Shown one piece after another: positions 1 through 64,000 of a stretch of 64,000 nt of DNA. The translations under genes were made by a program, and so were the position numbers. The notes under the pieces were generated by a model. It saw only the letters and a list, made by a program, of their open reading frames with translations, was not told the DNA's origin and searched no databases. Within the stretch, counting starts at the first letter, position 1, and the number at the start of each line of letters is the position of its first letter. The stretch lies in NCBI GenBank assembly GCA_964187785.1, contig OZ076409.1, positions 66,094,001 to 66,158,000 on the forward strand. Reading direction: 5' to 3'. Origin of the DNA: Amphiscolops sp. MND2022. Lineage: Eukaryota.

Positions 1-1749
1 AAAGCATTCGCTAGTGAAAGTAAACCCGCCGCCGTTTTTGAGTCAGCCGAGAGAAGTTTGAAAAAAGCTGATGGTGGCAAGCCTCCTCGTTTCAGTGACA
101 AGCGAAGAGCTACTGCATTGGCGGGCAACCAAAACTCAGTTAATGCTGATTCGTAGTGTGTGTGATTGCGGAAGGCGGTCGAGGTGTGAGTCAACAACAC
201 GAGAAGCAAGAGACTGTTGAAAGCGAGTGTTCAATAAAACTTCATATACAGTGAAAGGCGTGCTTCATCGGCAGTTATACGAAAAACAACGAATATCTCT
301 GGTTCCAAGCAAGGGGTCGGAATTCCGTGAAGAACTGAAACCAAATGACCGTGGGTTCCACGTTACGATTCTGCAGTGAACTCATTTGGACAAAATTTCG
401 AGTGTCCTCAACAGACCCGAAATGGAAATTTCAATAGCCGCTTGGTCAAGATTCAGAAAACAATCCCCTTAAATTTCAGAGTTGCTTTGTTGCGTTGAAG
501 AAAGACGTCTTCAATCAAAACAAATCTAACTCAAATGTTCTTTCCCATCACAAATTTGCGTTATATTTGTCCCAGCTGAAAATAATTGAGTTTTTATGTG
601 TAGTCTTTTTGGACAGAATCTAACTCGCTAGCGAAACATGAGAAAGCAGCCGTTGAGTATTATGATCCTGGAAACCGTTAACATTCGATCCGCCCGTTTT
701 TGACTTGGGTTCAAAGCAGTTTCATTTTGTGTCATTTTGAGAAAAGTACAAATACAGTGACTTGATACACTTCGGTACCAAAACGTTCAAAGAGTTCAAT
801 AACGAAAATTTTCAAGCGCAGTCCTTCAAATTTCGATCAGAATATTACAACAGTATTTTTGAAAGCGAATAAAAGTTATATCATTTGGCACATTGAATTT
901 TGACATTTTTCGAAAAGTTTCATGCATGACTCTTCTATAACTTGCATATAACATTTTCTGAAAACGTTCGAGATATGACACCGCAAAATGCGGATATTAA
1001 ATTTTGATTCCGTAAAGTTATTACATTAGTTCACTGAAAGCTTTGATAATCAAAAGGATGGATGCAAGGAGTCATCACTCCCTAGTATTTTTTACTCGAA
1101 TCCAGAGGTTTATTCTTCATTGAAGTGACAAAATTAATTGTCCAAGATTTGAGTCCTTTGCACTTTTTTGCATGAATTCGAACAAACTAATTCGAGGGAT
1201 TTTTTGGAAAACACCGTTAAACTTCCGGGTAATTCCCGCACTGAACTATTTCAGCAACAAACATTCAAAGAGTAAACCGTTTTACCTGATCTTCATTTCT
1301 TCATTTTTGGAAACCTTTCAGAGAAAAAATCAGCTGCCTTCATAAATACAAACGATACGGAAGACTTAAATACTTGCAGGAAAAAGTGCCATCATTTGAT
1401 ATATATTGAAGTTTGATGAAATAGAGAAGGAGATAGATTAAAATGGCACCAAGATCTAACTGATCAGGATTTCCTGCACTTGTTGTCCAGGACTCTATCA
1501 ATTAGACAGCTTCAATGCTGACACTGGACCACGTCACCGAAGATGCTGACGAGCAACAATGGTAAGTATATATTAACTATTTTCAGGAAAAAAAAACAGA
1601 AAAACAAAAAAATAAATTCTTTTGTTTTATTGACAATGAACTTGCTTTGTATCTTGAAATATTTGAATCAACAAACATCACCTTATTTATCTGAATTCTA
1701 GGATCCAGATTTTCTGGCTTGAAATAGCTGTACTGTATCCCCTTCAACG

Positions 1750-2900
1750 CCAGCTTCTCTCTGGTTTCTGATATTATATTTTGTTAACTGGTGATTGGAG
1801 AAACCAATAATAACATATCATTGGGCACTTACTGATTCTAAGCAATTTTTCAAAAGTTTAGATATTACCACAACTGCATATATGAAACGATTTTTCGTCG
1901 TTGATTTCTGTTGAAGGAACTCCATCTTCAGAGTATAGAATTGGAGTAAAGCAAATATGGTTTTTAAAAAACGCCGACAGATGATTTTTATTGAAAACAA
2001 TTCATATTGATTTCAAAAAATATATCCGTGCGCGATCCTGAATTCAATTAGAACTCTGCATATTAACAACGGTATCTACAAAGATGCTCAATTCTGTTTA
2101 AGGCTAAGTCTACGCATGATTACACATTCCCTACTCAGGATTATATATGAAAAGTTCCCGGAGAGAAACAAAACCAGGAAATAAGTGAAATCCAACGATA
2201 TTGATGAATTACATTCTTCAAGTTGGATTATTGGAAAGTGAATTCGATCAACCGAACGGTGCCAATCGTTCAATGAAATTGAAATCTAACAAAAACTCGA
2301 TTCCCAAATGTATCAAGTTTTTTGGTGAGTTTGTCCACTAAGCTGTTCGAATGGAAACCACAGTTCCGACAAATCAAGTGAAACTTCATTGCTTCATGAG
2401 TGTGAAGAAGAGAATGGCCCATGATAAGGATGAAACGGCTGTCGATTTGTGATGGAGCTGAAACTGTTGATCAAGTAAAAGAACCCAATTTTCTGTAATG
2501 TTTTATTGGACATTGGATCATCAATAGAATTGATTGACGCACCAGAAATAATCCCCTAGTTGAGCCTTCAAGGATTATTTGCCAATTTTTAGCAGAACTA
2601 TCAAATATTAGAAGACTTGGCATCGTTTGGATTTGCTTGAAGTAAACTCTTCGTTTTGAGTGCTTCAAATGTTTTCTTCAAAGATCCTTGCCGAAATTTT
2701 CAATGTAGTGTCTGATCTGGTTCTCTTCAGCCATAGAATACGGCGATGACGTGTCTTTGAAATATGAGAACCTCAAACGTTTGTACATGAAGCATCTGAT
2801 TTCGAGATTTCTACTGTTGTAGAAAACATTCTCCAGTTCTGCAGCTAAAGACGACACAACTTCGGAAACAATCAATAACCCAATTTCGATTCGCGACTCA
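1750..2900 (-). pseudogene. Heavily decayed piggyBac-like transposase relic
   Basis: Minus-strand fragments in different frames resemble piggyBac motifs in the expected order: KRLRFSYFKD..NQIRHYI, CPIKHYRKLG (cf. QYxPxKPxKxG), IGTVR/DRIHFP. Many stops and frameshifts; boundaries approximate. Confidence 0.4.
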
Positions 2901-3649
2901 TTATAGCGCAAAACCAGCATGGCCATTGACAAATTCAAAACCCACTGACCTCGCAATCTGATTGAAATTTCAAATAGAAAAAAAACCTGTAACGGCCGAA
3001 GTCGGCGACTCGTTCGATGGTCAAAAAGAAGAATCTTTTGAATATATTCAAGAAACTCTCTCCAGTAACACAGTACCAAAAATAAATATTCAAAAGGGAT
3101 TTTCTGAGACTCGACAAAACTTTCACTAGAAACGTTTGAAAACCAAGCTCGAGGCAAGAAATTATCGAAAAACGTCATACAGCTCTTGGAACTCGACAAA
3201 GGTGAAAGACCCCTAAATTAGGCTTACAAAAACTCACATTTCAGAAAAAATTTCATTTCGAACAACACTGAAAATATCAAAGACCGTGAAGGGGGACACT
3301 TTGGTCAAATGATTTTTTCCACAAAAGTCGCACAGTGAGAAAACCCTTTGACCTATTCTACTGTTGCGAACGTTGAACGTACCGTGTTATCAAAGTTAGC
3401 ACGTCATATCCAAAAAAATGTTGGGAAATTAATGAAGGTATTTTTATTCAAAGTTTTTTGGGAAGACAGTGGAAAACAGTTTTAACGCCAATTGAAGTAG
3501 GTTTCACTATTGGGGAAAAATTGACAGATTATATTTTTTCGAAAGCGGTTGATCGCTTTTTCAAAAACAGATCCACATCTGCTGTGATTGAGTATACTGA
3601 AACTTTTGTGCTCCCAACTTGCTCTTCCAGCTGCTGCTGATTAAGCTAA

Positions 3650-4115
3650 AAAACCGGGAACTGCGTAAGTCGGCGCCATATGTAAGGCTCAAAAATAGCA
3701 AAAGGACTTCAAAGTGTCAAGTATTTTTACATTACCCGAAAACCAAAACGTTGGACCAAATTGGCGCGCCGGGGGCCCGCTATCCTGGGCCCCTGGCGTG
3801 CTAAAAAGAGGACCTTCGGAATGAACATCCTTTGTTGTAAAACATCAAAAAATTGAAGGAGGGGCCCTTTGGGGGTAAAATCCGAAAGAGTCTCAATGCC
3901 GTAAAAACTGACATAGGGGACCCTTTAGTCCCGCCCGGTACTGTATGTTACGCTGGAAAAAGGGAATAACTATTATATTTCAGTCCCGTTTGCCCAATTA
4001 CAATTTGGCACTTTAAAGTTTCATAGAACTTTGTAGAACTATTTTGTTAGTTCGTGTGAATTGAGGAAAAAGTCACTATTATAGTCGCGTTTCCCTCCAT
4101 GAAGCGCCGACTACA
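3650..4115. repeat. Copy of the dominant dispersed non-autonomous repeat (Helentron/HINE-like)
   Basis: AGTCGGCGCCATATGTAAGGCTCAAAAA at one end and AAGCGCCGACTA at the other; the same family recurs at least 8 times in the window. Confidence 0.75.
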
Positions 4116-5599
4116 AAATACAGGATACATGAAAACTGCGACGAGAGAACCTAGAATGTTCATAAGTGTTCATAAGAACCTGTAGCCAGAAAAATCCACA
4201 ATTTTGAAGAACGTGATGTGCCCGGTAAATGTGACTTTCACTTTTTTCTAGAATTTTTTTTTCTGGAATTTTTGCGTAATTGGAAACACGATTTTTCCAA
4301 GGTGGCCAGTTTTACGGAGGTTTCGCTTTTTATTGTTTCTGCGATAGCATGAATATTATTGAAATCCGAATTATTGAACTTTTTTTCAGTTCAATTTTTG
4401 TCCTGATTTTGAATACTTACTGAAATGTCAGATATTTTGTTCAGCAGCAAGTATAAGCGTGAGGTTTAAATTTCGTTTCTCGTGCCATGGAACGAGTAAG
4501 TGGTAAATATGCATTCGTACGCCTAGTTATTGATATGAAGTGAACAAATTGTAATTATTCGTTCGCCGAAAGCTTCGCCTGCATTCAAATGCGAATGCGA
4601 AACTTCGTCTATGCTTAGTAGTTAAAATTACTTCAGTCCCAGAAAATTACTCAACTGCTAGGTTAAGTGTTTGGAAAAATTAAAACGAATGTATGACAAG
4701 CTAAATTTGTCACGTGACTAGAATGGAAAGAAAAGATATTTCCAAGACTAAGTTCAAGAATTATGGAGAAAAGTTGATGCTGAAAAGACATTAGATGTTT
4801 TCTAACCTAATGTAGGAAATATTATTATTTTCCGCCCATATTTCATATGGGAAAGGAAAATATTTAAATCAAACGGGTTTTTTTTTTTACAAAATTTGCC
4901 AAGATTTTATTTATTTTTAAATTTAAGGGTGTTACCCATAGAATTCAACCCACATAAATTTAGCTTCGTGCGATATGTATTTGTAGAGATTTTTGAAGTT
5001 TTTTTAAAAAATGACGAAAATGACGAAAATGACCCCTTAATGACAAAATGACCCCTTAATGACAAAATGACCCCGAAAATGACAAAAATTCCCAAATTTC
5101 TCATTTTTAAACATTTTTATGCAATTTTTGCCATTTTTTGAGACACCGCGAATTAGAAAAATGGACAAGATGAATCGAAGCTTTCTTTTCTTCGAACTTC
5201 TCAGCGTTTTTATAGTGCATTAGTTATTCTTGAGCCTCAAATTTATGTAGTTGTAGAACAGTTCGGGGCGGAAAATATCCCGCTCCTCAGCGGGCGTCTT
5301 GTTTATATGAACGAAACGAAACGCAATTTGCTCGAAAAGTCGGTACGACGTTCGGGCAACGTACTCTTGGAGTTAAACTTCATGAAATGAATGGAGGAAA
5401 GGGCAAGCTGACTTTAGCTCTGAATTTGGAATTCGGAGATGGAAAACAGTTCTATCACTCATCTTAAACCACAGCTTCAGTCTAATTTAAAAATTCTTCA
5501 CAAAACTGACAGTTTCATGATCTCTTAGAGATTCCGTTTTTTTTCTGATTGAGCTTTCATTTTAACCAAGACAATTTACAATTGCAAAGAGACATCTCC

Positions 5600-6875
5600 G
5601 TGTGTATTAAGATTAGCTATAGCTGACGAACGGCTGACGGAGGGGTTGCCGAGAGCTCAGAAAATCATTCCAATTCTCTAGCTAGTGACGTCGCGCAATT
5701 GTTCTAATTGGCTTGAGCGCAAATACGTTACCTAAGCCGCAACGTTATTGGCCCGTTGAGCAAGTGATGCTACTAGTTCTGCTGAGTATCAGTATTGGTT
5801 CTGCTGAGGGACGCGTCCATTGCGTTGCAATTGTTTACTTAAATTACAAACTTGTGATCTCAGTAAATTCTGACAACTGTTTCGAACTAAATCGTACTGT
5901 TTTGGATATTCGTTTTCATTTCTCAGGTTGTATTTTATCCGTTGGGATTGCGGATCTAAATGTTGTTTTTGGTTTTCAATTTCAGGTTAAGGAAAGATTG
6001 GTCTAGAAAACTGTCCAGGAATCGAAAGTGAAAATTAGTCGCGTGTGAAATGTTAAATCGGACGTTTTAGTTCAAAATTCACTGAGTTCTAAATTTACGT
6101 TTTGCGTACGTTAAATTTTGTGTTTCAAATTCAACTGTGTTGTAAGTAGAGTTTAAACTAACTTTAAAATCCTTTACGACTCCGTGGCCTCGCTCTTGTA
6201 GCCTTTTTTGTAAGCCGAGCTGGCAAGAGTTGCACCAGCTGGAAGTAGACTGTGACGTTCGTATCGCTAGGGACCGAATAAAATAGTACGAATAATGAGG
6301 AATACGAAATCACACAATGGGGGTCTCAGACACGTACGAAGTAACCGGATACGAACTAGCCGGAAATGACTGTATAAAATTTTCTGAGCGTAGCATAAGA
6401 TCTTACAGGAGTAAAGGAAACAATAGATTCTAGCGCGGAGAAATTTGACCTAGCTTTGTAGGTATGCAATTTTTGCTTCAATTAGGAGTCACGAGTGATC
6501 CCTGGAAATTTTCAGATATTTCGCAGTCAGTTGGCAGGTCTGGGCCAGAGATTTTTTAGTCTGGGTTCAAGTCCGGGCACTGATTTTTTAGTTTGGGCCT
6601 GTTCTGGGCCAGAGGATTTGCACCAAAAGGTTGTCACTGGGTTTGCTCTGTCAGACTCGGGGCCGGATCTGGCCCCAGACTGAGAAATCCCTGGAATGGT
6701 AACCCGTGAAAATTTTCATGGATCATTCGGAATACTTTTTTTGCCTTAATCATATAATTCTTGTTCCCAATCCCCAATAGGTTCACTTGACTGCTGTCGA
6801 GTTTTGTGTTGAACGAAGTTTTCACTTCATTTCAGTAAACTTGGACTCGAAGTGCGAGAACTCTTACAACACACG
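5600..6875. repeat. Possible solo LTR (with an internal small insertion near 6500-6695)
   Basis: Bounded by inverted CGTGTGT...ACACACG; AATAAA near 6277 and an LTR-like end (AGTAAA...TTACAACA). No partner copy in the window. Confidence 0.25.
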
Positions 6876-8314
6876 ACAATGTATTGAGTGTCGTTCATAT
6901 TTCGTTTCTTGATTAACGCTATCGCGGTTCGTCTGATCGCCACAAAAAGATACAGTTCTTCTGAAGGTCAACCTAGAATCCTAAAATCTTTTGGCGAACC
7001 AGCAGACATCAAAAAGTATGAAATGTCACGTTCAGTTTTTCCAATGTAGTTAAATAGCTTGCAAAATTGTTTGAGTGAGAAATTTTTTCTTGTTGTTCGA
7101 TTTTAGGTGCATACTTTCATATTTCACGGCTGAGATATTTTAATGGTGATAAAACGCCCCTGAAACGATGCATTCAACAAAGATTATTATTCGTGATATT
7201 AGAATTTTGAATTTTTCAAAACAAAAAACAACTGCATTGGTTTTGAATTCGATTCCTCGCTAAAGAGCTCAACAATTAGGAGGGGAGGATACAGCAATGT
7301 ATCGAAAACCTCCTTTCCCTTGGAGGTGATAACCCACTGAGTGGAAGTGTATCAACCTCGAATGTCACTTTATCCTTATATGGCAAGCTGTGAATTCACT
7401 CAGACCTTTCATTGCACTGGAATGACAAATCTGAGGGGAAAAGACGTGAAATGGTTTGTCTGTTTTGGTTTGCAATAAATATTGAAACTGTTGGATTTAG
7501 ATTGAAGATCATGCGTGATTAAACCTTGTCTCGTATATACTCCTATGCTCCCTGAAGCGCTGTGTGCATGTATGCTTTCTCTTAACTCCCAGCTGCATTC
7601 CGCTTGAATCTTTGTCAGGGGCCGATTTATCAATAAGTACGGGAAAGGTTTGCAAACACTTCGTTCACGTGCAAATCCCCAGAGAATATAATGGAAGAAA
7701 GAAAACCAAGACCTCGTTCCGGTTCGACCCCTCTAAGATAGCTCTGTTCAAATACCCTCGAAGGGTTTATGTCTTGTTTTAGCACCAGCACGTGTTAACA
7801 CGGCCGTGATTTTCATTTTCACACCACCAATTTTGGTGCTAAATCAGCTGTTGGTGGAAAGTTAATCTGTTTTATCAACTATTCAGTGAAATTCAATTTG
7901 TATTGAGCTGCGTTTTAGATGTTACTTAGGAATTATATTGAAGGCTTTAAAGAGGGCCCATCTTTAAACGCTCGTTGTCTGCTTATTAAGCAAACCCAGT
8001 TATCAGTCCTCAAAATCTTTTTGTAACCCTTTATCAGCGCTGTCTGCAAATCTTAAAGATGAACTCACTAAACAATGACTGTGTATCAGCTAAATTAACT
8101 ATCTTTCTAAACTTTAATCGAAGTCTCCGCCGTCGTTTCAGCCCATAAATATTATAAATTTTCGGCCTTCTTTAAATCATTGACCGTCCTGCGATTTTGG
8201 GCTCAAATTAAACTCTAAATTTGGGGCTCATTTGAACCCTTGTGTCTATTGTGCGAATAAATTTGAAATTATCATAATCACATACTTCATTAATTTCCAG
8301 CACAACCAAGCAGC

Positions 8315-8323
8315 TATAAATAG
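8315..8323 (+). promoter_or_regulatory. Candidate TATA box of the VPS10-family gene
   Basis: TATAAATAG 55 nt upstream of the signal-peptide ATG at 8370. Confidence 0.45.
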
Positions 8324-8369
8324 AACCAATTCTTTTACTCAATATTTTTCATTATTTTCAACCGTTATC

Positions 8370-8474
8370 ATGATCAACTTAGTAGCCTTTTTAAGTATTT
8401 TATCATCAACTTTCATCGGAGTTTCTCAGCAGTTTGAGTGTCAATATGATGGGGATATTATTGACAAACAACAG
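8370..8474 (+). CDS. VPS10/sortilin-family gene, putative exon 1 (signal peptide)
   Basis: MINLVAFLSILSSTFIGVSQQFECQYDGDIIDKQQ: hydrophobic signal-peptide-like start; ends CAG|GCAAGG (GC donor, phase 0). Linkage to downstream exons is inferred from phase and from the need for a signal peptide. Confidence 0.6.
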
Positions 8475-8512
8475 GCAAGGGTTTTAAAATAAACATATTT
8501 TAAAAAGTTCTA

Positions 8513-8638
8513 GGACACTACGCCCAAAGACATTACGCTCAAAGCGGACATTACGCCAAATAATTTGAAAGATTGTTGTATGAATAATAATTGGGCGAAA
8601 TGTCCGCTTTGGGCGAAATGTCCTTGGGCGTAATGTCC
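8513..8638. mobile_element. Small foldback MITE
   Basis: GGACA(C/T)TACGCCCAA units on the left mirrored by TTGGGCG(A/T)AATGTCC units on the right. Confidence 0.7.
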
Positions 8639-9511
8639 GGACACCATTTTTAAAACTTTCATAGCAAATTTTTTAGTCTTGGTGATTTCTTCGCTAGCTT
8701 CCACTGGTAACGCAGGATTATTAAACCTCTTTCATCAATACTTTTGAACACCTGTATTTTGCACAAAAACTTTGAAAAGTGTCGAAACTCACGGTGATGC
8801 CTTTTAAATGTTACTTCACACCTTTTTTTGACACGAAATGAAGAACAATTGGTTTTAAAGAATATCTTTAGATAAATTTTCAACATACGATTTGAACAAT
8901 TTTGCTTGATTTTTGAGTTATAACTCAAAAATCAATCGAAAATTACTGACGAAATTTATATTTTTCAACGAATGAATAAAAATTAGAGACAAATGCTTCT
9001 GCACACGACATAGGGGCATGATTTCTGAAATGAACGGTTTCATTTTTCAGCACTTTAAATAAATAATTTCATTGTTTGTATATTTTCAAAGATATTTCCA
9101 GGAATAAAAATTTGTTTTTCTGAAAACCCCTGCCATCATTGAAGGCCATTTTTGACGAGGCCCTTTCTCAACCTCTGGTGACCCAACAAGAAGCCATTTT
9201 CTTCGACGAGGTCGACTTTGATGACTACGACTACTTCCATCGATCCTTTTACCCTGACCCTCTCGATTTGAACTGTAAGTTAATGAAACTCGATAAGAGA
9301 ACTGCAACTCCACCTACAAGATAATAATAGTCTACCGGAGAGTTTTGCGAGCTCCATATTCAATCAATCACTCATTGCAATGTTAAGTAAATTTCGCTAG
9401 CCGATGAGAATTGTGACCCTGGAAACATCTGTCTTACCAGTAGCAAGAGCTAGTAGAAAAGCAGTATTGAAATGATTTTTAAGAAGTCAGAAGTTGTTTC
9501 GTAGTTTTTAA

Positions 9512-10131
9512 CCCTAAATAGACGGGTAAATTTCTGGATCCATCCAAAAATCTGGTGCTTCAACTTTAAACCACAATATCTCCTGAACTAATCAAGTTCG
9601 ACAAGCGATTTTTAGCGCGTTCGAAAGAAGACAATCAGGGCTTTCAAATTACTTCTTGAACTGCTGGGCTAGGGGCCCGCTAACGGGGCCTCTTATCCGC
9701 AAACTTTTTTTGCGCGAAGTCCTCCGCTGGCGTGCGGCTTCGCCGCACTGGCTCAGGACTTTGAGTCAAAACTTTGCACGCCTCGTGCCTCTGACTACAC
9801 TTCAGCGTGTTTGAAAACATGCTAGAGCCACTTTGGCTCAATCTTGATACCAGTGGGATAAAGTGGCCACAAACGAAAACTTGAAAACGGAAACACTGCG
9901 CTCTTGAAAAGCGGAAAAACTTGAAAACGGAAATATTTTTTTTTTGATTTGTTGGTCCCGTCTTCTCACTTTCGGAGACATCAAGTCAATATTCGGTGAA
10001 AAGGCGAGCAATGCTATGTGAAATTGTCTGAAAATCTTATTCACTAGTTTTCATTACCATGCGGTCAACTGGTGCCTTCAGAATATTGCACAAAGTAACT
10101 GGTACGAAATCGTACCGTTGTCCATTTAGGG
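9512..10131. mobile_element. piggyBac-type MITE
   Basis: TTAA|CCCTAAATAGAC ... GTCCATTTAGGG|TTAA: terminal inverted repeats and TTAA target duplication. Confidence 0.8.
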
Positions 10132-10434
10132 TTAATATGGAGTATGAAGAAGTTGTATAAGTTCACTGGATGTTTTACTTTTTGAACAAATCTGATAAAG
10201 TTTGAGAATAAAACGTTAAACTACCTAATATACGAAAAAAATCGGTTCAAAACCTTTTCTCTTTGAGTCTTGTAGGTTTTTGTTCGCAACCTTTCTTGCA
10301 CAGGTGGATATCGACTGCGACAGTGCAATATGGGGGAAAGAACCATCTTAAATTAGCATTTTTTCGAATGATGGGAGTGAGTACTTTCTGGAATTCAGAG
10401 ATGGGTGTTCGCTAGCAATGGTACTTAGAGAGTG

Positions 10435-10470
<36 letters not shown>

Positions 10471-10548
10471 AAAGACTCAATTCCAATTACGGAAATTATT
10501 TAACAAAGAAAGAAATAATTATAGCGAACAAAACATAAATCAGGTGAA

Positions 10549-13386
10549 TTAGGACCTACAACAAGTGCACATACATTTGAGGTAGAAGCAACAAGAATTA
10601 TCGATGTTAAAATTCTTTGTTAGCATACTGAAATAACAGTCAAGAGATAATTTTAAAGATGATAGAGACATGGTTAAAGATATAACATTTTGACTTAAGA
10701 GAAAGTTTACAGAACGTGTGGCTCGTACGAAGAAGTTAGCGTTTGAGCCAAGTTTTTTTGTATCAGGGATAATAAATTGATTGGCCGAAGATGCACGCGT
10801 ACAAGAGGCAACATTAGATGGACAGTATTCACAATCAACATCACTATTGTAAATTTTCCACAGTAGAATCACGTCAGCTTTGATGAGTTGGTAGCAGATT
10901 GGAAGAAACTGTAGCTGGAGCAGACCTGAAACATAGTCCTCTGATGAAAACATCCATTTCAAAACTTTATATTGGAATTTTTCTAGTCTTGCAATATACG
11001 TGGAGGAGGGAGACCACACAGGGGAACCGTAAAGAAGAACAGATAAAATAAGACTTTGATAAAGCAGTTTCTTTCTGACAAAAGAACAATTGAATGGAAC
11101 ATTTCTACGAAGAAACCCAAATATTTTTCGAGCAGTGGCTAATTTATGGTCAATGTGGCTGTTCCAGCTTAGATTGTGAGTAATCAGGAAGCCCAAATCT
11201 TTTATATTGTCGACCACCGGAAGATCATTGTCGCCAAGAATGAATGACTCATCGAAAGACGAGGAACCAAAAGGTAAAATTTTGCATTTTGAAGGGTGAA
11301 AAATCAGACCGTTGGCAATACTCCAAAGATACAAGTTGTCAATATCACTTTGAATTTGGCGGGGATCAACATCGAACAACACCTTCATATCATCAGCAAA
11401 CAAGAAAGGAGTACCATAAACTATTAAGTTCGGCATATCGTTTACAAACAGGATAAACAGTAATGGACCCAGTACACTGCCTTGCGGTACACCAGAAGAA
11501 ACGGTTATTTTACTGGAGAAGGTATTATTAAGTTTTACACACTGGGAGCGTTCATCCAGGTAAGAAGAGAACAAGCGAATAAAATCTGGACAGAACCCGA
11601 ATTTCACAAGTTTTTGCAGAAGTAAGTGATGAGGCACTGAGTCGAAAGCTTTTCTGACGTCGAAATATGCAGCTAATGACGGTACGTTGGAATCAATATT
11701 ACGGTAGACTTTATCAAGATATAATATCATCTGCGTTACAGTACTTCGTTTTGTCATGAAGCCGTGCTGGTTTTTAGTAATCGAATTTCGGACTTTTGGA
11801 TAAATAAAATTGAAAAGTATACGTTCCAAAATAAGAGACAATTTAGGCAAAATACTTATTGGTCGATAGTTTTCTATCTGCGTTCGCGGACCATCTTTGT
11901 GAAGAGGAGTAACAAAAGACAACTTCCACATAGCAGGCCAAGTTCTATTGTGTAAAACCCAGTTGAAGAGTTCAGTAACTATGGGAGTGAGGATCTGAGA
12001 ACATCGATATAAAATGAAGGAGGGAATAAGATCTGGACCAAGGGATGACGAATCATTGCATTGACTGAGCATGAAAGTAACAGTTTCCGCCCGAATAGAA
12101 ACATCATCAAGACAAATTTTGTGATCTGAAGACATGAAAAGAGTAGGTGGGTTGATGGTTTTGGGACCAAATACTGATCCGAAGTAGTTATTAAAACAGG
12201 TTGCTTTCTCACTTTCAGTATGTAAAACTTGATCTTCAAAGTACATAACAGAAGGATATGATTGACTAAAACCTAGTGAACGCAGAAGTTTGAAACAGTC
12301 TGTTGGCGACTTTAAGCTGAATTGCTCAATGTAAATGTGTTTGTCAAGTTCAATAGATTCAGAGAGGGCACGTGTCAACTCAATATGCTTGATTGAATTG
12401 TGGAGCGACCAACCTTTGTTCAATTTTGTTTGGTTAGTTCTAACAAGATTGAGAATATGGATTGTATGTGATGAGTAGAAAGCTGGAAAATGAAGTCTTT
12501 TGGAACGCTTGAGCTGCAGAGAGCTTCCAATAGATTGGGTTAAAAGTTCATACCATTCGTAAGGATAACAGGGATTAGACAAGTTATCAAGTGTTATGAA
12601 ATTGAATAAGGTTTCAAGATTACTGTTGAAAAGGAATTGGTCAAAAGAAGATTTGGAGAACGATTCAGTACAAACTGGTTTAGGCAGGCAGCAAGACGTA
12701 TAGAATAATATTGGAAAATGATCAGAAAACAACTGTTGGTGAACATTGAAAAAGCTAGTGTCGTCATTTGTTAGAATCAGGTCAAGAATATTTCCCAACT
12801 TATGAGTCGGGGTATCGATTAACTGCGAAACTGCTAACAGGTCAGAGGTTTCAATAAACTCTTGCTCATTAGTATTTGATGATGTTAGATTAATCCAATC
12901 GATTTCAGGAAAATTGAAATCGCCAAGAATGTATAAGATATAATCTTCACCAAAACCACATTGATAACTCATTGTGGCAAATTTCGTATTATAAGAATGT
13001 AGACATGATGTCAAAACCTTGCAGTCTATGCGGTATTCAGATGTAGAAGGTGGGAAATAAATAAGAACGAAGCATATGAGTTTCACGTCAACAACAACAC
13101 AGGCTACAGAGAATTCGTAGTCGACAATAGAAACATCCATAATATTCAGGTTGACATCATTTGAGGCACCAATCAAAACACCACCATGAGAGCCAAAAGA
13201 ACGGTCAGAGCGAGAGATAACAGTGAAAGAATTGCCCAGAAAAACCTCAGAATTCACTACGTCATTTGAAAGCCATGTTTCCGTTAAGAAGACTAAAGAA
13301 ACAGTGTTGACAGTACATAACTTGTTCAAATTTTGCCTCTTTTCAATGCTACAGATTGACTGACAATTCACCAAAAGACAGTTTAG
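10549..13386 (-). CDS. LINE ORF2: AP endonuclease + reverse transcriptase
   Basis: APE motifs LTETW, GGVL, GDFN, LDLIL, SDH; RT motifs NYRPIS, QHGF, KAFDSV, GVPQGSVLGPLLF, FADD, KDLG. No stops over ~945 codons. Confidence 0.95.
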   Translation of the reverse strand, partial: LNCLLVNCQSICSIEKRQNLNKLCTVNTVSLVFLTETWLSNDVVNSEVFLGNSFTVISRSDRSFGSHGGVLIGASNDVNLNIMDVSIVDYEFSVACVVVDVKLICFVLIYFPPSTSEYRIDCKVLTSCLHSYNTKFATMSYQCGFGEDYILYILGDFNFPEIDWINLTSSNTNEQEFIETSDLLAVSQLIDTPTHKLGNILDLILTNDDTSFFNVHQQLFSDHFPILFYTSCCLPKPVCTESFSKSSFDQFLFNSNLETLFNFITLDNLSNPCYPYEWYELLTQSIGSSLQLKRSKRLHFPAFYSSHTIHILNLVRTNQTKLNKGWSLHNSIKHIELTRALSESIELDKHIYIEQFSLKSPTDCFKLLRSLGFSQSYPSVMYFEDQVLHTESEKATCFNNYFGSVFGPKTINPPTLFMSSDHKICLDDVSIRAETVTFMLSQCNDSSSLGPDLIPSFILYRCSQILTPIVTELFNWVLHNRTWPAMWKLSFVTPLHKDGPRTQIENYRPISILPKLSLILERILFNFIYPKVRNSITKNQHGFMTKRSTVTQMILYLDKVYRNIDSNVPSLAAYFDVRKAFDSVPHHLLLQKLVKFGFCPDFIRLFSSYLDERSQCVKLNNTFSSKITVSSGVPQGSVLGPLLFILFVNDMPNLIVYGTPFLFADDMKVLFDVDPRQIQSDIDNLYLWSIANGLIFHPSKCKILPFGSSSFDESFILGDNDLPVVDNIKDLGFLITHNLSWNSHIDHKLATARKIFGFLRRNVPFNCSFVRKKLLYQSLILSVLLYGSPVWSPSSTYIARLEKFQYKVLKWMFSSEDYVSGLLQLQFLPICYQLIKADVILLWKIYNSDVDCEYCPSNVASCTRASSANQFIIPDTKKLGSNANFFVRATRSVNFLLSQNVISLTMSLSSLKLSLDCYFSMLTKNFNIDNSCCFYLKCMCTCCRS

Positions 13387-14271
13387 TCAGTCCGTTGGAG
13401 TTTCGACTGGTTTGCCTTGGTAGAAAAGCTGCAAGTTTTTGATGCGGAAATCCTCTCTCTTTTTACCTTCCGACACCATGGAATAACGCTTTTGTAGTAC
13501 AGCTTTCTCAATTTTACGTTCAGTAGGTGTCAAGAACTTCTTGACATACACTGGATCAGTGTATGTTTTCAGGTAATGACTTCTGGCAAAACAATTTTGT
13601 AGAAAATGACTGTTTGATGTAGAAATCAATAAAGGACGACAACTTCTAGGTGTGTTATTGGCCGGATTTATTTTTTTGCCAAGCCTTCTCACTGCAGTGA
13701 CATTGCCTTCGGTTTTTAGACCCATGTGACCAAGGATTTTGTTAACACTTTCCGAATCATGTTCAAGTTGCTCAAAGTAGGTTGATCCACTTTCACTTGC
13801 ACCAGTAAGGACAAAATTTAATTCAGAAGATGGAGCCGATTTGTTTAAATTTTTGCCAGTTACAACGTCTTTATATGAGGGTAGCGAGTCAACGACAGCA
13901 GTTTTAACTTTTTCATTCAATTCAATTATTACCTTTGGCAAGGATTCATCGATTGCTTTAGGGATAAGTTCAGCAACAGAAGTTTTGATTTTAGAAGTAA
14001 AAGAATCAAATAATGATGTCAACTTATCTTCGGAATTGTTGGTGAAAACTTCATTATTCACACATGAATTGCACACCCACAAGCAGTTGGGTTTTGATCC
14101 AAGCCATTCAACATCAGTGACACTCAAATTGACACATCCACCGTGGACCCAGCTATTGCAAGAGTGGCAGCAAATTCCTGATTTGTCATCATCTTTGACA
14201 GCCTTGTTGCATTCCTTGCACAGAGTGGATGAAGCTTTGGAGTTGTTCCGTAGTTTGCGAACATTCGCCAT
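13387..14271 (-). CDS. LINE ORF1 with PHD finger
   Basis: CKEC..CHSC..H..C..CNSC (C4HC3 PHD) followed by a CR1-type ORF1 C-terminal region (RRLGK..RPLLI). Likely start ATG 14271 (MANVRK); upstream in-frame ATGs exist. Confidence 0.88.
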   Translation of the reverse strand: MANVRKLRNNSKASSTLCKECNKAVKDDDKSGICCHSCNSWVHGGCVNLSVTDVEWLGSKPNCLWVCNSCVNNEVFTNNSEDKLTSLFDSFTSKIKTSVAELIPKAIDESLPKVIIELNEKVKTAVVDSLPSYKDVVTGKNLNKSAPSSELNFVLTGASESGSTYFEQLEHDSESVNKILGHMGLKTEGNVTAVRRLGKKINPANNTPRSCRPLLISTSNSHFLQNCFARSHYLKTYTDPVYVKKFLTPTERKIEKAVLQKRYSMVSEGKKREDFRIKNLQLFYQGKPVETPTD

Positions 14272-14979
14272 AACATTCAATATGAAACTATTTAATTTCA
14301 CAAGGTAGTAAAATGCCCGAGGTATAAGAGCCGCTCCGAAGGCAATTGCGACCGAGGTTACCATACATTCATTCTCTAACTTACTGAGAGCTAACATTGC
14401 TCCTTAAGATTACGCTCTTGGCAGAGAACAAGTTTATTTTAAATTTTATATTATACTCAATCTCATCATTCAAAGAAAAAGTAATGTACCGTCCCTGGTT
14501 GGAATTGCTTGAACATTTTACACAATTTTGTAGGTTACCAAGCCAATTTTTCATGATTTTATAAATTTCTCAAGGAAACCTCCATGCATTAAAACATCAC
14601 TGATGCAATTTAAATCTGCCTAAATCTAAATTTAAAAAGCTGCCTATAAGATGCATCCTAAATTTGGCGGCAATTCTGAGCTGCGAAGTTTTGTAGGTTT
14701 CATAAAGACGCCGTTCTAATTTTGAAAGCAGCTGAGACCTTCGTCAATTTTACCGGCCTTGTTGAACATGCTTGAACTTTTTACATGTACTTTAATGTTG
14801 CCAGCTACTTTTATTATGATTTTCTAAATGTCTTACGGAATCTTTAATGCGTTAATATTTCCCTGTTGTCGCCAACTTTTATCAAGCTGCTTTAAAGAAT
14901 CATCAAAGTTTTGCCGGCAATTTCAAGCAGCGAAGTTCTGCAAGTTTCAATGCCCGTCCTAACGCGTACCCTCGAAGTT

Positions 14980-16507
14980 CAAGCTGGTTCAAGCAATTAA
15001 TTTTGCATGTCTTGGAAATTATTCTGAATGGTGAATCATCCAGATCGAGTGATGCCTCCAACTGGAAAAATGTTATTCTCAAATGTTTCCTGACTCCGCC
15101 TGTACCAACATTCGCTGCGGTCTCACAAAGGCGACATACCATGCTGTTTGGGAGATATGTCCGTTTGTAAGAACCAAGATGGGAGATTGGTTAAATGAAA
15201 AGCTGTTCGGGGTTCATCTTGATGAAACTGTAAACAACAACAAATCAAGACTCGAGTTTTGGATTACACATATGAATGATAGCAAAGAACGTCAACGTTT
15301 TTGAAGACTGTTCATTAAGAAGCTCATGTTGACATTGAGGCCTTTCTATTTTCGTCAATGAAATCACTCTCTGATATCAAAATTGCGGACTCAGATACTG
15401 TCATTGATGCAACGTTTAATGTGTTAAAATCTTTTTCATTGAACCCGGGGAGATTGGTGTATGCGATGTCCGATAATTGCAACACTATAACTGGTAGGCA
15501 AGGCGGTTTTCATGTTAAGCTTGCAGAGAAATGCATATATCTGATTGACTTTCCTTTCCGTAGCAGCAATTTGTGCAATCTGAATTTCAAAAGCGCATTC
15601 AAACAATGTGAAAATCTGGAAAAAAATTGGCGACTTTCGTGAGAGTTTCTCATTTTTTATTTTCGGATCCATCAAGCCCAATATGTCCTCAAACAAGTAT
15701 AGTCTTTCTTGGTTATTAAGCATAAAGAACTTGCAATGCTCCGAATATTGGCAGATGCTTTTGTTGTTCGCGAGTATTTATAGATCGATGAAATTCCGAC
15801 CACATGACTTTCTTTGAGTCGTGAAAAATGCCTATTCGATATATATCGTTCGCAGAATCTAGATGCTTATTCTTCCCTCACGGTCGTTGTTATTTCATCT
15901 TTGATTATATGTTGCCACAATATGACTGTGAAATCGGCATTCTCGACCATGAAGTCTTCTGAAACGCTCCTTCAATCACTTTTCAGCAATAAAACTTTTA
16001 TTGCCATAAGAAGTATCAAAGATTATTTCGATCGCAACACAATCGAATCTTTCAATCCCCCACAGGAATAGCTTGAGTTGATACGAAACGCGCGTGAACA
16101 ATATGGCGAGATAATGAAAGAAAAAAAGAAGGAGAATGCTTCAACTAGATCATATGCCGATCAGCTGAGACAGGATCTCAATGTTTATGAACGACCCACT
16201 CCCAATCAGGCTTCGCAGCAGTTTAGCGAAGTTTCCCGGGAAAATGCTTCAATGGAAGAGCAATTGAAGGAACTACAGGCAAAAAGTCAACGTCTTCAAG
16301 ATGTGGTTCATGCCACGCCATTTGATTTTGTTTCATAGTTGAAAAAACGAATGTTTTTTCTTGTTGAAATTTTAAAATTGCAGCCATTTCCGGTTTTTTT
16401 GCTTCACCAAGAACAGTAAATCGTCGTTCAGTTGGTCGCTATAAGGTTGCTACATTTTTGAGATTTAGTGGTCGCTACTTTTGTTTGAAAATGTGGTCAA
16501 CACCCTG
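14980..16507 (+). pseudogene. Decayed hAT-superfamily transposase and right end of the element
   Basis: Fragments MFPDS..CGLTKATY, FGVHLDET, LVYAMSDNCNTITG, HNMTVKSAFSTMK in hAT order, broken by stops and frameshifts; GGTCGCTA subterminal repeats and a CAACACCCTG terminus at 16507. Confidence 0.75.
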
Positions 16508-16837
16508 GGATCTGTAAGTGTACCAAATGAAGCTACAGGCCCCCCTTGGGTTCATTTGTCACACGAATCAGAAAGCTATCTATGTAAAAATATTTGGCAA
16601 GGAGTACTTTTTTCAGTTTTTCTCAATCTCAATGAAGAGTCCCCTCACAGTACTTTTGAATAATTGTAGTTATGAAAGTGTTTGTATCCGGAGGAATTAC
16701 CCTTTGAATTTTCGTAATTTCAGTGAGAAGGTTCGAATCTTTCGTAAAAACAGCCCTGGTTGACACGGCTTGAATCTTTTACATGATTTCGTAGGTTGAC
16801 GAGCTAGATTATCATGATTTTATAGAACTCTTTATTT

Positions 16838-17057
16838 CTATGCACCAACATTTCGCTTTTTCAATTGGATTTTGTCCAGATACCCATAAGATGCGTCCTA
16901 AGTTTGGCGGCAATTCGCAGCCACGAAGCTTTGCACGTTTCATATGGAAGCAGTTCAATAGTCAAAAGCAGTTGAGAACTCATCAATTCTACCGCCGTTT
17001 GAAAGCAATTAAACTTCATTTTTTAGTCTAAAAGTACCTTCATGTTCAGCGTGCAAT
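16838..17057. repeat. Left copy of 220-bp direct duplication flanking the small Gypsy element
   Basis: Matches 22261-22480 with about 8 differences; abuts the LTR exactly. Confidence 0.9.
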
Positions 17058-20000
17058 TGTTTTAGGGTTTCTCTATTCTCAATAATAGTTACTCTGTTTT
17101 AGGTAACAAGGGAGGGTTGAGCAAGATTCTATTCTCGATCTAGACCATGTGGCAAACTGATTTACTATCTTCATTATGGTCTATAGTTTTGCTGGTACTA
17201 TTGGCCAACATTGGTAACAACAAAGACAATTGACAAATGTATAAATGAACATAATATGATTGAAAGTTTGTTTACAATTTGATTGTTTTTTAATTTAAGT
17301 TTCTTTTGACTTCTTTTGTGACAGCCCTGCCACACTCCTCCTTCTGTCGTTCTTGGCCATCTCTGCTTTACATGGGTAAACTCAAAAATTAGGGCTGTAG
17401 TAGTTTATAGATTTGTTTATCGTAGGCTGTCTTCGCTTGAAGAAATGTTTATGATTTCTGGTTCTCCTGTTTTTTCTAGGCCACAAATCATTACTGCATC
17501 TCCGTAGTATTGGGGGGCTTTTCGGTTTCTTTGTGGGCGTTTTTCTCCAGTTGATGTGCCGGGTTCATCTGCACTTTCTGTTTCCAGTTCGCTGATTTGT
17601 TTTTCGTTTTCTGTGATTTCTTCTGGTTCTGTTTTTGTCCAGTTCATTGTGGCTTTTATTGCGCTTGTTGAAGTTTTAGATTTTTGTCTTCTCTCTTCTT
17701 CCTCCTCCTCTTCTGATTCGAAGAATACTTCTCTCCAATTTTCGAGTCGTTTGAATTCCGTTGGAATTCTCTTGCTGTGTTTCTTCTTAGGTTTTTGTGG
17801 CGAAGTTGTATTTGTTGGTCTTGTTGGAGACTTTGGTTGTGGTGATTTTATTGGTTGGTTGTTGGCAGTGTTCTTTGATTGGTCGTGTGTGTTTTGTTTG
17901 TTGCACTGTGTTGTAGCCAATTGGCGTGAAGTTGCCATTTCACGTTTGCTGAATAGCGTTGGCAGTGACTTGCCGCGTTCTTTCATTGTTACTGTATGTG
18001 GGGTTTCTGCGATGATTTGGCCCTTCTTTTTCTTGTATGCCGTTTCCAGTTTTGATCCTCTGGTTCTTTCGCGTACCAAGATTTCAGAGTCTTGGTCTGC
18101 TGGGAAATCGCTCATCGTCAGTTCGATTTTGTTGTCGTTGTCTGAAACATTGTAGTTATTATGTACTGGATTTGTAGTTATTATGTCTTTGACAGTAGTA
18201 AATTTTCGAATTGTATGTAGTTCTGCCGGTGATACTTTATTTTCTTTGGGGGCAGTTCGTAGTGCATACAGTAATTCTGACAAACCTGTGTTATCTTTAT
18301 CTAATACCATTCTTTGGTTTGAACTTAGTCTTTCGTTTATTGTACGGATTAGCCTTTCTACTTTACCATTTCCTCTATGGTCGTGTATTGGGCAGATTAC
18401 GTGTTTAATGAAATATTTGTGGCAGAATTCTTGGAAATTCTGGCTTTTAAAAACAGTTCCTGGGTCTGTACGAATTTGGCGTGGAATTCCATTATCTGCT
18501 ATATATTTTGTTAGGAATTCTATTACTTCAGTTGTAGTGGGGGCTCTGAGAGATTTTGTGTCGGGCCATCCTGATTTGCTGTCTACTGAAACTATTAAAT
18601 ATTTCTTTGTACTTTGAGCAATTTTAAAAGGCCCTGCAAAATCAATAGCTTTTTCTTCGTTTATTGTTTTTGGAGTGGGGATTTTTCCAAATTGTTTTTG
18701 TGATAGAACGGGTTTTATAGACTTACCTGCATTTTGGCATTCGGGGCACATTTGTGTAAGTAAAGTAATATCACGATGAATACGTGGCCACCAAATATCT
18801 GTTATTTGTCGGAGAATTTGGTCACGGCCTGGGTGTCCCCAGTGTAGCGAATTTTTAATGGGGCTTTGTAGAATTTTGGGGATAACTAATCGGTCATCGA
18901 GGTATAGTAAATCGTTTTTGTCTAAGGATAGTGAGGAAAAACGTTCGCGCCATGGGCTGTCGAGTGATTTTATTTTTGAATTGATGGGATATTTCACTAG
19001 ATTAATGATTTTTTGTAGGTTTTCATCATCTTTATAGTTGGCAATTAATAGGTTTTCACCAATTTTGTTTGCGATGGGAATTTTTGGTTCGAATTTACTA
19101 GAAATTGAATTACCTTCATTCGTATTTGTTGAATGTAAATGGCCCATTTTGTGGTAATCGTTTAGTTATTGTTTATCGCGTGCTTTGAATGACTCGTTTA
19201 TGTTTGCACTTTTACTGCGTGCATCGTCGCGTCTCAGCTTGATCCATTTGCGGCCTCTGATTGGTCCATTGATTTCTTCAGCTAAAATGCTATTTACAAT
19301 ATTTACATGGTTCACTGTGAACCAGTTGCTCCATAATTCGTCTGCTTCCACGCTTGTGCCTTCTATTGGAGATGGATGTCGTGATAAGTAGTCTGCAATG
19401 CCAATTGTTCTGCCTGGAGCATGAAAGATTTCAAAGTCGAATGGAAGTAGGCGATCAACCCATCGGGTGAGTCTACTCGAGTATGTTTTATTGACTTTGT
19501 TGCTTTCTAAAACTGTAGCAAGTGCTTTATGATCGGATACAACTTGGAATTTTATTCCATATAGGTAGTTCTTAAAGTGTTCGACTGCCCAAACAACTGC
19601 CAATAACTCGAGTTCATTAATCGAGTATTTTTCTTCTAATGGTGTAAGAAAACGTGAGGCGAAATGAATTGGGCTCCAACCATTTTCTTCTTGTTGTTGT
19701 GATACAGCGCCTAAACCAGCTTTACTGGCATCACAAATAATTCCTATTTTGCTACTTTTCTTGAAGTGTCCTACTTCTGTGACTCTTTTACCTTGTTTAT
19801 TTATTTCTTCAAAGGCTTTATCGTGAGTTTCGTTCCAGTTCCACGATTTATCTTGTTTTAAGAGTGGACGTAGTTGGAAGCATAGCTGTGCCAAGTTTGG
19901 TATGAATCTTTTTAGTTGATTCACTGCGCCCAAATATGATATGAGCTCTTTTAAATTTTTTGGTTTCAGTTTATCAGTTATCGCTTGAATTTTTGTCTTG

Positions 20001-22260
20001 ATTGGGCGTATTCCTGTTTGTGTTAGGTGATACCCTAACCACTCAACTTCATTTTGTGCGAACTTGCGTTTTTCCCATTTTAATCGTATGTTTGCTTCGT
20101 CAAGTTTTTCTAGTACTTGTTTTACTCGTGCGTAATGATCTGTTTGGATACCTTTGGTCAGTATTAATATGTCATCTAAGAAGACATACGTATTCGCAAT
20201 GTTGGAAAGTTTTTTATCCATAACTTTTTGGAACTCTGTTGGCATCATTGTGAGTCCATAGAACCCAGTGATGAAGCGGTATGTACCTGTTGCCTTGCCA
20301 CCTATTATTTGAAAATTACAGTGGCGTGCAATTTCTTCGTCTAACGGTACTGTGATTACAACTGGTTGGATAAATTGTTTATCCGTCACATCGGTTACTT
20401 TTTTGATGTGTCCTTCATTTAATAACCTTTCATTTTCTTCTTGTACCGCGTCTTGTAGTTGGATAGGAACTCGTCTACCCTTTTGTTGCGTTATTTTGGC
20501 TTCTGGTTTAAACTCAATTTTTACTGTATGATTGCGAATTTGTCCTTGTCTAGTGAATAAGGAGGAAAATTGGTTTTGTAATTATATCTTTTCGTTGTGA
20601 TTATCGTTATCACTCGAATCTTTTGAATTATTCTGTTTATTTGGTTGTTTAACATTTTGTTTAATTGTGTAAATAGCTTTGTTACCTTCACTTTTTGTTG
20701 GAGACACGAATTTGTAGTTGAACGCGTTCAGCCAATCACGTCCAATGAGTGATTTTGCGCCTTTGTCCGCAATCAGTATTCGCGCTTTATTTAGTTTGCT
20801 ATCACCAACTTCCAAATGGCAGAATATGTATCCCAATAATTGTAGTTTTCGTTTATTGAAGTCCACGTATTCTTCATCTTTTGGTAGTTCTCTAACGAAT
20901 AATGTTTTGCGCTTCATTATTTGTTTTATTTCATCGATTGCAAATATCGTTACTGGTGATCCAGAATCGACCATTGTTTGAAATGGGTTCCCATTGATCT
21001 TTCCTTTCATGGTGAACTGTCCACTTGTATCTCCTTCAATTGTGAGTACCACCTTCTCATCATCTACAATTGATTCTCCACTGCTTTCGCTCCATTCATC
21101 AATGCGTTGAATATGTTGTGGGGGTTTTGCTACTTTACGGCTTTTTGCAAATGTGCCTGCGCCTTTAGTTTGGCAACATCTAACGAAATGTCCTTTCTTG
21201 CCACATTTCATGCAAGTAACACCTAAGGCTTTACATTCCTTAAGGTGTTGAGGTGTGAATATTCCTTCGCATCTGAAGCACTTTTTGGTTGGGCCCCAAC
21301 GTTTATTGGTTTGGTTAATATTATTCACTTCCGCTGCTTCAGTTTTTATATTTGGTTTATCTAGCATACCAAACGATTGTTGTCTCAGTAAGCAATTGCG
21401 AATTGGATTGTTTCTGCTGCTGTTGCTTTTGGCTCAGTGCACAATTTTTGTTGTACAAATTGGTTTATCATGTTCACTGTGAAGACGTCTTTTACTAAGC
21501 TGTCTGTTATCGTGCCGAAATTGCATTTCGCTGCTAATCCATTTAATTCGTTCCAGAAGTTTCTCAATGATTCTCCTTCTTTTAGTTTTGAAGAATTTGA
21601 AGCGATCGAGGGTTTCATTCTTGGGTTTCTCAAAGCAATCTTTGCAGTTTTTAACAAATCTGGGAGTGACACTGTGGCAATATTGGTAGTGAGAAATTTG
21701 TCAGCAATTGATTTTCGTCCTGCCGATCCCAGAGCAAGGTAAAGTACGCTTATAGCTTTCTTTGTGGCTGGTATTTCGTCGAGATTACCCATTAAACTTT
21801 TGTCTTTGTTTCCCGTTTTTATTAATTCAGCAATGGATATGTTGTTTTTGGCCATTAATGCCACTTCAAATAAATCTCGCCATTTTTCCAATTCTAATGT
21901 AGGATTTTTAGATGCATCTTGCCAGTAAGTTGGAAGTTCTGCAATCGCTTGAGATCCTCCCGAAGATTCGGCTCGCAGCGCCATGTTTTAGGGTTTCTCT
22001 ATTCTCAATAATAGTTACTCTGCTTTAGGTAACAAGAGAGGGTTGAGCAAGATTCTATTCTCGATCTAGACCATGTGGCAAACTGATTTACTATCTTCAT
22101 TATGGTCTATAGTTTTGCTGGTACTATTGGCCAACATTGGTAACAACAAAGACAATTGACAAATGTATAAATGAACATAATATGATTGACAGTTTGTTTA
22201 CAGTTTGATTGTTTTTTAATTTAAGTTTCTTTTGACTTCTTTTGTGACAGCCCTGCCACA
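17058..22260 (-). mobile_element. Gypsy-type LTR retrotransposon, internally deleted/decayed (5.2 kb)
   Basis: 277-bp LTRs (21984-22260 and 17058-17334; TGTGGC..AAAACA on -; 4 differences), PBS TGGCGCTGCGAGC immediately after the 5' LTR, PPT AGAAGGAGGAG at 17335-17345. Confidence 0.93.
17417..21984 (-). pseudogene. gag-pol of the small Gypsy element (disrupted)
   Basis: gag with zinc knuckle CMKCGKKGHFVRCC, protease VDSGS, RT FLDD (part of RT deleted after PVVITV), RNase H CDAS/SDH, integrase H..HPG..CPEC and DDE core; several stops and frameshifts. Confidence 0.9.
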
Positions 22261-22480
22261 CTATGCACCAACATTTCGCTTTTTCAATTGGATTTTGTCC
22301 AGATACCCATAAGATGCGTTCTAAGTTTGGCGGCAATTCGCAGCCACGAAGCTTTGCACGTTTCATATGGAAGCAGTTCAATAGTCAAAAGCAGTTGAGT
22401 TTTCATCAATTCTACCGCCGTTTGAAAGCAATTAAACTCCATTTTTAAGTCTCAAAGTACCTTCATGTTCAGTGTGCAAT
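22261..22480. repeat. Right copy of the 220-bp direct duplication
   Basis: Matches 16838-17057; begins at the first base after the LTR. Confidence 0.9.
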
Positions 22481-23182
22481 TTGACTAACGGTGATTACAT
22501 AAGCTGCGTACTTGAGAAATTAACACAGAAAAACAAAGTGATAGAGATGGTAAAGAAGTAGAAACACTTTCAATTGTAACTCAAATAGTGGCAGCTAATT
22601 AATTCTATGAAGTTCTTCCAAGCAGACTCCCGGAATTTTCTATCCTCTGTTCAAAAAAACATTGCATGCATGGAAGCAGCATGAAAAACTTCACAGCTGG
22701 TTCAACTAGGAAGCCTTTTAGATATTTCAGAAGACTGCACTTTTTGAGTTTCAAGCGCGTGCCAACTTTAGATTTTCCCGTATAGTCTTTTGGGAACGTG
22801 AATGAAATCAAAGTTTCTTTTCACTTCATCGATCCGTGATTTCGAAAACGAAAATTTGCTAATAAAAGTTGAATTATAACATATGAAATCGCAGGAATGA
22901 TATCTAAATACATCAGGAATATGATCTAAAATCACTAGGAATATGATCTACAATCAATTTTAATATGATCTAGAAGCACTGGAATAATTTCTAAAATCAC
23001 TAGGATTAAGATTTGAATAAAATTATTCGTTATTTATCCTTGTAGTTTGAAAATGGGTCGGACATTGTCGATATATGAGACTGTAATTATTTTTTGAATT
23101 TTTCCCAACTTCTTATACGTTTATTTGAGAAAATAAATGTTGCAGCATCACTGTCTCTTCCTCTTCAGCGGTGTTATGACAG

Positions 23183-23491
23183 GACGAATCTGATTTCTTG
23201 CTGAATGTGGGTTACATTTTAGCTGCCTCTGTGAACTACTTCTACTTCGGCGGGGATCGATCCTCGACACTGTTGCTTGGCATCATGGGGTCTAAGCACA
23301 ACCACTACGACCCCCACTCACGCACAGCTCGCACCAAATTTGTGTCGCGTTTCTTATGGCGCGAAACAGCCGACCACTTGTTCGAGAATATCACAGACAA
23401 AGTGTGCTTCGACAAACATGACATCCTTTGGCAGAAGATCCAGCCCTCGGACCCCGTTGCCAGGGAAACCAGTTTGTTGCTTTTATTCCAG
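23183..23491 (+). CDS. VPS10/sortilin-family gene, exon 2
   Basis: CAG|GAC.. 103 open codons (DESDFLLNVG...LLLLFQ); CAG|GCACGC GC donor; phase 0/0. Both boundaries are less certain than for later exons. Confidence 0.65.
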
Positions 23492-24099
23492 GCACGCATT
23501 ATCAATATTTTCTCTTTCTTTCCATAATTCTTTCCATTGTTAATTATTATTAAATGATCTTTCTCAGTTGGATCAGAATGATCTAGTCAAATAATTTTTC
23601 AACTGCAGCGGTTCTTGTTTGAATGTTTTGTTGACGACATCTGTGTGTTAATTGATATACATGTAAATTTATAAAAGTGAAAATAATTGCAAACATTTTG
23701 CCAAACTATATACATAAGCAATTAAATTGAGCACATTGCGCTCATCGAGAAACCGAAACTTATTTCACACTAGTTCCGATGATTCCATTCTCTCTAAATA
23801 GAAGATATCTATATGCTATAGCGAGAAAATTTCACAACAGTTTATAAATAAATTTTGATCATACTGTAGAATATGCAGAAGTATACATGCATATGATTTA
23901 GGTGGTCCGTGCCAATCAATCATGAAAAACGGAATTTGAAAAAGGTAATCTAAAAATTGGAAATTCTTCTATTTATCCTTCGATCAGTAAAAACACAATG
24001 CCAATGAGCTTGAAGGAGAAATGAGTTTGTCATTTTCAGTTTCCTTCAATTGAACCATCAAAAAATCATATTAATATTATCTTGATAATCTGTTGTTAG

Positions 24100-24216
24100 G
24101 ATCAATCCGAACGCTATTACATATCAATAACTTCTGACTCTGGGAGAACTTTCAAGAAGAACTACGTGGGATCAACAGTGGAAGAAAAACTGCAGAAGTA
24201 CACGTTCTATTCATCA
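24100..24216 (+). CDS. VPS10/sortilin-family gene, exon 3
   Basis: TAG|DQSERYYISITSDSGRTFKK...FYSS|GTAAGT; Asp-box/BNR motif TSDSGRTF. Confidence 0.85.
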
Positions 24217-25203
24217 GTAAGTTACCATAACTTATTCACTTCAATCCTGGAATCATATTTAATAAAACGTAAAATCTTCGTCTATTCAAGCTTGAGTCGG
24301 ATAAAACTGTTTCAAGCATGCGAGTAATTGGTTATAGAAAAAACGCTCAAAAGAAACGCGCTTTCGGCAAAATTAGCTGTTGGACTAGTCCTGACACGTC
24401 CCTTCATTTCGTTACCGGATTTTGGGCACTGAAGGTATGTGATTATAGTTGACTACGATATCGTAGTTTCATATTGGCGTAATTTTGTTTCGGGCGTTTT
24501 TTCTCGGTATCTTTCGGTTCGTTTTTCTGGGAATTCAGCAATTTATTGAACTCGTCCAGGTTTACATGTCATGGCTCCATGATAATGGGCATGCCGAGAA
24601 TCATTCCATGATCATGCAAAAATTTCCATAAATCATGGATGACCACGGATGCAAAGCCATGCAACAAGGGATGATAATTATTACTAATTTTAGTTACCTT
24701 TTTCTATTGTAGTGTTGTTAAAAGCATCATAATTCTTATTCATTAATGAATTATTAGTAATAAACTAAAATTAGTAATTTAGCATATAAAAGTGAAAGAC
24801 GTCATGTTAAATCTTACGAAACTGGTTTATATAATTACAACGCTATGGATCTGATTCAGGTTAATTTCAAAACACTTTTTGAAAGTTTTTAGGTTTTATT
24901 TTTCATTGTTTTCCCATATTTTCGCAGGAAACTTACGTGTGAACTGAATTTGATTCATTCGAACGCTCTTGATTGGTTTTTGCTGAAATGCATAAATCAT
25001 CTGAGACTTGCTGAACGTTTTTCTGCTTAACAAAACATGACGCTGTCTGTTATGGATGTTCATGGTTGAATCATGTGTTATTATCAGTAGCCGGAAAAAA
25101 AGTTGAAAAAAATTGCAGAAAAAGTACTTCTTAAAGTAAACCAAAATACCTAAAAAAGTAGGAAAAAAGTAAAAAAAAAGGTAAGTTAACGGTAAATTAC
25201 AGG

Positions 25204-25440
25204 TTAAATACACATAAATAGAAGCTTTTGGACTGTCTCCAACTTAATGTTTCTGCAGTTTTCCAGCTTAATCTTGAGCAAACTAAACAGCCATTCAACT
25301 TCGCACGAGGTGAGGGGCACGTACGCGAACAGAGCAGGATGGGTTGTCACAAGTTCCAGATCTGGATTTTTGGTCAGCACAGCAATAAATTTGTCCATAG
25401 CATTGGTGCCGAAAATAGCTTCCTTGAACTTGCCTAGAAT
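25204..25440 (-). pseudogene. C-terminal fragment of a DNA transposase (hAT-like dimerisation region)
   Basis: FAYVPLTSCEVEWLFSLLK..R.IKLE resembles the xPxTSxxxERxFS motif. Confidence 0.55.
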
Positions 25441-25788
25441 TGTATAAAAAGACCCCTATTTCGGCGCAAATTTTGACCGCTATAAAATCTAATGAGCAAC
25501 TTTTAACTGACGGTCAGTGTAATGGATAGGATTATGTCGACATCAAATATTTTGTTGGACCAAAATTTCAACGCAAACTATGTCGACATAATGGTATTTG
25601 AACCTTCTGTCTTATTCCCCCCCCCCCCCCCCCCCGTAACCAGTTTCATTTTTATAAATTTGCAGATCTGATCAAATCGATGTTTCGAATCAAATTCTTT
25701 TTTTCGTAAACACCATCTCCCAAACGTTAGGCGTTCACCATATTTCAAGGACGTAGGTGTTGAAAAATTTTGATTTGAAATGTTTTAG

Positions 25789-26010
25789 ATGGAGAAAATG
25801 CAGCCGAGCCCCTCAAACGTGAATAGAATTCTAGCAGCAGACTTATTTCTGTCGCTAGATGGTGGCGTGACTTGGAACGAGTTGATTAACAAAAGGTACT
25901 ACCCCAAATACGAGGGAAAACCCCACAAAGCCATGTGGGTAAACAGCTCCATGATTCTCACGTCCACTCAGACACGAGACGGCATCAGTTTACACAGATG
26001 CTCTATACAG
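25789..26010 (+). CDS. VPS10/sortilin-family gene, exon 4
   Basis: TTTTAG|MEKMQPSPSNVNRILA..LFLSLDGGVTW...SIQ|GTTGGC; Asp-box SLDGGVTW; phase 0/0. Confidence 0.85.
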
Positions 26011-26231
26011 GTTGGCACTAGAATGACGTTATATTTGTAACTGAAGCTTGAGTTCCATGTTACATTCTTTCTCCTTTAGCTTCAGCTATAGCGAATCAAT
26101 AGAAAACTTCAATTATTGATGACAACTTAAGACTCCCATCGCATAATATTTCATGATCACCACAACTTTACCAAGATCATGTCAGATCTTGACTAAAGTA
26201 TAACCAATAATTTTCAGTGGATATAGAACAG

Positions 26232-26580
26232 TTTTTAGTCGGCGCTTTTATTAAATAAAAGAGTCCGACTATTACACTCACTTGTTTTTTTTCCTTTTTT
26301 AGTTTTTCTTCAAGACAGACCCGAATGCGACAAAATTTTTGTTCAGTTTGTTCAACTAAATGATAATGTGTTTAGACTGTGAGACTTTTTCTTCGAAAAT
26401 TTTTAAATATCTCCAATGCATTGGAGACGCGTAAAAAATTTCTAGAAGTCTCACCCCCTTTTACATTTTCGGCATTATGAGACAATTTCAAAATTCTAAT
26501 TTTTCGTCTGAAATTAAGATTTTGCAATATATTTTTTTAACACCGTGTGGGGCGCCGACTTGAGTCGTTCCTGTCTTGTT
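26232..26580. repeat. Copy of the dominant dispersed repeat (Helentron/HINE-like)
   Basis: TTTTAGTCGGCGC ... GGCGCCGACTT..CTTGTT termini. Confidence 0.7.
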
Positions 26581-26762
26581 GAAATTTTTCAACTATTTGA
26601 AGACCATACAAAGTTGTAACAAATCTTCATGTTTCTGCAACATATTATAAGGGAACATTGGTTTTTTATATAATTGAGACGAAGCTAACATCTATCTATT
26701 GTGAATAATATTTGCATGTAAGTGGAAGCTTAGTAAAATTAACGATTTCTTGTTTTCTTCAG

Positions 26763-26937
26763 GGTCAAAAACATCGATGCGAAATTCTTTTGACCGATAT
26801 CAAAAACTTTGTTCGGAATGGGAATGTTGTCATTGCGAGTATATACCACGCCAACGATGCAGCCAAAAACAGGTCACTGTACACCTCGACTGACCTGGGT
26901 CAAATCTGGAATAGAGCTCAGGTGCCTATTTTTGAAG
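26763..26937 (+). CDS. VPS10/sortilin-family gene, exon 5
   Basis: TTCAG|GQKHRCE...LYTSTDLGQIWNRAQVPIFE G|GTGAGC; Asp-box STDLGQIW; phase 0/1. Confidence 0.87.
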
Positions 26938-27193
26938 GTGAGCTTAAAGGGTGCAATTAATTAAAATAAGCCATAACATTACCGAAGATCCTTACTGATA
27001 TTCAGACTCTTCATTGTAAATAATAAATTATCAATCGTTCAATCAAAAGAAGCATTAGATATACGTAATGTCAGCTATCTACGAATGTTAAATGGTCAGC
27101 CACTACAGTTTCTGAAATGATTATTAAGGCATTTGAAAACCAAAATACTCAATCACCAATTGAAGTCATTTATAATTTTCAAATCAAATCCGA

Positions 27194-28670
27194 TGTCGCA
27201 GGCTGCCGCCTGCGATGGCCTGACATACCAGATCACTCCAGAAGGTGATATGACAGCGCCTCTACCCGGAGTACTACCCATATAGAAGAGACTTAAAACA
27301 CTCAGAAACAATTTCACTTAGTTATATATTTTAATATTTTACTGATATGATAAATAATCTGATCATTGTGAGCAGTTTAACTACAATTGTTGACCTAAGG
27401 TCAACTTGACGGCATGTGCTTACTTGTGAATATAGTATTATTATTTAACAATACATTATGTTATTTATGTTATAATCCACCAGTTGTGAACTAGTAATCT
27501 AACGTGTAGCTAATTGTTTGCTGTTAGTGAAGTATAAATAATTCTGAGCAAGTGCTAATGTAAACTGACAATAAAGTAGGAAACGCGTTCAACTGGTACA
27601 GCGCTGCCGTCAAGTTGACGCGTAGTCCGAATTGGCGTTAGCCAATCAAATTGCAGTTACTAATATTTTACTGCCGCCGCTTGGACCATTGGTCCATTTA
27701 GCTCAATATCGTTCTGATTGCATGAAATGTTATTGTTGTCATGTAAACTTTATACTTTGTTCATTGTTGTTACTATTTATAGAACCTATGACGTGTTGTC
27801 ACATGTAATCTCAGTTGCTATATTTAGAATTATGATGTAATAGTGATGTCATTACTATTTTTACCCTATGACACCCTAAATATTGAGTGTCATGCGGGTA
27901 GGAGTATATATACGAAAGCTCAGTTGCATTTAAATCAATCAATCAATATACCACAACCTCAATACGAACAATTCCGTTACAGTCCTTCAATTTGACAATC
28001 TATTATTGAACTAGATTTCCTTTTGATATGCCTTCAACTAGAAAGCAAAAAGCGAAAGAGAAACGCTCGAGACAATCTGACGTAATGTCGGATATTGAAA
28101 ACTTAGATGTGATGCTAGGGAATTATGCAAACAGTGATATTAGAGACCGAGATATTGTAGATCAAATAGAAATTGACCCTGAGTCAAGTAGACGGCAACC
28201 AGGTTTTGGTCAAGAAGAAAGTAACTATAGGTCTCAATTGAACACTAACTTGAGTGAGAATAGTGAAATCACTGTAGAAACTAGTAGAGCAATTAGTTCA
28301 GAAATTTCCTCACAAATGTCGAGAAAATTGGAAGAGATGAAGTCTGATTTAAATTCTCATATTTTGGAAGTTATAAACTCAGCCATTGATGAAAAGATAC
28401 TTCCTAGTATTGAAAATGTAATTGCAAACAAAAGGGAGACAAAAAATGCAAAATGGGACCTTCGGTCAGATGGACGGCATCCAGATAGGAATATCCAAAT
28501 GACTCAGAATTCGGACCTTGAGTCACATGGACGGCATAAAAGTAAATTTTGCCAGCAGGTCCAGGACTCAGGCGAGAACTTCCCTAAACTAATCGCAACT
28601 TCTAGTAACCAGAATAATCACTGTAGGGAAAATCCAAATTTCGATCAAAGTGATGATGAAGGTTACGACA
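27194..28670 (+). repeat. 5' LTR (1477 bp)
   Basis: Near-identical to 41775-43254 (about 10 substitutions and one 3-nt indel by eye); TATA-like TATATATA near 27905. Confidence 0.97.
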
Positions 28671-29818
28671 TGGTGACAGGAGCCAACCTTACCCCACATT
28701 TGGTCCCAGAATTCCTGACCGGACGGCCCATGCAATCCCGAAACACTATTCCCCTTCCAAATCCTAGCACTGACGATACGCTGGAAACAACCCTCCCAGC
28801 TCAGCAAAATCCAATTTCAATCAACACTCAGGAGACGCCCCGCGAACCTCCAGTCGACCCCATCAACCGTCTTGCAGATGTCATTATGGGGATGAACACG
28901 AAACAACCATCTCAAACTCTGATGGTACGCCCAGTCAGTACGACCACACTGACGTTTGACGGGAAATCTGAAAAGTTCGAACTGTTCGAAGATCTTTTTC
29001 ACACGATGATAAAGATGCAACCGGACATGACGGAAACAATGAAAATCAACCATTTTCACTCCCTGTTGCGCAAAAACGCGCTACAGACCTTTCGCAACAT
29101 CAATTCAACCAACAGAAAAACCCTAGAGGACATACTAGCAGTCTTCCGTAGGAAATATGTCAAACCCGAATCTCAGGCAACTGCCAAACACAAATGGAAC
29201 AAAATGGTATTTGATCCAAATACCATGAAATTGCCTGATTTCCTCGAAGAACTTAACCAAGGTGCTGAAAAAGCCTTTGGGGAACATGCCCAAGCAATGA
29301 TTGACAGTTTGCTTTATGCTAAACTACCACCTAAACTGAAACGTTCAGTTAACATGGCGCGACTTGAAAACGCTACGTATGAAGAGATTGTCACACATCT
29401 CGAACGAGAATTAGAACTGAATGGACTTGAGGAAGGTGACGACATTCACGTCCCCACAATGTCCACTGCCCCCACAGCAACACGACCGGGAACTGGTCTC
29501 CTTTCATCCGGCATCGACCCAAACATTACTTGCAATTATTGCAAAAAACCTGGGCACGTCAAAGATGACTGCCGCAAACTCAAAAGAAAGGAGGAACAAA
29601 AGCGCAATGGCGGACAGTATACGAAGAAAGAATATCCCAAATGTCCAACTTGCGACAAAACGAATCACCCGGCGGAACGGTGTTGGAAAGGCGCTGGAGC
29701 CCACCTCAAGCCCAAAAACCTCAAATTGGATAATTCCAAAACCGAGGAAACTCCGATGAGTCAAGATGACTCCAATAACAAACCCACTACTTCTATTCTC
29801 AAAAATTCAAAAAACTAG
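28028..29818 (+). CDS. gag: Gag (596 aa), starting inside the 5' LTR
   Basis: Capsid-like region (FDGKSEKFELFEDLF...) and two zinc knuckles CNYCKKPGHVKDDC and CPTCDKTNHPAERC; intact. Confidence 0.92.
   Translation: MPSTRKQKAKEKRSRQSDVMSDIENLDVMLGNYANSDIRDRDIVDQIEIDPESSRRQPGFGQEESNYRSQLNTNLSENSEITVETSRAISSEISSQMSRKLEEMKSDLNSHILEVINSAIDEKILPSIENVIANKRETKNAKWDLRSDGRHPDRNIQMTQNSDLESHGRHKSKFCQQVQDSGENFPKLIATSSNQNNHCRENPNFDQSDDEGYDMVTGANLTPHLVPEFLTGRPMQSRNTIPLPNPSTDDTLETTLPAQQNPISINTQETPREPPVDPINRLADVIMGMNTKQPSQTLMVRPVSTTTLTFDGKSEKFELFEDLFHTMIKMQPDMTETMKINHFHSLLRKNALQTFRNINSTNRKTLEDILAVFRRKYVKPESQATAKHKWNKMVFDPNTMKLPDFLEELNQGAEKAFGEHAQAMIDSLLYAKLPPKLKRSVNMARLENATYEEIVTHLERELELNGLEEGDDIHVPTMSTAPTATRPGTGLLSSGIDPNITCNYCKKPGHVKDDCRKLKRKEEQKRNGGQYTKKEYPKCPTCDKTNHPAERCWKGAGAHLKPKNLKLDNSKTEETPMSQDDSNNKPTTSILKNSKN
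28671..28682 (+). other. Primer-binding site
   Basis: TGGTGACAGGAG directly after the LTR end; resembles the complement of the 3' end of eukaryotic tRNA-Leu (TGGTGTCAGGAG). Primer identity is an inference. Confidence 0.75.
29809..29815 (+). other. -1 ribosomal frameshift heptamer A AAA AAC
   Basis: Immediately before the gag TAG; pol is in the -1 frame. Confidence 0.75.
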
Positions 29819-32800
29819 ATTTGCCACGACTCCAGATTAATGAAAAACTACTTGTCAGACAATATTTAATATCTGACCCTCCTACTATCTATTATACAGA
29901 ATATTATTCCTCCATTAAAGAAAATTCATCAGCTGACTGGCAGCAGCAGGTGAAACAAACTCCTACCAATTTACACAATTTGGACCTTCAGTCCAATAGA
30001 CAGCACTCTAACACTATGACTATTCGCACTCTTCCCCTCATAGATAACTATAATCCCTATTATCCCGACCCAGACTTTGGTTTCGACCCCTATTGGGACG
30101 TTCACATCTACAACCAGCATCATCTACACTTCTACAAAAACTTCACCAAAAATGCTGCAGATATCGAACCTGATCAACACCATATTGATCAGCTACAGCA
30201 TACCAAACTATCCATGGCCTCTGTGGACCCCTGGCAAAAGGGGCAGATTAACAACCACCCACCAATCCAGGAGGAAATCACACAAGAACTTCCACACAAT
30301 GGACCTCTGGTCACATTGACGGCAACAGTGGAAGAACGATATGTGAACACGCTGATCTCACGAAATGGTGAACCTGACTATGTCCCGTTGACAACCAACT
30401 TGGGGCTCAAATATAAACGACGCATGCTCTGCTTTCCAATGGATTTTGGCGAACTAACATTAGATGGCCTTGTAGACACGGGAGCCCTATCTAGCGCGAT
30501 CCCAGAAGCTGATCTACGTAAAATCCGATTACTAGCCCCTCAGTCCATAATTAAAGAGGGCCCAGCACCCAACTTCCAAATTATGGTAGCTAATGGACAG
30601 CTGGAGAATCCAAAGAGCACCGTTGAACTCAAATTCGAGGTCGGGGACTTCGATTTCCATGAGATCTTCATTGTTATGGAAAAACTTACAAGTCCGCTCA
30701 TTGGTCTCTCGTTCCTGCAACGGAACAATACCATATTGGACATGCGACAGGGAATCTTAAACTTTCCATTCTTTTCCATGCAATTAAAAACAGCTGACCA
30801 TAAGTACACCAATGTCATGGAACCTATCTGTGCGCGGGAGGACATAACTATTCCCCCCAATGACAGACATATGGTCTCCATGTCCTCACAACTATATGAC
30901 GACACAAACGTCACCGGAATCCTTCAACCGAGCAATGACCTTGCAGAAGATGGTGACATAACCTTCTGCGCTGCTCTCGTCACACTGACCCAAGGTCAGG
31001 TATCGATCCATGTCAAAAATTTCACTGACCAGCCATACACCATCAAAAGAGGCTCGCACATTGCAAATTTCTCTGTTCTCACCCCAGAACAAATGAAATA
31101 CGTCAAACCCATTGACCCAGTAACCACCTGGCACTTTTTGAAAGATAATCCGGAAAATGCTGCATACTATGCCAGTAGCCTCATCAAATCCCCGAAAAAT
31201 AGCGAAGACAGTCAGAACTATTGGTTCCCGACTCCAGAAGAACCAGTGGACCCTCAAACGCATACACCAATACAACAAAGAATCCTCAGGGAATTACGAA
31301 GCCTCCAGGATTTAGAGAAACTCAACCCCCAGGACGACCCTGAGTCCAGGAAACAGTTTCTTGCTAACTTTGACTGGACTGACTCAACGCTAAATCCGGT
31401 TGAAATTGCCCAAATTGAGGAAATACTTGTCGAATTTCACGACATTTTTGCAAGGCACCGCTTTGATATAGGAATGAACGAGGACTTCAAAGTCACAATG
31501 ACCCCAAAAGACGACTCTCCCGCCTACAGTCAAAGCCTACCTACCCCTATCAACCTCAAAGAAGACATTCTGTTGAATTAGCACTACTCCACCGCTATGG
31601 GATCATAACAACACTTCCGTTTTCCAAATATGCGAGCCCCATTTTTGCCCAGAAAAAACCTAATGGCAAATTACGACTTTTGGTTGACCTCCGAAAAATC
31701 AACAATTTGATCTTCGACGATAATATCAACAACAACCATCCTGTCAGCACATTAACGGATGCAGCGCAACACATTTCAGGCAAACGATTATTTTGCAAGC
31801 TCGACTGTTCTCAGGCATACCACTGTCTGCAGATGGCGGACCAAAGGTCCATAGAGATGTTGGCATTCAATTTCGCCAGTTGAACCTTTGCCTATCGCCG
31901 ACTTGCGCAAGGTCTGAGCCGAGCCCTATCAGCTTTCTCAAGTTTTATGCGTGAATACCTGGATAAAGTGATTAAAGCGGATCAATGTGCCCAATATGTC
32001 GATGACAGTGGGATTGCCGCCAACAGTGCCACTCAACTCATCAACAACTTGCGAGCAACATTTGCATGCATCAGGACCGCGGGTCTCAAATTAACGATGC
32101 ACAAATGTCACTTCGGAGCCAAAGAAATTGACTTCCTGGGACGCACCATCACTCCTGAGGGAGTGCGGCCGCAACGACCCAGGGTCCAAAACTTTCTGGA
32201 GAAAACGAATTTTCCGAAATCCAAAAAAGCTCTTCATCGATATTTGGGATTTTTAAACAACTACCGCAATTACATTCCACGGCTCTCTGAAAAGCTAACA
32301 CCATTCTTCAAGCTGTTGAAAAATGATTCCAAAGTCATGGTGACCCCTGAACTGTTAGAACAATTCACCGAGATCAACAAAGCTCTTGACCGATGTTGTG
32401 AACTCGCACTCAAACAACCTCTGCCCAACAAACAGATAGCCCTGATGACTGATGCTAGTTTTTCGGCAGCAGGTTATGCAGTTCTCATCGAGGATGATCC
32501 AATGGAAAAATATAGTTCAACGCGCAAAGCCTTTGCACCAGTAGCATATGGATCCAAGACCTTTAGTCCCGCCCAGTTGAAAATGTCCATCTATGCGAGA
32601 GAATTCTTAGCAATATTCTTTGCCTTCAGGGAGTTTGGACACATCTTCTGGGGGACCCCGACACCGGTGATCATTCTAACAGACAACAAATCAGTCACTC
32701 GCTTTTTTTTCAGACGAAAATTATTCCACCAACGCTATGGAACGCGTGTGACTACGTTATTCAGTTCAGCTTCACGATTGCCCATATACCAGGGAAAAAC

Positions 32801-34984
32801 AATACTGCCGCAGATTATTTGTCCCGTCTTGAAATCTGTCCTAACGAAAAACTTGTACTCCGCATACGAGAGGACATTCCAACTACACCCATTGAACTCA
32901 ATGTCCAATCAGCGGGAGTGACCGAAGAGGACCAGATATTCTACACGGACGACGAAGAAGAAACTGAGGAACAATTATGGCAAAGAAAAAAGGAAGCCAG
33001 GTCAAATCCTACAAATCAACTACCTGATATTACATTGGACAAACTCAGTCTACATAAAAGTACCCAAATCCAAACACCAACTTTGCAAAAACTAGCGAAA
33101 CCAATCACCATGGCTATTGAACAAAACAATGACATCACATTGCAACAACTACGCCTCAAATTACAAAAAGAAGAATACTCTGAAACCATCTTACAGCAGG
33201 ATCCACGTTACCGACATTACTGCCGTCAACTTGACCGTCTGTCCGTTCATGAAGATATCATCTACAGAGACTATTATGACGAAACCGGCAATGTCCAATT
33301 TCGCCAAGTGCTATTACCGAAACACCTTGTCACTGAATTACTTCAATCCTTACACGGCACTGCGAACAAACATCCAGGAATTTCCAAAATGCTTCATGAG
33401 ATACGTCAAAAATACTATTACCCAGGCGTTGCAAAAATTGTCAAAAAATGGGTCCAAGGGTGCGAAATCTGCATCCGAGACAAACGAATTGCCAACGCAT
33501 CAATAACACCCGAATTACTGAATTTGCCCGAATGGGACCTAGGTCCGGAAGACGCCTAACAAATAGACCTGTTACCGAACCTCCCACCCAGTGGAGGATA
33601 TGAAAACATCATAACAGCTTTAGACGTCTTCTCCGGATACCTTTTTGCATATCCTGTAACGGACGCGTCGGCAATCAGTACAGCAAAAGTTCTCATTGAC
33701 ATTATGACCCGACACACGTATCTACCAACGACACTTATCACAGATAAAGGAACGGCTTTTACGTCTCGCGTAGTAACAGAAGTAGCAAAAATTTTGGGCA
33801 TCACACTTCAATGTGCGACCACAAAACATCCTCAGACCAAAGGTAAACTAGAGAGAACCCATGCCAGCCTCAAAGGAAACCTCAAAATGGCATCAGGAGA
33901 GTACAGGCGCCAGTGCCATAAATACCTCCCTTTGGCTGTCCTTAATTACAATACAACCTACCACTCTAGCCTAGGTTGCGAGCCATCTAGAATTTTTCAT
34001 GGCAGAGTGCCTTATAACATCCTGGACCATCGGTTAGGTTTGAACCCCAATCCAAAAATCATACCAACAACCGACTTTGCTGAAGAACTACAACGCCGCA
34101 CTCAAAACCTTATTGATAAAACAAAGAAAAACATTATGCAATCATACTTAAAGTACAAAGACTATTACGATCGGAAGGCTAAAGCAGCTCCCTTAGAACA
34201 AGGAGATTTTTGCTTCATTTTACAGCCACTAGCCGATCATCAGGGTTCTAAAATCCCATTTCGAGAATTTCGATGGATCGGACCATATGTCATCGAAAAG
34301 GTCCTTCCTAACGAGAATTATAATATGCGCAAACTGAATTCTAACAAAACGCAGATTTTACACCGAAAACGCCTTAGGAAATATACTCCAAATACTACAT
34401 TACAAGATACTCGCCCTGAAGGAAATTTACAAGCCGATGATGAAATTATTATCCCACAAGACGACCTGTACATTATTTCATGGGAAAGCAATTTTGATGA
34501 TTTCCCTCCTAGTACTGAACAGCAAATCAATCCTAACGATTCTCCTACTCATTTTAATGAACAAGACGCTATAATCACAGATTTGGACCTTCGGTCCACG
34601 CGGCGGCAAGAAAATACTGACGCTGCGGATACTGATTCACACTCGCGTGAAGTAGCTGAAGCGGACCTTCGGTCCGCGCGACGGCAAACAAATACTGAAT
34701 CTGATAATTTTGAACAAGACGCGCGTGACCAAACTACTGAAGACCGTCAGTCCACCCGACGGCAAGAAAGTACCGAATTTGAAAACGATGAAATAGTTAA
34801 TCAAGACTCGTCTGTTGATGAAAATTCTGATTATTCAACTTATAGGGGGAATGATACAACCGTGCCCGATGTATTAAACGAAGAAACTGATGATTGTGTT
34901 GTAGAAAACGAAAGTCCTAGGGGAGGGAAATATAACTTACGCCCCAATCCTACCCCCAACTTTACTGATGAATACAGATACTAG
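29815..34984 (+). pseudogene. pol: Pol (protease, dUTPase-like remnant, RT, RNase H, integrase), disrupted in this copy
   Basis: LVDTGA, LDCSQAY, YVDD, TDAS, TDNKS, H..HPG..CEIC, integrase core. Lesions: 1-nt deletion near 31571, TGA 31881, frameshift in T-run near 32703-32710, TAA 33557. Confidence 0.93.
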
Positions 34985-35226
34985 TCAGAAAATGTAAATT
35001 CACTGGCCCGTTGCATTCTTTTTCTCTCCTCTTACTGACACTGACTGTCAAATTATTTTTTTCATGGGCCCTATCTGACTTTAAGTTTTCAATGCAGACT
35101 CAAACACAAGTGTCAAAATGACACAACTATAAAACAGACACGAAAACAACTCAAACAAACTCAAAAGAAACGAACAAATTAACAGATACATAAATACAAC
35201 TAAAAACAAATGTACATATGGCACAA

Positions 35227-38200
35227 TTAAACGTCTTTAGTCGATGAGCTAGTAGGAAGTTCACTATCAGATGGCCGTTTGACAGGGGAGGTTTTGGCAC
35301 TAGATGAAGGAAGACTTTTTGAAACTTTGCCGCCCTTTAGTCCTTTGAACCGCAGTTTACGAGTGTCACCTTTCTGCTTCACCAAAACAGGATGTAATGT
35401 TGCAAGGATTTCTGTGCGGTTGAACAAGTCTAAGCCGTCCCAGGGACTGTAGGTGTCTGTAAAAGCTGAACCTCCAAATGTAGGCTCGAAAGCCAGAAAG
35501 TCGCTGATTGGAGTGGCAGTGGTAAGAGCATCGACACTACGCCCAACATTCATGAAGAAAGATTGGACAGGCAATATTGTATCAATCAGCTTACTTTTGG
35601 GGTCATCTTCACGGACGAGTCCGAACTTCACTGGAGGCATGGCACTGTAACCCTGATCAAGGCAGAGGCAACTGAGTTTAAAGATCCGTGCCAAATGAGG
35701 ACGTGACAACAAAGTAACATGTCCAGATTTGAATGCAACTGCATCAAGAATAATGACCCTGGGTTGGTCTAAGTCAGGGTACTCTTTTCGAAGTTCATCA
35801 AGGAAGGACAAATACTCTTCAGTGCAAATGGATTCGTCGTCGGCTTGATAATATCCACGCACATGAAAACTACGAAACAACTGCTTAAAACAATACAGGG
35901 CCTGGCTAAGAGGGGAACGAAATATAATATCGAGATCAAAGGAGCCCATTCCCTTTACTATATCCGAGGTCAGCTGTAAATTGCTCTGGGCAGCATGAAA
36001 CAAGTATGCAACGTAGCTGCGGCCTAATCGTCCGAATTCCTCTTTGCCTTGGTTTACCAATTTGGGCAAATTGGCTCTACTGGTCTTCTTCTCACTCAGC
36101 TCCTTCTCAGCCTTAATTTTACAAGCAGTATTGAGGCGCTGATCGAGTTTACATCTGGTTATAAAATCAGGGACGGACAAAGCACGAGCATCTGAGACTG
36201 ACACGCCGAGGATTCCAGATAAGTCAGTTTCTTGGGGCAAGCTCTTGGCCTTGATGCATTGTCTTCCGAGTTTAAACAGAAATTGACAAAGTTGGCAATA
36301 AATATGGAACCCGTGGTCCCGACGTTCAACAAGATGTGGTACGAAACTTGTTGTATCTAAATAAACATATTCCACCATATACAAGAGGACGATTTCATTA
36401 ACCATTCAACCAAAGGGTAATACTAACAATCTCTAACGAGGCGATAAAATAGCTCCAGTCGGCACAGAAACAATTCATCTTGTATCATGGCTCGTTCCAA
36501 GTTTTGGGGCTTAAAACAACAATTAGCCTAATTAAAACGGAGTAAGTTGGACCTAAGGTCATTACGACGGCAAGAACTTACCTGTTTCCTCACTCCCATC
36601 ATCTCATGTGGAGGAGCGTGTTTGTTCAAGTATTCAAGTACCTTGGGCCAATTGGTAAGCAGCTCTTGACATAAGGTGGGAAGCTTCGCCAACTCAATCT
36701 GACAGGTGCGCACAGCCTGGAAAGAGGAATTTATTGAGTCGGGTGAATACTTCTGGCCTACGAAAGAGAAAGAAAGGACATTACCTTAGCAAGTATGGGT
36801 GTCATGAGGGTCCAGTCGCAGTCCAAGCAGCCGCCCAGAAAAATTATGAGGTATTTCAGCACCGAGTGGAAATCTATGCGTCCAAAGACGCTATAACTCT
36901 CCTTATGCATCAATCGGGCAATTGAAAACTCCTCGAATCTGAGGGGGCGCTGAAGTCCATACTTGAAATAAGGAAAGTTGTCAACCAGCTGCACTGTTTC
37001 AAGGGTACTACCAGAACAGCTGACGAGATTCGGACTGGTAGACAGAGCAGCCATGACGTAACTGATCAGGCACTGTTCCGCTGATGACTGGCCAAGGACT
37101 CTACCGGTTCGCTTGAGAAAGACTAGACAAAGTTCATCCTTTCTCCAAAAGCGTATGAAGACGAGCAGGAACACTCCCTGCTTGACAAAGTCCAGAGAAT
37201 ACTCGTCGGAAGCTACTACGTGTTCAGCAATGTCACGGATAGTTAGGAGGAACAGATGATGGAACAGAGCCTGGAAAACACGACCCCAGTGTTACCATAT
37301 GCGAAAAGCAAGATTTAAACCAACTAAGATGACTTAAGGTCAGTAGGAACAGAGGAAGTACTAACCGACAATCGTTCTTTACTCCAGTTGAAGTCGGTGA
37401 AGAGCGACTGGTGGTTCACGATGACGCCGACGTCTCGCCAGAAACTCTTCAAAATACTGATATCACCTTGGCTTCGGAGGTAGTTGCCAAGAACAGATAT
37501 CTGGATTCGTACACGATTCTCTGACGAAGATGCCATGTAATCGGTACCCTGGATATATTCATCGTAAAACGGCAACTTCTCGCCTATGTCCACGAGTTGT
37601 TCTTCAATGAAATAGGGCAGTTCTAGCTGAAGCTCAAAGGGTGTGAGCAATTTACCGTCTCTTCCTCGGACATGGTGCTTGACGACCTTGGTGATCGGAT
37701 CTTCAGTTGCCAGATGTTCATAACGCCACCTCTGGTCTTTTCTGAGATGACGTTCGGTAGCATGATGTCTCAGAATCTCTCGTGCCCCACGACCGTAAAT
37801 GGATATGTTGCCCTTACATATCTGACAATAAAATTTGTAGGGGTTCCACCGAGGGTCAACGGGTCCCGACACAAAGGTCTTGGTCCACTCCATTCCCTTG
37901 AAGTAGGCTTCTTTCATTATTTTGCACCCCCGAGGCACTCGATGTCTACTTGGCCCAGAATTGCGGGTTGGCGTCTTCCTTGATTTTTTCTGTCTCACAA
38001 TTTTGGTTTTCTCAGCCACAGCTTCAGCCTTCAACCCAGCCAACGTTTGTGCCCCAGGACTCTCAAGTTGGTTAGTAGCGTCAAAAGACCCAAGGTCAGC
38101 TCGACTGCAACCTGGTGGGCCTGCGGGAGGTGGAGTAAATGGATGACTCTCTGAATCTGAGTGCTCATAAGAGTATCCGATGCTGGCAAAGTCATCAGTG

Positions 38201-39501
38201 CTTTTGATAGCGCCACTTGTATCGCTGCCATGATCTGATAAAAACCCAGATTGGGATTCTCCGCCGCTGACTCGATCTACAGACTTTCTTGGCTTGGTGT
38301 TGACACCTGAGTTCAGATGAGGGGTCCCGAGGTTAAGCCTACCAGCTTGCTGGATTAGGTTCTCCATGACTTTGAGTGACGATTTGACGGCTTCGTCTGC
38401 GACAACCTTCAGGACATGACAAACCTGTCCTTCATTTAAGTCTAACGTTGAGTGCCCAGCTGGCAATTCTACTGGAGTAGCGGCTTCAAAATATTCCTTT
38501 ATTAGCGCACGACTACTGGCACTCAATTGAGGATCTCGTGGTACCGCTTCAGGGAAATCTACCGAAGTATTGCTAGCTGTATCGCATACACTGAATACGT
38601 TTGCACTAGTTGGGGCAAACAATGCATCAGCAACGGTAGATCCAACGAGTCCTTCCGAATCCTGTCCAACGTCACTACAGATTCGGGCAGGCGACTTTGG
38701 TCTGCGTTTGTCCCCGGAATGAGGAGCCCGAAAATCATCTGAAAACTCATTTTCACTCTCAGTCAGGGTTGGACGTTCCATCTGATCTGCGGCAACAGAC
38801 AAAACTCGTGATTCATTCCCCAGCTTGATGCTAAGTTTTAGAGCCTTCGCCTCAGGGGGCCCGTATCCGGATTCTAGATTGCTTTTAAAGGGCAACTTTG
38901 GGGCATCGAGGAAGGCAACTTCGGACACGGAATCGGTCTCCATCTCCTCCTGCCTTGCGACATCTTGACCGGGAGCAAGCTCAATCGCAACGCTTTCGCT
39001 AAACTTGTCAGCAGTGCCGCCACCTTGACTAGAAGTTCCCACTTCTGCAGAACAGCCCAACTGTGCCCACTTCCTGACAATATATTCTCCGCAACTCTCA
39101 TCAGTACTGCTACTTTCAACAAGGAAGCTCCCTGCGGTGAGGACGGGAGTGGTGTTGTCTCCAGACACAACGTTGGTCGGTCCACTAGAGTCTAGTTGCA
39201 TTTGACTGGAGTGTGGGTTTTCCACGAGCAAATCCTCTTGCGTGGCCTCAGACTCTGGATTAGTGGGGCTGGCAGCGACAAACTCTTCTGGGTTAGCAGA
39301 GTTGGGGCTTTCAAGATCTAAATTGCAAGCCGGGGCATCTCCAGTAAGTGGTCTCTCAGAGTTCGATGCTGCAGTCACAAACGAATCATTACTATCCATC
39401 CTTTCCTCATCAATACTGCGTCGGGGAGGTTGGTCATTTGACTCATTGCCTAAACGGAATGAAATAAATAAACGCGGTTCACTTCCTGAATATGAATCCA
39501 T
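35227..39501 (-). CDS. Antisense five-exon gene (~1322 aa): acidic N-terminus, BED-like zinc finger, degenerate hAT-transposase fold
   Basis: Exons 39501-37366, 37270-36785, 36716-36582, 36509-36428, 36356-35227 join through four GT-AG introns (95, 68, 72, 71 nt; phases 0,0,0,1) into one uninterrupted 3969-nt frame. Zinc finger FYCQICKGNISIYGRGAREILRHHATERH. Confidence 0.85.
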
Positions 39502-40284
39502 CTTGCCGCTTTAAAACAAACTCTTCCGGAAGTTCACTTGATACAATGTTCATGCTGACAGCAAACATTTCACGATGGAGGAAGTAACTTAGTTGAAATT
39601 ATGAGCTCTGATCAAGCCAGATTTTAACACCATTTAAAGAACCAACCTGTTGTTGAATCCATAGTTGATTAGCAGAATTGATGTGACCCGCGAATTGCGT
39701 ACTGTTGTTCATCGGGTAAACTGATTCGATGACTGTGTCTCAAGTACTCTCCTGAATGATGATTGAGCCGGTTACTGTTGAGATAACCCAAGCGGACTGC
39801 GAGACTGTCAGTTGAGGAAGAAAACAGATCTTCAGAACACCCAGTAAGGTAGCGAAACGCAGAGCAACACTAAGAATTTGAATTAAGACAATTAGCTAAT
39901 CAGGTTGCTTTCCTGCCGGGGATTTGGTGAACTGCGAGAAAGATGTATTTGTCAAAATGTAACCCGAGGTCAGAGAGACAATCCTGATCACTAGGTAATA
40001 CAGTTTAGCTCAAGTGATACTTCACGAGGAAACAAATGACGTAGGAGTAAGGTTCAAATACAGCAACACAAGGTAGTGGACTCAACGTCAACCTGACGGC
40101 AAAGTATTACTAGTTCACAATCAAGTGTTATTTAACCATTGCGTGCAAATTAGACTATGAGTCATTCAGACGGCATGACGTTTATTGTTACCGGATGTAC
40201 TTCTTTCTCACTTACACTACTCTATGAACACTCCGTTGACTAATTACTAGTTCTTACCATCAACTTAGAGTCTAAAATTCCTCA

Positions 40285-40402
40285 ATATTACTATTAATAT
40301 TATTATCATTATCATTGTTATCATTATCATTATTTTTATTATTATTACTATAAAAATAGTTATTATTACTGTTACGATTACAATTATGTCAATAATTATT
40401 AT
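40285..40402. repeat. AT-rich (ATT/ATC/ACT)n low-complexity tract between the divergent accessory genes
   Basis: Imperfect trinucleotide run attattatcattatcattg... Confidence 0.7.
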
Positions 40403-40870
40403 TTGGATGTCGTGGCTACATGTAAGACTCTCTTTAATGCTACCATCTCCTACTTGTTGCTTTAATCAAGCTCTCTTATTACAAGTACATGGTATGGAAC
40501 CTGCCAGTGAAATATTCATGAACTTCACAATTCGTTGTTTTATTCCTTTTCATCACTTTCCCCTAAAAACACATCAAATTGCTTATCTCATTCTCCATTC
40601 ATGTAATTATTTGACAAATTTTGCCAGCTATTTTAGCATCACCTGATTGGCTATGCTATCATCTTTACTGCCGTCGAAGGGACCGACGGTCTTTCAAGTT
40701 ATTTGTTGAATGAGAATTATCGGAGACAACACTTAAATTGTCAAGTGACGCCTTTGAAGAATGAAATAAAACAACTTGAAGAGGCTATTAACAAGCTTCA
40801 CAGATTAATTGCTTGAAAATTATTTGAGACTCTGCTCTTAATCGAAACCTAAAAAGGAAAACTTGAAACT

Positions 40871-41866
40871 ATGATTCGGGGAAAAACCCCACTACCAACT
40901 CCCGCCAAAATTGGGGTTGGACCTAAGGTCAGACGGACGGCAAAAGTTTACTTCTCATCCTACCGTTCTGAAAATCAGTCGCCTAGAATTCAAGCTAGCA
41001 AAATTGCGAAAAGGATATTCCTCAATCGATACAACGCTGAGATGGCTCTACAATTCAACTGCGAATTACTTCCCAGATCGCTAGTGGATCCAAGCTACCA
41101 GTCGTCAGATGAAGATATGGACGTCGACTCCATAATTTCCGCTGACGATATTCTAGATGCTAACGGCGAGGACGACGATATACAAGTTTTGGCTTGCTAC
41201 CGATACAATACTGAATTCCCTCCACAATTAGCGGCAGGAAGGGCCATGACAACCGAGCTAACTGAATGTCTCAACGATCTTAACTTGCCCATCAGTGAAC
41301 CCACTGAATCAGTGAGTACGTTTACAGAACCCTCAAATTCATTGATTGATTGGTTCGTTGGGAATCCACCCCTCACATATTATGGGCAATCTGCTAGTGA
41401 CTACCCTATTGCTCAATGTAGCAGATTGGAACCGGTCCCTAAATCTCCGCAGTCTCCGCCACTGTTTGACCAAAGGCCAACTTACGACAGCCTGCAAGGG
41501 GCAGAAATGCCATTTGGATCAAGCTGGTCCGATAACCCACACATAACTGGTTTAGGCATCAGCACTAGCGGGAACTGCGGACAACCAAACGAAGTTTATT
41601 ACACAGGCTGTGTTGTCTGTGGGAAAGACTACCCGGCAATTAAAGAAGAGATCACCCTTGGCTATTTAGAGAAGACACACTTCCCGGGCGAACCATACGA
41701 GTCAAGACTAGCCAAGCGCAATGCCTTCGAAGCAGGAATGAAGGCTGGGTCCTTCATTCTCGTACCCAGGGGAGTGTCGCAGGCTGCCGCCTGCGATGGC
41801 CTGACATACCAGATCACTCCAGAAGGTGATATGACAGCGCCTCTACCCGGAGTACTACCCATATAG
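40871..41866 (+). CDS. Sense accessory ORF of unknown function (331 aa; alternative start 41042), ends inside the 3' LTR
   Basis: Open frame with an acidic segment and a CVVC motif; no signal peptide or transmembrane segment, so not env-like; last 92 nt lie in the LTR. Confidence 0.7.
   Translation: MIRGKTPLPTPAKIGVGPKVRRTAKVYFSSYRSENQSPRIQASKIAKRIFLNRYNAEMALQFNCELLPRSLVDPSYQSSDEDMDVDSIISADDILDANGEDDDIQVLACYRYNTEFPPQLAAGRAMTTELTECLNDLNLPISEPTESVSTFTEPSNSLIDWFVGNPPLTYYGQSASDYPIAQCSRLEPVPKSPQSPPLFDQRPTYDSLQGAEMPFGSSWSDNPHITGLGISTSGNCGQPNEVYYTGCVVCGKDYPAIKEEITLGYLEKTHFPGEPYESRLAKRNAFEAGMKAGSFILVPRGVSQAAACDGLTYQITPEGDMTAPLPGVLPI
41768..41774 (+). other. Short polypurine tract
   Basis: AGGGGAG directly before the 3' LTR. 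Confidence 0.6.
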
Positions 41867-43254
41867 AAGAGACTTAAAACACTCAGAAACAATTTCACTT
41901 AGTTATATATTTTAATATTTTACTGATATGATAAATAATCTGGTCATTGTGAGCAGTTTAACTACAATTGTTGACCTAAGGTCAACTTGACGGCATGTGC
42001 TTACTTGTGAATATAGTATTATTATTTAACAATACATTATGTTATTTATGTTATAATCCACCAGTTGTGAACTAGTAATCTAACGTGTAGCTAATTGTTT
42101 GCTGTTAGTGAAGTATAAATAATTCTGAGCAAGTGCTAATGTAAACTGCCAATGAAGTAGGAAACGCGTTCAACTGGTACAGCGCTGCCGTCAAGTTGAC
42201 GCGTTGTTCGAATTGGCGTTAGCCAATCAAATTGCAGTTACTAATATTTTACTGCCGCCGCTTGGACCATTGGTCCATTTAGCTCAATATCGTTCTGATT
42301 GCATGAAATGTTATTGTTGTCATGTAAACTTTATACTTTGTTCATTGTTGTTACTATTTATAGAACCTATGACGTGTGGTCACATGTAATCTCAGTTGCT
42401 ATATTTAGAATTATGATGTAATAGTGATGTCATTACTATTTTTACCCTATGACACCCTAAATATTGAGTGTCATGCGGGTAGGAGTATATATACGAAAGC
42501 TCAGTTGCATTTAAATCAATCAATCAATATACCACAACCTCAATACGAACAATTCCGTTACAGTCCTTCAATTTGACAATCTATTATTGAACTAGATTTC
42601 CTTTTGATATGCCTTCAACTAGAAAGCAAAAAGCGAAAGAGAAACGCTCGAGACAATCTGACGTAATGTCGGATATTGAAAACTTAGATGTGATGCTAGG
42701 GAATTATGCAAACAGTGATATTAGAGACCGAGATATTGTAGATCAAATAGAATTTGACCCTGAGTCAAGTAGACGGCAACCAGGTTTTGGTCAAGAAGAA
42801 AGTAACTATAGGTCTCATTTGAACACTAACTTGAGTGAGAATAGTGAAATCACTGTAGAAACTAGTAGAGCAATTAGTTCAGAAATTTCCTCACAAATGT
42901 CGAGAAAATTGAAAGAGATGAAGTCTGATTTAAATTCTCATATTTTGGAAGTAATAAACTCAGCCATTGATGAAAAGATACTTCCTAGTATTGAAAATGT
43001 AATTGCAAACAAAAGGGAGACAAAAAATGCAAAATGGGACCTTCGGTCAGATGGACGGCATCCAGATAGGAATATCCAAATGACTCAGAATTCGGACCTT
43101 GAGTCACATGGACGGCATAAAAGTAAATTTTGCCAGCAGGTCCAGGACTCAGGCGAGAACTTCCCTAAACTAATCGCAACTTCTAGTAACCAGAATAATC
43201 ACTGTAGGGAAAATCCATTGGATTTCGATCAAAGTGATGATGAAGGTTACGACA
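41775..43254 (+). repeat. 3' LTR (1480 bp), containing a duplicate of the first ~215 gag codons (ORF 42609-43259)
   Basis: Direct repeat of 27194-28670. Confidence 0.97.
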
Positions 43255-43467
43255 TCTGATCTAATATAAATAATAAACAGATGACATAAGGAAAACAACC
43301 GTTTCTCATTGTAAAAAACTTTGAATAAATGAGAGTAAAAAACTTCTCATTTGAAACGGTTATATGAATCAAAGTCAAATCCAGCTGGAAGTTTTTTCCA
43401 TCAGAATGTAAAATTACTTAATATGGATGAAAAAGAATTCATTGAGTATTCAGACCTTTGTTCGCAG

Positions 43468-43731
43468 GTCATCATAAACCCTATGTTTACTTGCTGTCCG
43501 ATAAGCTGTCATTTCTCACTTTGATTGACGAAGATGAAAGTTGCTATGACTTGTACGTGTCAGATTCCCAACATGTGTCTTATTCTTTGAGTCTGAAATG
43601 TCTGTATGAACAAAGAACTCCCGTGGGAAGATTCGGCGTGGAAAAGTTGGGAGACCTGGAGAATGCTTATGTTGTGAACAAAATAGAGGAACCTGGAAAG
43701 CCTCCAAGAATGATGGTGACTCTTAACAATG
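43468..43731 (+). CDS. VPS10/sortilin-family gene, exon 6
   Basis: CGCAG|..YDLYVSDSQHVSYSLSL..YVVNK..MVTLNN G|GTTGGT; matches the VPS10 LYxSDxxxxxF/YSLSL signature; phase 1/1. Confidence 0.9.
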
Positions 43732-44003
43732 GTTGGTAGTACTGTACTTCATCATTTAAGCATGCAAAATTCATCTTTACATTGTTGCAATTTGTATCCT
43801 GGAAACTGTCGTCCTTGCGTTTTGCAAGAGTTGCAACCATGATGTTTCTGTAAATGAACGAAGAATATTTTTTATCATCACCCCAATGGTATTTAAATAT
43901 TGCTTCATTTAGGATGTCTAACTTTTGAATTTATTTCGGACACCAACTCTAATCCGATCCGAATTGTAGTGATGGATGTGTTAAAAAACTTTTTTTCTTT
44001 CAG

Positions 44004-44139
44004 GTGGGCATTGGAAACGAGCAGATGTGTCGAACACGACGTGTGTGAATTGTTTTCTCAACATCGACCGAGAGATGGAAGGCAGTTACGGCTTCGATTA
44101 CGTCAAAGAACCCGACGAACCCCTGGCTGAAGATATCAG
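44004..44139 (+). CDS. VPS10/sortilin-family gene, exon 7
   Basis: TTTCAG|GGHWKRADVSNTTCVNCFLNI...EDI AG|GCGAGA; completes Asp-box TLNNGGHW; GC donor; phase 1/2. Confidence 0.83.
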
Positions 44140-44284
44140 GCGAGATAACTTCAAAAATACTTACGAGAAGACTAGTGTTCACTGTTGAGTCAAAATGGAT
44201 CCTTTACTTTCAATGAAATTGATTATCAGACTCTGTTGACTTTTTGATTTTTTTGAATTATATTCTACTGGAATCAAGAAAAGA

Positions 44285-45200
44285 ACAAACCGGGACCGGC
44301 CCAAGTCGGCGCCATATCTAAAGCTTAGGGGTGTGCGGTTAAGGAAAAATTTAAACTCGGTCAATGATCACTCAATGACAGCTTATTAATTGAAAAGTCG
44401 GTGAAAATCAATGAATTCAGAACAGGTTAAAGAATCATTATTTTAAAAGATTTTATTTGAGAAAAATCAACATTTTGAAGTCTGCTGTTGAAATACTTTG
44501 CCTCCCACTGGAAATGATGTTACCTCCGTCACTCCATACTCTTTCACTTGGTACGGCTGTTCCGGGTATAGATAAAACTCGAGAGCCAAATTTGCGAGTG
44601 CCGGAAAATGGACCTGATTTTTTACACAGCTTCCTAAAAACAGCCAATGAGAATTGAGATTGATTCATTGACTGAAATTTTTCAGCGCTGATAAAACCAA
44701 TGAATTAATGAATTCATTGGTTTTCAATGAAATGTCAATTAATCGCACACCCCTACTACAGCTCAAAAAAGCAAAAGGACTTCAAAATGTCAAAGTATTG
44801 GTGATTTGGGGACCCTTTTATGGAAAAAAATTGAAAAAAGTCTCACAATGCCAAAAAAACTGAAAGGGAGGATCCTTTGGGATTTTTCAACATCCATTCT
44901 GTCGCAAAACTCAAAAAAAATTGAAGGGGGACCCTTTGGTGGAAAAAACTTTTCGAAAAAAGTAGCGCAATGCCGGAAAAATTGGAAGGGGGACCCTTTA
45001 GTCTCGCCCGGTAATGTATGTTACGCGGAAAAAAGTAAAAACCTTTTAGTTCAATTCCCTGGGCCAACAGGTGCAATTTAAAATTTTGTACATTTTTTGG
45101 TAGAACTATTTTGGTCACTTCATGTGTATCGAAGAAAAAACACTGACGAAAAGCCATGACTATAGTCGGCTCTTTTCAAGAAAAGCGCCGACTAAAAAAT
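44285..45200. repeat. Copy of the dominant dispersed repeat, interrupted by a hAT element
   Basis: CCAAGTCGGCGCCATATCTAAAGCT|insert|..CAAAAAAGCAAAAGGACTTC ... AAGCGCCGACTAAAAA. Confidence 0.8.
44326..44755 (-). mobile_element. 430-bp non-autonomous hAT element
   Basis: TIRs TAGGGGTGTGCG..CGCACACCCCTA, 8-bp target duplication CTAAAGCT/CTACAGCT, internal hAT dimerisation remnant LSIPGTAVPSERVWS. Confidence 0.9.
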
Positions 45201-45259
45201 GTCGATATGGTTCAATTTTGTAACGATAAAAAAGTTCAACTTCTAATTATTCTGATTAG

Positions 45260-45421
45260 GTCCAGCTCATTCTACCACGTGGGGGCCATGCTTTCCAGCG
45301 AATTCGTGCCTGGATTTGCTCTCTCCTACATCCAGTCGTCTGACCACCTGGGCCCTGGATTCCCCTTCGCCACTGTGGACGGAGGCAACTCTTTCTTTCC
45401 CATTCCAAATATGGACTCATA
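45260..45421 (+). CDS. VPS10/sortilin-family gene, exon 8
   Basis: ATTAG|..MLSSEFVPGFALS..FATVDGGNSFFP..DS TA|GTTAGA; Asp-box TVDGGNSF; phase 2/2. Confidence 0.85.
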
Positions 45422-46043
45422 GTTAGATGATGTTCACCTTATTTATTATTGGGATTAATGATGCACTGGAAAAAAGTTGTTCTTTGGCATTCTGGTACGG
45501 TGGTAAAGCTTCAAAAATTTATTTGAAGTTACCGATTTCTAAACATGTTGAACTCGAAAAGTGTTTTAATTCCTGTACATCCTTTTTCGTCGTTTTCGTT
45601 TTTTGTTCCTCCTTTTCTTGTGAACAATCTGTTTAGCTCATGTTGTATCGCCTCGTATTATTGTATTTGATTCAGAGCAGCGAAAAGTGCTGTAGATTAG
45701 AAAAAAACCATGAAAAATATCAAAATGAAATCATTACTTATACACCGTGGTTAAAAAAAGTTGCTTCTTTGCGAGAATGTTTCAAGGATTTCTAAGGTAG
45801 GGTCGATGCATACTCGTTGAAAATATAGAGAGAGTTTCACAGAACACTTGCTTAAAAAATGTTCTTTGCAAAGATCTTGACAGAATTTTGCAACAAGTCT
45901 ATTCACTTGCCAAACCTTAGAAAGAAAGTTTTACCTGAAAGATCCTCCAAGCAACTATTTTTGAATATACACGTATATTCGGTTGAACAACCCATTCTGG
46001 TTTTTCATTTGGAATAAAGATTCTGATTTTCTGTCATTTGCAG

Positions 46044-46263
46044 CAGGTTCGCATTTATGGCATCAGGAGACATTCTAGTTGACTACAGCACAGATACAGC
46101 GCCTGCTCTCAGCTTTGACAGGGGACACTGCTGGTACAACTACAGTCTGGGTTCGTTCCCCAACAACCACCGAATTATTCTGACAGTGGATCCACGGAAC
46201 AAAGTCTCCGACTTGGCCGAACTTCTTGTCTTCACTCCTGTTGAGAATTCGTTCCTGAGTATG
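46044..46263 (+). CDS. VPS10/sortilin-family gene, exon 9
   Basis: TTGCAG|(Y)RFAFMASGDILV..LSFDRGHCWYNY..; Asp-box SFDRGHCW; donor GTTCGT after 46263 or GTCAGT after 46275 (both phase 0). Confidence 0.85.
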
Positions 46264-46379
46264 GTTCGTCCCTCGGTCAGTATAAGTCGTCCTACAAAAT
46301 GTATTTTAATTTTTTTGCTTCTTGCCAGTGCAACGCTCAAAATTCCAAAAGCCCATGCGTCTTTGTTCATTATGCCCGG

Positions 46380-47040
46380 GTACGGAAAATTCAACATAAG
46401 AAAACTCAACACAGAAAACTCAACACTTTTAATTAATTTCAGTTAACACCTCAATTGAGTTTAATTTCCGGATTAAACAATTTCTTAAATGCCGTTAAGG
46501 GTTGTATAAGAAACTTTAGGTCATACTTGAGTTATCGCAAATTCTGCATTTTTCGGATCAGCAGTTTCGATCTAATAGTTTTTCATAATAGCATGAAATG
46601 ATAATTACACTTTTTGACACAAATTCTATGAGAATTGAAAACAAAATTGAAACTGAAGGTTGGGTGAAAATAACCATCTTTTGAACGGTTTTTCGTCAAC
46701 TGAATTGTCGGACTAGATAACTTCAAAATTGAAAAAGTCAAAGAGAATGAGGGAAAAACATCAGAATGTGCATCTCATTTTCATAACTTTGGCAAATACA
46801 GGATTTTGGCAAACTTCATGCCGAGTTTTGGAACGCTAACAAAACGTAAATTCGATGCTAAATCTAGTGGAAGGTATATTGGGGTGCGAAATACTCAACA
46901 CAAGAAAAAATTTTAAAATAGAATCTAGTCTAAAATGTGTTGAGTTTTCTGTGTTGAGTTTTCGTGTGTTATTTTCTGCGTTGAGTGTTCTTGTGTTGAG
47001 TTTTTTTGTTGAGTTTTCTTGTGTTGAGTTTTCTGGTAAT
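46380..47040. mobile_element. MITE with subterminal AAAACTCAACAC repeats
   Basis: GAAAACTCAACA units on the left mirrored by TGTTGAGTTTTC units on the right. Confidence 0.65.
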
Positions 47041-47052
47041 CATTATGGCTGA

Positions 47053-47797
47053 AACAAACAAGACGTTAACGTCTAAAGTCGGGGCTATTTCTCAGAAATA
47101 GCCCAGATTTTAAAGTATGCCCAGAGGACGTTTTCATGAAAAACTCAGAAAACAATTTGAAACATCAAAGAGTGCCTTTAGTGCTCGGAAAACGTTTCTG
47201 AAGTTCGGGTATAGCGCACTGGGACAAATGCGGTCGTTTTTTGATCCCATCCCTCCTTCCCAGTGAAGAGCAAATTACCTCGGATATAACGTCAAAAGCG
47301 TGCTGGGACAAACGGGAGCGCTTGTTTTTGAACCTCCGCCTCCTCCATAGTGAAACGCAATAAAGTTCGGGTATAACGTCGAAAATTCGGATCGTGTTGA
47401 AAAAAGTTTTTGGTGGATATCTATTGAGAAAATTTAATATCAGACAAAAAATGGGAATTTTGACCAGTCGCATAGTGCCGAAAAAACTAAAGGGGTCCTT
47501 TTGTAATTTTTTAACATCCATTCTGTTGCAAAATATCAAAACAGTAACCAGGGACCCTTTGGAGGCAATAAAAAATTTCGGAAAAAATATCACAAAGCCG
47601 GATGAAGAGGGGAAGTCTGAGTGTGCCAAAAAAATTGAAAGGTGACCCTTCTGATTTGGAATGGTTTCGTATTTTTTGTTAGAGGCTTTGGATGCGTTCA
47701 AAATTAAGTACTGAGTACTTTTGGTAAAAGCGCAGAGTTTGCACATCAGAGTGAGGCTGACAAAAAAAACTGCAGGGAAAATGCGCCGACTAAAAAC
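47053..47797. repeat. Diverged copy of the dominant dispersed repeat
   Basis: Internal GGGACCCTTT/AACATCCATTCTGT blocks and GCGCCGACTAAAA end. Confidence 0.6.
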
Positions 47798-48701
47798 AAG
47801 CGGTCATTCAGCAGACACAAAATTTCCTCGTATACTCAATATGCATTTTCCACTTTTGGGAGTCAGAAAAAACTTTCGAATACTTATGCACTTGTACCTT
47901 TTTCTCCCGACAACCTTTCAATGGAAAATTCAAATTACTCAAAAACCGGTCGTACGATTTTTATAGCTTTTAGCACAGTCATTCTACACCCAAAGGCGCT
48001 TCAAAATCGTGTGACGTGGGATAGCGGAAATTCGTCCCAAAAAAACAAGCCCATTTTGGACTTCTTTCGATTTTCTCAAGAACAATCCTTACGATTCAAA
48101 TGAAATTTTGTACAACTTTTCCACATTATATTAGCGTCCTATTTGTGCCATGACGTCAAAATTTTATGACTGTGAGCTGAGAAACATAGCCAAAATAAGT
48201 CCGAAAATGTCCAAATGACAAAGTACAAAAATTGATTATTATTTTCTTCCATTTCCGACTCTTTTACTGCACAAGCGACTTCGGTTAGTTATATTATCAT
48301 ATATTTGTATCCAGTGGTGTCCACATTTACGTGTACTTTGAATATCCATTCAAAGGGTCCTGTAACATTCTTTATATAAAAGAAAGTCATTAAAATGAAA
48401 TTTTTTACAGGAATGCTTTAAAGAACAGACCTGATAAAAGTATTGGCTGAGTCCATCGTAGAGAATGGATGCTTTGTCAATTTTACCATCACCCGCAAAC
48501 GCTGAACGCGCCTTTTCGAAAGCTGGTTATATGTCCACAAATTGGCGAAAAATTCTTTCTATATATGTGGATTCAAATTACGTTTAATTGCCACCTAACT
48601 TTGAGAATAATTATTGAATATCCTTTTCTCATTAGTTTGGCTATGAAAATACTTTAAAGGGTTCCTAATTTGACTCGACTATACTTTTTACTTTGTTTAA
48701 T

Positions 48702-49828
48702 TTTTTAGTCGGCGCTTCATGAAGTGAACCGCGACTATTATAGTGACTTTTTTTCTATCCACTCGAACTGACCAAAATAGTTCTTAAAAGTATTACAAAA
48801 CATTATTGCACAATTTGGCCTAGCGAAGTGAACCAAAAACGTTTTTCCTGCTTTTCCGTGTAACATACCATACCGGGCGAGTCCAAAGGGTCCCTCCCTT
48901 TCAATTTTTTTCGGCACTGCGAGACTTTTTTCGGAAATTTTTTTTCTCCAAAGGGTCCCCCTTCAATTTTTCGATGTTTTGCGACAGAATGGATGTTGAA
49001 AAACCCCAAAGGGTCCCCCTTTCAGTTTTTCGGCATTGTGAGACTTTTTTTTCGAAAATTTTGTCCAATTTTTTTGTCCAAAGAGTCCACTTCAACTGCG
49101 ACAAAAATGTTGACAATTTCGGAAGTGTCCCCCTTTTAGCGCGCCAGGGGCTCGCGCTAGCGGACCCCGGCGCGCCACTCGGTCCATTTTTTTTTTGCTT
49201 TTTCGATTTTCGAGTACAGTAAATTGACACCTGGAAGTCCTTTTGCTATTTTTGAGCCTTGGATATGGCACCAACTTGGGCCGGTCCCGGCTTGTTTCTA
49301 TCCACACGAACTGACCAGAATAGTTCTTGAAAGTTCTACAAAATATTATTGCACCAAATTGCACCATTTAGCCTAGGGAAATGAACCAAAAAGGTTTTTC
49401 CTGTTTTTCCGCGTAAGATACCATACCGGGCGAGAGCAAAGGGTCCCCAATTTCAATTTTATTCGGCACTGCGAGAATTTTTTTTCGGAAAAAAGTTTTT
49501 CCCCAAAGGGTCCCCCCTTCAATTTTTTTTTGGATATCGGAAAATCCCAAAGGGTCCCCCTTTCAATTTTTCGGCATTGTGAGACTTTTTTCGAAAATTT
49601 GTTTTTTCTCCAAAGGGTCCCCCTTTCAACTGCGATAAAAATGCTGACAATTACGGAAAAATCCCCTTTTTAGCGCGCCAGGGGCTCGCGTTAGCGGGCC
49701 CCGGCGCGCCACTCGGTCCATTTTTTTGCTTATTCGATTTTCGAGTACTGTAAATTGACACTTGGAAGTCCTTTTGCTATTTTTGAGCCTTGGATATGGC
49801 GCCAACTTGGGCCGGTCCCGGCTTGTTT
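48702..49828. repeat. Two nested/tandem copies of the dominant dispersed repeat
   Basis: Terminus GAGCCTTGGATATGGC..CCGGTCCCGGCTTGTTT occurs at ~49295 and ~49828; AAAGGGTCCCC subrepeats. Confidence 0.8.
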
Positions 49829-50455
49829 GAACTTTATGTGGACACCACTGCTTGTATCATGTTTCCAATTGTTCTCCGTAACAATTTTCTACATTTTAAA
49901 TTATAATATATCCGATTTCTCATTGATAAAGATAATCAACTACGGAGCAAATTGAGATGAATTTCACCATGCACTAGCTCTGAGAGTCTTTTTAAACATA
50001 CTGTATGTCTTGATTTGAGTTTAAAAGAGATAAAAAAATTGGCAAGATTCCAGCATTTTCAACAGTATTCTTCCAAGAACTTCAGGATACCAGACGCTGG
50101 AAATGCTGTTCTCATTCGTTTACCATTTTCCACCGACGTATAGTGGGGGAGGAAAATCATATTCTGTGTTGCGTTTTTTTTCAAATTCTGCCAAATCTCC
50201 TCCCAGTTCACCTCACCTAGAGTTACTTGACTATTGTTGTTGATTGACTATTTTAGTTACCTAGTAAAATCTAGTTATTATCTTACTTGGTACATTTAAT
50301 TTCACGCTAGAAATTGGACACCAAGGCCTACAAGCAAGGGAAACGGGTTCAAAGGGAAACGCTTGACGCGCCGGGCATCAAATCCAAATCGTTATTAACC
50401 AATCAGGTGCTTTCATTTTATAATACGTTCATGTATACGTATGCGCTAGTTAGTT

Positions 50456-51000
50456 AAACAAGCCGGGAACGGCCCAAGTCGGCGCCATATCTAAGGCTCA
50501 AAAATAACAAAAGGACTTCAAAGTGTCAAGTATTCTCTTCTACAGTACCCGTTTGAGGAAAAATTGAAAAAAAAATTCCGATTTTTTTTTGAAATTTTAA
50601 AAAAATTTTGGTCTCCCGTAAGTCGCATAGTGCCGAAACATGTAAAATGGGGCCCTTTGCAAGTTTTTTAACATCCATTCTTTTGCAAAATAGACAAAAA
50701 AAATGAAGGGTGGACCCTTTGGAGATATTTGCGAAAAAAGTCTCACAAAGCCGAAAAAAATTTGCACAAAAAAATTTTGGTCATGGCGGGACTCGAACCC
50801 ATGTCATTCTGCTTGTCAGACCTCGAAAAAGCCGTAGTGGACAGGTGGCAGTGAAGTAGCGTGACACAGTTTAGTGTTAGTGTCGTTTTAGTACCAACTT
50901 ATAAAATTTATAAAATCTGTCAGTTCGTTGGTCTTTAAAAAAAAAAAAGAAGTCACTACTATAGTCTGCGTTTTTCTTCGAAAAGCGCCGACTAATAAAA
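50456..51000. repeat. Copy of the dominant dispersed repeat
   Basis: AAACAAGCCGGGAACGGCCCAAGTCGGCGCC ... AAAGCGCCGACTAATAAA. Confidence 0.8.
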
Positions 51001-51008
51001 ACCGAGTA

Positions 51009-51389
51009 CGGTGCAACTTCAATTCGTCGAACATTCAAATCGTCGAAAAATGCAAAGCTATTCAATGCGTCGAAAGAATTCCATTTCAGCGATTATTTTC
51101 ATTTGGTTATATTTTGTGGCGAATAACATATTTGTTGTATGGCTCGGTCGCTTCGCTCCCTTCGCCAAGTAGCAACAATGAGGCATGGCCATATGGCACG
51201 TCGCTCCGCTTCGCTTCGCTCCTGCATTTAGGGCACTAGGGGTATGTGAACATATCTGACTACGTTATCGTAATTTTGAATGCTCGAATTTGATTGGCCG
51301 AAATCAATTCATTCCATTACGTCATACCATGGTCGCTAAATTATTACGTGTTCGACGAATTGAATGTTCGACGAATTGAACAGTCCCCG
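51009..51389. mobile_element. MITE with TTCGTCGAA/TTCGACGAA inverted ends
   Basis: TTCAATTCGTCGAACATTCA ... TGAATGTTCGACGAATTGAA; flanked by direct CCGAGTA(CG), 7-9 bp. Confidence 0.75.
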
Positions 51390-51716
51390 CCGAGTACGGC
51401 GTGAGTGCTTAATAGCTTAAAACAACAACTGGTAATGGTAGTTAACCGGTTACTGCTTTATTCTTATAGTATTAGAATGCTGCTACTATGGTGTAATACA
51501 CTTTTCAATTAAAGTGTAGCCCGAACAAGGCCAAATGCCACTCAAATCACGGACAGCCAAGACAGCCGGCAGATGCGTTGCGTTTTTAACGGAAAAATCC
51601 CCGGTGCTTAGCGGGAGTCTTGTTGTTTTTTTATCTTTGTTTCGGAAAAGAGTAAAGATAATTGGAACAAAAAAAGACTCTTTTATGGTGTATTTTAACG
51701 ACGTTATGAAACTTTA

Positions 51717-52364
51717 CCCAGTGTAAAATATCTTGAATTTCTTACCAAAAATCTTGCAAATTCCTGAAACCCTTGGTAAGAATCTTGGCAAGATTTTTAC
51801 CAAGAGCGCCAAGAATATGTACGATCTTGCCAAGAACTTCAAGAAAAATGCCTAATTTTTTCGACTAAAAAAACGCACAAAAAGGATCTTAGTACAAATA
51901 ATCTTTCAGGAAAAACCAAGAATCTTGCCAAGAAATCCGGGAAAAACCAAGAATAGGCGGGCAAAAAGCAAGAGAGTAATGGAAGATCATCAATGAAAAT
52001 GCATGAAAAGGCCTTAACTTTCTTTTATTTTGATAAAAGTAATGCTCTTAAGCACCACTAAAATAGAGATTTCATCTTTGTTATTTTTCCATATTTCCGC
52101 ATATTTATTATAAACAAAATTCGTTTCATACGAACGCTCCTGATTGGTGTTTGATGAAATGTATAAATTATCACAGACTTGCTAAATACAGTTTTCACCT
52201 CCCGGATTTCTTGACAGGAATCTTGGCAAGATTCTTGTCAAGAATTTCAAGATTTTTTAACGGTCCAAGATAATTCAAGATCTTATCAAGGGTTTCAAGA
52301 GGTAACGGGAGTTTGCGGGAAAATCCAAGATCTTGGCAAGAGTTTCAAGATATTTTACACTGGG
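51717..52364. mobile_element. Non-autonomous CACTA/EnSpm-like element
   Basis: TA|CCCAGTGTAAAATATCTTGAA ... TTCAAGATATTTTACACTGGG|TA; CAAGA/TCTTG-rich subterminal repeats. Confidence 0.75.
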
Positions 52365-53258
52365 TACCGACGAGCCCCCTCTTCAACATGGGCAATTGTA
52401 CTATCAGCTTTTATCATTTCACCCTGAGGCTTGGATACACACAACGTGTCGTTCTGTTTTCGTAAATCAAGACTGTGTTTTAAAAGTTTTTAAAAAATTC
52501 TGACGCATTTCTGAAAGTTTATCCCAGTTGTTTAATCAAATTATTAAAATTATAAAAATTCTTTCAGTGATGTCCGTTATGTTGCTTCTAATTAAATTCT
52601 TCTTGAGTAAAAGACGAGTAGTCTGTAATAAAAACTAGTCAAAAGTTCCAGATTTTTTTGTGATTTGTCTTGAAATTGTTCATTCAGGGGAAACAAATTT
52701 ACCATGCCTTTGTTGAAATTTCGTTCGAAAGATTTTGCGGAACAATTCTGCGAGCGTTTTGCAAGCTGACTTATTGTATTTTCAGCTTTAAAAAATTTAA
52801 TGAATTGCACTTTTGGACTGTTTTCCTCTCAGAAACCAATTTGTATAAATTCGCTTACATTTGTGCAGCCATCGTGGTGGAAGAATATGCCCCGCTATCG
52901 CCGCCTCGCAGTAAGTATGTTGATTGTTAAGCATACTCGCGGTAAGCATTGACGTTAGTGTTTCTCTGATTTCGATTTGCTCTTTTCTTGTCCGGGTTCC
53001 CATACATGAACAAATTGATCATGCCCTGCCACAGAAATTCGTGAAATCCAGTGCTGATCTTTGAACACCTTATTTTGCATGGGTAGATTATACAGCATGA
53101 ACATGTGCAGCCGTTCTATGATCAGCATTCCAAGAACGGTCGTTCATCTTTATGCTACCCGCCTGACAAGAGACACAAGATTACGACAAAGCAGTCGATT
53201 GACACACGACTCACAGCAAGAACTCTGCAGAGATGTTCAATCTATCAGAAATTGGTTC

Positions 53259-54909
53259 CCCAGTGTAAAAACTCCTGGAACTCTTGATAAGAATCTTGGA
53301 TATTCTTGGATTTCTTGGTAAGAATCTTGCCAAGACTCTTACCAAGAAATCCAAGAATTTGCAAGATCTTGCAAGATCGTGCCAAGAAATTCAAGAAATC
53401 CCAAGACTCTTACCAAAAATCCAAGAATTTGCAAGATCTTGCAAGATCGTGCCAAGAAATTCAAGAAATCCCAAGACTCTTACCAAGAAATCCAAGAATT
53501 TGCAAGATCTTGCAAGATCGTGCCAAGAAATTCAAGAAATCCCAAGACTCTTACCCTAGTTGAGACTGCAGGAACTTTTTACATGCTGCAGGCCTGCATG
53601 CAGGGTAATTGTTTATAAAACCTAGAAAATTCAGGGTAATTCAGGTGGTAAATCTTGTAAAATTACACTGCATTTTCCACTACTGCAATTAAATTTGAAA
53701 ATAGATACAACATCATCACCGACACGACCTTATTGTATTTACAATTTGCTTTCTCAACTACTCATCTGATGTGATCACCGCGTCTCAAATAGGACGCTAA
53801 ACATGACGGTATATTGCAGTTTATTAGGTGACTGAAGTAATTTTGCATTAAAGTGGCTGTTAAACTGAGAGCAATTTATTTGCTTTTAAAATTAGAACTG
53901 CTTCTTCATGAAACCTGCAAAACTTCAAGGCGTAAAATTGCCGCCAAAACTTTGATGAATCTTTCAAGCAGCTTGATAAAAGTCGAATTCAACAGGTAAA
54001 TATTTTCGCATGAAAGTTTCCGTAAGAGTTTTAGAAAATCATGATAAAAGTTGCTGGCAACATTAAAGTACATGCAAAAAGTTCAAGAAGTTTCAACAAG
54101 GGTTAGCAAGAAAACCAAGAATTTGCGAGATCTTGCAAGATCGTGCCAAGAAATTCAAGAAATCCCAAGATTCTTATCAAGAGTTTCAAGAGAAACCAAG
54201 AATAGGCAAGAAAATGCAAGAGAATTCAAGATCCCCGTTTAGAATCTCAGTCATCATAAAACCTTCAGAAGTCTCGGTAAATGAGCTAAAAATTATCAAA
54301 AATAACCAGCATTATGAAATTAGGATCTAAAAATTACAAATTTAGACCCAAATCTGATCACGAAAGATCGAAAAATGCAGCTGAAGTTGGAAAATCATTC
54401 AATTTTGCTCTCATAACTGCAAATTAAGATCTGAATTAAGCAAAATCATGATCTAAAAGGATTGAATACAAGATCCAATTGGTATGTATCAAGGATCTAA
54501 AAGTTACATGTTCCAAACCCAAAATTGATCATATCAGGTTGAAATTTCGCAGAATTGGTAATTGCAGACAATTGGTCTCTGAAATTGGCCGTAAATTTAC
54601 CCAGAAAAAGGTTTTACAGAGAAAATTTTACAGATTTTTCCATAACATGGCCAAAAATTACTGTAAACAGGCCTAATTCAACAATTTGTGAGATCGCACT
54701 GAATTTTGAAATAATCGAAATTTTCACCTCCCGGATTTTTTGATAAGAATCTTGGCATTCGTGGAGAATCTTCGTGGAGATTTTCACGAAATTCAAGATT
54801 TTTTGGAAGAAGTAAGACTTTCCAAGATCTTCAAGAAATTCAAGAGGTAGCAGGATTTTGTAGGAAAATCCAAGATCTTGGTAAGAAATCCAAGAGTTTT
54901 TACACTGGG
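53259..54909. mobile_element. Related CCCAGTGTAAAA-TIR element with ~70-bp internal tandem repeats and a nested MITE
   Basis: TIRs CCCAGTGTAAAAACTC / GAGTTTTTACACTGGG; ~70-bp unit repeated 53330-53553 and resuming after 54102. Confidence 0.75.
53554..54101. mobile_element. MITE (CCCTAGTTGAGACT termini), copy 1
   Basis: CCCTAGTTGAGACT ... AGTTTCAACAAGGG with TTA on both sides; inverted homologue at 55900-56464; related fragments near 14493 and 16754. Confidence 0.8.
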
Positions 54910-55445
54910 GCGACGTAAATAAATTAACATTCAATACCAATAAATGTGAAACAATAAACTTCCGGAATGCCCTGCCTGTAAATCATATTGCTTTTGGAAG
55001 CAAAACTCCTTCGAAGTTCACATGAAAATACTTGGTGTTTTATTGGATTAAAAATTGACACCAAGTTAAATGGCACCTTGAATACGTTACTGAATAAATG
55101 AGTTAATTTTGTGGTCTAATGTACAAAATTAGAAGCAAATTCCCTAGGAGATTGAGATGTCTTTTGATGTTTTACGACTCTTATGCAAAACCAGTAATCA
55201 GTTACAGCCTTTTGTGCAACCTCGAAAACAACACTACAACCAATTAAAAACGCCCAGCGGAGAATTTTAGGCGCAATTTTCTACCGAATGCTCGTTGCAA
55301 TCCATACTTTCTAGACAAAACTTGTTTTCTTCTGTTCATTAGTAATACATCTCTGAAATAATTATTGAATTGACTAGACAGCTCCAGGGAAAATAACCAT
55401 CAACTTTGTCCAATTACTTCCTACCTTAAGAAATTAACACAAGAA

Positions 55446-55899
55446 GAATAGAATAGAATAGAATAGAATAGAATAGAATAGAATAGAATAGAATAGAATA
55501 GAATAGAATAGAATAGAATAGAATAGAATAGAATAGAATAGAATAGAATAGAATAGAATAGAATAGAATAGAATAGAATAGAATTGAATAGAATAGAATA
55601 GAATAGAATAGAATAGAATAGAATAGAATAGAATAGAATAGAATAGAATAGAATAGAATAGAATAGAATAGAATAGAATAGAATAGAATAGAATAGAATA
55701 GAATAGAATAGAATAGAATAGAATAGAATAGAATAGAATAGAATAGAATAGAATAGAATAGAATAGAATAGAATAGAATAGAATAGAATAGAATAGAATA
55801 GAATAGAATAGAATAGAATAGAATAGAATAGAATAGAATAGAATAGAATAGAATAGAATAGAATAGAATAGAATAGAATAGAATAGAATAGAATAGAAT
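55446..55899. repeat. (GAATA)n microsatellite
   Basis: About 90 near-perfect pentamers. Confidence 0.99.
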
Positions 55900-56464
55900 C
55901 CCTAGTTGAGACTTCTTGAACTTTTTGTATGTACTTTGATGTTGCCAGCAACTTTTATTATGATTTTCTAAAACTCTTACGGAAACTTTCATGCGAAAAT
56001 ATTTACCTGTTGTATTCGACTTTTATCAAGCTGCTTGAAAGATTCATCAAAGTTTTGGCGGCAATTTTAGGCCTTGAAGTTTTGCAGATTTCACTAAGCA
56101 GCAGCTATCATTTTGAAAACAAATAAACTGTTATAAATTTTACCGCTAATTTGATGCAAAATAACTACAGTCGCCTACTAAACTGCAAATTAGCGTCATC
56201 TTTAGCGTGCTATTTGAGAAGCGGTGATCACATCAGATAGAGTAAATACTCAAAAATAGTAGAGTAAACAATGTGTGAATACAAAGTGATCGTCTCTGTA
56301 AGGTAGTGGAATTTATTTTCAAATTTAATTGCAGTAGTGGAAAATGCAGTGTAATTCTACAAGATTAACCACCTGAAGTACCACTGAATTTTCTAGGTTT
56401 TATAAAAAATTACACTGCATGCAGGCCTGCAGCATATAAAAAGTTCCTGCAGTTTCAACTAGTG
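55900..56464. mobile_element. MITE (CCCTAGTTGAGACT termini), copy 2, embedded in (GAATA)n
   Basis: Reverse-orientation homologue of 53554-54101. Confidence 0.8.
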
Positions 56465-57263
56465 ATAGAATAGAATAGAATAGAATAGAATAGAATAGAA
56501 TAGAATAGAATAGAATAGAATAGAATAGAATAGAATAGAATAGAATAGAATAGAATAGAATAGAATAGAATAGAACAGAATAGAATAGAATAGAATAGAA
56601 TAGAATAGAATAGAATAGAATAGAATAGAATAGAATAGAATAGAATAGAATAGAATAGAATAGAATAGAATAGAATAAAATAGAATAGAATAGAATAGAA
56701 TAGAATAGAATAGAATAGAATAGAATAGAATAGAATAGAATAGAATAGAATAGAATAGAATAGAATAGAATAGAATAGAATAGAATAGAATAGAATAGAA
56801 TAGAATAGAATAGAATAGAATAGAATAGAATAGAATAGAATAGAATAGAATAGAATAGAATAGAATAGAATAGAATAGAATAGAATAGAATAGAATAGAA
56901 TAGAATAGAATAGAATAGAATAGAATAGAATAGAATAGAATAGAATAGAATAGAATAGAATAGAATAGAATAGAATAGAATAGAATAGAATAGAATAGAA
57001 TAGAATAGAATAGAATAGAATAGAATAGAATAGAATAGAATAGAATAGAATAGAATAGAATAGAATAGAATAGAATAGAATAGAATAGAATAGAATAGAA
57101 TAGAATAGAATAGAATAGAATAGAATAGAATAGAATAGAATAGAATAGAATAGAATAGAATAGAATAGAATAGAATAGAATAGAATAGAATAGAATAGAA
57201 TAGAATAGAATAGAATAGAATAGAATAGAATAGAATAGAATAGAATAGAATAGAATAGAATAG
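56465..57263. repeat. (GAATA)n microsatellite
   Basis: About 160 near-perfect pentamers. Confidence 0.99.
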
Positions 57264-58099
57264 GGTCAAATTCTTGTTTACAGTCAAATGTTTACAGTAT
57301 AACAAGAATAAAACAATGACCTTTAGGAGTTTCGATTTTAAAAATGTATTATTTCTTGAAAGGAGACACTTTGTTTCCGGAACATGCTTTTCTTGAGAGC
57401 ATGTTCGTTCTCAAGAGGGGTTTAGACGATCCGCAGGCTCATTTCTGGTCCCTTCTGGTGCGGCCGTATTATTGAAGTTTCACTTTATAACACCTTATAA
57501 ATTAATTTACCTTAACCTTAACCAATGAGCCAGTTTCACCAGAAAACTGAAAACAATCACACAATCATTTTTGGCATCAATTGAAGCGCAGATAGAAAAT
57601 GACTGTATAGAAAAAAACCGTCATTGCTGAGAGAAAGCTTAGTTGAGCCGTTTCATGTAGCTTTTGTCGAGCTTGGGTCAAAACGGTATATGATACCGCG
57701 CTGTCTGCTCTATGGGTCATATAGTATTTCTGGTTGATCATTTTGAGATCATGTGAGAAATATTAATATTGCTTGATTTGTATGGCCAAAGTATAATCAG
57801 TCTTATCGTATCCCTCGTATAATATCTTGTCAACTGTTCTCATTCTACGTTTGCGCTTTATTATTTGCTGACTGGCCCGTAGTCTGTCCGTAAATTTCTT
57901 TTTTTTTTCTATTGTCATCAATGTTAATATTGTTTGAATTACTGAAACTTCGAAGTTCCGAACCTTGGATACTTGGAAATACCTATTTCTAAGCACCGAA
58001 GGCCACGCATAAATTAATACTGCATTACATGCAAAAGTAGTGTCTTTGGACAAAAACGTGAGTGTCTTCCTATAGCTATTTTTTGATAGCTATTGTTAT

Positions 58100-60145
58100 A
58101 TTCTGTTCATTCCGGTTCCTAACCTCTACCGATGTTGTAACTGTATAGCACAAGAATTTTCTGTTGAGCAAAACTGTATTTTGTTACTCATCAATTGCTA
58201 CTGTGTAATTTCCTGGTCGTTCAATCTTTTGACGGTAGTTCCTGTAAGCAGATGGTACTGGATTATTTAGTCTAATAATCGGGTTACTTTTCGTTGAGCG
58301 TTTTGATCTACGTAGGTTGTGTTCTTTCGTATCTTGTTCTATTTCAGTATTTGAGCTGGGATTACTTAATAGTTTCAGCTGAGAGTCTGAGTTTTCGTCA
58401 TCTATGTTTATTTTTTCTCTATCGTCTTATTCTCCTCTGTTAGGGATTTTGTAATTATTTTGAGTTACCTTACCGTTATTGTCTCTGATGTGTAATTCTG
58501 TGTTTGCCCTTCTGGCATCTTTAATGACACGGTCTACTTCCACATCCGTCATGTTTACCGCTTTTATGGTCAGCGATCCAGTGTTTTGTTGTTGGTCCGT
58601 TTGTGATAGTGACCCCGGGTGAGCCCGAGTTTTGTCGGTCCCGGATCAATTTCGGACGCCCTCTCCCCAGAGCTCTACGTCTTTGTGGAGTAGTAGCTCT
58701 TTTGCCATAGTCTGGTGGGGTTGCAGGTGATGCATCTCCAGGGTCGCTGTCTGAATCTGGGATGCTGATTTTTCCTTTTTTGTGGTAATTTCCGCGGGGC
58801 TCACAAAGCAATTCTCCTCAATGTTTTCAGCTTTTTCGATGTGTCTCTGGTTTCCGAATTTTTTAATTTCTTCTTCGACTGCGGGTTGTAAGTGAATTGA
58901 TATAGGTCTACCATATTGTTGTATCAATTTTGCCCTTTAATTAGCAGGATGTCCACTTCTACGTTTTTTAATATGTGATTTTTTGTTTGTAAATAGTCGG
59001 AACTTACTCTTCAGTGTTGCTATTCCTCGATCCGGTCCACAACTGGTTTGGTCGGTTTGTTTATGTGATTGACTGTTTGTTGTTTTCGTTTCGTTTTTAA
59101 CCTGAGGCCCAGTTTTCTCATCCAGTCTAGCCCGAAAAGATGTGTTTGCTTGGTTGTTATTAGCAGCTCCAGTTGTTCCTTTATACCGTCCACTTGGATG
59201 TTTGCTGTCGCTTTACCTTCGATTATTACTTTATTGTTTACGTCTCGACAATCTTCAGTTACTGGTTTAATTGATGAATTGTCGAGTTTTGTACTCGGTA
59301 TCAGTGTTACCGGTGAGGTTTGTCAACAAGGAATTTTTTTGGTCGAATTTTGACCAAAAGTGTTTTGATAAGGAACGGTGGCCCGTTCTTATTTGTAGAT
59401 CCCATTGAGTTGTATTGGATGGAGTGTGTTGTAACCGGCGCCCAGTCGTCCTCGTCTGCACTGTAAGTTTCTTCATCTGCTATGTGGTTTATTTTCCCTG
59501 TTGATATGCCGCATTTTGCATATTTTTTCCCTCTTGCGGGATATTCGTGCTGTTTGGACCAGTTGGGTGCCCCACATCTATTGCAGTCCAGTCTTCTTGC
59601 CTTTGAATATCGCTTAGTTTTTTATTTATTATCCTTTAGTTTTCTGTTTTTCGGCGTTCCGGGTTTTTTTTGTCCTCGGTTTAGGGAGATTCATTTAGAT
59701 TCATTTTCTTATACTTGTACTCATAAAGTGCTTCCGTGATTGCTTCTACCAACACATCACTTTTTCGAATATTCTCTTTTAAATTGTAGTCTCCTGTGGA
59801 CTTTCCTTTGAGTGATAGAAATTTTGAGGCTAAAAGTTCAGCTGCTGGTATGGTTTCAAATTCTCAGATTTTCTCAACCTCTGAAAATCTTTTTTCGTAC
59901 ATCTGCAGCTGTTTCGTTTGTTCTCTTCTCAAATCGAAGAAATTGGCTCGGCTGTGCTGTCCGTTCCTTTCTGATGTGAAATGTAGCTGGAAAAGAGTAT
60001 GTAGTTTTTATAACGGTAGAGCACTGGTTCCGGTTCTCTCGCCGTTTTTTTCGAGTTTGTCATAGTTGACAAGTCGACGTCTTTTGACATCTTGATGTAT
60101 TGGACATATTTCCGCCACCATAGATTCGCATCGGAGCTGCCATAT
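58100..60145 (-). pseudogene. Strongly deleted Gypsy gag-pol relic
   Basis: Fragments CNRCGAPNW..H (knuckle), FGLDWM (protease end), GRPISIHLQPAVEEEI..FVSPAEIT (RT start), then integrase-tail-like sequence; no LTR pair seen. Confidence 0.7.
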
Positions 60146-60637
60146 TTTTGTCGGCGCTTTTCTAGTGAAAAGTGCCCGACACTTACAGTGACTAGTTTTT
60201 TTTCTTTATTTTTTTCGTCAGACTACAATGTCACTCTGATTGGGCCACTTTTCTTTTAATCGAAACTACTAAAACTACTAGCATAAGGCCAAGTCCGGTC
60301 AGCGGAAATTAGTGCAAAAGGGTCCCCCCTTTCATATTTTACTATTTTACCGTAGCCTACAAAACCGGGCGAGACTAAAGGGTCCCCCTTTCAATTTTTT
60401 TCGGCATTGTTCGACTTTTTTCAAAAATTTTTAAATGTATCAAAAGAGTCCCCCTTTCGAGTTTTTTGATATTTTGCAACAAAATATATGTTGATAAAGT
60501 CAAAGGGTCCCCCCTTTACATTTTTCGGTACTATGAGACATTTTCTGAAAGAAAAAATATTCAAAAATTAAAAAAAAAATTTTAGCGCTTTTTGAGCCTT
60601 AGATATAGCTCCGACTTTAGACGTTCCCGTCTTGTTT
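60145..60637. repeat. Copy of the dominant dispersed repeat
   Basis: TTTTGTCGGCGC ... GAGCCTTAGATATAGCTCCGACTTTAGACGTTCCCGTCTTGTTT. Confidence 0.8.
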
Positions 60638-62111
60638 AACCTGGATATGGTCAATGTTTTGTCGTTTCATTGGGTATCAACTGGCTGCTTGTAGATTGAT
60701 CCTGCTGTCCTCCCGTCTGTGGAGAGGTGTAGTTGGTGTCTTCCATTCTTTGCTGTTTTTTAATATGGATAACTGTTTGTTCATTTCGCTGTTTTTGTCA
60801 GTTAATTTGACACTGACTGTGCCATGTTGTAACTGTATAGTACAAGAATTCAGTGCTAAGCAAAACAGTATTTTGTATCTCATTAATTGCCAATGTCTAA
60901 ATTTTACATCATAAGCATAATAAAATAGTAGCAGGTACTTGAGACTAATTAGTAAATAGGAAAGGATAATAGTGTCTCATGATAGTTTGTTCTGTAGCTA
61001 GACTTCAACCGAGTTTCGTTTCACAAACTGTCTAGATGTCTAGAAACCTGATGTTGTTGACAAACAAACTCAATATACATATGAAATTTGATACTACATT
61101 ACATACATTACAGTATCTACAGTACAGTCGTACAAACTAGAGATATCATTTTAAACCCAATTCTTTTCTCTTAGTTGTTACTTTGACTAGAATAGAACAA
61201 CTACAAGCTGAATTTTCCCGATGCAAATCTTCCGGCTTTGCCGGCAAGTCAGATTTCCAAAATGGAATGTTTGGAATGCAAATAAAAATGTTTTCTAGTG
61301 GAATCTTAACTAGATTAAAACTCGTTTGTCTAAGGGTGTGAATGTTCGTTCTGTTTCTATAATTGGGTCAACAAAAACAAGTGAAAGAAAAACTTTCGCT
61401 AAAACCACCAGGAAGCAAACCACTTTCGAATGAACTGAAAAGCATGATTGTTTTTTTTTCACGTGACCTGAATTATCTTCGTTTATTATTTATACATTAT
61501 TTCGTAATCACTGTAGATAAATCTATTGTTTTTCTCCGGGATTGTTCCTCCTTTTTTAAATATTCCTGATTTTACTGCCGGATACCTTTTGAGTGTGAAA
61601 GAAGCCTCCAGGATTTTTTTCTCAGCACTACGAGGTTCTTCTGATTTTCGTTAAAAACAGTTGCTGCGTTTGAATTTGAATGATGAATCAACCAAGAATC
61701 AAAAGGGGCACTTTTACTTTGCTTACTTGAGGTTAACTACTCAGAACAAAATAAATTGTATCGAAACATCAGTGATTTGTAATTGTAATTCTTTATTTTG
61801 AACAATATAAAATAATGAAAAACTTTAAAAAAACCTGTTTTTCTTGGAAATCAATATTTTGCAAATACCAACAGAAAAATTGGTAATCCTGTTGGAAAAT
61901 GAAAAAGAAAGTTATTTCGAAAGGATTTTGCAACAAGGTTAGCAATTTGTCCCTTCCATTAGATAAACAAATTAAAATAATTTATGGAAAAACAAGTTTT
62001 TGATAATTTATTGTTTATTGAGTTTTGAAATCAAGAATAGTACAAAAATAACAATAGTTACTGAGATATTTTTGGAATTGAATTTTGGAGATGTGACAGT
62101 TTTGGTTTTAG

Positions 62112-62339
62112 GTGACTTTCTTAGATCCCCTTGCCAAACGCGTGGCGCCTTACTTTGAGATCAAGAGCTACAAGATAGATCTGGGCAAGATAGCCAAGAG
62201 CGTGCCAACCTGTGACTCATCTGGTACCAACGTGGAGCAACAGGAGACGTGTGTGTTAGGAATTAAGAAAATGTACAAGAGACCCAAACCGGGAGTCAGC
62301 ACTTGCAAACTGCACCAACAGGACCTTGAAACGGTTGAC
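62112..62339 (+). CDS. VPS10/sortilin-family gene, exon 10 (start of 10CC module)
   Basis: TTTTAG|VTFL..KIDLGKIAKSVPTC..TCVLGIKKMYKRPKPGVSTC..|GTTAGT; matches the 10CC pattern C..CxLGxKxxYxRxKxxxxC. The gene must continue beyond the window. Confidence 0.9.
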
Positions 62340-62813
62340 GTTAGTATAATGTAGACACTTTGATATTACAACCATAAACCTTTGTGTGAAAAAATTCACA
62401 GATTTAAGCACAAATGAAGACTTTTTAATACTCGTTTTGAAATGTTTCGACAGTTCAACATCTTTAAAATATTTCATTTCAATGATCACAAATTTTTGTG
62501 ATGACGTCAATGGCACTCACTATTATTCGGTTAATAGCTACATTTCACTGCCGAAGAACTTCGTCTAATCTCAATGGTTCCGAGGTTCAGTTATATATTA
62601 ACATCGAAGAAAAAAGTGTTCAAAATGGTTACTGGTGACAGAACTTAATTAATATCTTCCCTAACAGACTACTTTTTTGACTCGTGCTAACATCATTTTG
62701 ATTTTTTCGTACAAACCTTTAAAAAAGAAATCTTGAGTTCAACTAGAGTTCAAAGCAAATTCTTCTTGATCCCCTTCTCAACATAGATCAATTTCGACAA
62801 AAGTCAACCGTAT

Positions 62814-64000
62814 TTTTAGTCGGCGCTTTTATTAATAGAAGAGCCAGACTACACAGTCACTCGTTTTTTGTTCTTTTTTAAAAGACAGACTCGAAGCGAC
62901 GAACGTTAGTTAACGATTTGATCAGTTTGTTCAACTAAAGGAAACTGAACGAATACCCGGGAAACGCATCTAGATTATTTCAAAGGGATCATTTGGTTTT
63001 TAGTCGGCGCGTTATCCTTTTAAGGAAAAATGCCCGACTATAGCAGTGACCTTTTTTTTTTAGTCGGCGCTCTTCCATTAAGGGAAAAATGCCCGACTAT
63101 AGCAGTGACTGTTTTTTAGTCGGCGCTTTTCCATTAAGGGAAAATGCCCGACTATAGCAGTGACTGTTTTTAGTCGGCGCTTTATCCTTTTAAGGAAAAA
63201 TGCCCGACTATAGCAGTGCCCTTTTTTTTCTTCAGACTACAATCCTCACACTGATCGGTCCACTTTTTACAATTCTGCGCAGAAGGCAAACTTTACTCCA
63301 AAGGGTCCCCCCTTTCAGTTTTTACTTTTTCAAGGAAACATACACAACCGGACGTGCCCAAAGGGTCCCCCCTTTGGATTTTTTTCGGCACTGTGCGACT
63401 TTTTTTTCGAAAATTTTTTAATGTCCCCAAAGGGTCCCCCCTTTGAGTTTTTTGATATTTTGCAACGGAATGTTTGTTAATAAATCCAGAAGGGTCCCCC
63501 CTTTTACATTTTTCGGCACTATGCGACTTCTTTTGAAAGAAAATTTTTTTTCAAAAATTTCAATTTTTTTCCAAAAAAAGTGTTTTACGCTTTTTGAGCC
63601 TTAGATATGGCGCCGACTTTAGACGTTCTCGTCTTGTTTTTTCTTCAGACTACAATCCTCACACTGATCGGTCCACTTTTTAGAAACAATCCTGAAACCA
63701 CCTGAGGCCAAGTCCGGCCAAGGGAGACTTAGTCCAAAGCCCCCCTTTCATTTTTTCACTTTTTCAAGGAAACCTACAAAACCGGACGTGCCTAAAGGGT
63801 CCCCCCTTTGGATTTTTTTTCGGCACTGTGAGACTTTTTTTCGAAAAATTTTTTAATGTCTCAAAAGGGTCCCCCCTTCAAGTTTTTCCATATTTTGCAA
63901 CTGAATGTATGTTAATAAATCCCAAAGGGTCCCCCCTTCTACATTTTTCGGCAACTATGCGACTTGTTCGGTCTATAAAATCATTTTTAAGCAAAGTGTA
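62814..64000. repeat. Cluster of the dominant dispersed repeat with four tandem copies of its terminus
   Basis: ~58-bp unit TTTTAGTCGGCGC..AAAATGCCCGACTATAGCAGTG x4 at ~62996-63225, then two element bodies. Confidence 0.85.

Follow-up and report, generated by a model that had tools for sequence, protein, structure and literature searches.

The window, a stretch of 64,000 nucleotides from Amphiscolops sp. MND2022, contains at 27194-43254 an element with LTRs about 99% identical, a target-site duplication, gag, pol, an antisense gene and a second ORF. The 5' and 3' LTRs differ by 11 substitutions and 3 gap columns over 1480. The TG...CA LTR termini, the short target duplication and the protease-RT-RNase H-integrase order are features of Ty3/Gypsy elements; a dUTPase sits in pol between protease and RT. 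Duplications of 5 bp were also found at 7 of 8 other copies checked (six perfect, one with a mismatch). A single element bounded by LTRs and a target-site duplication, carrying gag and pol, had been proposed in an earlier sequence-only reading. This was confirmed, with pol of the window copy broken at four places (frameshifts at ~31570 and ~32710, stops at 31881 and 33557). The features are listed below; motif sites refer to the spaced motif GAC-n5-GTC-n5-GACGGCA.

27189..27193, plus strand: left target-site duplication, TCCGA
27194..28670, plus strand: 5' LTR, with the gag start inside and six motif sites (27390+, 27605-, 27672-, 28173+, 28455+, 28512+)
27901-27919: conserved TATA-like block within the 5' LTR
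28028 (ATG) to 29818, plus strand: gag, open, with a zinc knuckle; start within the LTR
28671..28688: probable primer-binding site, beginning TGG
29779..34984, plus strand: pol (protease-dUTPase-RT-RNase H-integrase), with eight motif sites
34584, 34662, 34740: pol motif sites 78 bp apart, in the integrase tail
35227..36356, minus strand: predicted antisense exon 5, 375 aa; motif site 35433-
36428..36509, minus strand: predicted antisense exon 4, 27 aa plus 1 nt
36510..36581, minus strand: predicted antisense intron 3; motif site 36548+
36582..36716, minus strand: predicted antisense exon 3, 45 aa
36785..37270, minus strand: predicted antisense exon 2, 162 aa; modelled RNase H-type sheet
37366..39501, minus strand: predicted antisense exon 1, 712 aa; motif sites 38085+, 39015-
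39502..40852: non-coding region between the divergent accessory ORFs; three motif sites (40077+, 40151+, 40669-)
40853..41866, plus strand: orphan ORF X, 337 aa stop to stop, last 30 codons within the 3' LTR; motif site 40918+
41775..43254, plus strand: 3' LTR, six motif sites; short purine tract just before it
43255-43259: right target-site duplication, TCTGA, 5 bp, one mismatch to the left copy

No tRNA gene matching the primer-binding site was found in the window, and the element has no env-like Pfam match and no env-like ORF that we could see. ORF X, already noticed as a second orphan ORF, contains an acidic block and a conserved CxxC and is retained clade-wide, including in distant families. 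A Pfam search with it gave no match, and it has no hydrophobic segment (maximum hydropathy 0.8). The region between the accessory ORFs contains conserved blocks without codon periodicity, which are candidate internal promoters. Extra coding exons at 39.5-40.9 kb were considered and rejected, as codon periodicity is absent and the frames shown contain stops.

The antisense gene is predicted to comprise five exons encoding 1,322 aa. The gene is intact, its exons stop-free in frame with GT-AG boundaries and consistent phases. Splice sites are kept across 8 copies while the introns diverge. The intact spliced antisense gene of the sequence-only reading stands as a five-exon prediction, and we infer that it is spliced and expressed. 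Exon 1 starts with a conserved peptide followed by an acidic S/T/P-rich region of 500 aa. It also contains a conserved helical block (aa ~323-395), a basic stretch (aa 501-535) and a C2H2/BED-like finger (CxxC at aa 559, H579, H585) followed by a helical domain. Exon 5 encodes an all-helical domain and then a low-confidence tail. The N-terminal FISFRLG-like peptide is kept in distant families. We also considered a KLSIKLG-like peptide, presumably a BET-protein recruiting motif, as a BET recruiter; this candidate was dropped, as distant families have not retained it.

The clade is very abundant, with at least 150 matches in each search for its members. Of 148 close RT copies, at least 127 are followed within 3-12 kb by a listed zinc-finger exon that lies on the strand opposite to RT; none of the 148 has a listed one on the same strand, and 20 have no listed gene. 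Other copies might have lacked the 35-40 kb region, but all ten whole elements fetched carry the antisense gene, as do all three partly fetched distant elements. Families with 46-70% zinc-finger identity retain it, and it has the same place and orientation in families whose integrases are 37-58% identical in the part compared. Between the window and four main-family copies, the conserved antisense exons have pS of 0.71-0.94 and dN of 0.06-0.16, which indicates purifying selection on the gene. An unrelated Gypsy element in the window has no such antisense gene and no spaced motif above shuffles.

To characterize the antisense protein, we compared structure models and sequences with known transposases. 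The modelled protein consists of a zinc finger, an RNase H-type fold and an inserted helical part, with high confidence for the CxxC...H...H finger. In Pfam comparisons, the finger matched a C2H2 family below cut-off and zf-BED in 1 of 44 members (E 0.0099). Matches of the models were at Z 5-7, a level rated common by the comparison tool: the exon 2 sheet matched RNase H folds (Z up to 7.0, rmsd 3.5, 86 aligned), exon 5 weakly matched the C-terminal half of Hermes (367-575: Z 5.0, rmsd 4.5, 152 aligned; 364-609: Z 5.0, rmsd 6.3, 169 aligned), and ISCth4, which we take to be Mutator-like, matched the N-terminal half (Z 5.2, rmsd 6.9, 159 aligned). Neither protein model had a Foldseek match at E 0.001. 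Language-model neighbours (Atlas) were hAT-type, mostly DUF4371/FAM200, with a top score of 0.93; the family matches listed were DUF4371, FAM200-ZBED5, ZBED1 RNase-like, DUF659 and zf-BED, and a search with exon 5 found nothing above 0.79. Alignment by hhalign to one Ac/ZBED1-type hAT profile (61 sequences) gave probabilities below 1%, like controls. Pfam and PDB sequence searches with the protein found no transposase, and no DUF4371/FAM200-type subgroup was found in the genome. A search for long relatives of the finger region (1247-3560 aa) found none; later, 440 relatives were found, as were 80 relatives of exon 5. A metagenome scan found no relative. The captured hAT transposase of the sequence-only reading thus draws support from the Atlas neighbours and the weak fold matches and none from the profile comparison, and we consider a hAT origin likely.

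The protein does not show the intact DDE triad and CxxH motif of an active hAT transposon. The end of strand 4 in exon 2 is S or T, with no acidic residue, in 22 of 22 sequences, and the invariant His122 has no Cys three residues before it. With catalytic positions assigned from the model and by analogy, without significant alignment, the second catalytic acid is apparently absent, which suggests loss of catalysis. Among 56 short inverted repeats found, two weak pairs enclose the gene (75% over 24 nt; 83% over 18 nt).

The motif occurs 28 times in the element, 22 times outside the 3' LTR and six times within it, and has no site in the ~48 kb flank, in agreement with the more than 20 copies first noticed and none outside. 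In a leave-one-out analysis the sites scored 16.6-34.5 bits, while the best score in the 47.9 kb flank was 7.6 bits; 100 dinucleotide shuffles gave a mean of 0.27 sites and a maximum of 3. Of the 22 sites, 14 are on the plus and 8 on the minus strand, and 15 lie in coding sequence. Neighbouring sites are nowhere more than 1.6 kb apart in the element, both LTRs included, with clusters upstream of the TATA-like block and in the interval that separates the accessory ORFs. Its reported presence in the LTRs and in an intron of the antisense gene also proved correct; at the intron 3 site, the core is retained and the spacer is free in aligned copies. Silent third positions in motif cores were identical in 39/42, 38/39 and 29/33 cases, compared with 65%, 61% and 58%, respectively, in the 90 bp either side. 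Spacer third positions were also somewhat conserved (20/25). These comparisons indicate constraint on the cores at the DNA level.

We then asked whether the motif is equally common throughout the genome. Among the first 100 exact matches listed, 84 lie within 12 kb of a listed antisense-gene copy, a zone making up 0.36% of the span examined. Of the other 16, all five fetched proved to be fragments of this clade, from its LTR or pol. By these matches the motif is not common outside the clade, and the sequence-only reading withstood both this check and the one on other copies.

Based on sequence comparison, each of five sampled families has its own motif variant, one of them tentative. The L030 motif was not above shuffles in an unbiased triplet test. 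In distant families the geometry is kept and the letters are changed in all half-sites together, GAC/GTC becoming GGC/GCC. With the window model, 22 sites are found in the window element itself, 17 in family '1726', 2 in L031, 1 in L030, and none in the L029 family or the flanks; the L029-family model finds 9 sites at home and none in the window element. Exact matches over the whole genome, set against controls with the pattern reversed, numbered 1554 vs 2, 8787 vs 764 and 1310 vs 271. In '1726', RT has a dS to the window of 0.84, compared with 0.87-1.05 in four other copies, whereas its antisense exons are 44-68% identical to the window vs 77-91% in those copies. Only 1 of its 24 sites ends in GGCA, compared with 14-18 of 20-24 in seven other elements. 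ORF X identity is 58-62% in '1726' and 58-64% in families with GGCA retained. Between families with different motif tails, RT identity is 96%.

Between families, the motif differs along with the antisense protein. However, the deep GAC/GGC split agrees with the integrase tree just as it does with those of the zinc finger and exon 5; it is therefore a single event that shared ancestry alone could explain. The '1726' contrast is likewise a single event, and both points weigh against the model favored below. The L031 finger loop (YGKGAREIL) is almost the same as that of the window (YGRGAREIL) while the third motif module differs, so the code cannot be accounted for by the finger on its own. In the pair L009/L010, one copy has swapped in a synonymously saturated antisense gene with the motif unchanged; the swapped-in protein is still ~76-79% identical.

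These patterns suggest that the antisense protein probably binds the motif. By analogy with VANC, we slightly favor a model in which this element-encoded protein coats copies of its own element and either promotes or protects their expression. The Ty3/Gypsy clade would descend from an element that took up the gene of a cut-and-paste transposase, probably a hAT, and retained it antisense, an orientation that would keep introns from being lost when the sense genomic RNA is reverse-transcribed. The captured protein would have lost catalysis and kept its zinc finger and transposase scaffold. An oligomer could then bind the three-part site, with two inverted half-sites and a third half-site, recurring along the element, in both LTRs and around the gene's own probable internal promoter. 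By coating copies of its own family, the protein may promote or protect transcription in trans via its long acidic region, and families would have drifted to different protein/site pairs. More broadly, it is possible, if on balance doubtful, that the clade domesticated a DNA transposase for VANC-like, sequence-specific anti-silencing outside plants, with private addresses along the whole element, own oligomeric readers and no cross-activation.

The protein might instead bind the motif for another purpose, such as repression for copy control or coating of cDNA (nuclear entry, end pairing, integration), which we consider rather unlikely. All evidence for binding applies equally here, the sites extend over the whole element and its coding sequence rather than promoters only, and a transposase scaffold fits DNA bridging. 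Host-domesticated transposases silence LTR elements in fission yeast. The clustering of sites near putative promoters and the long acidic region speak against this purpose, and the abundance of the clade, weakly, fits a helper better than a brake.

It is improbable that the motif serves host transcription factors, the integrase or the ORF X protein, with the antisense protein unrelated to it. The motif classes do track the integrase tree at depth, ORF X is itself clade-wide and conserved with a CxxC, and the GGTCA-like half-site presumably resembles nuclear-receptor sites. Nevertheless, over the part of the genome examined the motif is found within the clade only, and its half-sites change together between families; the near-identical RT of families with differing tails and the even divergence of ORF X also speak against this reading. 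A hairpin in RNA or single-stranded DNA, acting in packaging, dimerisation or reverse transcription, is very improbable: the first two half-sites are complementary and the change to GGC/GCC would keep pairing, but sites occur on both strands, 62 of 134 unique sites have a complementary pair adjoining the 3-bp core vs 55.7 in shuffles, outer pairs are not enriched, the enriched 5-7 pair (56 vs 36) would close a 1-nt loop, and there is no Rfam match. That the gene is a nested DNA transposon or functionless passenger, as its transposase-like fold and the two enclosing inverted pairs might suggest, is largely refuted by its constant place and orientation, purifying selection at saturated synonymous distance, and motif sites within its introns and exons.

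The clade bears on why LTR elements carry antisense accessory ORFs: it offers both a protein and a site as candidates, and does so in several natural variants, which makes the question directly testable. If the self-targeting model is true, a class I element has recruited a class II transposase to regulate itself, and VANC-style self-targeting extends beyond plant DNA transposons. It may then help explain the clade's hundreds of copies or more in the 1.07-Gb genome, and the protein/site pairs would be a natural set for studying change in BED-type recognition. We found no published description of such an arrangement in the open literature searched, mostly at the level of abstracts. The available main text of a paper on an LTR-rich invertebrate genome does not mention Gypsy (PMC9911081).

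Parts of the arrangement resemble known systems. LTR retrotransposons of bdelloid rotifers, also animal elements, likewise have a dUTPase within pol and have acquired additional ORFs, but ORF3 there is env-like, a GDSL esterase or a DEDDy nuclease, and the available part of the account describes no DNA-binding gene or target motif (PMC5408684). Plant Retand (Tat) elements are likewise Gypsy, with a long region between pol and the 3' LTR and lineage-wide antisense TRP28/Transposase_28 ORFs predicted to bind DNA. A regulatory role was proposed for these and their role called unknown (PMC11963269). Antisense ORFs with a transposase-named domain thus have precedent there. The element here has no match to TRP28 (PF04195), while no introns, full transposase fold or dispersed co-varying site are described in the part of the Retand report available, where repeats are tandem arrays (PMC11963269). 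Like the protein proposed here, foamy virus Tas is a DNA-binding activator encoded by a retroelement, with one target in the LTR and one at an internal promoter, the latter driving its own gene; as far as that source goes, it is sense-encoded in an env-containing retrovirus, and there is little sequence in common between the two targets (PMC7390438).

As modelled, the antisense protein runs from the finger and a helical domain through an RNase H core and a helical insert to a C-terminal part, an order found in hAT transposases such as Hermes. In the portion of the study available, three BED domains of Hermes bind a quasi-palindrome plus a third repeat, the geometry of the motif here (PMC10368747). 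Unlike hAT transposases, the protein has no detectable match to the hAT profile compared and has the acidic N-terminal extension, its gene is inside an LTR element, and its sites do not adjoin terminal repeats. A further parallel is VANC of Arabidopsis VANDAL (Mutator-like) transposons, for which binding and demethylation are proven (PMC5735166). VANC is reported to be structurally related to MAIN (PMC13547354), whereas the antisense protein is, as modelled, not VANC/MAIN-like but a finger with an RNase H transposase fold. VANDAL is a plant DNA transposon and the element here an LTR retrotransposon; according to the published account as available, VANC motifs are 8-9 contiguous bases in non-coding tandem repeats (PMC5735166), compared with a spaced, three-part, dispersed and mostly coding candidate site here. 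In both systems, an element-encoded protein is found with a short motif accumulated in its own element, and related families have different proteins and motifs (PMC5735166).

The 16-kb Gypsy retrotransposon at 27194-43254 (the window element) has the anatomy described by the sequence-only reading, with LTRs and a target site duplication (TSD) enclosing gag/pol, an antisense spliced gene, a second ORF and a repeated motif. This anatomy characterises a large clade and not just a single insertion.

Features of the window element (each exon is open, GT-AG bounded and in phase)
27194-28670, plus strand: 5' LTR, TG...CA ends
41775-43254, plus strand: 3' LTR, TG...CA ends
39501-37366, minus strand: antisense gene exon 1
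37270-36785, minus strand: antisense gene exon 2
36716-36582, minus strand: antisense gene exon 3
36509-36428, minus strand: antisense gene exon 4
36356-35227, minus strand: antisense gene exon 5
40853-41866, plus strand: ORF X, the second accessory ORF

Over 1480 alignment positions the two LTRs show 11 substitutions plus 3 gap columns, and the TSD reads TCCGA on the left and TCTGA on the right. A 5-bp target duplication could be read in 7 of 8 other copies checked. The LTR is protein-coding at both ends because gag begins inside it and ORF X stops 30 codons into the 3' LTR. ORF X retains a CxxC and a C-terminal motif down to about 28% identity. The pol gene has the Gypsy domain order with a dUTPase placed after the protease, and is broken four times in the window copy. 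The element lies between two probable host-gene exons in the same orientation (26764-26919 and 43484-43739, plus strand), the downstream one with a weak Sortilin-Vps10 match (E 0.00016, below cut-off).

In the 1.07-Gb assembly, each of three different queries with the exon encoding the zinc finger of the antisense protein returned at least 150 genome matches. Using one query's matches plus 95 further rows from another, we found that at least 127 of 148 close reverse transcriptase matches were followed, 3-12 kb downstream, by a listed finger exon in the opposite orientation, and none of the 148 had one on the same strand among the matches listed. One of the other 21 was fetched; it has the gene, with its finger exon broken. 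Other copies do keep the antisense-gene region: the gene and ORF X were present in all 10 whole elements fetched, and also in three partly fetched distant elements (finger identity 47%, 49% and 70%). One copy had a pol dS of only 0.02-0.08 to the window element, yet its antisense gene was saturated; the gene also moves as a cassette.

A window-family copy was inserted within gag of an element from a distant family in this clade (L025/L026/L029, G000:C3:10.956-10.986 Mb), another copy (L019) has an internal duplication covering some 3.6 kb of its antisense region, and two copies stood in tandem around a common LTR (L011/L012). At G000:C1:33764114-33770303, the spacing of just 5 kb between two LTR-type motif pairs points to an internally deleted copy, which would need the antisense protein in trans.

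The five antisense exons, with splicing predicted from sequence, encode 1,322 aa. Across 8 aligned copies, exon differences fell mainly at third positions and introns had diverged; the finger region and exons 2, 3 and 5 had pS of 0.71-0.94 and dN of 0.06-0.16 against four main-family copies. Established retroelement biology suggests how the gene could retain its introns: lying in antisense, they would not be recognised when the sense genomic RNA is spliced. Intron 1 is absent from some relatives (P0017; G000:C7:35763707-35765473), and their exons 1 and 2 are therefore contiguous.

In exon 1, a conserved N-terminal peptide is followed by a long acidic S/T/P-rich region, in which one helical block is conserved, and then by a basic stretch and a CxxC...H...H finger. 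The model of the natural relative P0017 consists of the finger, helices and then a mixed sheet that resembles RNase H folds, including integrase cores (Z up to 7.0). Foldseek listed, at E about 0.1-0.2, the transposases Hermes and ISCth4. The exon 5 model has a confident helical domain (residues about 10-230). Its longest match (Z 5.0, rmsd 4.5, 152 aligned) fell in the C-terminal half of Hermes, which ranked 14 in that structure comparison and 1 of 74 in another. The proposed dead-hAT identity was partly sustained: fold matches and the protein language-model neighbours, which were hAT-type where they had a family assignment, favour it, but no transposase match was found by Pfam, PDB sequence or profile-profile search. 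We consider a hAT origin probable, and a DDE-transposase origin more so. Catalysis has likely been lost, by positional analogy, because strand 4 ends in S or T in 22/22 sequences; strand 1 retains its acid (E in 20, D in 2), and there is one His that does not vary.

The motif GAC-n5-GTC-n5-GACGGCA occurs at 22 sites outside the 3' LTR (14 on the plus strand, 8 on the minus; 15 within ORFs) and 6 inside it, with neighbouring sites at most 1,537 bp apart. In line with the first notice, no site was found in 47.9 kb of flank, and shuffles averaged 0.27. An exact pattern had 1554 genome matches compared with 2 for the control. The motif is not common genome-wide outside the clade: of the first 100 of these matches, 84 had a listed finger exon no more than 12 kb away, and 5/5 fetched from the other 16 matched the clade's LTR or pol. 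Silent positions in the motif core were conserved at 39/42, 38/39 and 29/33 against 65%, 61% and 58% in the neighbourhood, the three comparisons having common ancestry; spacers were likewise somewhat raised (20/25). The motif is constrained at the DNA level. A hairpin found no support in a sequence test.

The control was an unrelated Gypsy-type element of 5.6 kb (16838-22481, minus strand), which has LTRs and a broken pol; neither an accessory gene nor a spaced motif was found in it. The window also contains a LINE (10549-14403, minus strand; ORF1 with a PHD-finger, open 945-aa endonuclease-RT ORF2), long inverted arms at 53549-54102 and 55900-56469 (up to 339 nt, 89%), which are related to the stretch at 14757-14949 and are probably non-autonomous DNA transposons, extended simple repeats (ATAGA/TATTC) around 55.3-57.3 kb, and a dispersed repeat that recurs many times in either orientation at 44.3-50.8 kb and 60.3-64.0 kb and contains words like AAAGGGTCCCC and CGGCACTGTGAGAC.

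Five families were sampled and each had its own motif variant.

Motif variants by family
Window-type: GAC-n5-GTC-n5-GACGGCA
'1726': GAC-n5-GTC-n5-GACYnnA
L031: GAC-n5-GTC-n5-RGCnnCA
L029 family: GGC-n5-GCC-n6-GGCCT
L030 (tentative): GGCC-n6-GGCC

The L030 motif showed no excess over shuffles in the triplet test; its palindrome occurred 5 times against 0.14 expected, the control element scoring similarly for another word. Motif models barely detected each other's sites between distant families, but those of the window family and '1726' did detect them. The latter is the best contrast, with a pol distance like that of other copies and a much more diverged antisense protein; the GGCA tail was present at 1/24 of its sites, and seven other elements had it at 14-18 of 20-24. 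GAC families have YG[RKQ]G as their finger loop and the two GGC families have [HK]SKG, and in L031 the third motif module has changed with the loop almost the same. Gene and motif co-occur; their co-variation comprises two or three independent changes, and the deep split follows the integrase tree too.

The best explanation, which we favour by somewhat more than an even chance, is that the antisense protein binds the motif with an activating or anti-silencing effect. That it binds the motif in another role is a good deal less probable, binding by something other than this protein is slightly less probable again, and all remaining explanations together are improbable.

Plant Retand elements are reported to carry antisense ORFs whose domain bears a transposase name (PMC11963269), and LTR elements of bdelloids, among animals, a dUTPase and extra ORFs (PMC5408684). 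A spliced, full-length, apparently dead transposase gene in an LTR retrotransposon, combined with a site that is dispersed, family-specific and constrained, was not found in the open-licence papers searched. Three Hermes BED domains, contributed by three protomers, are reported to bind a palindrome plus a third repeat with strict spacing (PMC10368747), and the motif of the window element has the same palindrome-plus-third-repeat layout. The motifs bound by VANC proteins have accumulated in the elements that encode these proteins, and they differ between related families (PMC5735166). Foamy virus Tas targets the LTR and also an internal promoter from which its own gene is expressed (PMC7390438); in the window element, three motif sites precede a conserved TATA-like block and another three lie in the conserved non-coding region separating its two accessory ORFs.

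Follow-up and report, generated by a model that had tools for sequence, protein, structure and literature searches.

A selected, family-specific DNA tag along a Ty3/gypsy retrotransposon, with the element's own antisense protein as a plausible candidate binder

The 23-bp motif GAC-N5-GTC-N5-GACGGCA is a selected, family-specific DNA tag distributed along a Ty3/gypsy LTR retrotransposon, and the protein of the element's antisense gene is a plausible candidate for its binder. All copies in the 64-kb window (the whole stretch of DNA that was analyzed) were confined to this 16,061-bp element (27194..43254, + strand), with none in the other 48 kb, and no match appeared in 100 shuffles. The motif proposed in the original prediction is real, but the counts given there, 17 exact copies (13 outside the 3' LTR) and 5 variants, were slightly too low; there are 18 exact copies (14 outside the 3' LTR) and 6 with one mismatch. 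The controls in the window (another LTR element, a LINE, and the flanks) gave 0 to 1 matrix hits.

The element was recognized by its LTR pair, target duplication, and domain order. The 5' LTR (27194..28670, +, 1,477 bp) has TG...CA ends and shares 99.06% identity with the 3' LTR (41775..43254, +, 1,480 bp), the two differing by 11 substitutions and one 3-nt indel. The target-site duplication reads TCCGA on the left (27189..27193) and TCTGA on the right (43255-43259), and a primer-binding-site-like sequence beginning with TGG is located at 28671..28684 (+). The gag gene (28029..29818, +) starts within the LTR and has zf-CCHC and DUF1759 matches. It is followed by pol (29779..34984, +) in the order PR-RT-RH-IN, with a dUTPase-like domain after the protease and a repetitive tail after the integrase. 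In the window copy, pol is broken: its reading frame changes near 31.57 and 32.7 kb, and stops interrupt it at 31881 and 33557.

Within the LTR, an exact copy is located in the upstream part (27392..27414, +), another (27605..27627, -) adjoins CCAAT boxes at 27631 and 27642, and a one-mismatch copy lies at 27672..27694 (-). Three further exact copies fall in the LTR/gag region (28175..28197, 28457..28479, and 28514..28536, all +). These six are duplicated in the 3' LTR between 41973 and 43117 (exact at 41973+, 42756+, 43038+, and 43095+; one mismatch at 42186- and 42253-). In pol, a one-mismatch copy is located at the start (29983..30005, +), exact copies ahead of the protease (30302..30324, +) and just ahead of the integrase zinc domain (33221..33243, -), and three copies with a 78-bp period in the integrase tail (one mismatch at 34586..34608; exact at 34664..34686 and 34742..34764; all +). 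The antisense gene holds an exact copy in intron 3 (36550..36572, +; intron at 36510-36581) and a one-mismatch copy in exon 1 (38087..38109, +). Two exact copies occupy the spacer between this gene and ORF3 (40079..40101 and 40153..40175, both +), another exact copy adjoins a CCAAT box at 40646 (40669..40691, -), and a further exact one lies at the ORF3 start (40920..40942, +). The motif thus occurs on both strands, in two peptide frames, and in the intron, as originally described.

Spacer lengths were found to be conserved. Among 121 spacer pairs tested, only the pair (5,5) was populated (n = 18), the three hits at other pairs being the same sites in another register, and GTC stood exactly 5 nt upstream of GACGGCA in 19/19 cases in the element. 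The description of the motif as 13 fixed bases with freely varying spacers did not hold. In 82 distinct family sites, the spacers were biased (position 4 was C in 61) and two of the supposedly fixed positions varied (position 18, A in 73 and G in 9; position 20, G in 61). The core was therefore revised to GAC-N5-GTC-N5-G(A/G)C-N-GCA.

The exact motif had 3,919 matches genome-wide, compared with 5 for the reversed control pattern, and all 10 of the isolated or sparse loci retrieved were pieces of the element's own lineage, so that the predicted enrichment was found and was confined to the family. Selection was assessed in six family copies of 73 to 75% overall identity. The fixed bases were 96.5% identical in noncoding DNA, against 59.1% in the spacers, and 94.6% identical at four-fold sites, against a background of 52.6%. 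In intron 3 of the antisense gene, the invariant columns among 11 aligned copies were mainly motif bases. This retention at noncoding and synonymous positions, with exact spacing, indicates that the constraint is on the nucleotides and not on the peptide, as had been proposed. Five copies of family W with rearrangements or truncations (L001, L009, L011, L013, and L017) were left out of the matrices, footprints, and trees.

The same comparisons bear on whether the tags are functionless relics of internal duplication or RNA hairpins serving as packaging or splicing signals, which is very improbable. Some neighboring sites do recur at 57- to 78-bp periods, but the spacers drift while the fixed bases stay. 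GAC-N5-GTC is self-complementary and the mean folding z at 14 sites was -1.0; however, the opposite strand holds 18 of the 63 distinct sites, covariation beside the stems was absent (28/63 versus 27.0 and 21/63 versus 20.8), and neither a shared fold nor an Rfam match was detected.

The RT/RNase H/integrase core had been reported to contain no copies. This is correct for full exact copies, but GAC-N5-GTC is in excess there, with 8 to 11 occurrences from PR to integrase versus 1.6 to 2.1 when synonymous codons were shuffled (P = 0.003 in 7/7 open-frame copies from families W, C, and D). The signal therefore extends into the enzyme core, through this excess and through the exact copy at 33221 that just precedes the integrase zinc domain.

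The G-N-C triplets are arrayed differently in sister families that share this gene layout, namely, as GAC-N5-GTC-N6-GAC and as GCC-N6-GGC-N5-GCC or -GAC. The anticipated family-specific variants therefore exist and differ in both triplet and spacing. The family F matrix is GAC-N5-GTC-N6-GACA-N6-GACA, and that of family B is G.C-N6-GGC-N5-GCC. In untrained counts per element, GAC-N5-GTC occurred 29 to 35 times in W, C, and D, 19 to 22 times in F, and 1 to 4 times in A (expected, about 4), whereas GCC-N6-GGC occurred 10 to 18 times in A, B, and H (expected, 1.5 to 2.2) and 0 to 2 times in W, C, and D. In the recombinant family E, the two kinds were mixed (8 F-type sites and 7 H-type sites). Families F, D, and B have as many as four triplets in phase, a pattern that fits the multimeric binder suggested earlier.

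These differences between families of one genome argue against host transcription factors, such as nuclear receptors or domesticated BED proteins, as the readers from which the elements borrow activation. Nuclear-receptor response elements consist of AGGTCA-type half-sites, and some tags hold halves resembling TGACCT-N-AGGTCA or GGTCA-N3-TGAC; the host also has many hAT genes. However, both full half-sites were present in only 2/82 sites, the middle one in 19/82, and a T preceded the first GAC in 16/82. The 10 isolated or sparse loci retrieved were element fragments, and a donor search at 12 host hAT loci found no motif arrays (0 to 2 matrix hits each). A host reader is accordingly considered unlikely.

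The antisense gene, located between pol and ORF3 on the - strand, encodes a protein of 1,322 amino acids without an internal stop and has four GT-AG introns. Exon 1 (37366..39501) encodes an acidic, S/T/P-rich N terminus followed by a CCHH zinc finger (amino acids 559 to 585), and exon 2 (36785..37270) likely encodes the RNase H-like half of a hAT transposase. Exons 3 (36582..36716) and 4 (36428..36509) are followed by the helical exon 5 (35227..36356). A four-exon model was dropped after alignment of 11 copies gave five exons. The splice sites were kept in 11/11 copies, and two relatives join exons 1 and 2 at the same point. In the zinc-finger region and exons 2, 3, and 5, dN was 0.06 to 0.18 and dS was saturated. 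The zinc ligands, CxxC-x16-HxxxxH, were kept except in a few degraded copies. The five-exon gene is conserved among all relatives sampled and was found in 7/7 elements picked by dUTPase (6/6) or pol (1/1) alone, in one of them as fragments only, and no relative without it was found among these seven.

Two weak lines of evidence point to a hAT transposase as the source of this protein. In the language-model features (Atlas), exon 1 scored 0.91 to 0.92 to the FAM200/ZBED5, GTF2IRD2, and zf-BED clusters; searching Atlas with exon 5 yielded nothing of hAT type. The exon 5 model (pLDDT, 57) aligned weakly but collinearly with Hermes, residues 1 to 253 falling on Hermes 367 to 586 (rank 3 of 48,161; 159 aligned; rmsd, 6.6), with a Z of 4.8, a value that common arrangements of helices also reach. 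Pfam, PDB-sequence, Foldseek, and profile-profile (hhalign) tests gave nothing significant, zf-BED of Pfam matched in neither 17 nor 87 members, and no similarity was found to the host hAT profile, a shallow one of 11 rows. On a mapping of exon 2 made by eye and without a fold model, no invariant Asp appeared at the expected strands, and a hydrophobic residue appeared to lie near the place of the catalytic Glu, suggesting that the catalytic residues of the DDE type have likely been lost. No terminal inverted repeats of the kind that, together with an 8-bp duplication, delimit a hAT transposon were found around the gene when the 25 longest of the 49 inverted pairs measuring at least 40 nt were considered.

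The antisense protein evolves rapidly, its tree length being 7.67 changes per site compared with 1.72 for pol. The zinc-finger loops differ between families (YGRGARE in W, FSKGARE in B, R[SA]KGPKE in C and D, KTKGVVE in A, and KTKGARE in F), with no simple mapping onto GAC versus GCC. The codivergence of gene and motifs cannot name the binder, since both are inherited together. ORF3 (40871..41866, +; 331 amino acids) ends inside the 3' LTR. It is kept in the sampled families, diverges fast (25 to 60% identity), and has a conserved CxxC and QAAACDG. However, ORF3 yielded nothing significant in domain or structure searches and is mostly acidic, proline-rich, and low in conserved structure, for which reasons it is a poorer candidate than the antisense protein; its conserved part of about 80 amino acids is probably too small for three or four phased contacts. 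That ORF3 or Gag reads the tags in place of the antisense protein is very improbable.

With little more than even confidence, it is proposed that the tags are bound by an oligomer of the antisense protein, which thereby activates or desilences its own family, much as VANC and TnpA act on DNA transposons in plants. The reader would be a zinc-finger protein, likely a hAT transposase that has become catalytically dead, and its oligomer would place three or four zinc fingers on the G-N-C triplets, contacting the inverted pair and one or two more. Altered triplets and spacing would then confer family specificity. Sites around the LTR promoter and in the spacer that separates the antisense gene from ORF3 would give positive feedback, and those recurring every few hundred bases would coat the element body against host silencing. 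The effector may be the acidic N terminus of the antisense protein or ORF3. A VANC-like demethylation is doubtful because CpG is barely depleted (0.92 to 0.93 in the flanks and 0.80 in the element). The fuller scenario, in which a gypsy lineage captured a hAT transposase, disarmed it, and built from it a family-private code of phased triplets that runs through the whole element and its coding DNA, with ORF3 as the effector and an anti-silencing role, is tentative and falls somewhat short of being probable. Under this scenario, the families would be defined by diversification of the code more than by that of pol.

The direction of the candidate effect could be either activation or repression. 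The antisense protein might also bind the tags to organize DNA (cDNA compaction, nuclear entry, or integration tethering) or to repress its own family and limit copy number. Such roles would suit sites that lie in coding DNA far from promoters at a median gap of 460 bp (largest, 1,537 bp), and a transposase-like oligomer is suited to bridging DNA, as described for Hermes (PMC10368747). However, the sites cluster at CCAAT boxes in the LTR and the internal spacer, the evenness of their spacing does not significantly exceed that of random placement (P = 0.09), and the N-terminal 520 amino acids, acidic and S/T/P-rich, may resemble an activation region. An organizing or repressing role is thus judged rather unlikely.

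One genome offers a retrotransposon protein, a target predicted for it, and at least eight family variants that arose naturally. This set could show whether retrotransposons run private regulatory codes, how such codes diverge, and whether transposases are domesticable by other mobile elements and not by hosts alone. It would also form a natural series for spacing-specificity change in zinc-finger oligomers.

One close likeness is to VANC/VANDAL, an anti-silencing system of Arabidopsis Mutator-like elements whose VANC motifs are described as family-specific (PMC5735166). In both cases, an accessory protein, here a candidate, is encoded by the element, the motif abounds in the family to which it belongs and is scarce in sister families, which among the gypsy families carry another motif, and motif and protein diverge together. 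The present case differs, as far as VANC/VANDAL are described there, in involving an LTR retrotransposon and a motif of 23 to 36 bp with multiple triplets at fixed spacing that also occupies coding DNA. The sites are mostly dispersed and not tandem, there is little sign of CpG methylation, and the candidate protein has no Pfam match to a VANC-type domain. Transposases that activate cognate copies have been described (bioRxiv 10.64898/2026.08.24.746577), in a main text that contains neither "LTR" nor "retrotransposon." Spm TnpA and the AtMu1 transposase resemble the proposal in being transposase-derived regulators that activate cognate copies through motif clusters, with catalysis lost. As described, those act at the ends of their own DNA transposon, whereas the present gene would be one that passed out of a class II element into a class I element.

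The Hermes BED domains are reported to bind cooperatively to a quasi-palindrome and a third repeat in exact phasing (PMC10368747), which resembles the proposed reading of an inverted pair and a third triplet by the zinc fingers of an oligomer. Hermes, however, cuts and pastes, with its repeats flanking terminal inverted repeats, whereas here the sites lie within the element and the residues needed for catalysis appear to be gone. In the plant gypsy elements Retand, Grande, and RIRE2, the interval from pol to the 3' LTR likewise harbors a conserved antisense gene. A regulatory function through DNA binding has been suggested for it (PMC7264820, PMC11963269), and such extra genes are described as being of unknown function (PMC7264820). 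Their domain is TRP28 (PF04195), which had no match here; the present gene is spliced, encodes a zinc finger, and is accompanied by a cis motif under selection, and no target motif was found in the available descriptions of the plant elements. Foamy virus Tas likewise provides a retroelement protein that binds and activates both the LTR and an internal promoter. The Tas gene is, as described, a sense-strand retroviral gene with no relation shown, and the present sites span the whole element. The literature searched contained no such system of self-tag and own regulator for a retrotransposon. In the literature examined, sequence-specific self-activation is established for plant DNA transposons, and the element described here provides a candidate case in a retrotransposon.

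The 23-bp motif GAC-N5-GTC-N5-GACGGCA was present in 18 exact copies in the window, or 24 when up to one mismatch was allowed, and in none of 100 shuffles, in agreement with the original observation that it is repeated through the element. Every copy is confined to one LTR element (27194-43254), which has LTRs of 99.06% identity, a 5-bp target duplication (TCCGA/TCTGA), and a TGG primer site. The domain content is that of Ty3/gypsy, with gag starting at 28029 inside the LTR, followed by pol with protease, a dUTPase-like domain, RT, RNase H, and integrase; pol of this copy is broken at four places. Pol is followed by an antisense gene and a sense ORF (ORF3), the latter running into the 3' LTR. 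Both ends of the LTR carry coding sequence: about 214 Gag codons begin inside it (28029-28670), and ORF3 ends inside it (41775-41866). The dUTPase-like domain (30826-31071), between protease and RT, is divergent and was found throughout the lineage. Internal tandem duplications of 4.6, 2.1, and 0.4 kb were observed in copies L011-L012, L017-L018, and L009-L010, respectively.

A second gypsy-type LTR element (17058-22262, minus strand; 5.2 kb, 279-bp LTRs) is without a motif array. A LINE (10549-14403, minus strand) contains ORF1 with a PHD finger and ORF2 with endonuclease and RT. A 10-bp tandem array from 55285 (130 overlapping 300-nt register copies) is enclosed by inverted arms (53764-56238; 339 nt, 89% complementary), and together they are possibly a non-autonomous DNA element.

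When spacer lengths were tested in an 11 by 11 grid, (5,5) was the only filled cell, and GTC was located exactly 5 nt upstream in 19 of the 19 GACGGCA of the element, confirming that spacer length is conserved. The predicted enrichment was also found in the 1.07-Gb genome, with 3,919 exact matches versus 5 for the reversed pattern; all 10 isolated or sparse loci examined, taken among the first 100 matches listed, were fragments of the same lineage. Over 82 distinct sites, the consensus core is GAC-N5-GTC-N5-G(A/G)C-N-GCA; 6 nt beyond it lies a weak TAC-like tail. The motif recurs along the element body with a median gap of 460 bp, and CCAAT boxes have motif copies beside them both in the LTR and in the spacer that precedes the antisense gene and ORF3. 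Adjacent copies occur at periods of 78, 57, and 74 bp (34586-34764, 28457-28536, and 40079-40175), and in the integrase tail of sister families, the tags of those families recur with a similar period. These periods suggest that local duplication is one source of neighboring tags.

The motif is real and under selection. In six elements of the window element's own family (W), 73 to 75% identical to the window copy, its 18 sites outside the 3' LTR (up to one mismatch) were found at orthologous places. Non-coding identity was 96.5% at fixed bases, 59.1% in spacers, and 58.6% in flanks, and at four-fold degenerate positions fixed bases were 94.6% identical versus a background of 52.6%, although the six copies are related and not independent samples. 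This indicates that the constraint is on the nucleotide sequence, as proposed. The spacers are biased in composition rather than free, and not all positions thought to be fixed are invariant, since the third triplet has A or G and one base of GACGGCA is variable. The enzyme core (protease to integrase), whose RT/RNase H/integrase part was described earlier as lacking copies, contains the two-triplet part 8 to 11 times, versus 1.6 to 2.1 under synonymous shuffles, in 7/7 open-frame copies of W and sister families C and D; in families A, B, E, F, and H, it occurs just 1 to 3 times. An RNA hairpin as the function of the tags is disfavored because both strands are used and there is no covariation beside the stems.

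Sister families were reached in the same genome via distant homologues of the zinc-finger region of the antisense gene. They have the same layout, with RT about 77 to 91% and the zinc-finger region 45 to 63% identical to those of the window. The exact motif is absent from them, and their own tags are present instead, as anticipated: GGAC-N5-GTCC in C, GAC-N5-GTC-N5-G.C-N7-GAC in D, GCC-N6-GGC-N5-G.C in A, G.C-N6-GGC-N5-GCC in B, and GAC-N5-GTC-N6-GACA-N6-GACA in F. The tags follow a common scheme in which two G-N-C triplets form an inverted pair and one or two more triplets stand at fixed distances from it. The W matrix found 25 to 29 sites in W elements versus 0 to 3 in A and B, and the B matrix found 20 to 27 in B versus 0 to 1 in W, own-family counts being partly circular and near-palindromic matrices scoring some sites twice. 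With every matrix, window controls gave 0 to 1 in the flanks and 0 in the other LTR element and the LINE. In untrained counts per element (at most three elements per family), GAC-N5-GTC occurred 29 to 35 times in W, C, and D, 19 to 22 in F, 6 to 12 in B, H, and E, and 1 to 4 in A (expected, 3.1 to 4.7), and GCC-N6-GGC 10 to 18 times in A, B, and H, 7 to 8 in E and F, and 0 to 2 in W, C, and D (expected, 1.4 to 2.5). The family-specific triplets and spacing disfavor binding by a host factor, and a nuclear receptor would find poor half-sites (2/82), although several host paralogues could mimic such a pattern.

The candidate binder is the product of the element's antisense gene. Alignment of 11 copies gave five exons, encoding 1,322 amino acids with no internal stops, and GT-AG introns of 95, 68, 72, and 71 nt. 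In two database relatives (P0277 and P0081), exons 1 and 2 are joined without a break where the junction was predicted; in these, intron 1 was lost or spliced out. Introns can persist in a retroelement when the gene that has them runs antisense to the RNA that is packaged, as would be the case here. The zinc-finger region and exons 2, 3, and 5 showed dN of 0.06 to 0.18 with saturated dS, and the zinc-finger region was matched by at least 150 copies at 79 to 100%. Exon 5 was matched by 878 clusters (50% identity clustering). The lineage extends to other genomes, since the best matches of two query proteins here were only 41% and 67%; the proteins resemble those of acoel worms. In the antisense protein, an acidic, S/T/P-rich stretch of about 520 residues precedes CxxC-x16-HxxxxH. 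Its rate of evolution is about 4.5 times that of pol (tree lengths, 7.67 versus 1.72; 35 rows).

In the ESM Atlas, unnamed clusters ranked first, followed by hAT-derived ones at 0.91 to 0.92 (FAM200/ZBED5 RNase-like, GTF2IRD2, and zf-BED), the ten best named matches all being of one clan. The exon 5 model (pLDDT 57) ranked Hermes, a hAT transposase, third of 48,161 (Z 4.8, rmsd 6.6); no listed alignment was longer (159 residues, 1-253 on 367-586), and it covers the portion expected of a last exon. hAT ancestry is only likely because Foldseek, Pfam, PDB-sequence, and hhalign searches gave no significant match and exon 5 had no hAT match in the Atlas. Judged by eye, a conserved acid appears to be absent at all three catalytic positions. 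Several host hAT transposase ORFs of 600 to 700 amino acids (L070-L081) are unrelated to the antisense protein by profile.

The pol and antisense-gene trees agree at the family level, recombinants excepted, so co-divergence cannot name the binder; one copy (L098) is placed differently in the two trees. Family E (L082-L085) is a mosaic of F-type gag-pol (81 to 97% identity over about 1.5 to 7.4 kb) and an H-type antisense gene. It has 8 F-type and 7 H-type sites, versus 19 in an F element and 16 in an H element; three strong F sites have become weaker, and the LTR gains one H-type site and keeps two F sites. This pattern leans the expected way but proves nothing. Zinc-finger loop residues did not sort with the GAC and GCC families, and no relative without the antisense gene was found.

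Parts of PMC10368747 describe BED domains of Hermes binding a quasi-palindrome cooperatively, with a third protomer taking a third repeat and phasing mattering to one base; the tag shares this geometry of an inverted pair plus a third repeat. An oligomer of the antisense protein would contact three or four triplets together. Recognition would then be as specific as that of a long site, and a single base in a triplet or in the spacing would be enough for families to diverge. A host-made repressor would disfavor the sites, yet they are kept, so binding presumably benefits the element. The benefit would most likely be activation or protection from silencing; that the antisense protein has a structural or repressive function is less likely. 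Because CpG is barely depleted and 0/11 LTR-LTR substitutions are CpG transitions, demethylation is a less likely mechanism than plain activation or one at the level of histone silencing. In ORF3 (40871-41866; alignment A5), hydrophobic-then-acidic stretches (VIYISSSEEE, IICLSSDEEE, and DSDIEVI in relatives) resemble SUMO-interacting motifs, and ORF3 is a possible chromatin effector.

Antisense extra genes of gypsy elements are known and unexplained, according to parts of PMC7264820 and PMC11963269. In the literature covered, mostly openly available papers and including part of PMC12859917, no retrotransposon was described that combines a regulator derived from a transposase with a selected array of targets specific to its family. 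In the portions available of PMC5735166 and bioRxiv 2026.08.24.746577, sequence-specific self-regulators come from plant DNA transposons. By analogy, the anti-silencing role would resemble that of VANC of VANDAL elements (PMC5735166) and the activation role that of TnpA/AtMu1 (bioRxiv 2026.08.24.746577). On present evidence, the tag and antisense gene would work like VANC or TnpA but are not members of either system.

Follow-up and report, generated by a model that had tools for sequence, protein, structure and literature searches.

It is an open question what function the extra antisense open reading frames (ORFs) carried by some LTR retrotransposons have (PMC7264820). In plants, the Gypsy elements Tat/Retand, Grande and RIRE2 are described as carrying, downstream of pol and ahead of the 3′ LTR, a conserved ORF in antisense orientation, and the Grande product is described as nuclear and made from its own promoter, with a role in regulation proposed (PMC7264820; PMC11963269, PMC4408406). 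HBZ of HTLV-1 and APH-2 of HTLV-2 are likewise described as spliced antisense genes that encode nuclear regulators and lie in the 3′ half of their LTR element (PMC3185765). A different kind of precedent comes from plant DNA transposons. VANC, an anti-silencing accessory protein encoded by VANDAL (Mutator) elements, binds subfamily-specific short motifs dispersed through its element, introns included (PMC5735166). TnpA of Spm evolved from a transposase, and transposases are reported to serve as sequence-specific activators, with catalysis lost on co-option (bioRxiv 10.64898/2026.08.24.746577). As these sources present them, VANC and TnpA act on DNA methylation, and their motifs lie mainly in non-coding tandem repeats. 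LTR elements of bdelloid rotifers have captured extra ORFs too, of the env, GDSL lipase or DEDDy exonuclease types, and the main text of that report does not mention a transposase (PMC5408684). Here, we describe a 16-kb LTR retrotransposon with a conserved antisense accessory gene, likely an inactive hAT derivative and predicted to bind a motif of its own element. We give an even chance to the reading that it regulates the transcription of its own element, most likely so as to keep copies active.

The window analysed is a 64,000-nt stretch of Amphiscolops sp. MND2022 (GCA_964187785.1, OZ076409.1:66,094,001-66,158,000, forward strand), within which all positions are counted. The element is bounded by a 5′ LTR of 1,477 bp (27194..28670, +; TGTCG...CGACA) and a 3′ LTR of 1,480 bp (41775..43254, +), which are separated by 11 substitutions and a single indel of 3 nt (0.7% apart), and by a target-site duplication (TSD) reading TCCGA on the left (27189..27193) and TCTGA on the right (43255-43259). 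Pfam gives the domain order gag-PR-dUTPase-RT-RH-INT, in which the dUTPase lies between protease and RT, as in the bdelloid elements. On the evidence of its LTR ends, its TSD and the order of gag followed by PR-RT-RH-INT, the element is of the Gypsy type. The gag gene (28028..29818, +), with a CCHC knuckle and a weak match to DUF1759 (E 5e-6), starts within the 5′ LTR, which holds its first ~214 codons, and a putative TGG-led primer-binding site (28671..28685, +) abuts the LTR end within gag. The pol region (protease, dUTPase, RT, RNase H and integrase; 29779..34984, +) is made up of several broken frames in the window copy. A second accessory ORF in sense orientation, ORF3 (40871..41866, +; 331 aa), crosses a polypurine-tract-like stretch (41761..41774, +), which ends in CAGGGGAG, and runs into the 3′ LTR. 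It has conserved cysteines and no Pfam match, and is kept across the family. Judged by the 8,115 candidates of a first-look search and by the similarity of this LTR pair, this is a large family with recent activity.

Between integrase and ORF3 lies the antisense gene (35227..39501, −), whose end is 243 nt away from the stop codon of integrase on the other strand. A first-pass annotation, made by a model from the letters of the window, had proposed that four short GT-AG introns join its apparently separate ORFs into one frame of ~1322 aa. The coordinates proved exact, and the five exons join without an internal stop into 3,969 nt encoding 1,322 aa, with a single terminal stop. Exon 1 (37366..39501, −; aa 1-712) encodes an acidic, Ser-rich, low-complexity N-terminus of ~500 aa with short conserved islands, a conserved helical segment (aa ~328-390), a basic, NLS-like patch (aa 498-525, 39% K/R) and a C2H2 (BED-like) zinc finger (aa ~559-585). 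The acidic and Ser-rich character, the basic patch and all peptides named in that annotation are present in the translation. Exon 2 (36785..37270, −; aa 713-874) contains what by eye resemble the core strands of a hAT RNase H-like fold, without the catalytic aspartates; exon 3 (36582..36716, −; aa 875-919) and exon 4 (36428..36509, −; aa 920-946) follow, and exon 5 (35227..36356, −; aa 947-1322 and the stop) encodes a helical domain. The introns measure 95 nt (intron 1, 37271..37365, −), 68 nt (intron 2, 36717..36784, −), 72 nt (intron 3, 36510..36581, −) and 71 nt (intron 4, 36357..36427, −). A further acceptor suggested 7 nt 5′ of the ATG did not hold up, as it varies among copies, and the AG immediately 5′ of the ATG is kept instead in 34 of 35 rows. 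A conserved block upstream of the ATG (39502..39700, −), containing TTCCGGAA, is a candidate internal promoter or 5′ UTR, and the antisense message would start at such a promoter just 5′ of the ATG.

This arrangement differs in several ways from its closest counterparts. The plant antisense ORFs encode another protein, Transposase_28/TRP28 (PF04195) or PMD, whereas exons 1, 2 and 5 gave no such Pfam match here. Four conserved spliceosomal introns are present in this gene, whereas the main text of the Retand paper does not mention introns (PMC7264820). Both the likely DDE-transposase origin and the candidate cis motif set out below go beyond what the cited papers, in their main accounts, report for plant antisense ORFs. 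HBZ, a bZIP protein of 206 aa, is transcribed from the 3′ LTR, whereas the present gene encodes a 1322-aa zinc-finger protein, has four small introns and likely uses an internal promoter.

The gene is found throughout the family. In a hand-picked sample that favours long open frames, it is accompanied by INT and/or ORF3, in antisense to them, in all 40 close copies and in 30 of 32 divergent loci, and one further locus shows an integrase end (31/32). Splice sites are also conserved. In the close copies, GT and AG are both kept in 37/37, 37/37, 37/37 and 36/36 cases for introns 1 to 4 (147/147), and in the divergent loci, where junctions were positioned by protein similarity alone, 114 of 128 are GT-AG and five more are exact intron absences. 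Intron lengths in the close copies span all three classes modulo 3, and identity drops to 52% in intron interiors, compared with 74% in exons. Identity by codon position is 83/90/47%, and pN (0.07-0.14) is far below a saturated pS (0.75-0.93) in all eight pairs compared. From these substitution patterns, the gene is under strongly purifying selection. The earlier expectation that antisense introns persist is confirmed by their retention across subfamilies down to ~33% protein identity. They presumably survive reverse transcription because they face opposite to the genomic RNA, and the rare exact losses (intron 2 in L118; intron 4 in L118, L122, L123 and L128) may reflect recombination with cDNA of the spliced message. 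Spliceosomal introns, it appears, can persist with rare exact loss in a reverse-transcribed genome when they are oppositely oriented.

An ordinary hAT transposon nested in one retrotransposon copy would be a natural first thought, given that hAT transposons, as counted by 150 scored PF05699 matches, are common in this genome. However, position and orientation are constant across the close copies and in 30 of the 32 divergent loci, and no row has aspartate at the presumed catalytic aspartate positions. The absence of terminal inverted repeats (TIRs) and an 8-bp TSD around the gene, remarked on in the first-pass annotation, is borne out by a systematic search in which none of 234 inverted pairs (at least 10/14 matching) had a TSD of at least 7/8. 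The constant family-wide position and the absence of TIR and TSD refute nesting, the probability of which we put close to nil. It is strongly supported by these comparisons that the spliced, selected gene is part of the LTR element and not a nested DNA transposon. Separately, the best inverted pair, 34999/40511, was considered as a relic TIR or as RNA pairing and rejected, as it is lost in other subfamilies. Two loci without INT or ORF3 matches in the first scan, L132 and L134, were considered as free-standing DNA-transposon relatives. This was also rejected: L132 has an integrase end and 18 kb of flanks without an ORF above 223 aa, and their sister L133 lies within a full element; we read them as moved fragments.

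Derivation of the protein from a hAT transposase, as originally proposed, is likely. Motif order, language-model neighbours and a weak colinear fold match to Hermes speak for it, but HMM and profile-profile searches do not. The named atlas neighbours (language model) of aa 515-712 all carry hAT-derived labels (SCAN3-like, FAM200, GTF2IRD2; zf-BED, DUF4371) with scores of 0.90-0.92; the best unnamed neighbour scores 0.96, and exon 5 has no atlas match. A model of exon 5 with a pLDDT of 83 (an earlier fold from 12 sequences, with a pLDDT of 45, was discarded) gave a weak colinear match to residues 367-569 of Hermes transposase (8edg_A; Z 5.1, rmsd 4.0, 144 residues). It is the longest alignment among 50 rows, at rank 19 and with a Z in the range described by the tool as common among helical models, and it ends beside the catalytic glutamate region, in line with the motif order. 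Foldseek, run with this model, found no match with an E of 0.001 or lower; the VIA second look was likewise empty. The finger, a beta-strand block, a helical block and a C-terminal helix follow one another in the order, and at roughly the spacing, seen in hAT transposases. In the zinc finger (C-x2-C...H-x5-H) the four C/C/H/H positions are invariant in 18 of 18 rows; its atlas neighbours are labelled zf-BED and zf-C2H2_12, and Pfam gives only zf-C2H2_ZN292, under its cut-off. A Tip-type hAT profile placed 2 of 7 segments in the expected register and the finger aligned to the BED finger of an Ac-type profile, both below significance. The Pfam hAT profiles PF05699 and PF14291 did not match the protein, PDB sequence searches gave no significant hAT match, the best hit to hAT ORFs of the same genome had an E of 0.065, and in hhalign comparisons with 111 Tip-type and 16 Ac-type sequences the probability was at most 0.3%, not above the reversed control. 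PF14291 had no match in the genome itself, where its control was likewise silent.

The gene could be real and still be a C2H2 finger protein of other origin that resembles hAT transposases by chance, which would fit the uniformly negative HMM and profile-profile tests, the weak fold match and the lack of an atlas match for exon 5. We regard this as improbable, given the hAT order and approximate spacing of the blocks and the agreement of two independent tools, atlas neighbours and fold match, in indicating hAT proteins. In the likely hAT derivative, the catalytic triad looks lost. With the register set by eye from hAT motifs, none of 20 rows has aspartate at site 1, and none of 21 at site 2. 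The earlier claim that the acidic positions look lost stands for these two sites but not for the ERxFS position, which by eye reads D-Q-G-Y-S in the window copy; of 22 rows, 12 have D there and 10 have T. CxxH and RW motifs are absent from the protein. The BED-like appearance of the C2H2 finger and the hAT order of the blocks behind it recall hAT transposases such as Hermes and the host-domesticated ZBED, FAM200, GTF2IRD2 and DAYSLEEPER genes, and many domesticated hAT forms lack catalytic residues. Unlike those genes, the present one is borne by a retrotransposon rather than fixed in the host, lies beyond Pfam and profile detection and has an N-terminal extension of ~500 aa. If the hAT origin is true, one class of mobile element, not the host, domesticated the enzyme of another.

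A dispersed motif that had escaped the first-pass annotation is a candidate target for the protein, read as a transcription factor. The spaced motif GAC-N5-GTC-N5-G[AG]CGGCA occurs 21 times in the 16-kb element (17 on +, 4 on −; range 27392..43117), at 27392, 27627, 27694, 28175, 28457, 28514, 30302, 33243, 34586, 34664, 34742, 36550, 40079, 40153, 40691, 40920, 41973, 42275, 42756, 43038 and 43095. The LTRs hold 11 of the 21 sites (six in the 5′ and five in the 3′ LTR), the divergent spacer between ORF3 and the antisense gene holds four more, and sites also fall within coding regions and in intron 3 (36550-36572, retained in 31 of 37 copies). There were none in 48 kb of flank, in 200 simulations or in 145 kb of hAT loci, and the genome-wide count is 4,349, compared with 15 for a reversed control pattern. 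At 13 homologous sites, conservation is 99.4% for the fixed letters, 77% for the spacers and 75% for the flanks. In distant subfamilies, different spaced palindromes take its place, GCC-N6-GGC and GTC-N5-GAC.

We consider it somewhat probable that the antisense protein binds this spaced palindrome along the element. The reader of the motif might instead be ORF3 or a host factor, with the antisense protein directed at something else, for example host genes or silencing machinery. ORF3 is an equally constant passenger (37 of 40 close copies) with its conserved cysteines, and neither the recombinants nor the finger residues pointed specifically to the antisense protein. On midpoint-rooted FastTree trees, the window-type motif tail appears to mark a single clade for the antisense gene but to be split for ORF3 and INT, a pattern of co-inheritance that linkage explains. 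Recombinants with a swapped ORF3/LTR segment retain the motif tails of the donor, and motif type does not follow cleanly from the finger residues (L140 combines RE with the GCC motif). Another reader is nevertheless rather unlikely, as the motif changes among subfamilies, which a fixed host factor does not favour, and a recognisable DNA-binding finger is found only in the antisense protein.

If the antisense protein is the reader, it may act after reverse transcription instead of regulating transcription, coating double-stranded cDNA for nuclear entry, end-holding or chromatin tethering. Sites spread beyond promoters over coding regions and both LTRs would suit such a role, as would the NLS-like patch and a transposase scaffold, since such scaffolds bind and bridge DNA. 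We find it unlikely, because the acidic, low-complexity N-terminus with its islands better fits the recruitment of cofactors, and the concentration of sites in the LTRs and the ORF3/antisense spacer also counts against it. The bound protein would rather regulate transcription of its own element, and by activation rather than repression. A motif-binding repressor or copy-number brake has a model in HBZ, a spliced antisense nuclear factor described as lowering sense transcription (PMC3185765), and could be aided by antisense transcription converging on the nearby end of pol. Yet the size and recent activity of the family speak against a brake, and motif turnover among subfamilies better fits a private benefit than a shared brake, so that repression seems a poor prospect.

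As with VANC, a short motif is enriched in the cognate element and differs between subfamilies, and, on the best reading, the antisense protein is a sequence-specific self-regulator of transposase origin, comparable to VANC or TnpA but placed in a retroelement. In contrast to those systems, the element here is a retrotransposon, the spaced palindrome also lies in coding sequence, the donor would belong to another element class and binding is predicted. With CpG depletion slight (o/e 0.8) and CpG transitions raised only 1.4-fold, this part of the genome shows few signs of CpG methylation, which makes a VANC-like role against DNA methylation doubtful. More tentatively, and at slightly less than an even chance, a retrotransposon lineage may have domesticated a transposase with introns, after which protein and palindrome co-diversified into subfamily-private codes in LTRs, introns and coding sequence, a VANC-like system across transposon classes. 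Because the candidate motif is precise and has natural subfamily variants, binding and regulation are directly testable.

Genes of this kind escape ORF-based repeat annotation. A literature search, whose scope excluded Repbase, Dfam, most subscription journals and supplements, returned no report of such an arrangement. Among 102 candidates, no annotated full-length relative (1247-3560 aa) was found at E 0.001 or better, and none of 83 pattern matches in JGI metagenomes was confirmed as a relative. Searches of a protein library for relatives outside this genome gave 514 matches for exon 5 and 429 for exon 1; the 10 that were looked up and 120 among the matches listed are ENA entries without a name.

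A 16-kb LTR element (27194-43254) carries the antisense gene (35227..39501) on its minus strand. The gene's four introns (37271-37365, 36717-36784, 36510-36581 and 36357-36427) sit where the first-pass annotation had placed them, all with GT-AG ends. The frame of about 1322 aa holds as well, the five joined exons giving 3969 nt and 1322 aa with a terminal stop only. Copies were sought in the host's own genome (eukaryotic, 1.07 Gb) using the conserved terminal part of exon 1 as query, giving 150 scored matches from 8,115 first-look candidates, which are not copy numbers. Forty of the 150 served as close copies, in a choice that favoured long open frames; three truncated ones were left out of the splice analysis. 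In the remaining 37, GT and AG are kept at 37/37, 37/37, 37/37 and 36/36 for introns 1 to 4, while intron lengths cover all three classes modulo 3 and identity falls from 74% in exons to as low as 52% in intron interiors. Codon-position identity is 83/90/47%, the conserved part is stop-free in 21/37, and pN is 0.07–0.14 with pS saturated in 8/8 pairs, a sign of strong purifying selection.

Of 231 matches listed to divergent subfamilies, 32 loci were analyzed, with junctions located by protein similarity alone: 114/128 are GT-AG, 8 are other, 1 is unscorable and in 5 the intron is exactly absent (introns 2 and 4 in L118; intron 4 in L122, L123 and L128). On these comparative grounds the introns are real, and the loci that lack an intron reproduce the predicted junctions naturally. 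The acceptor proposed 7 nt before the ATG did not prove invariant and varies among copies. What is kept upstream is the ATG, the AG directly preceding it, a 200-nt block and a conserved TTCCGGAA box about 25 nt 5' of the ATG, features that would fit a candidate internal promoter.

The host element has LTRs of 1477 and 1480 bp, set apart by a single 3-nt indel and 11 substitutions, is bordered by TCCGA/TCTGA and carries Pfam domains in Gypsy order (gag, protease, dUTPase, RT, RNase H, integrase), with pol split across several frames in this copy. The dUTPase domain (29779-31581, Pfam) lies between protease and RT; PMC5408684 describes it as rare in retrotransposons. Gag begins about 640 nt into the LTR (28028-28670 and 42609-43254), so the primer-binding site falls within gag and the 3' LTR bears a copy of the gag 5' end; this LTR gag piece is found in 34/40 close copies. 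A second accessory ORF, ORF3 (40871-41866, +), stands head-to-head with the antisense gene, overlaps the PPT and reaches 92 nt into the 3' LTR. It has no Pfam match, and a C-x2-C and a C-terminal block are conserved down to about 30% identity.

All 40 close copies have the antisense gene opposite to integrase and/or ORF3, each of which is present in 37/40. Searched by profile, the 50% library yielded 514 relatives, two of which led to the divergent subfamilies; there the same arrangement with integrase or ORF3 recurs in 30/32 loci, and one further locus has the integrase end. As earlier suggested, the gene is not enclosed by TIRs with an 8-bp TSD, which, with the fixed arrangement in copies, rules out a nested transposon. 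By its distribution in these loci the antisense gene belongs to the element family. Mosaic elements (L045 and L058 versus L125 and L126; also L049, L053, L057, L059 and L069) combine an antisense gene of one subfamily with an ORF3/LTR or integrase segment that nearly matches a different subfamily, indicating frequent recombination. Separately, L132 (G000:C2:29317905-29327804) and L134 are antisense-gene copies within a different multi-copy repeat of >9.9 kb, which has 99% and 95% copies elsewhere, 88-bp tandem arrays and perfect palindromes with arms of about 105 bp; the flanks (L143-L144, 18 kb) showed no large ORF.

The proposed hAT origin finds support in atlas neighbours, a fold match and layout, but not in sequence searches. 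Named atlas neighbours of aa 515-712 are hAT-derived families (scores 0.90–0.92; best unnamed 0.96), and an exon-5 model (69 sequences, pLDDT 83) can be aligned for 144 residues with positions 367-569 of Hermes transposase (Z 5.1, rmsd 4.0); no other of the 50 rows has a longer alignment, yet the match is only rank 19. By eye, against typical hAT motifs, the hAT order is kept from the finger through strand block and helical block to the final helix. Against this, there was no Pfam or PDB sequence match, no match to own-genome hAT ORFs and no Foldseek match; hhalign scores with hAT sequences (111 Tip-type, 16 Ac-type) were no better than those of reversed controls, although 3/14 segment tests against hAT profiles fell on the expected landmark. 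We consider the protein probably hAT-derived. It is unlikely to be a transposase at present because the catalytic sites appear replaced in the by-eye register: the loss of acidic residues noted earlier is seen at the first two sites (aspartate in 0/20 and 0/21 rows), and the glutamate site has D in 12/22 and T in 10/22. The N-terminus is long and acidic with short conserved islands; one, at aa ~328-390 (38330-38520, -), is predicted helical, stands out from the variable sequence around it, is present across the 82 aligned exon-1 proteins and has no family match.

A motif that the first-pass annotation did not include, GAC-N5-GTC-N5-G[AG]CGGCA, occurs at 21 sites in the element (LTRs 6 and 5, internal 10; both orientations), with none in the flanks (48 kb), in any of 200 Markov simulations or in hAT loci (145 kb). 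Genome-wide there are 4,349 exact matches versus 15 for the reversed pattern, and each of the 40 close copies has 4–15. Conservation over 13 homologous sites is 99.4% for the fixed letters, 77% for the spacers and 75% for the flanks; the full motif within intron 3 is kept in 31/37 close copies, with 14 spacer variants. Since half-sites are fixed, spacers free and either orientation used, this is the pattern of protein sites on double-stranded DNA. Middle-distance subfamilies have the GAC-N5-GTC core with different tails (15–30 sites per 9.9 kb versus ~2.5 expected), six distant loci use GCC-N6-GGC (8–13 sites) and two use GTC-N5-GAC (10–11 sites). This turnover by subfamily points to a reader encoded by the element, and among candidate readers only the antisense protein has a recognisable DNA-binding finger. 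Two comparisons between motif and protein did not single out the antisense protein: recombinant elements retain the donor's motif tails, and finger residues do not sort consistently with motif type. That something other than the antisense protein reads the motif seems unlikely to us.

The likeliest course of events is that a hAT transposase gene with introns was taken up, reversed, by an ancestral element. The introns would stay unspliced in the genomic RNA and so be copied. The gene would be transcribed from its own candidate promoter and then spliced; the protein would have lost catalysis, kept finger and scaffold and gained the long acidic N-terminus, and is predicted to bind the motif, keeping cognate copies transcribed. 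We give this proposal as a whole an even chance, and slightly less than that to the boldest version, in which domestication crossed transposon classes and a private DNA code co-evolves with the protein. Binding of cDNA by the protein for import or tethering is unlikely. Transcriptional maintenance would, by analogy, resemble the working of VANC and TnpA (PMC5735166; bioRxiv 10.64898/2026.08.24.746577); weak CpG decay speaks specifically against demethylation of DNA as the mechanism.

Placement resembles that of plant Tat/Retand/Grande antisense ORFs (PMC7264820, PMC11963269 and PMC4408406), but the protein here lacks a TRP28 or PMD domain. It also resembles the position of HBZ (PMC3185765); repression of the HBZ kind is a distinctly unlikely role. 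The gene lacks TIRs, and its protein appears to lack the catalytic triad. The gene is a member of none of the VANC/TnpA, Tat/Retand/Grande or HBZ groups. Topic searches of the literature, judged from the papers' listings, and passages of PMC5408684, PMC6431247, PMC13524379 and PMC13547354 showed no LTR element with an antisense gene that both bears introns and derives from a transposase. The antisense gene is real and unusual.

Elsewhere in the window, a second Gypsy-type element (16838-22481, -) with direct repeats, protease, RT, RNase H and integrase has zero GAC-N5-GTC-N5-G[AG]CGGCA sites. A LINE-like element (10549-14403, -) has an ORF1 with a PHD finger and an endonuclease-RT ORF2, and at 53549-56469 a 10-bp tandem array is framed by long inverted repeats with arms of 339, 126 and 86 nt.
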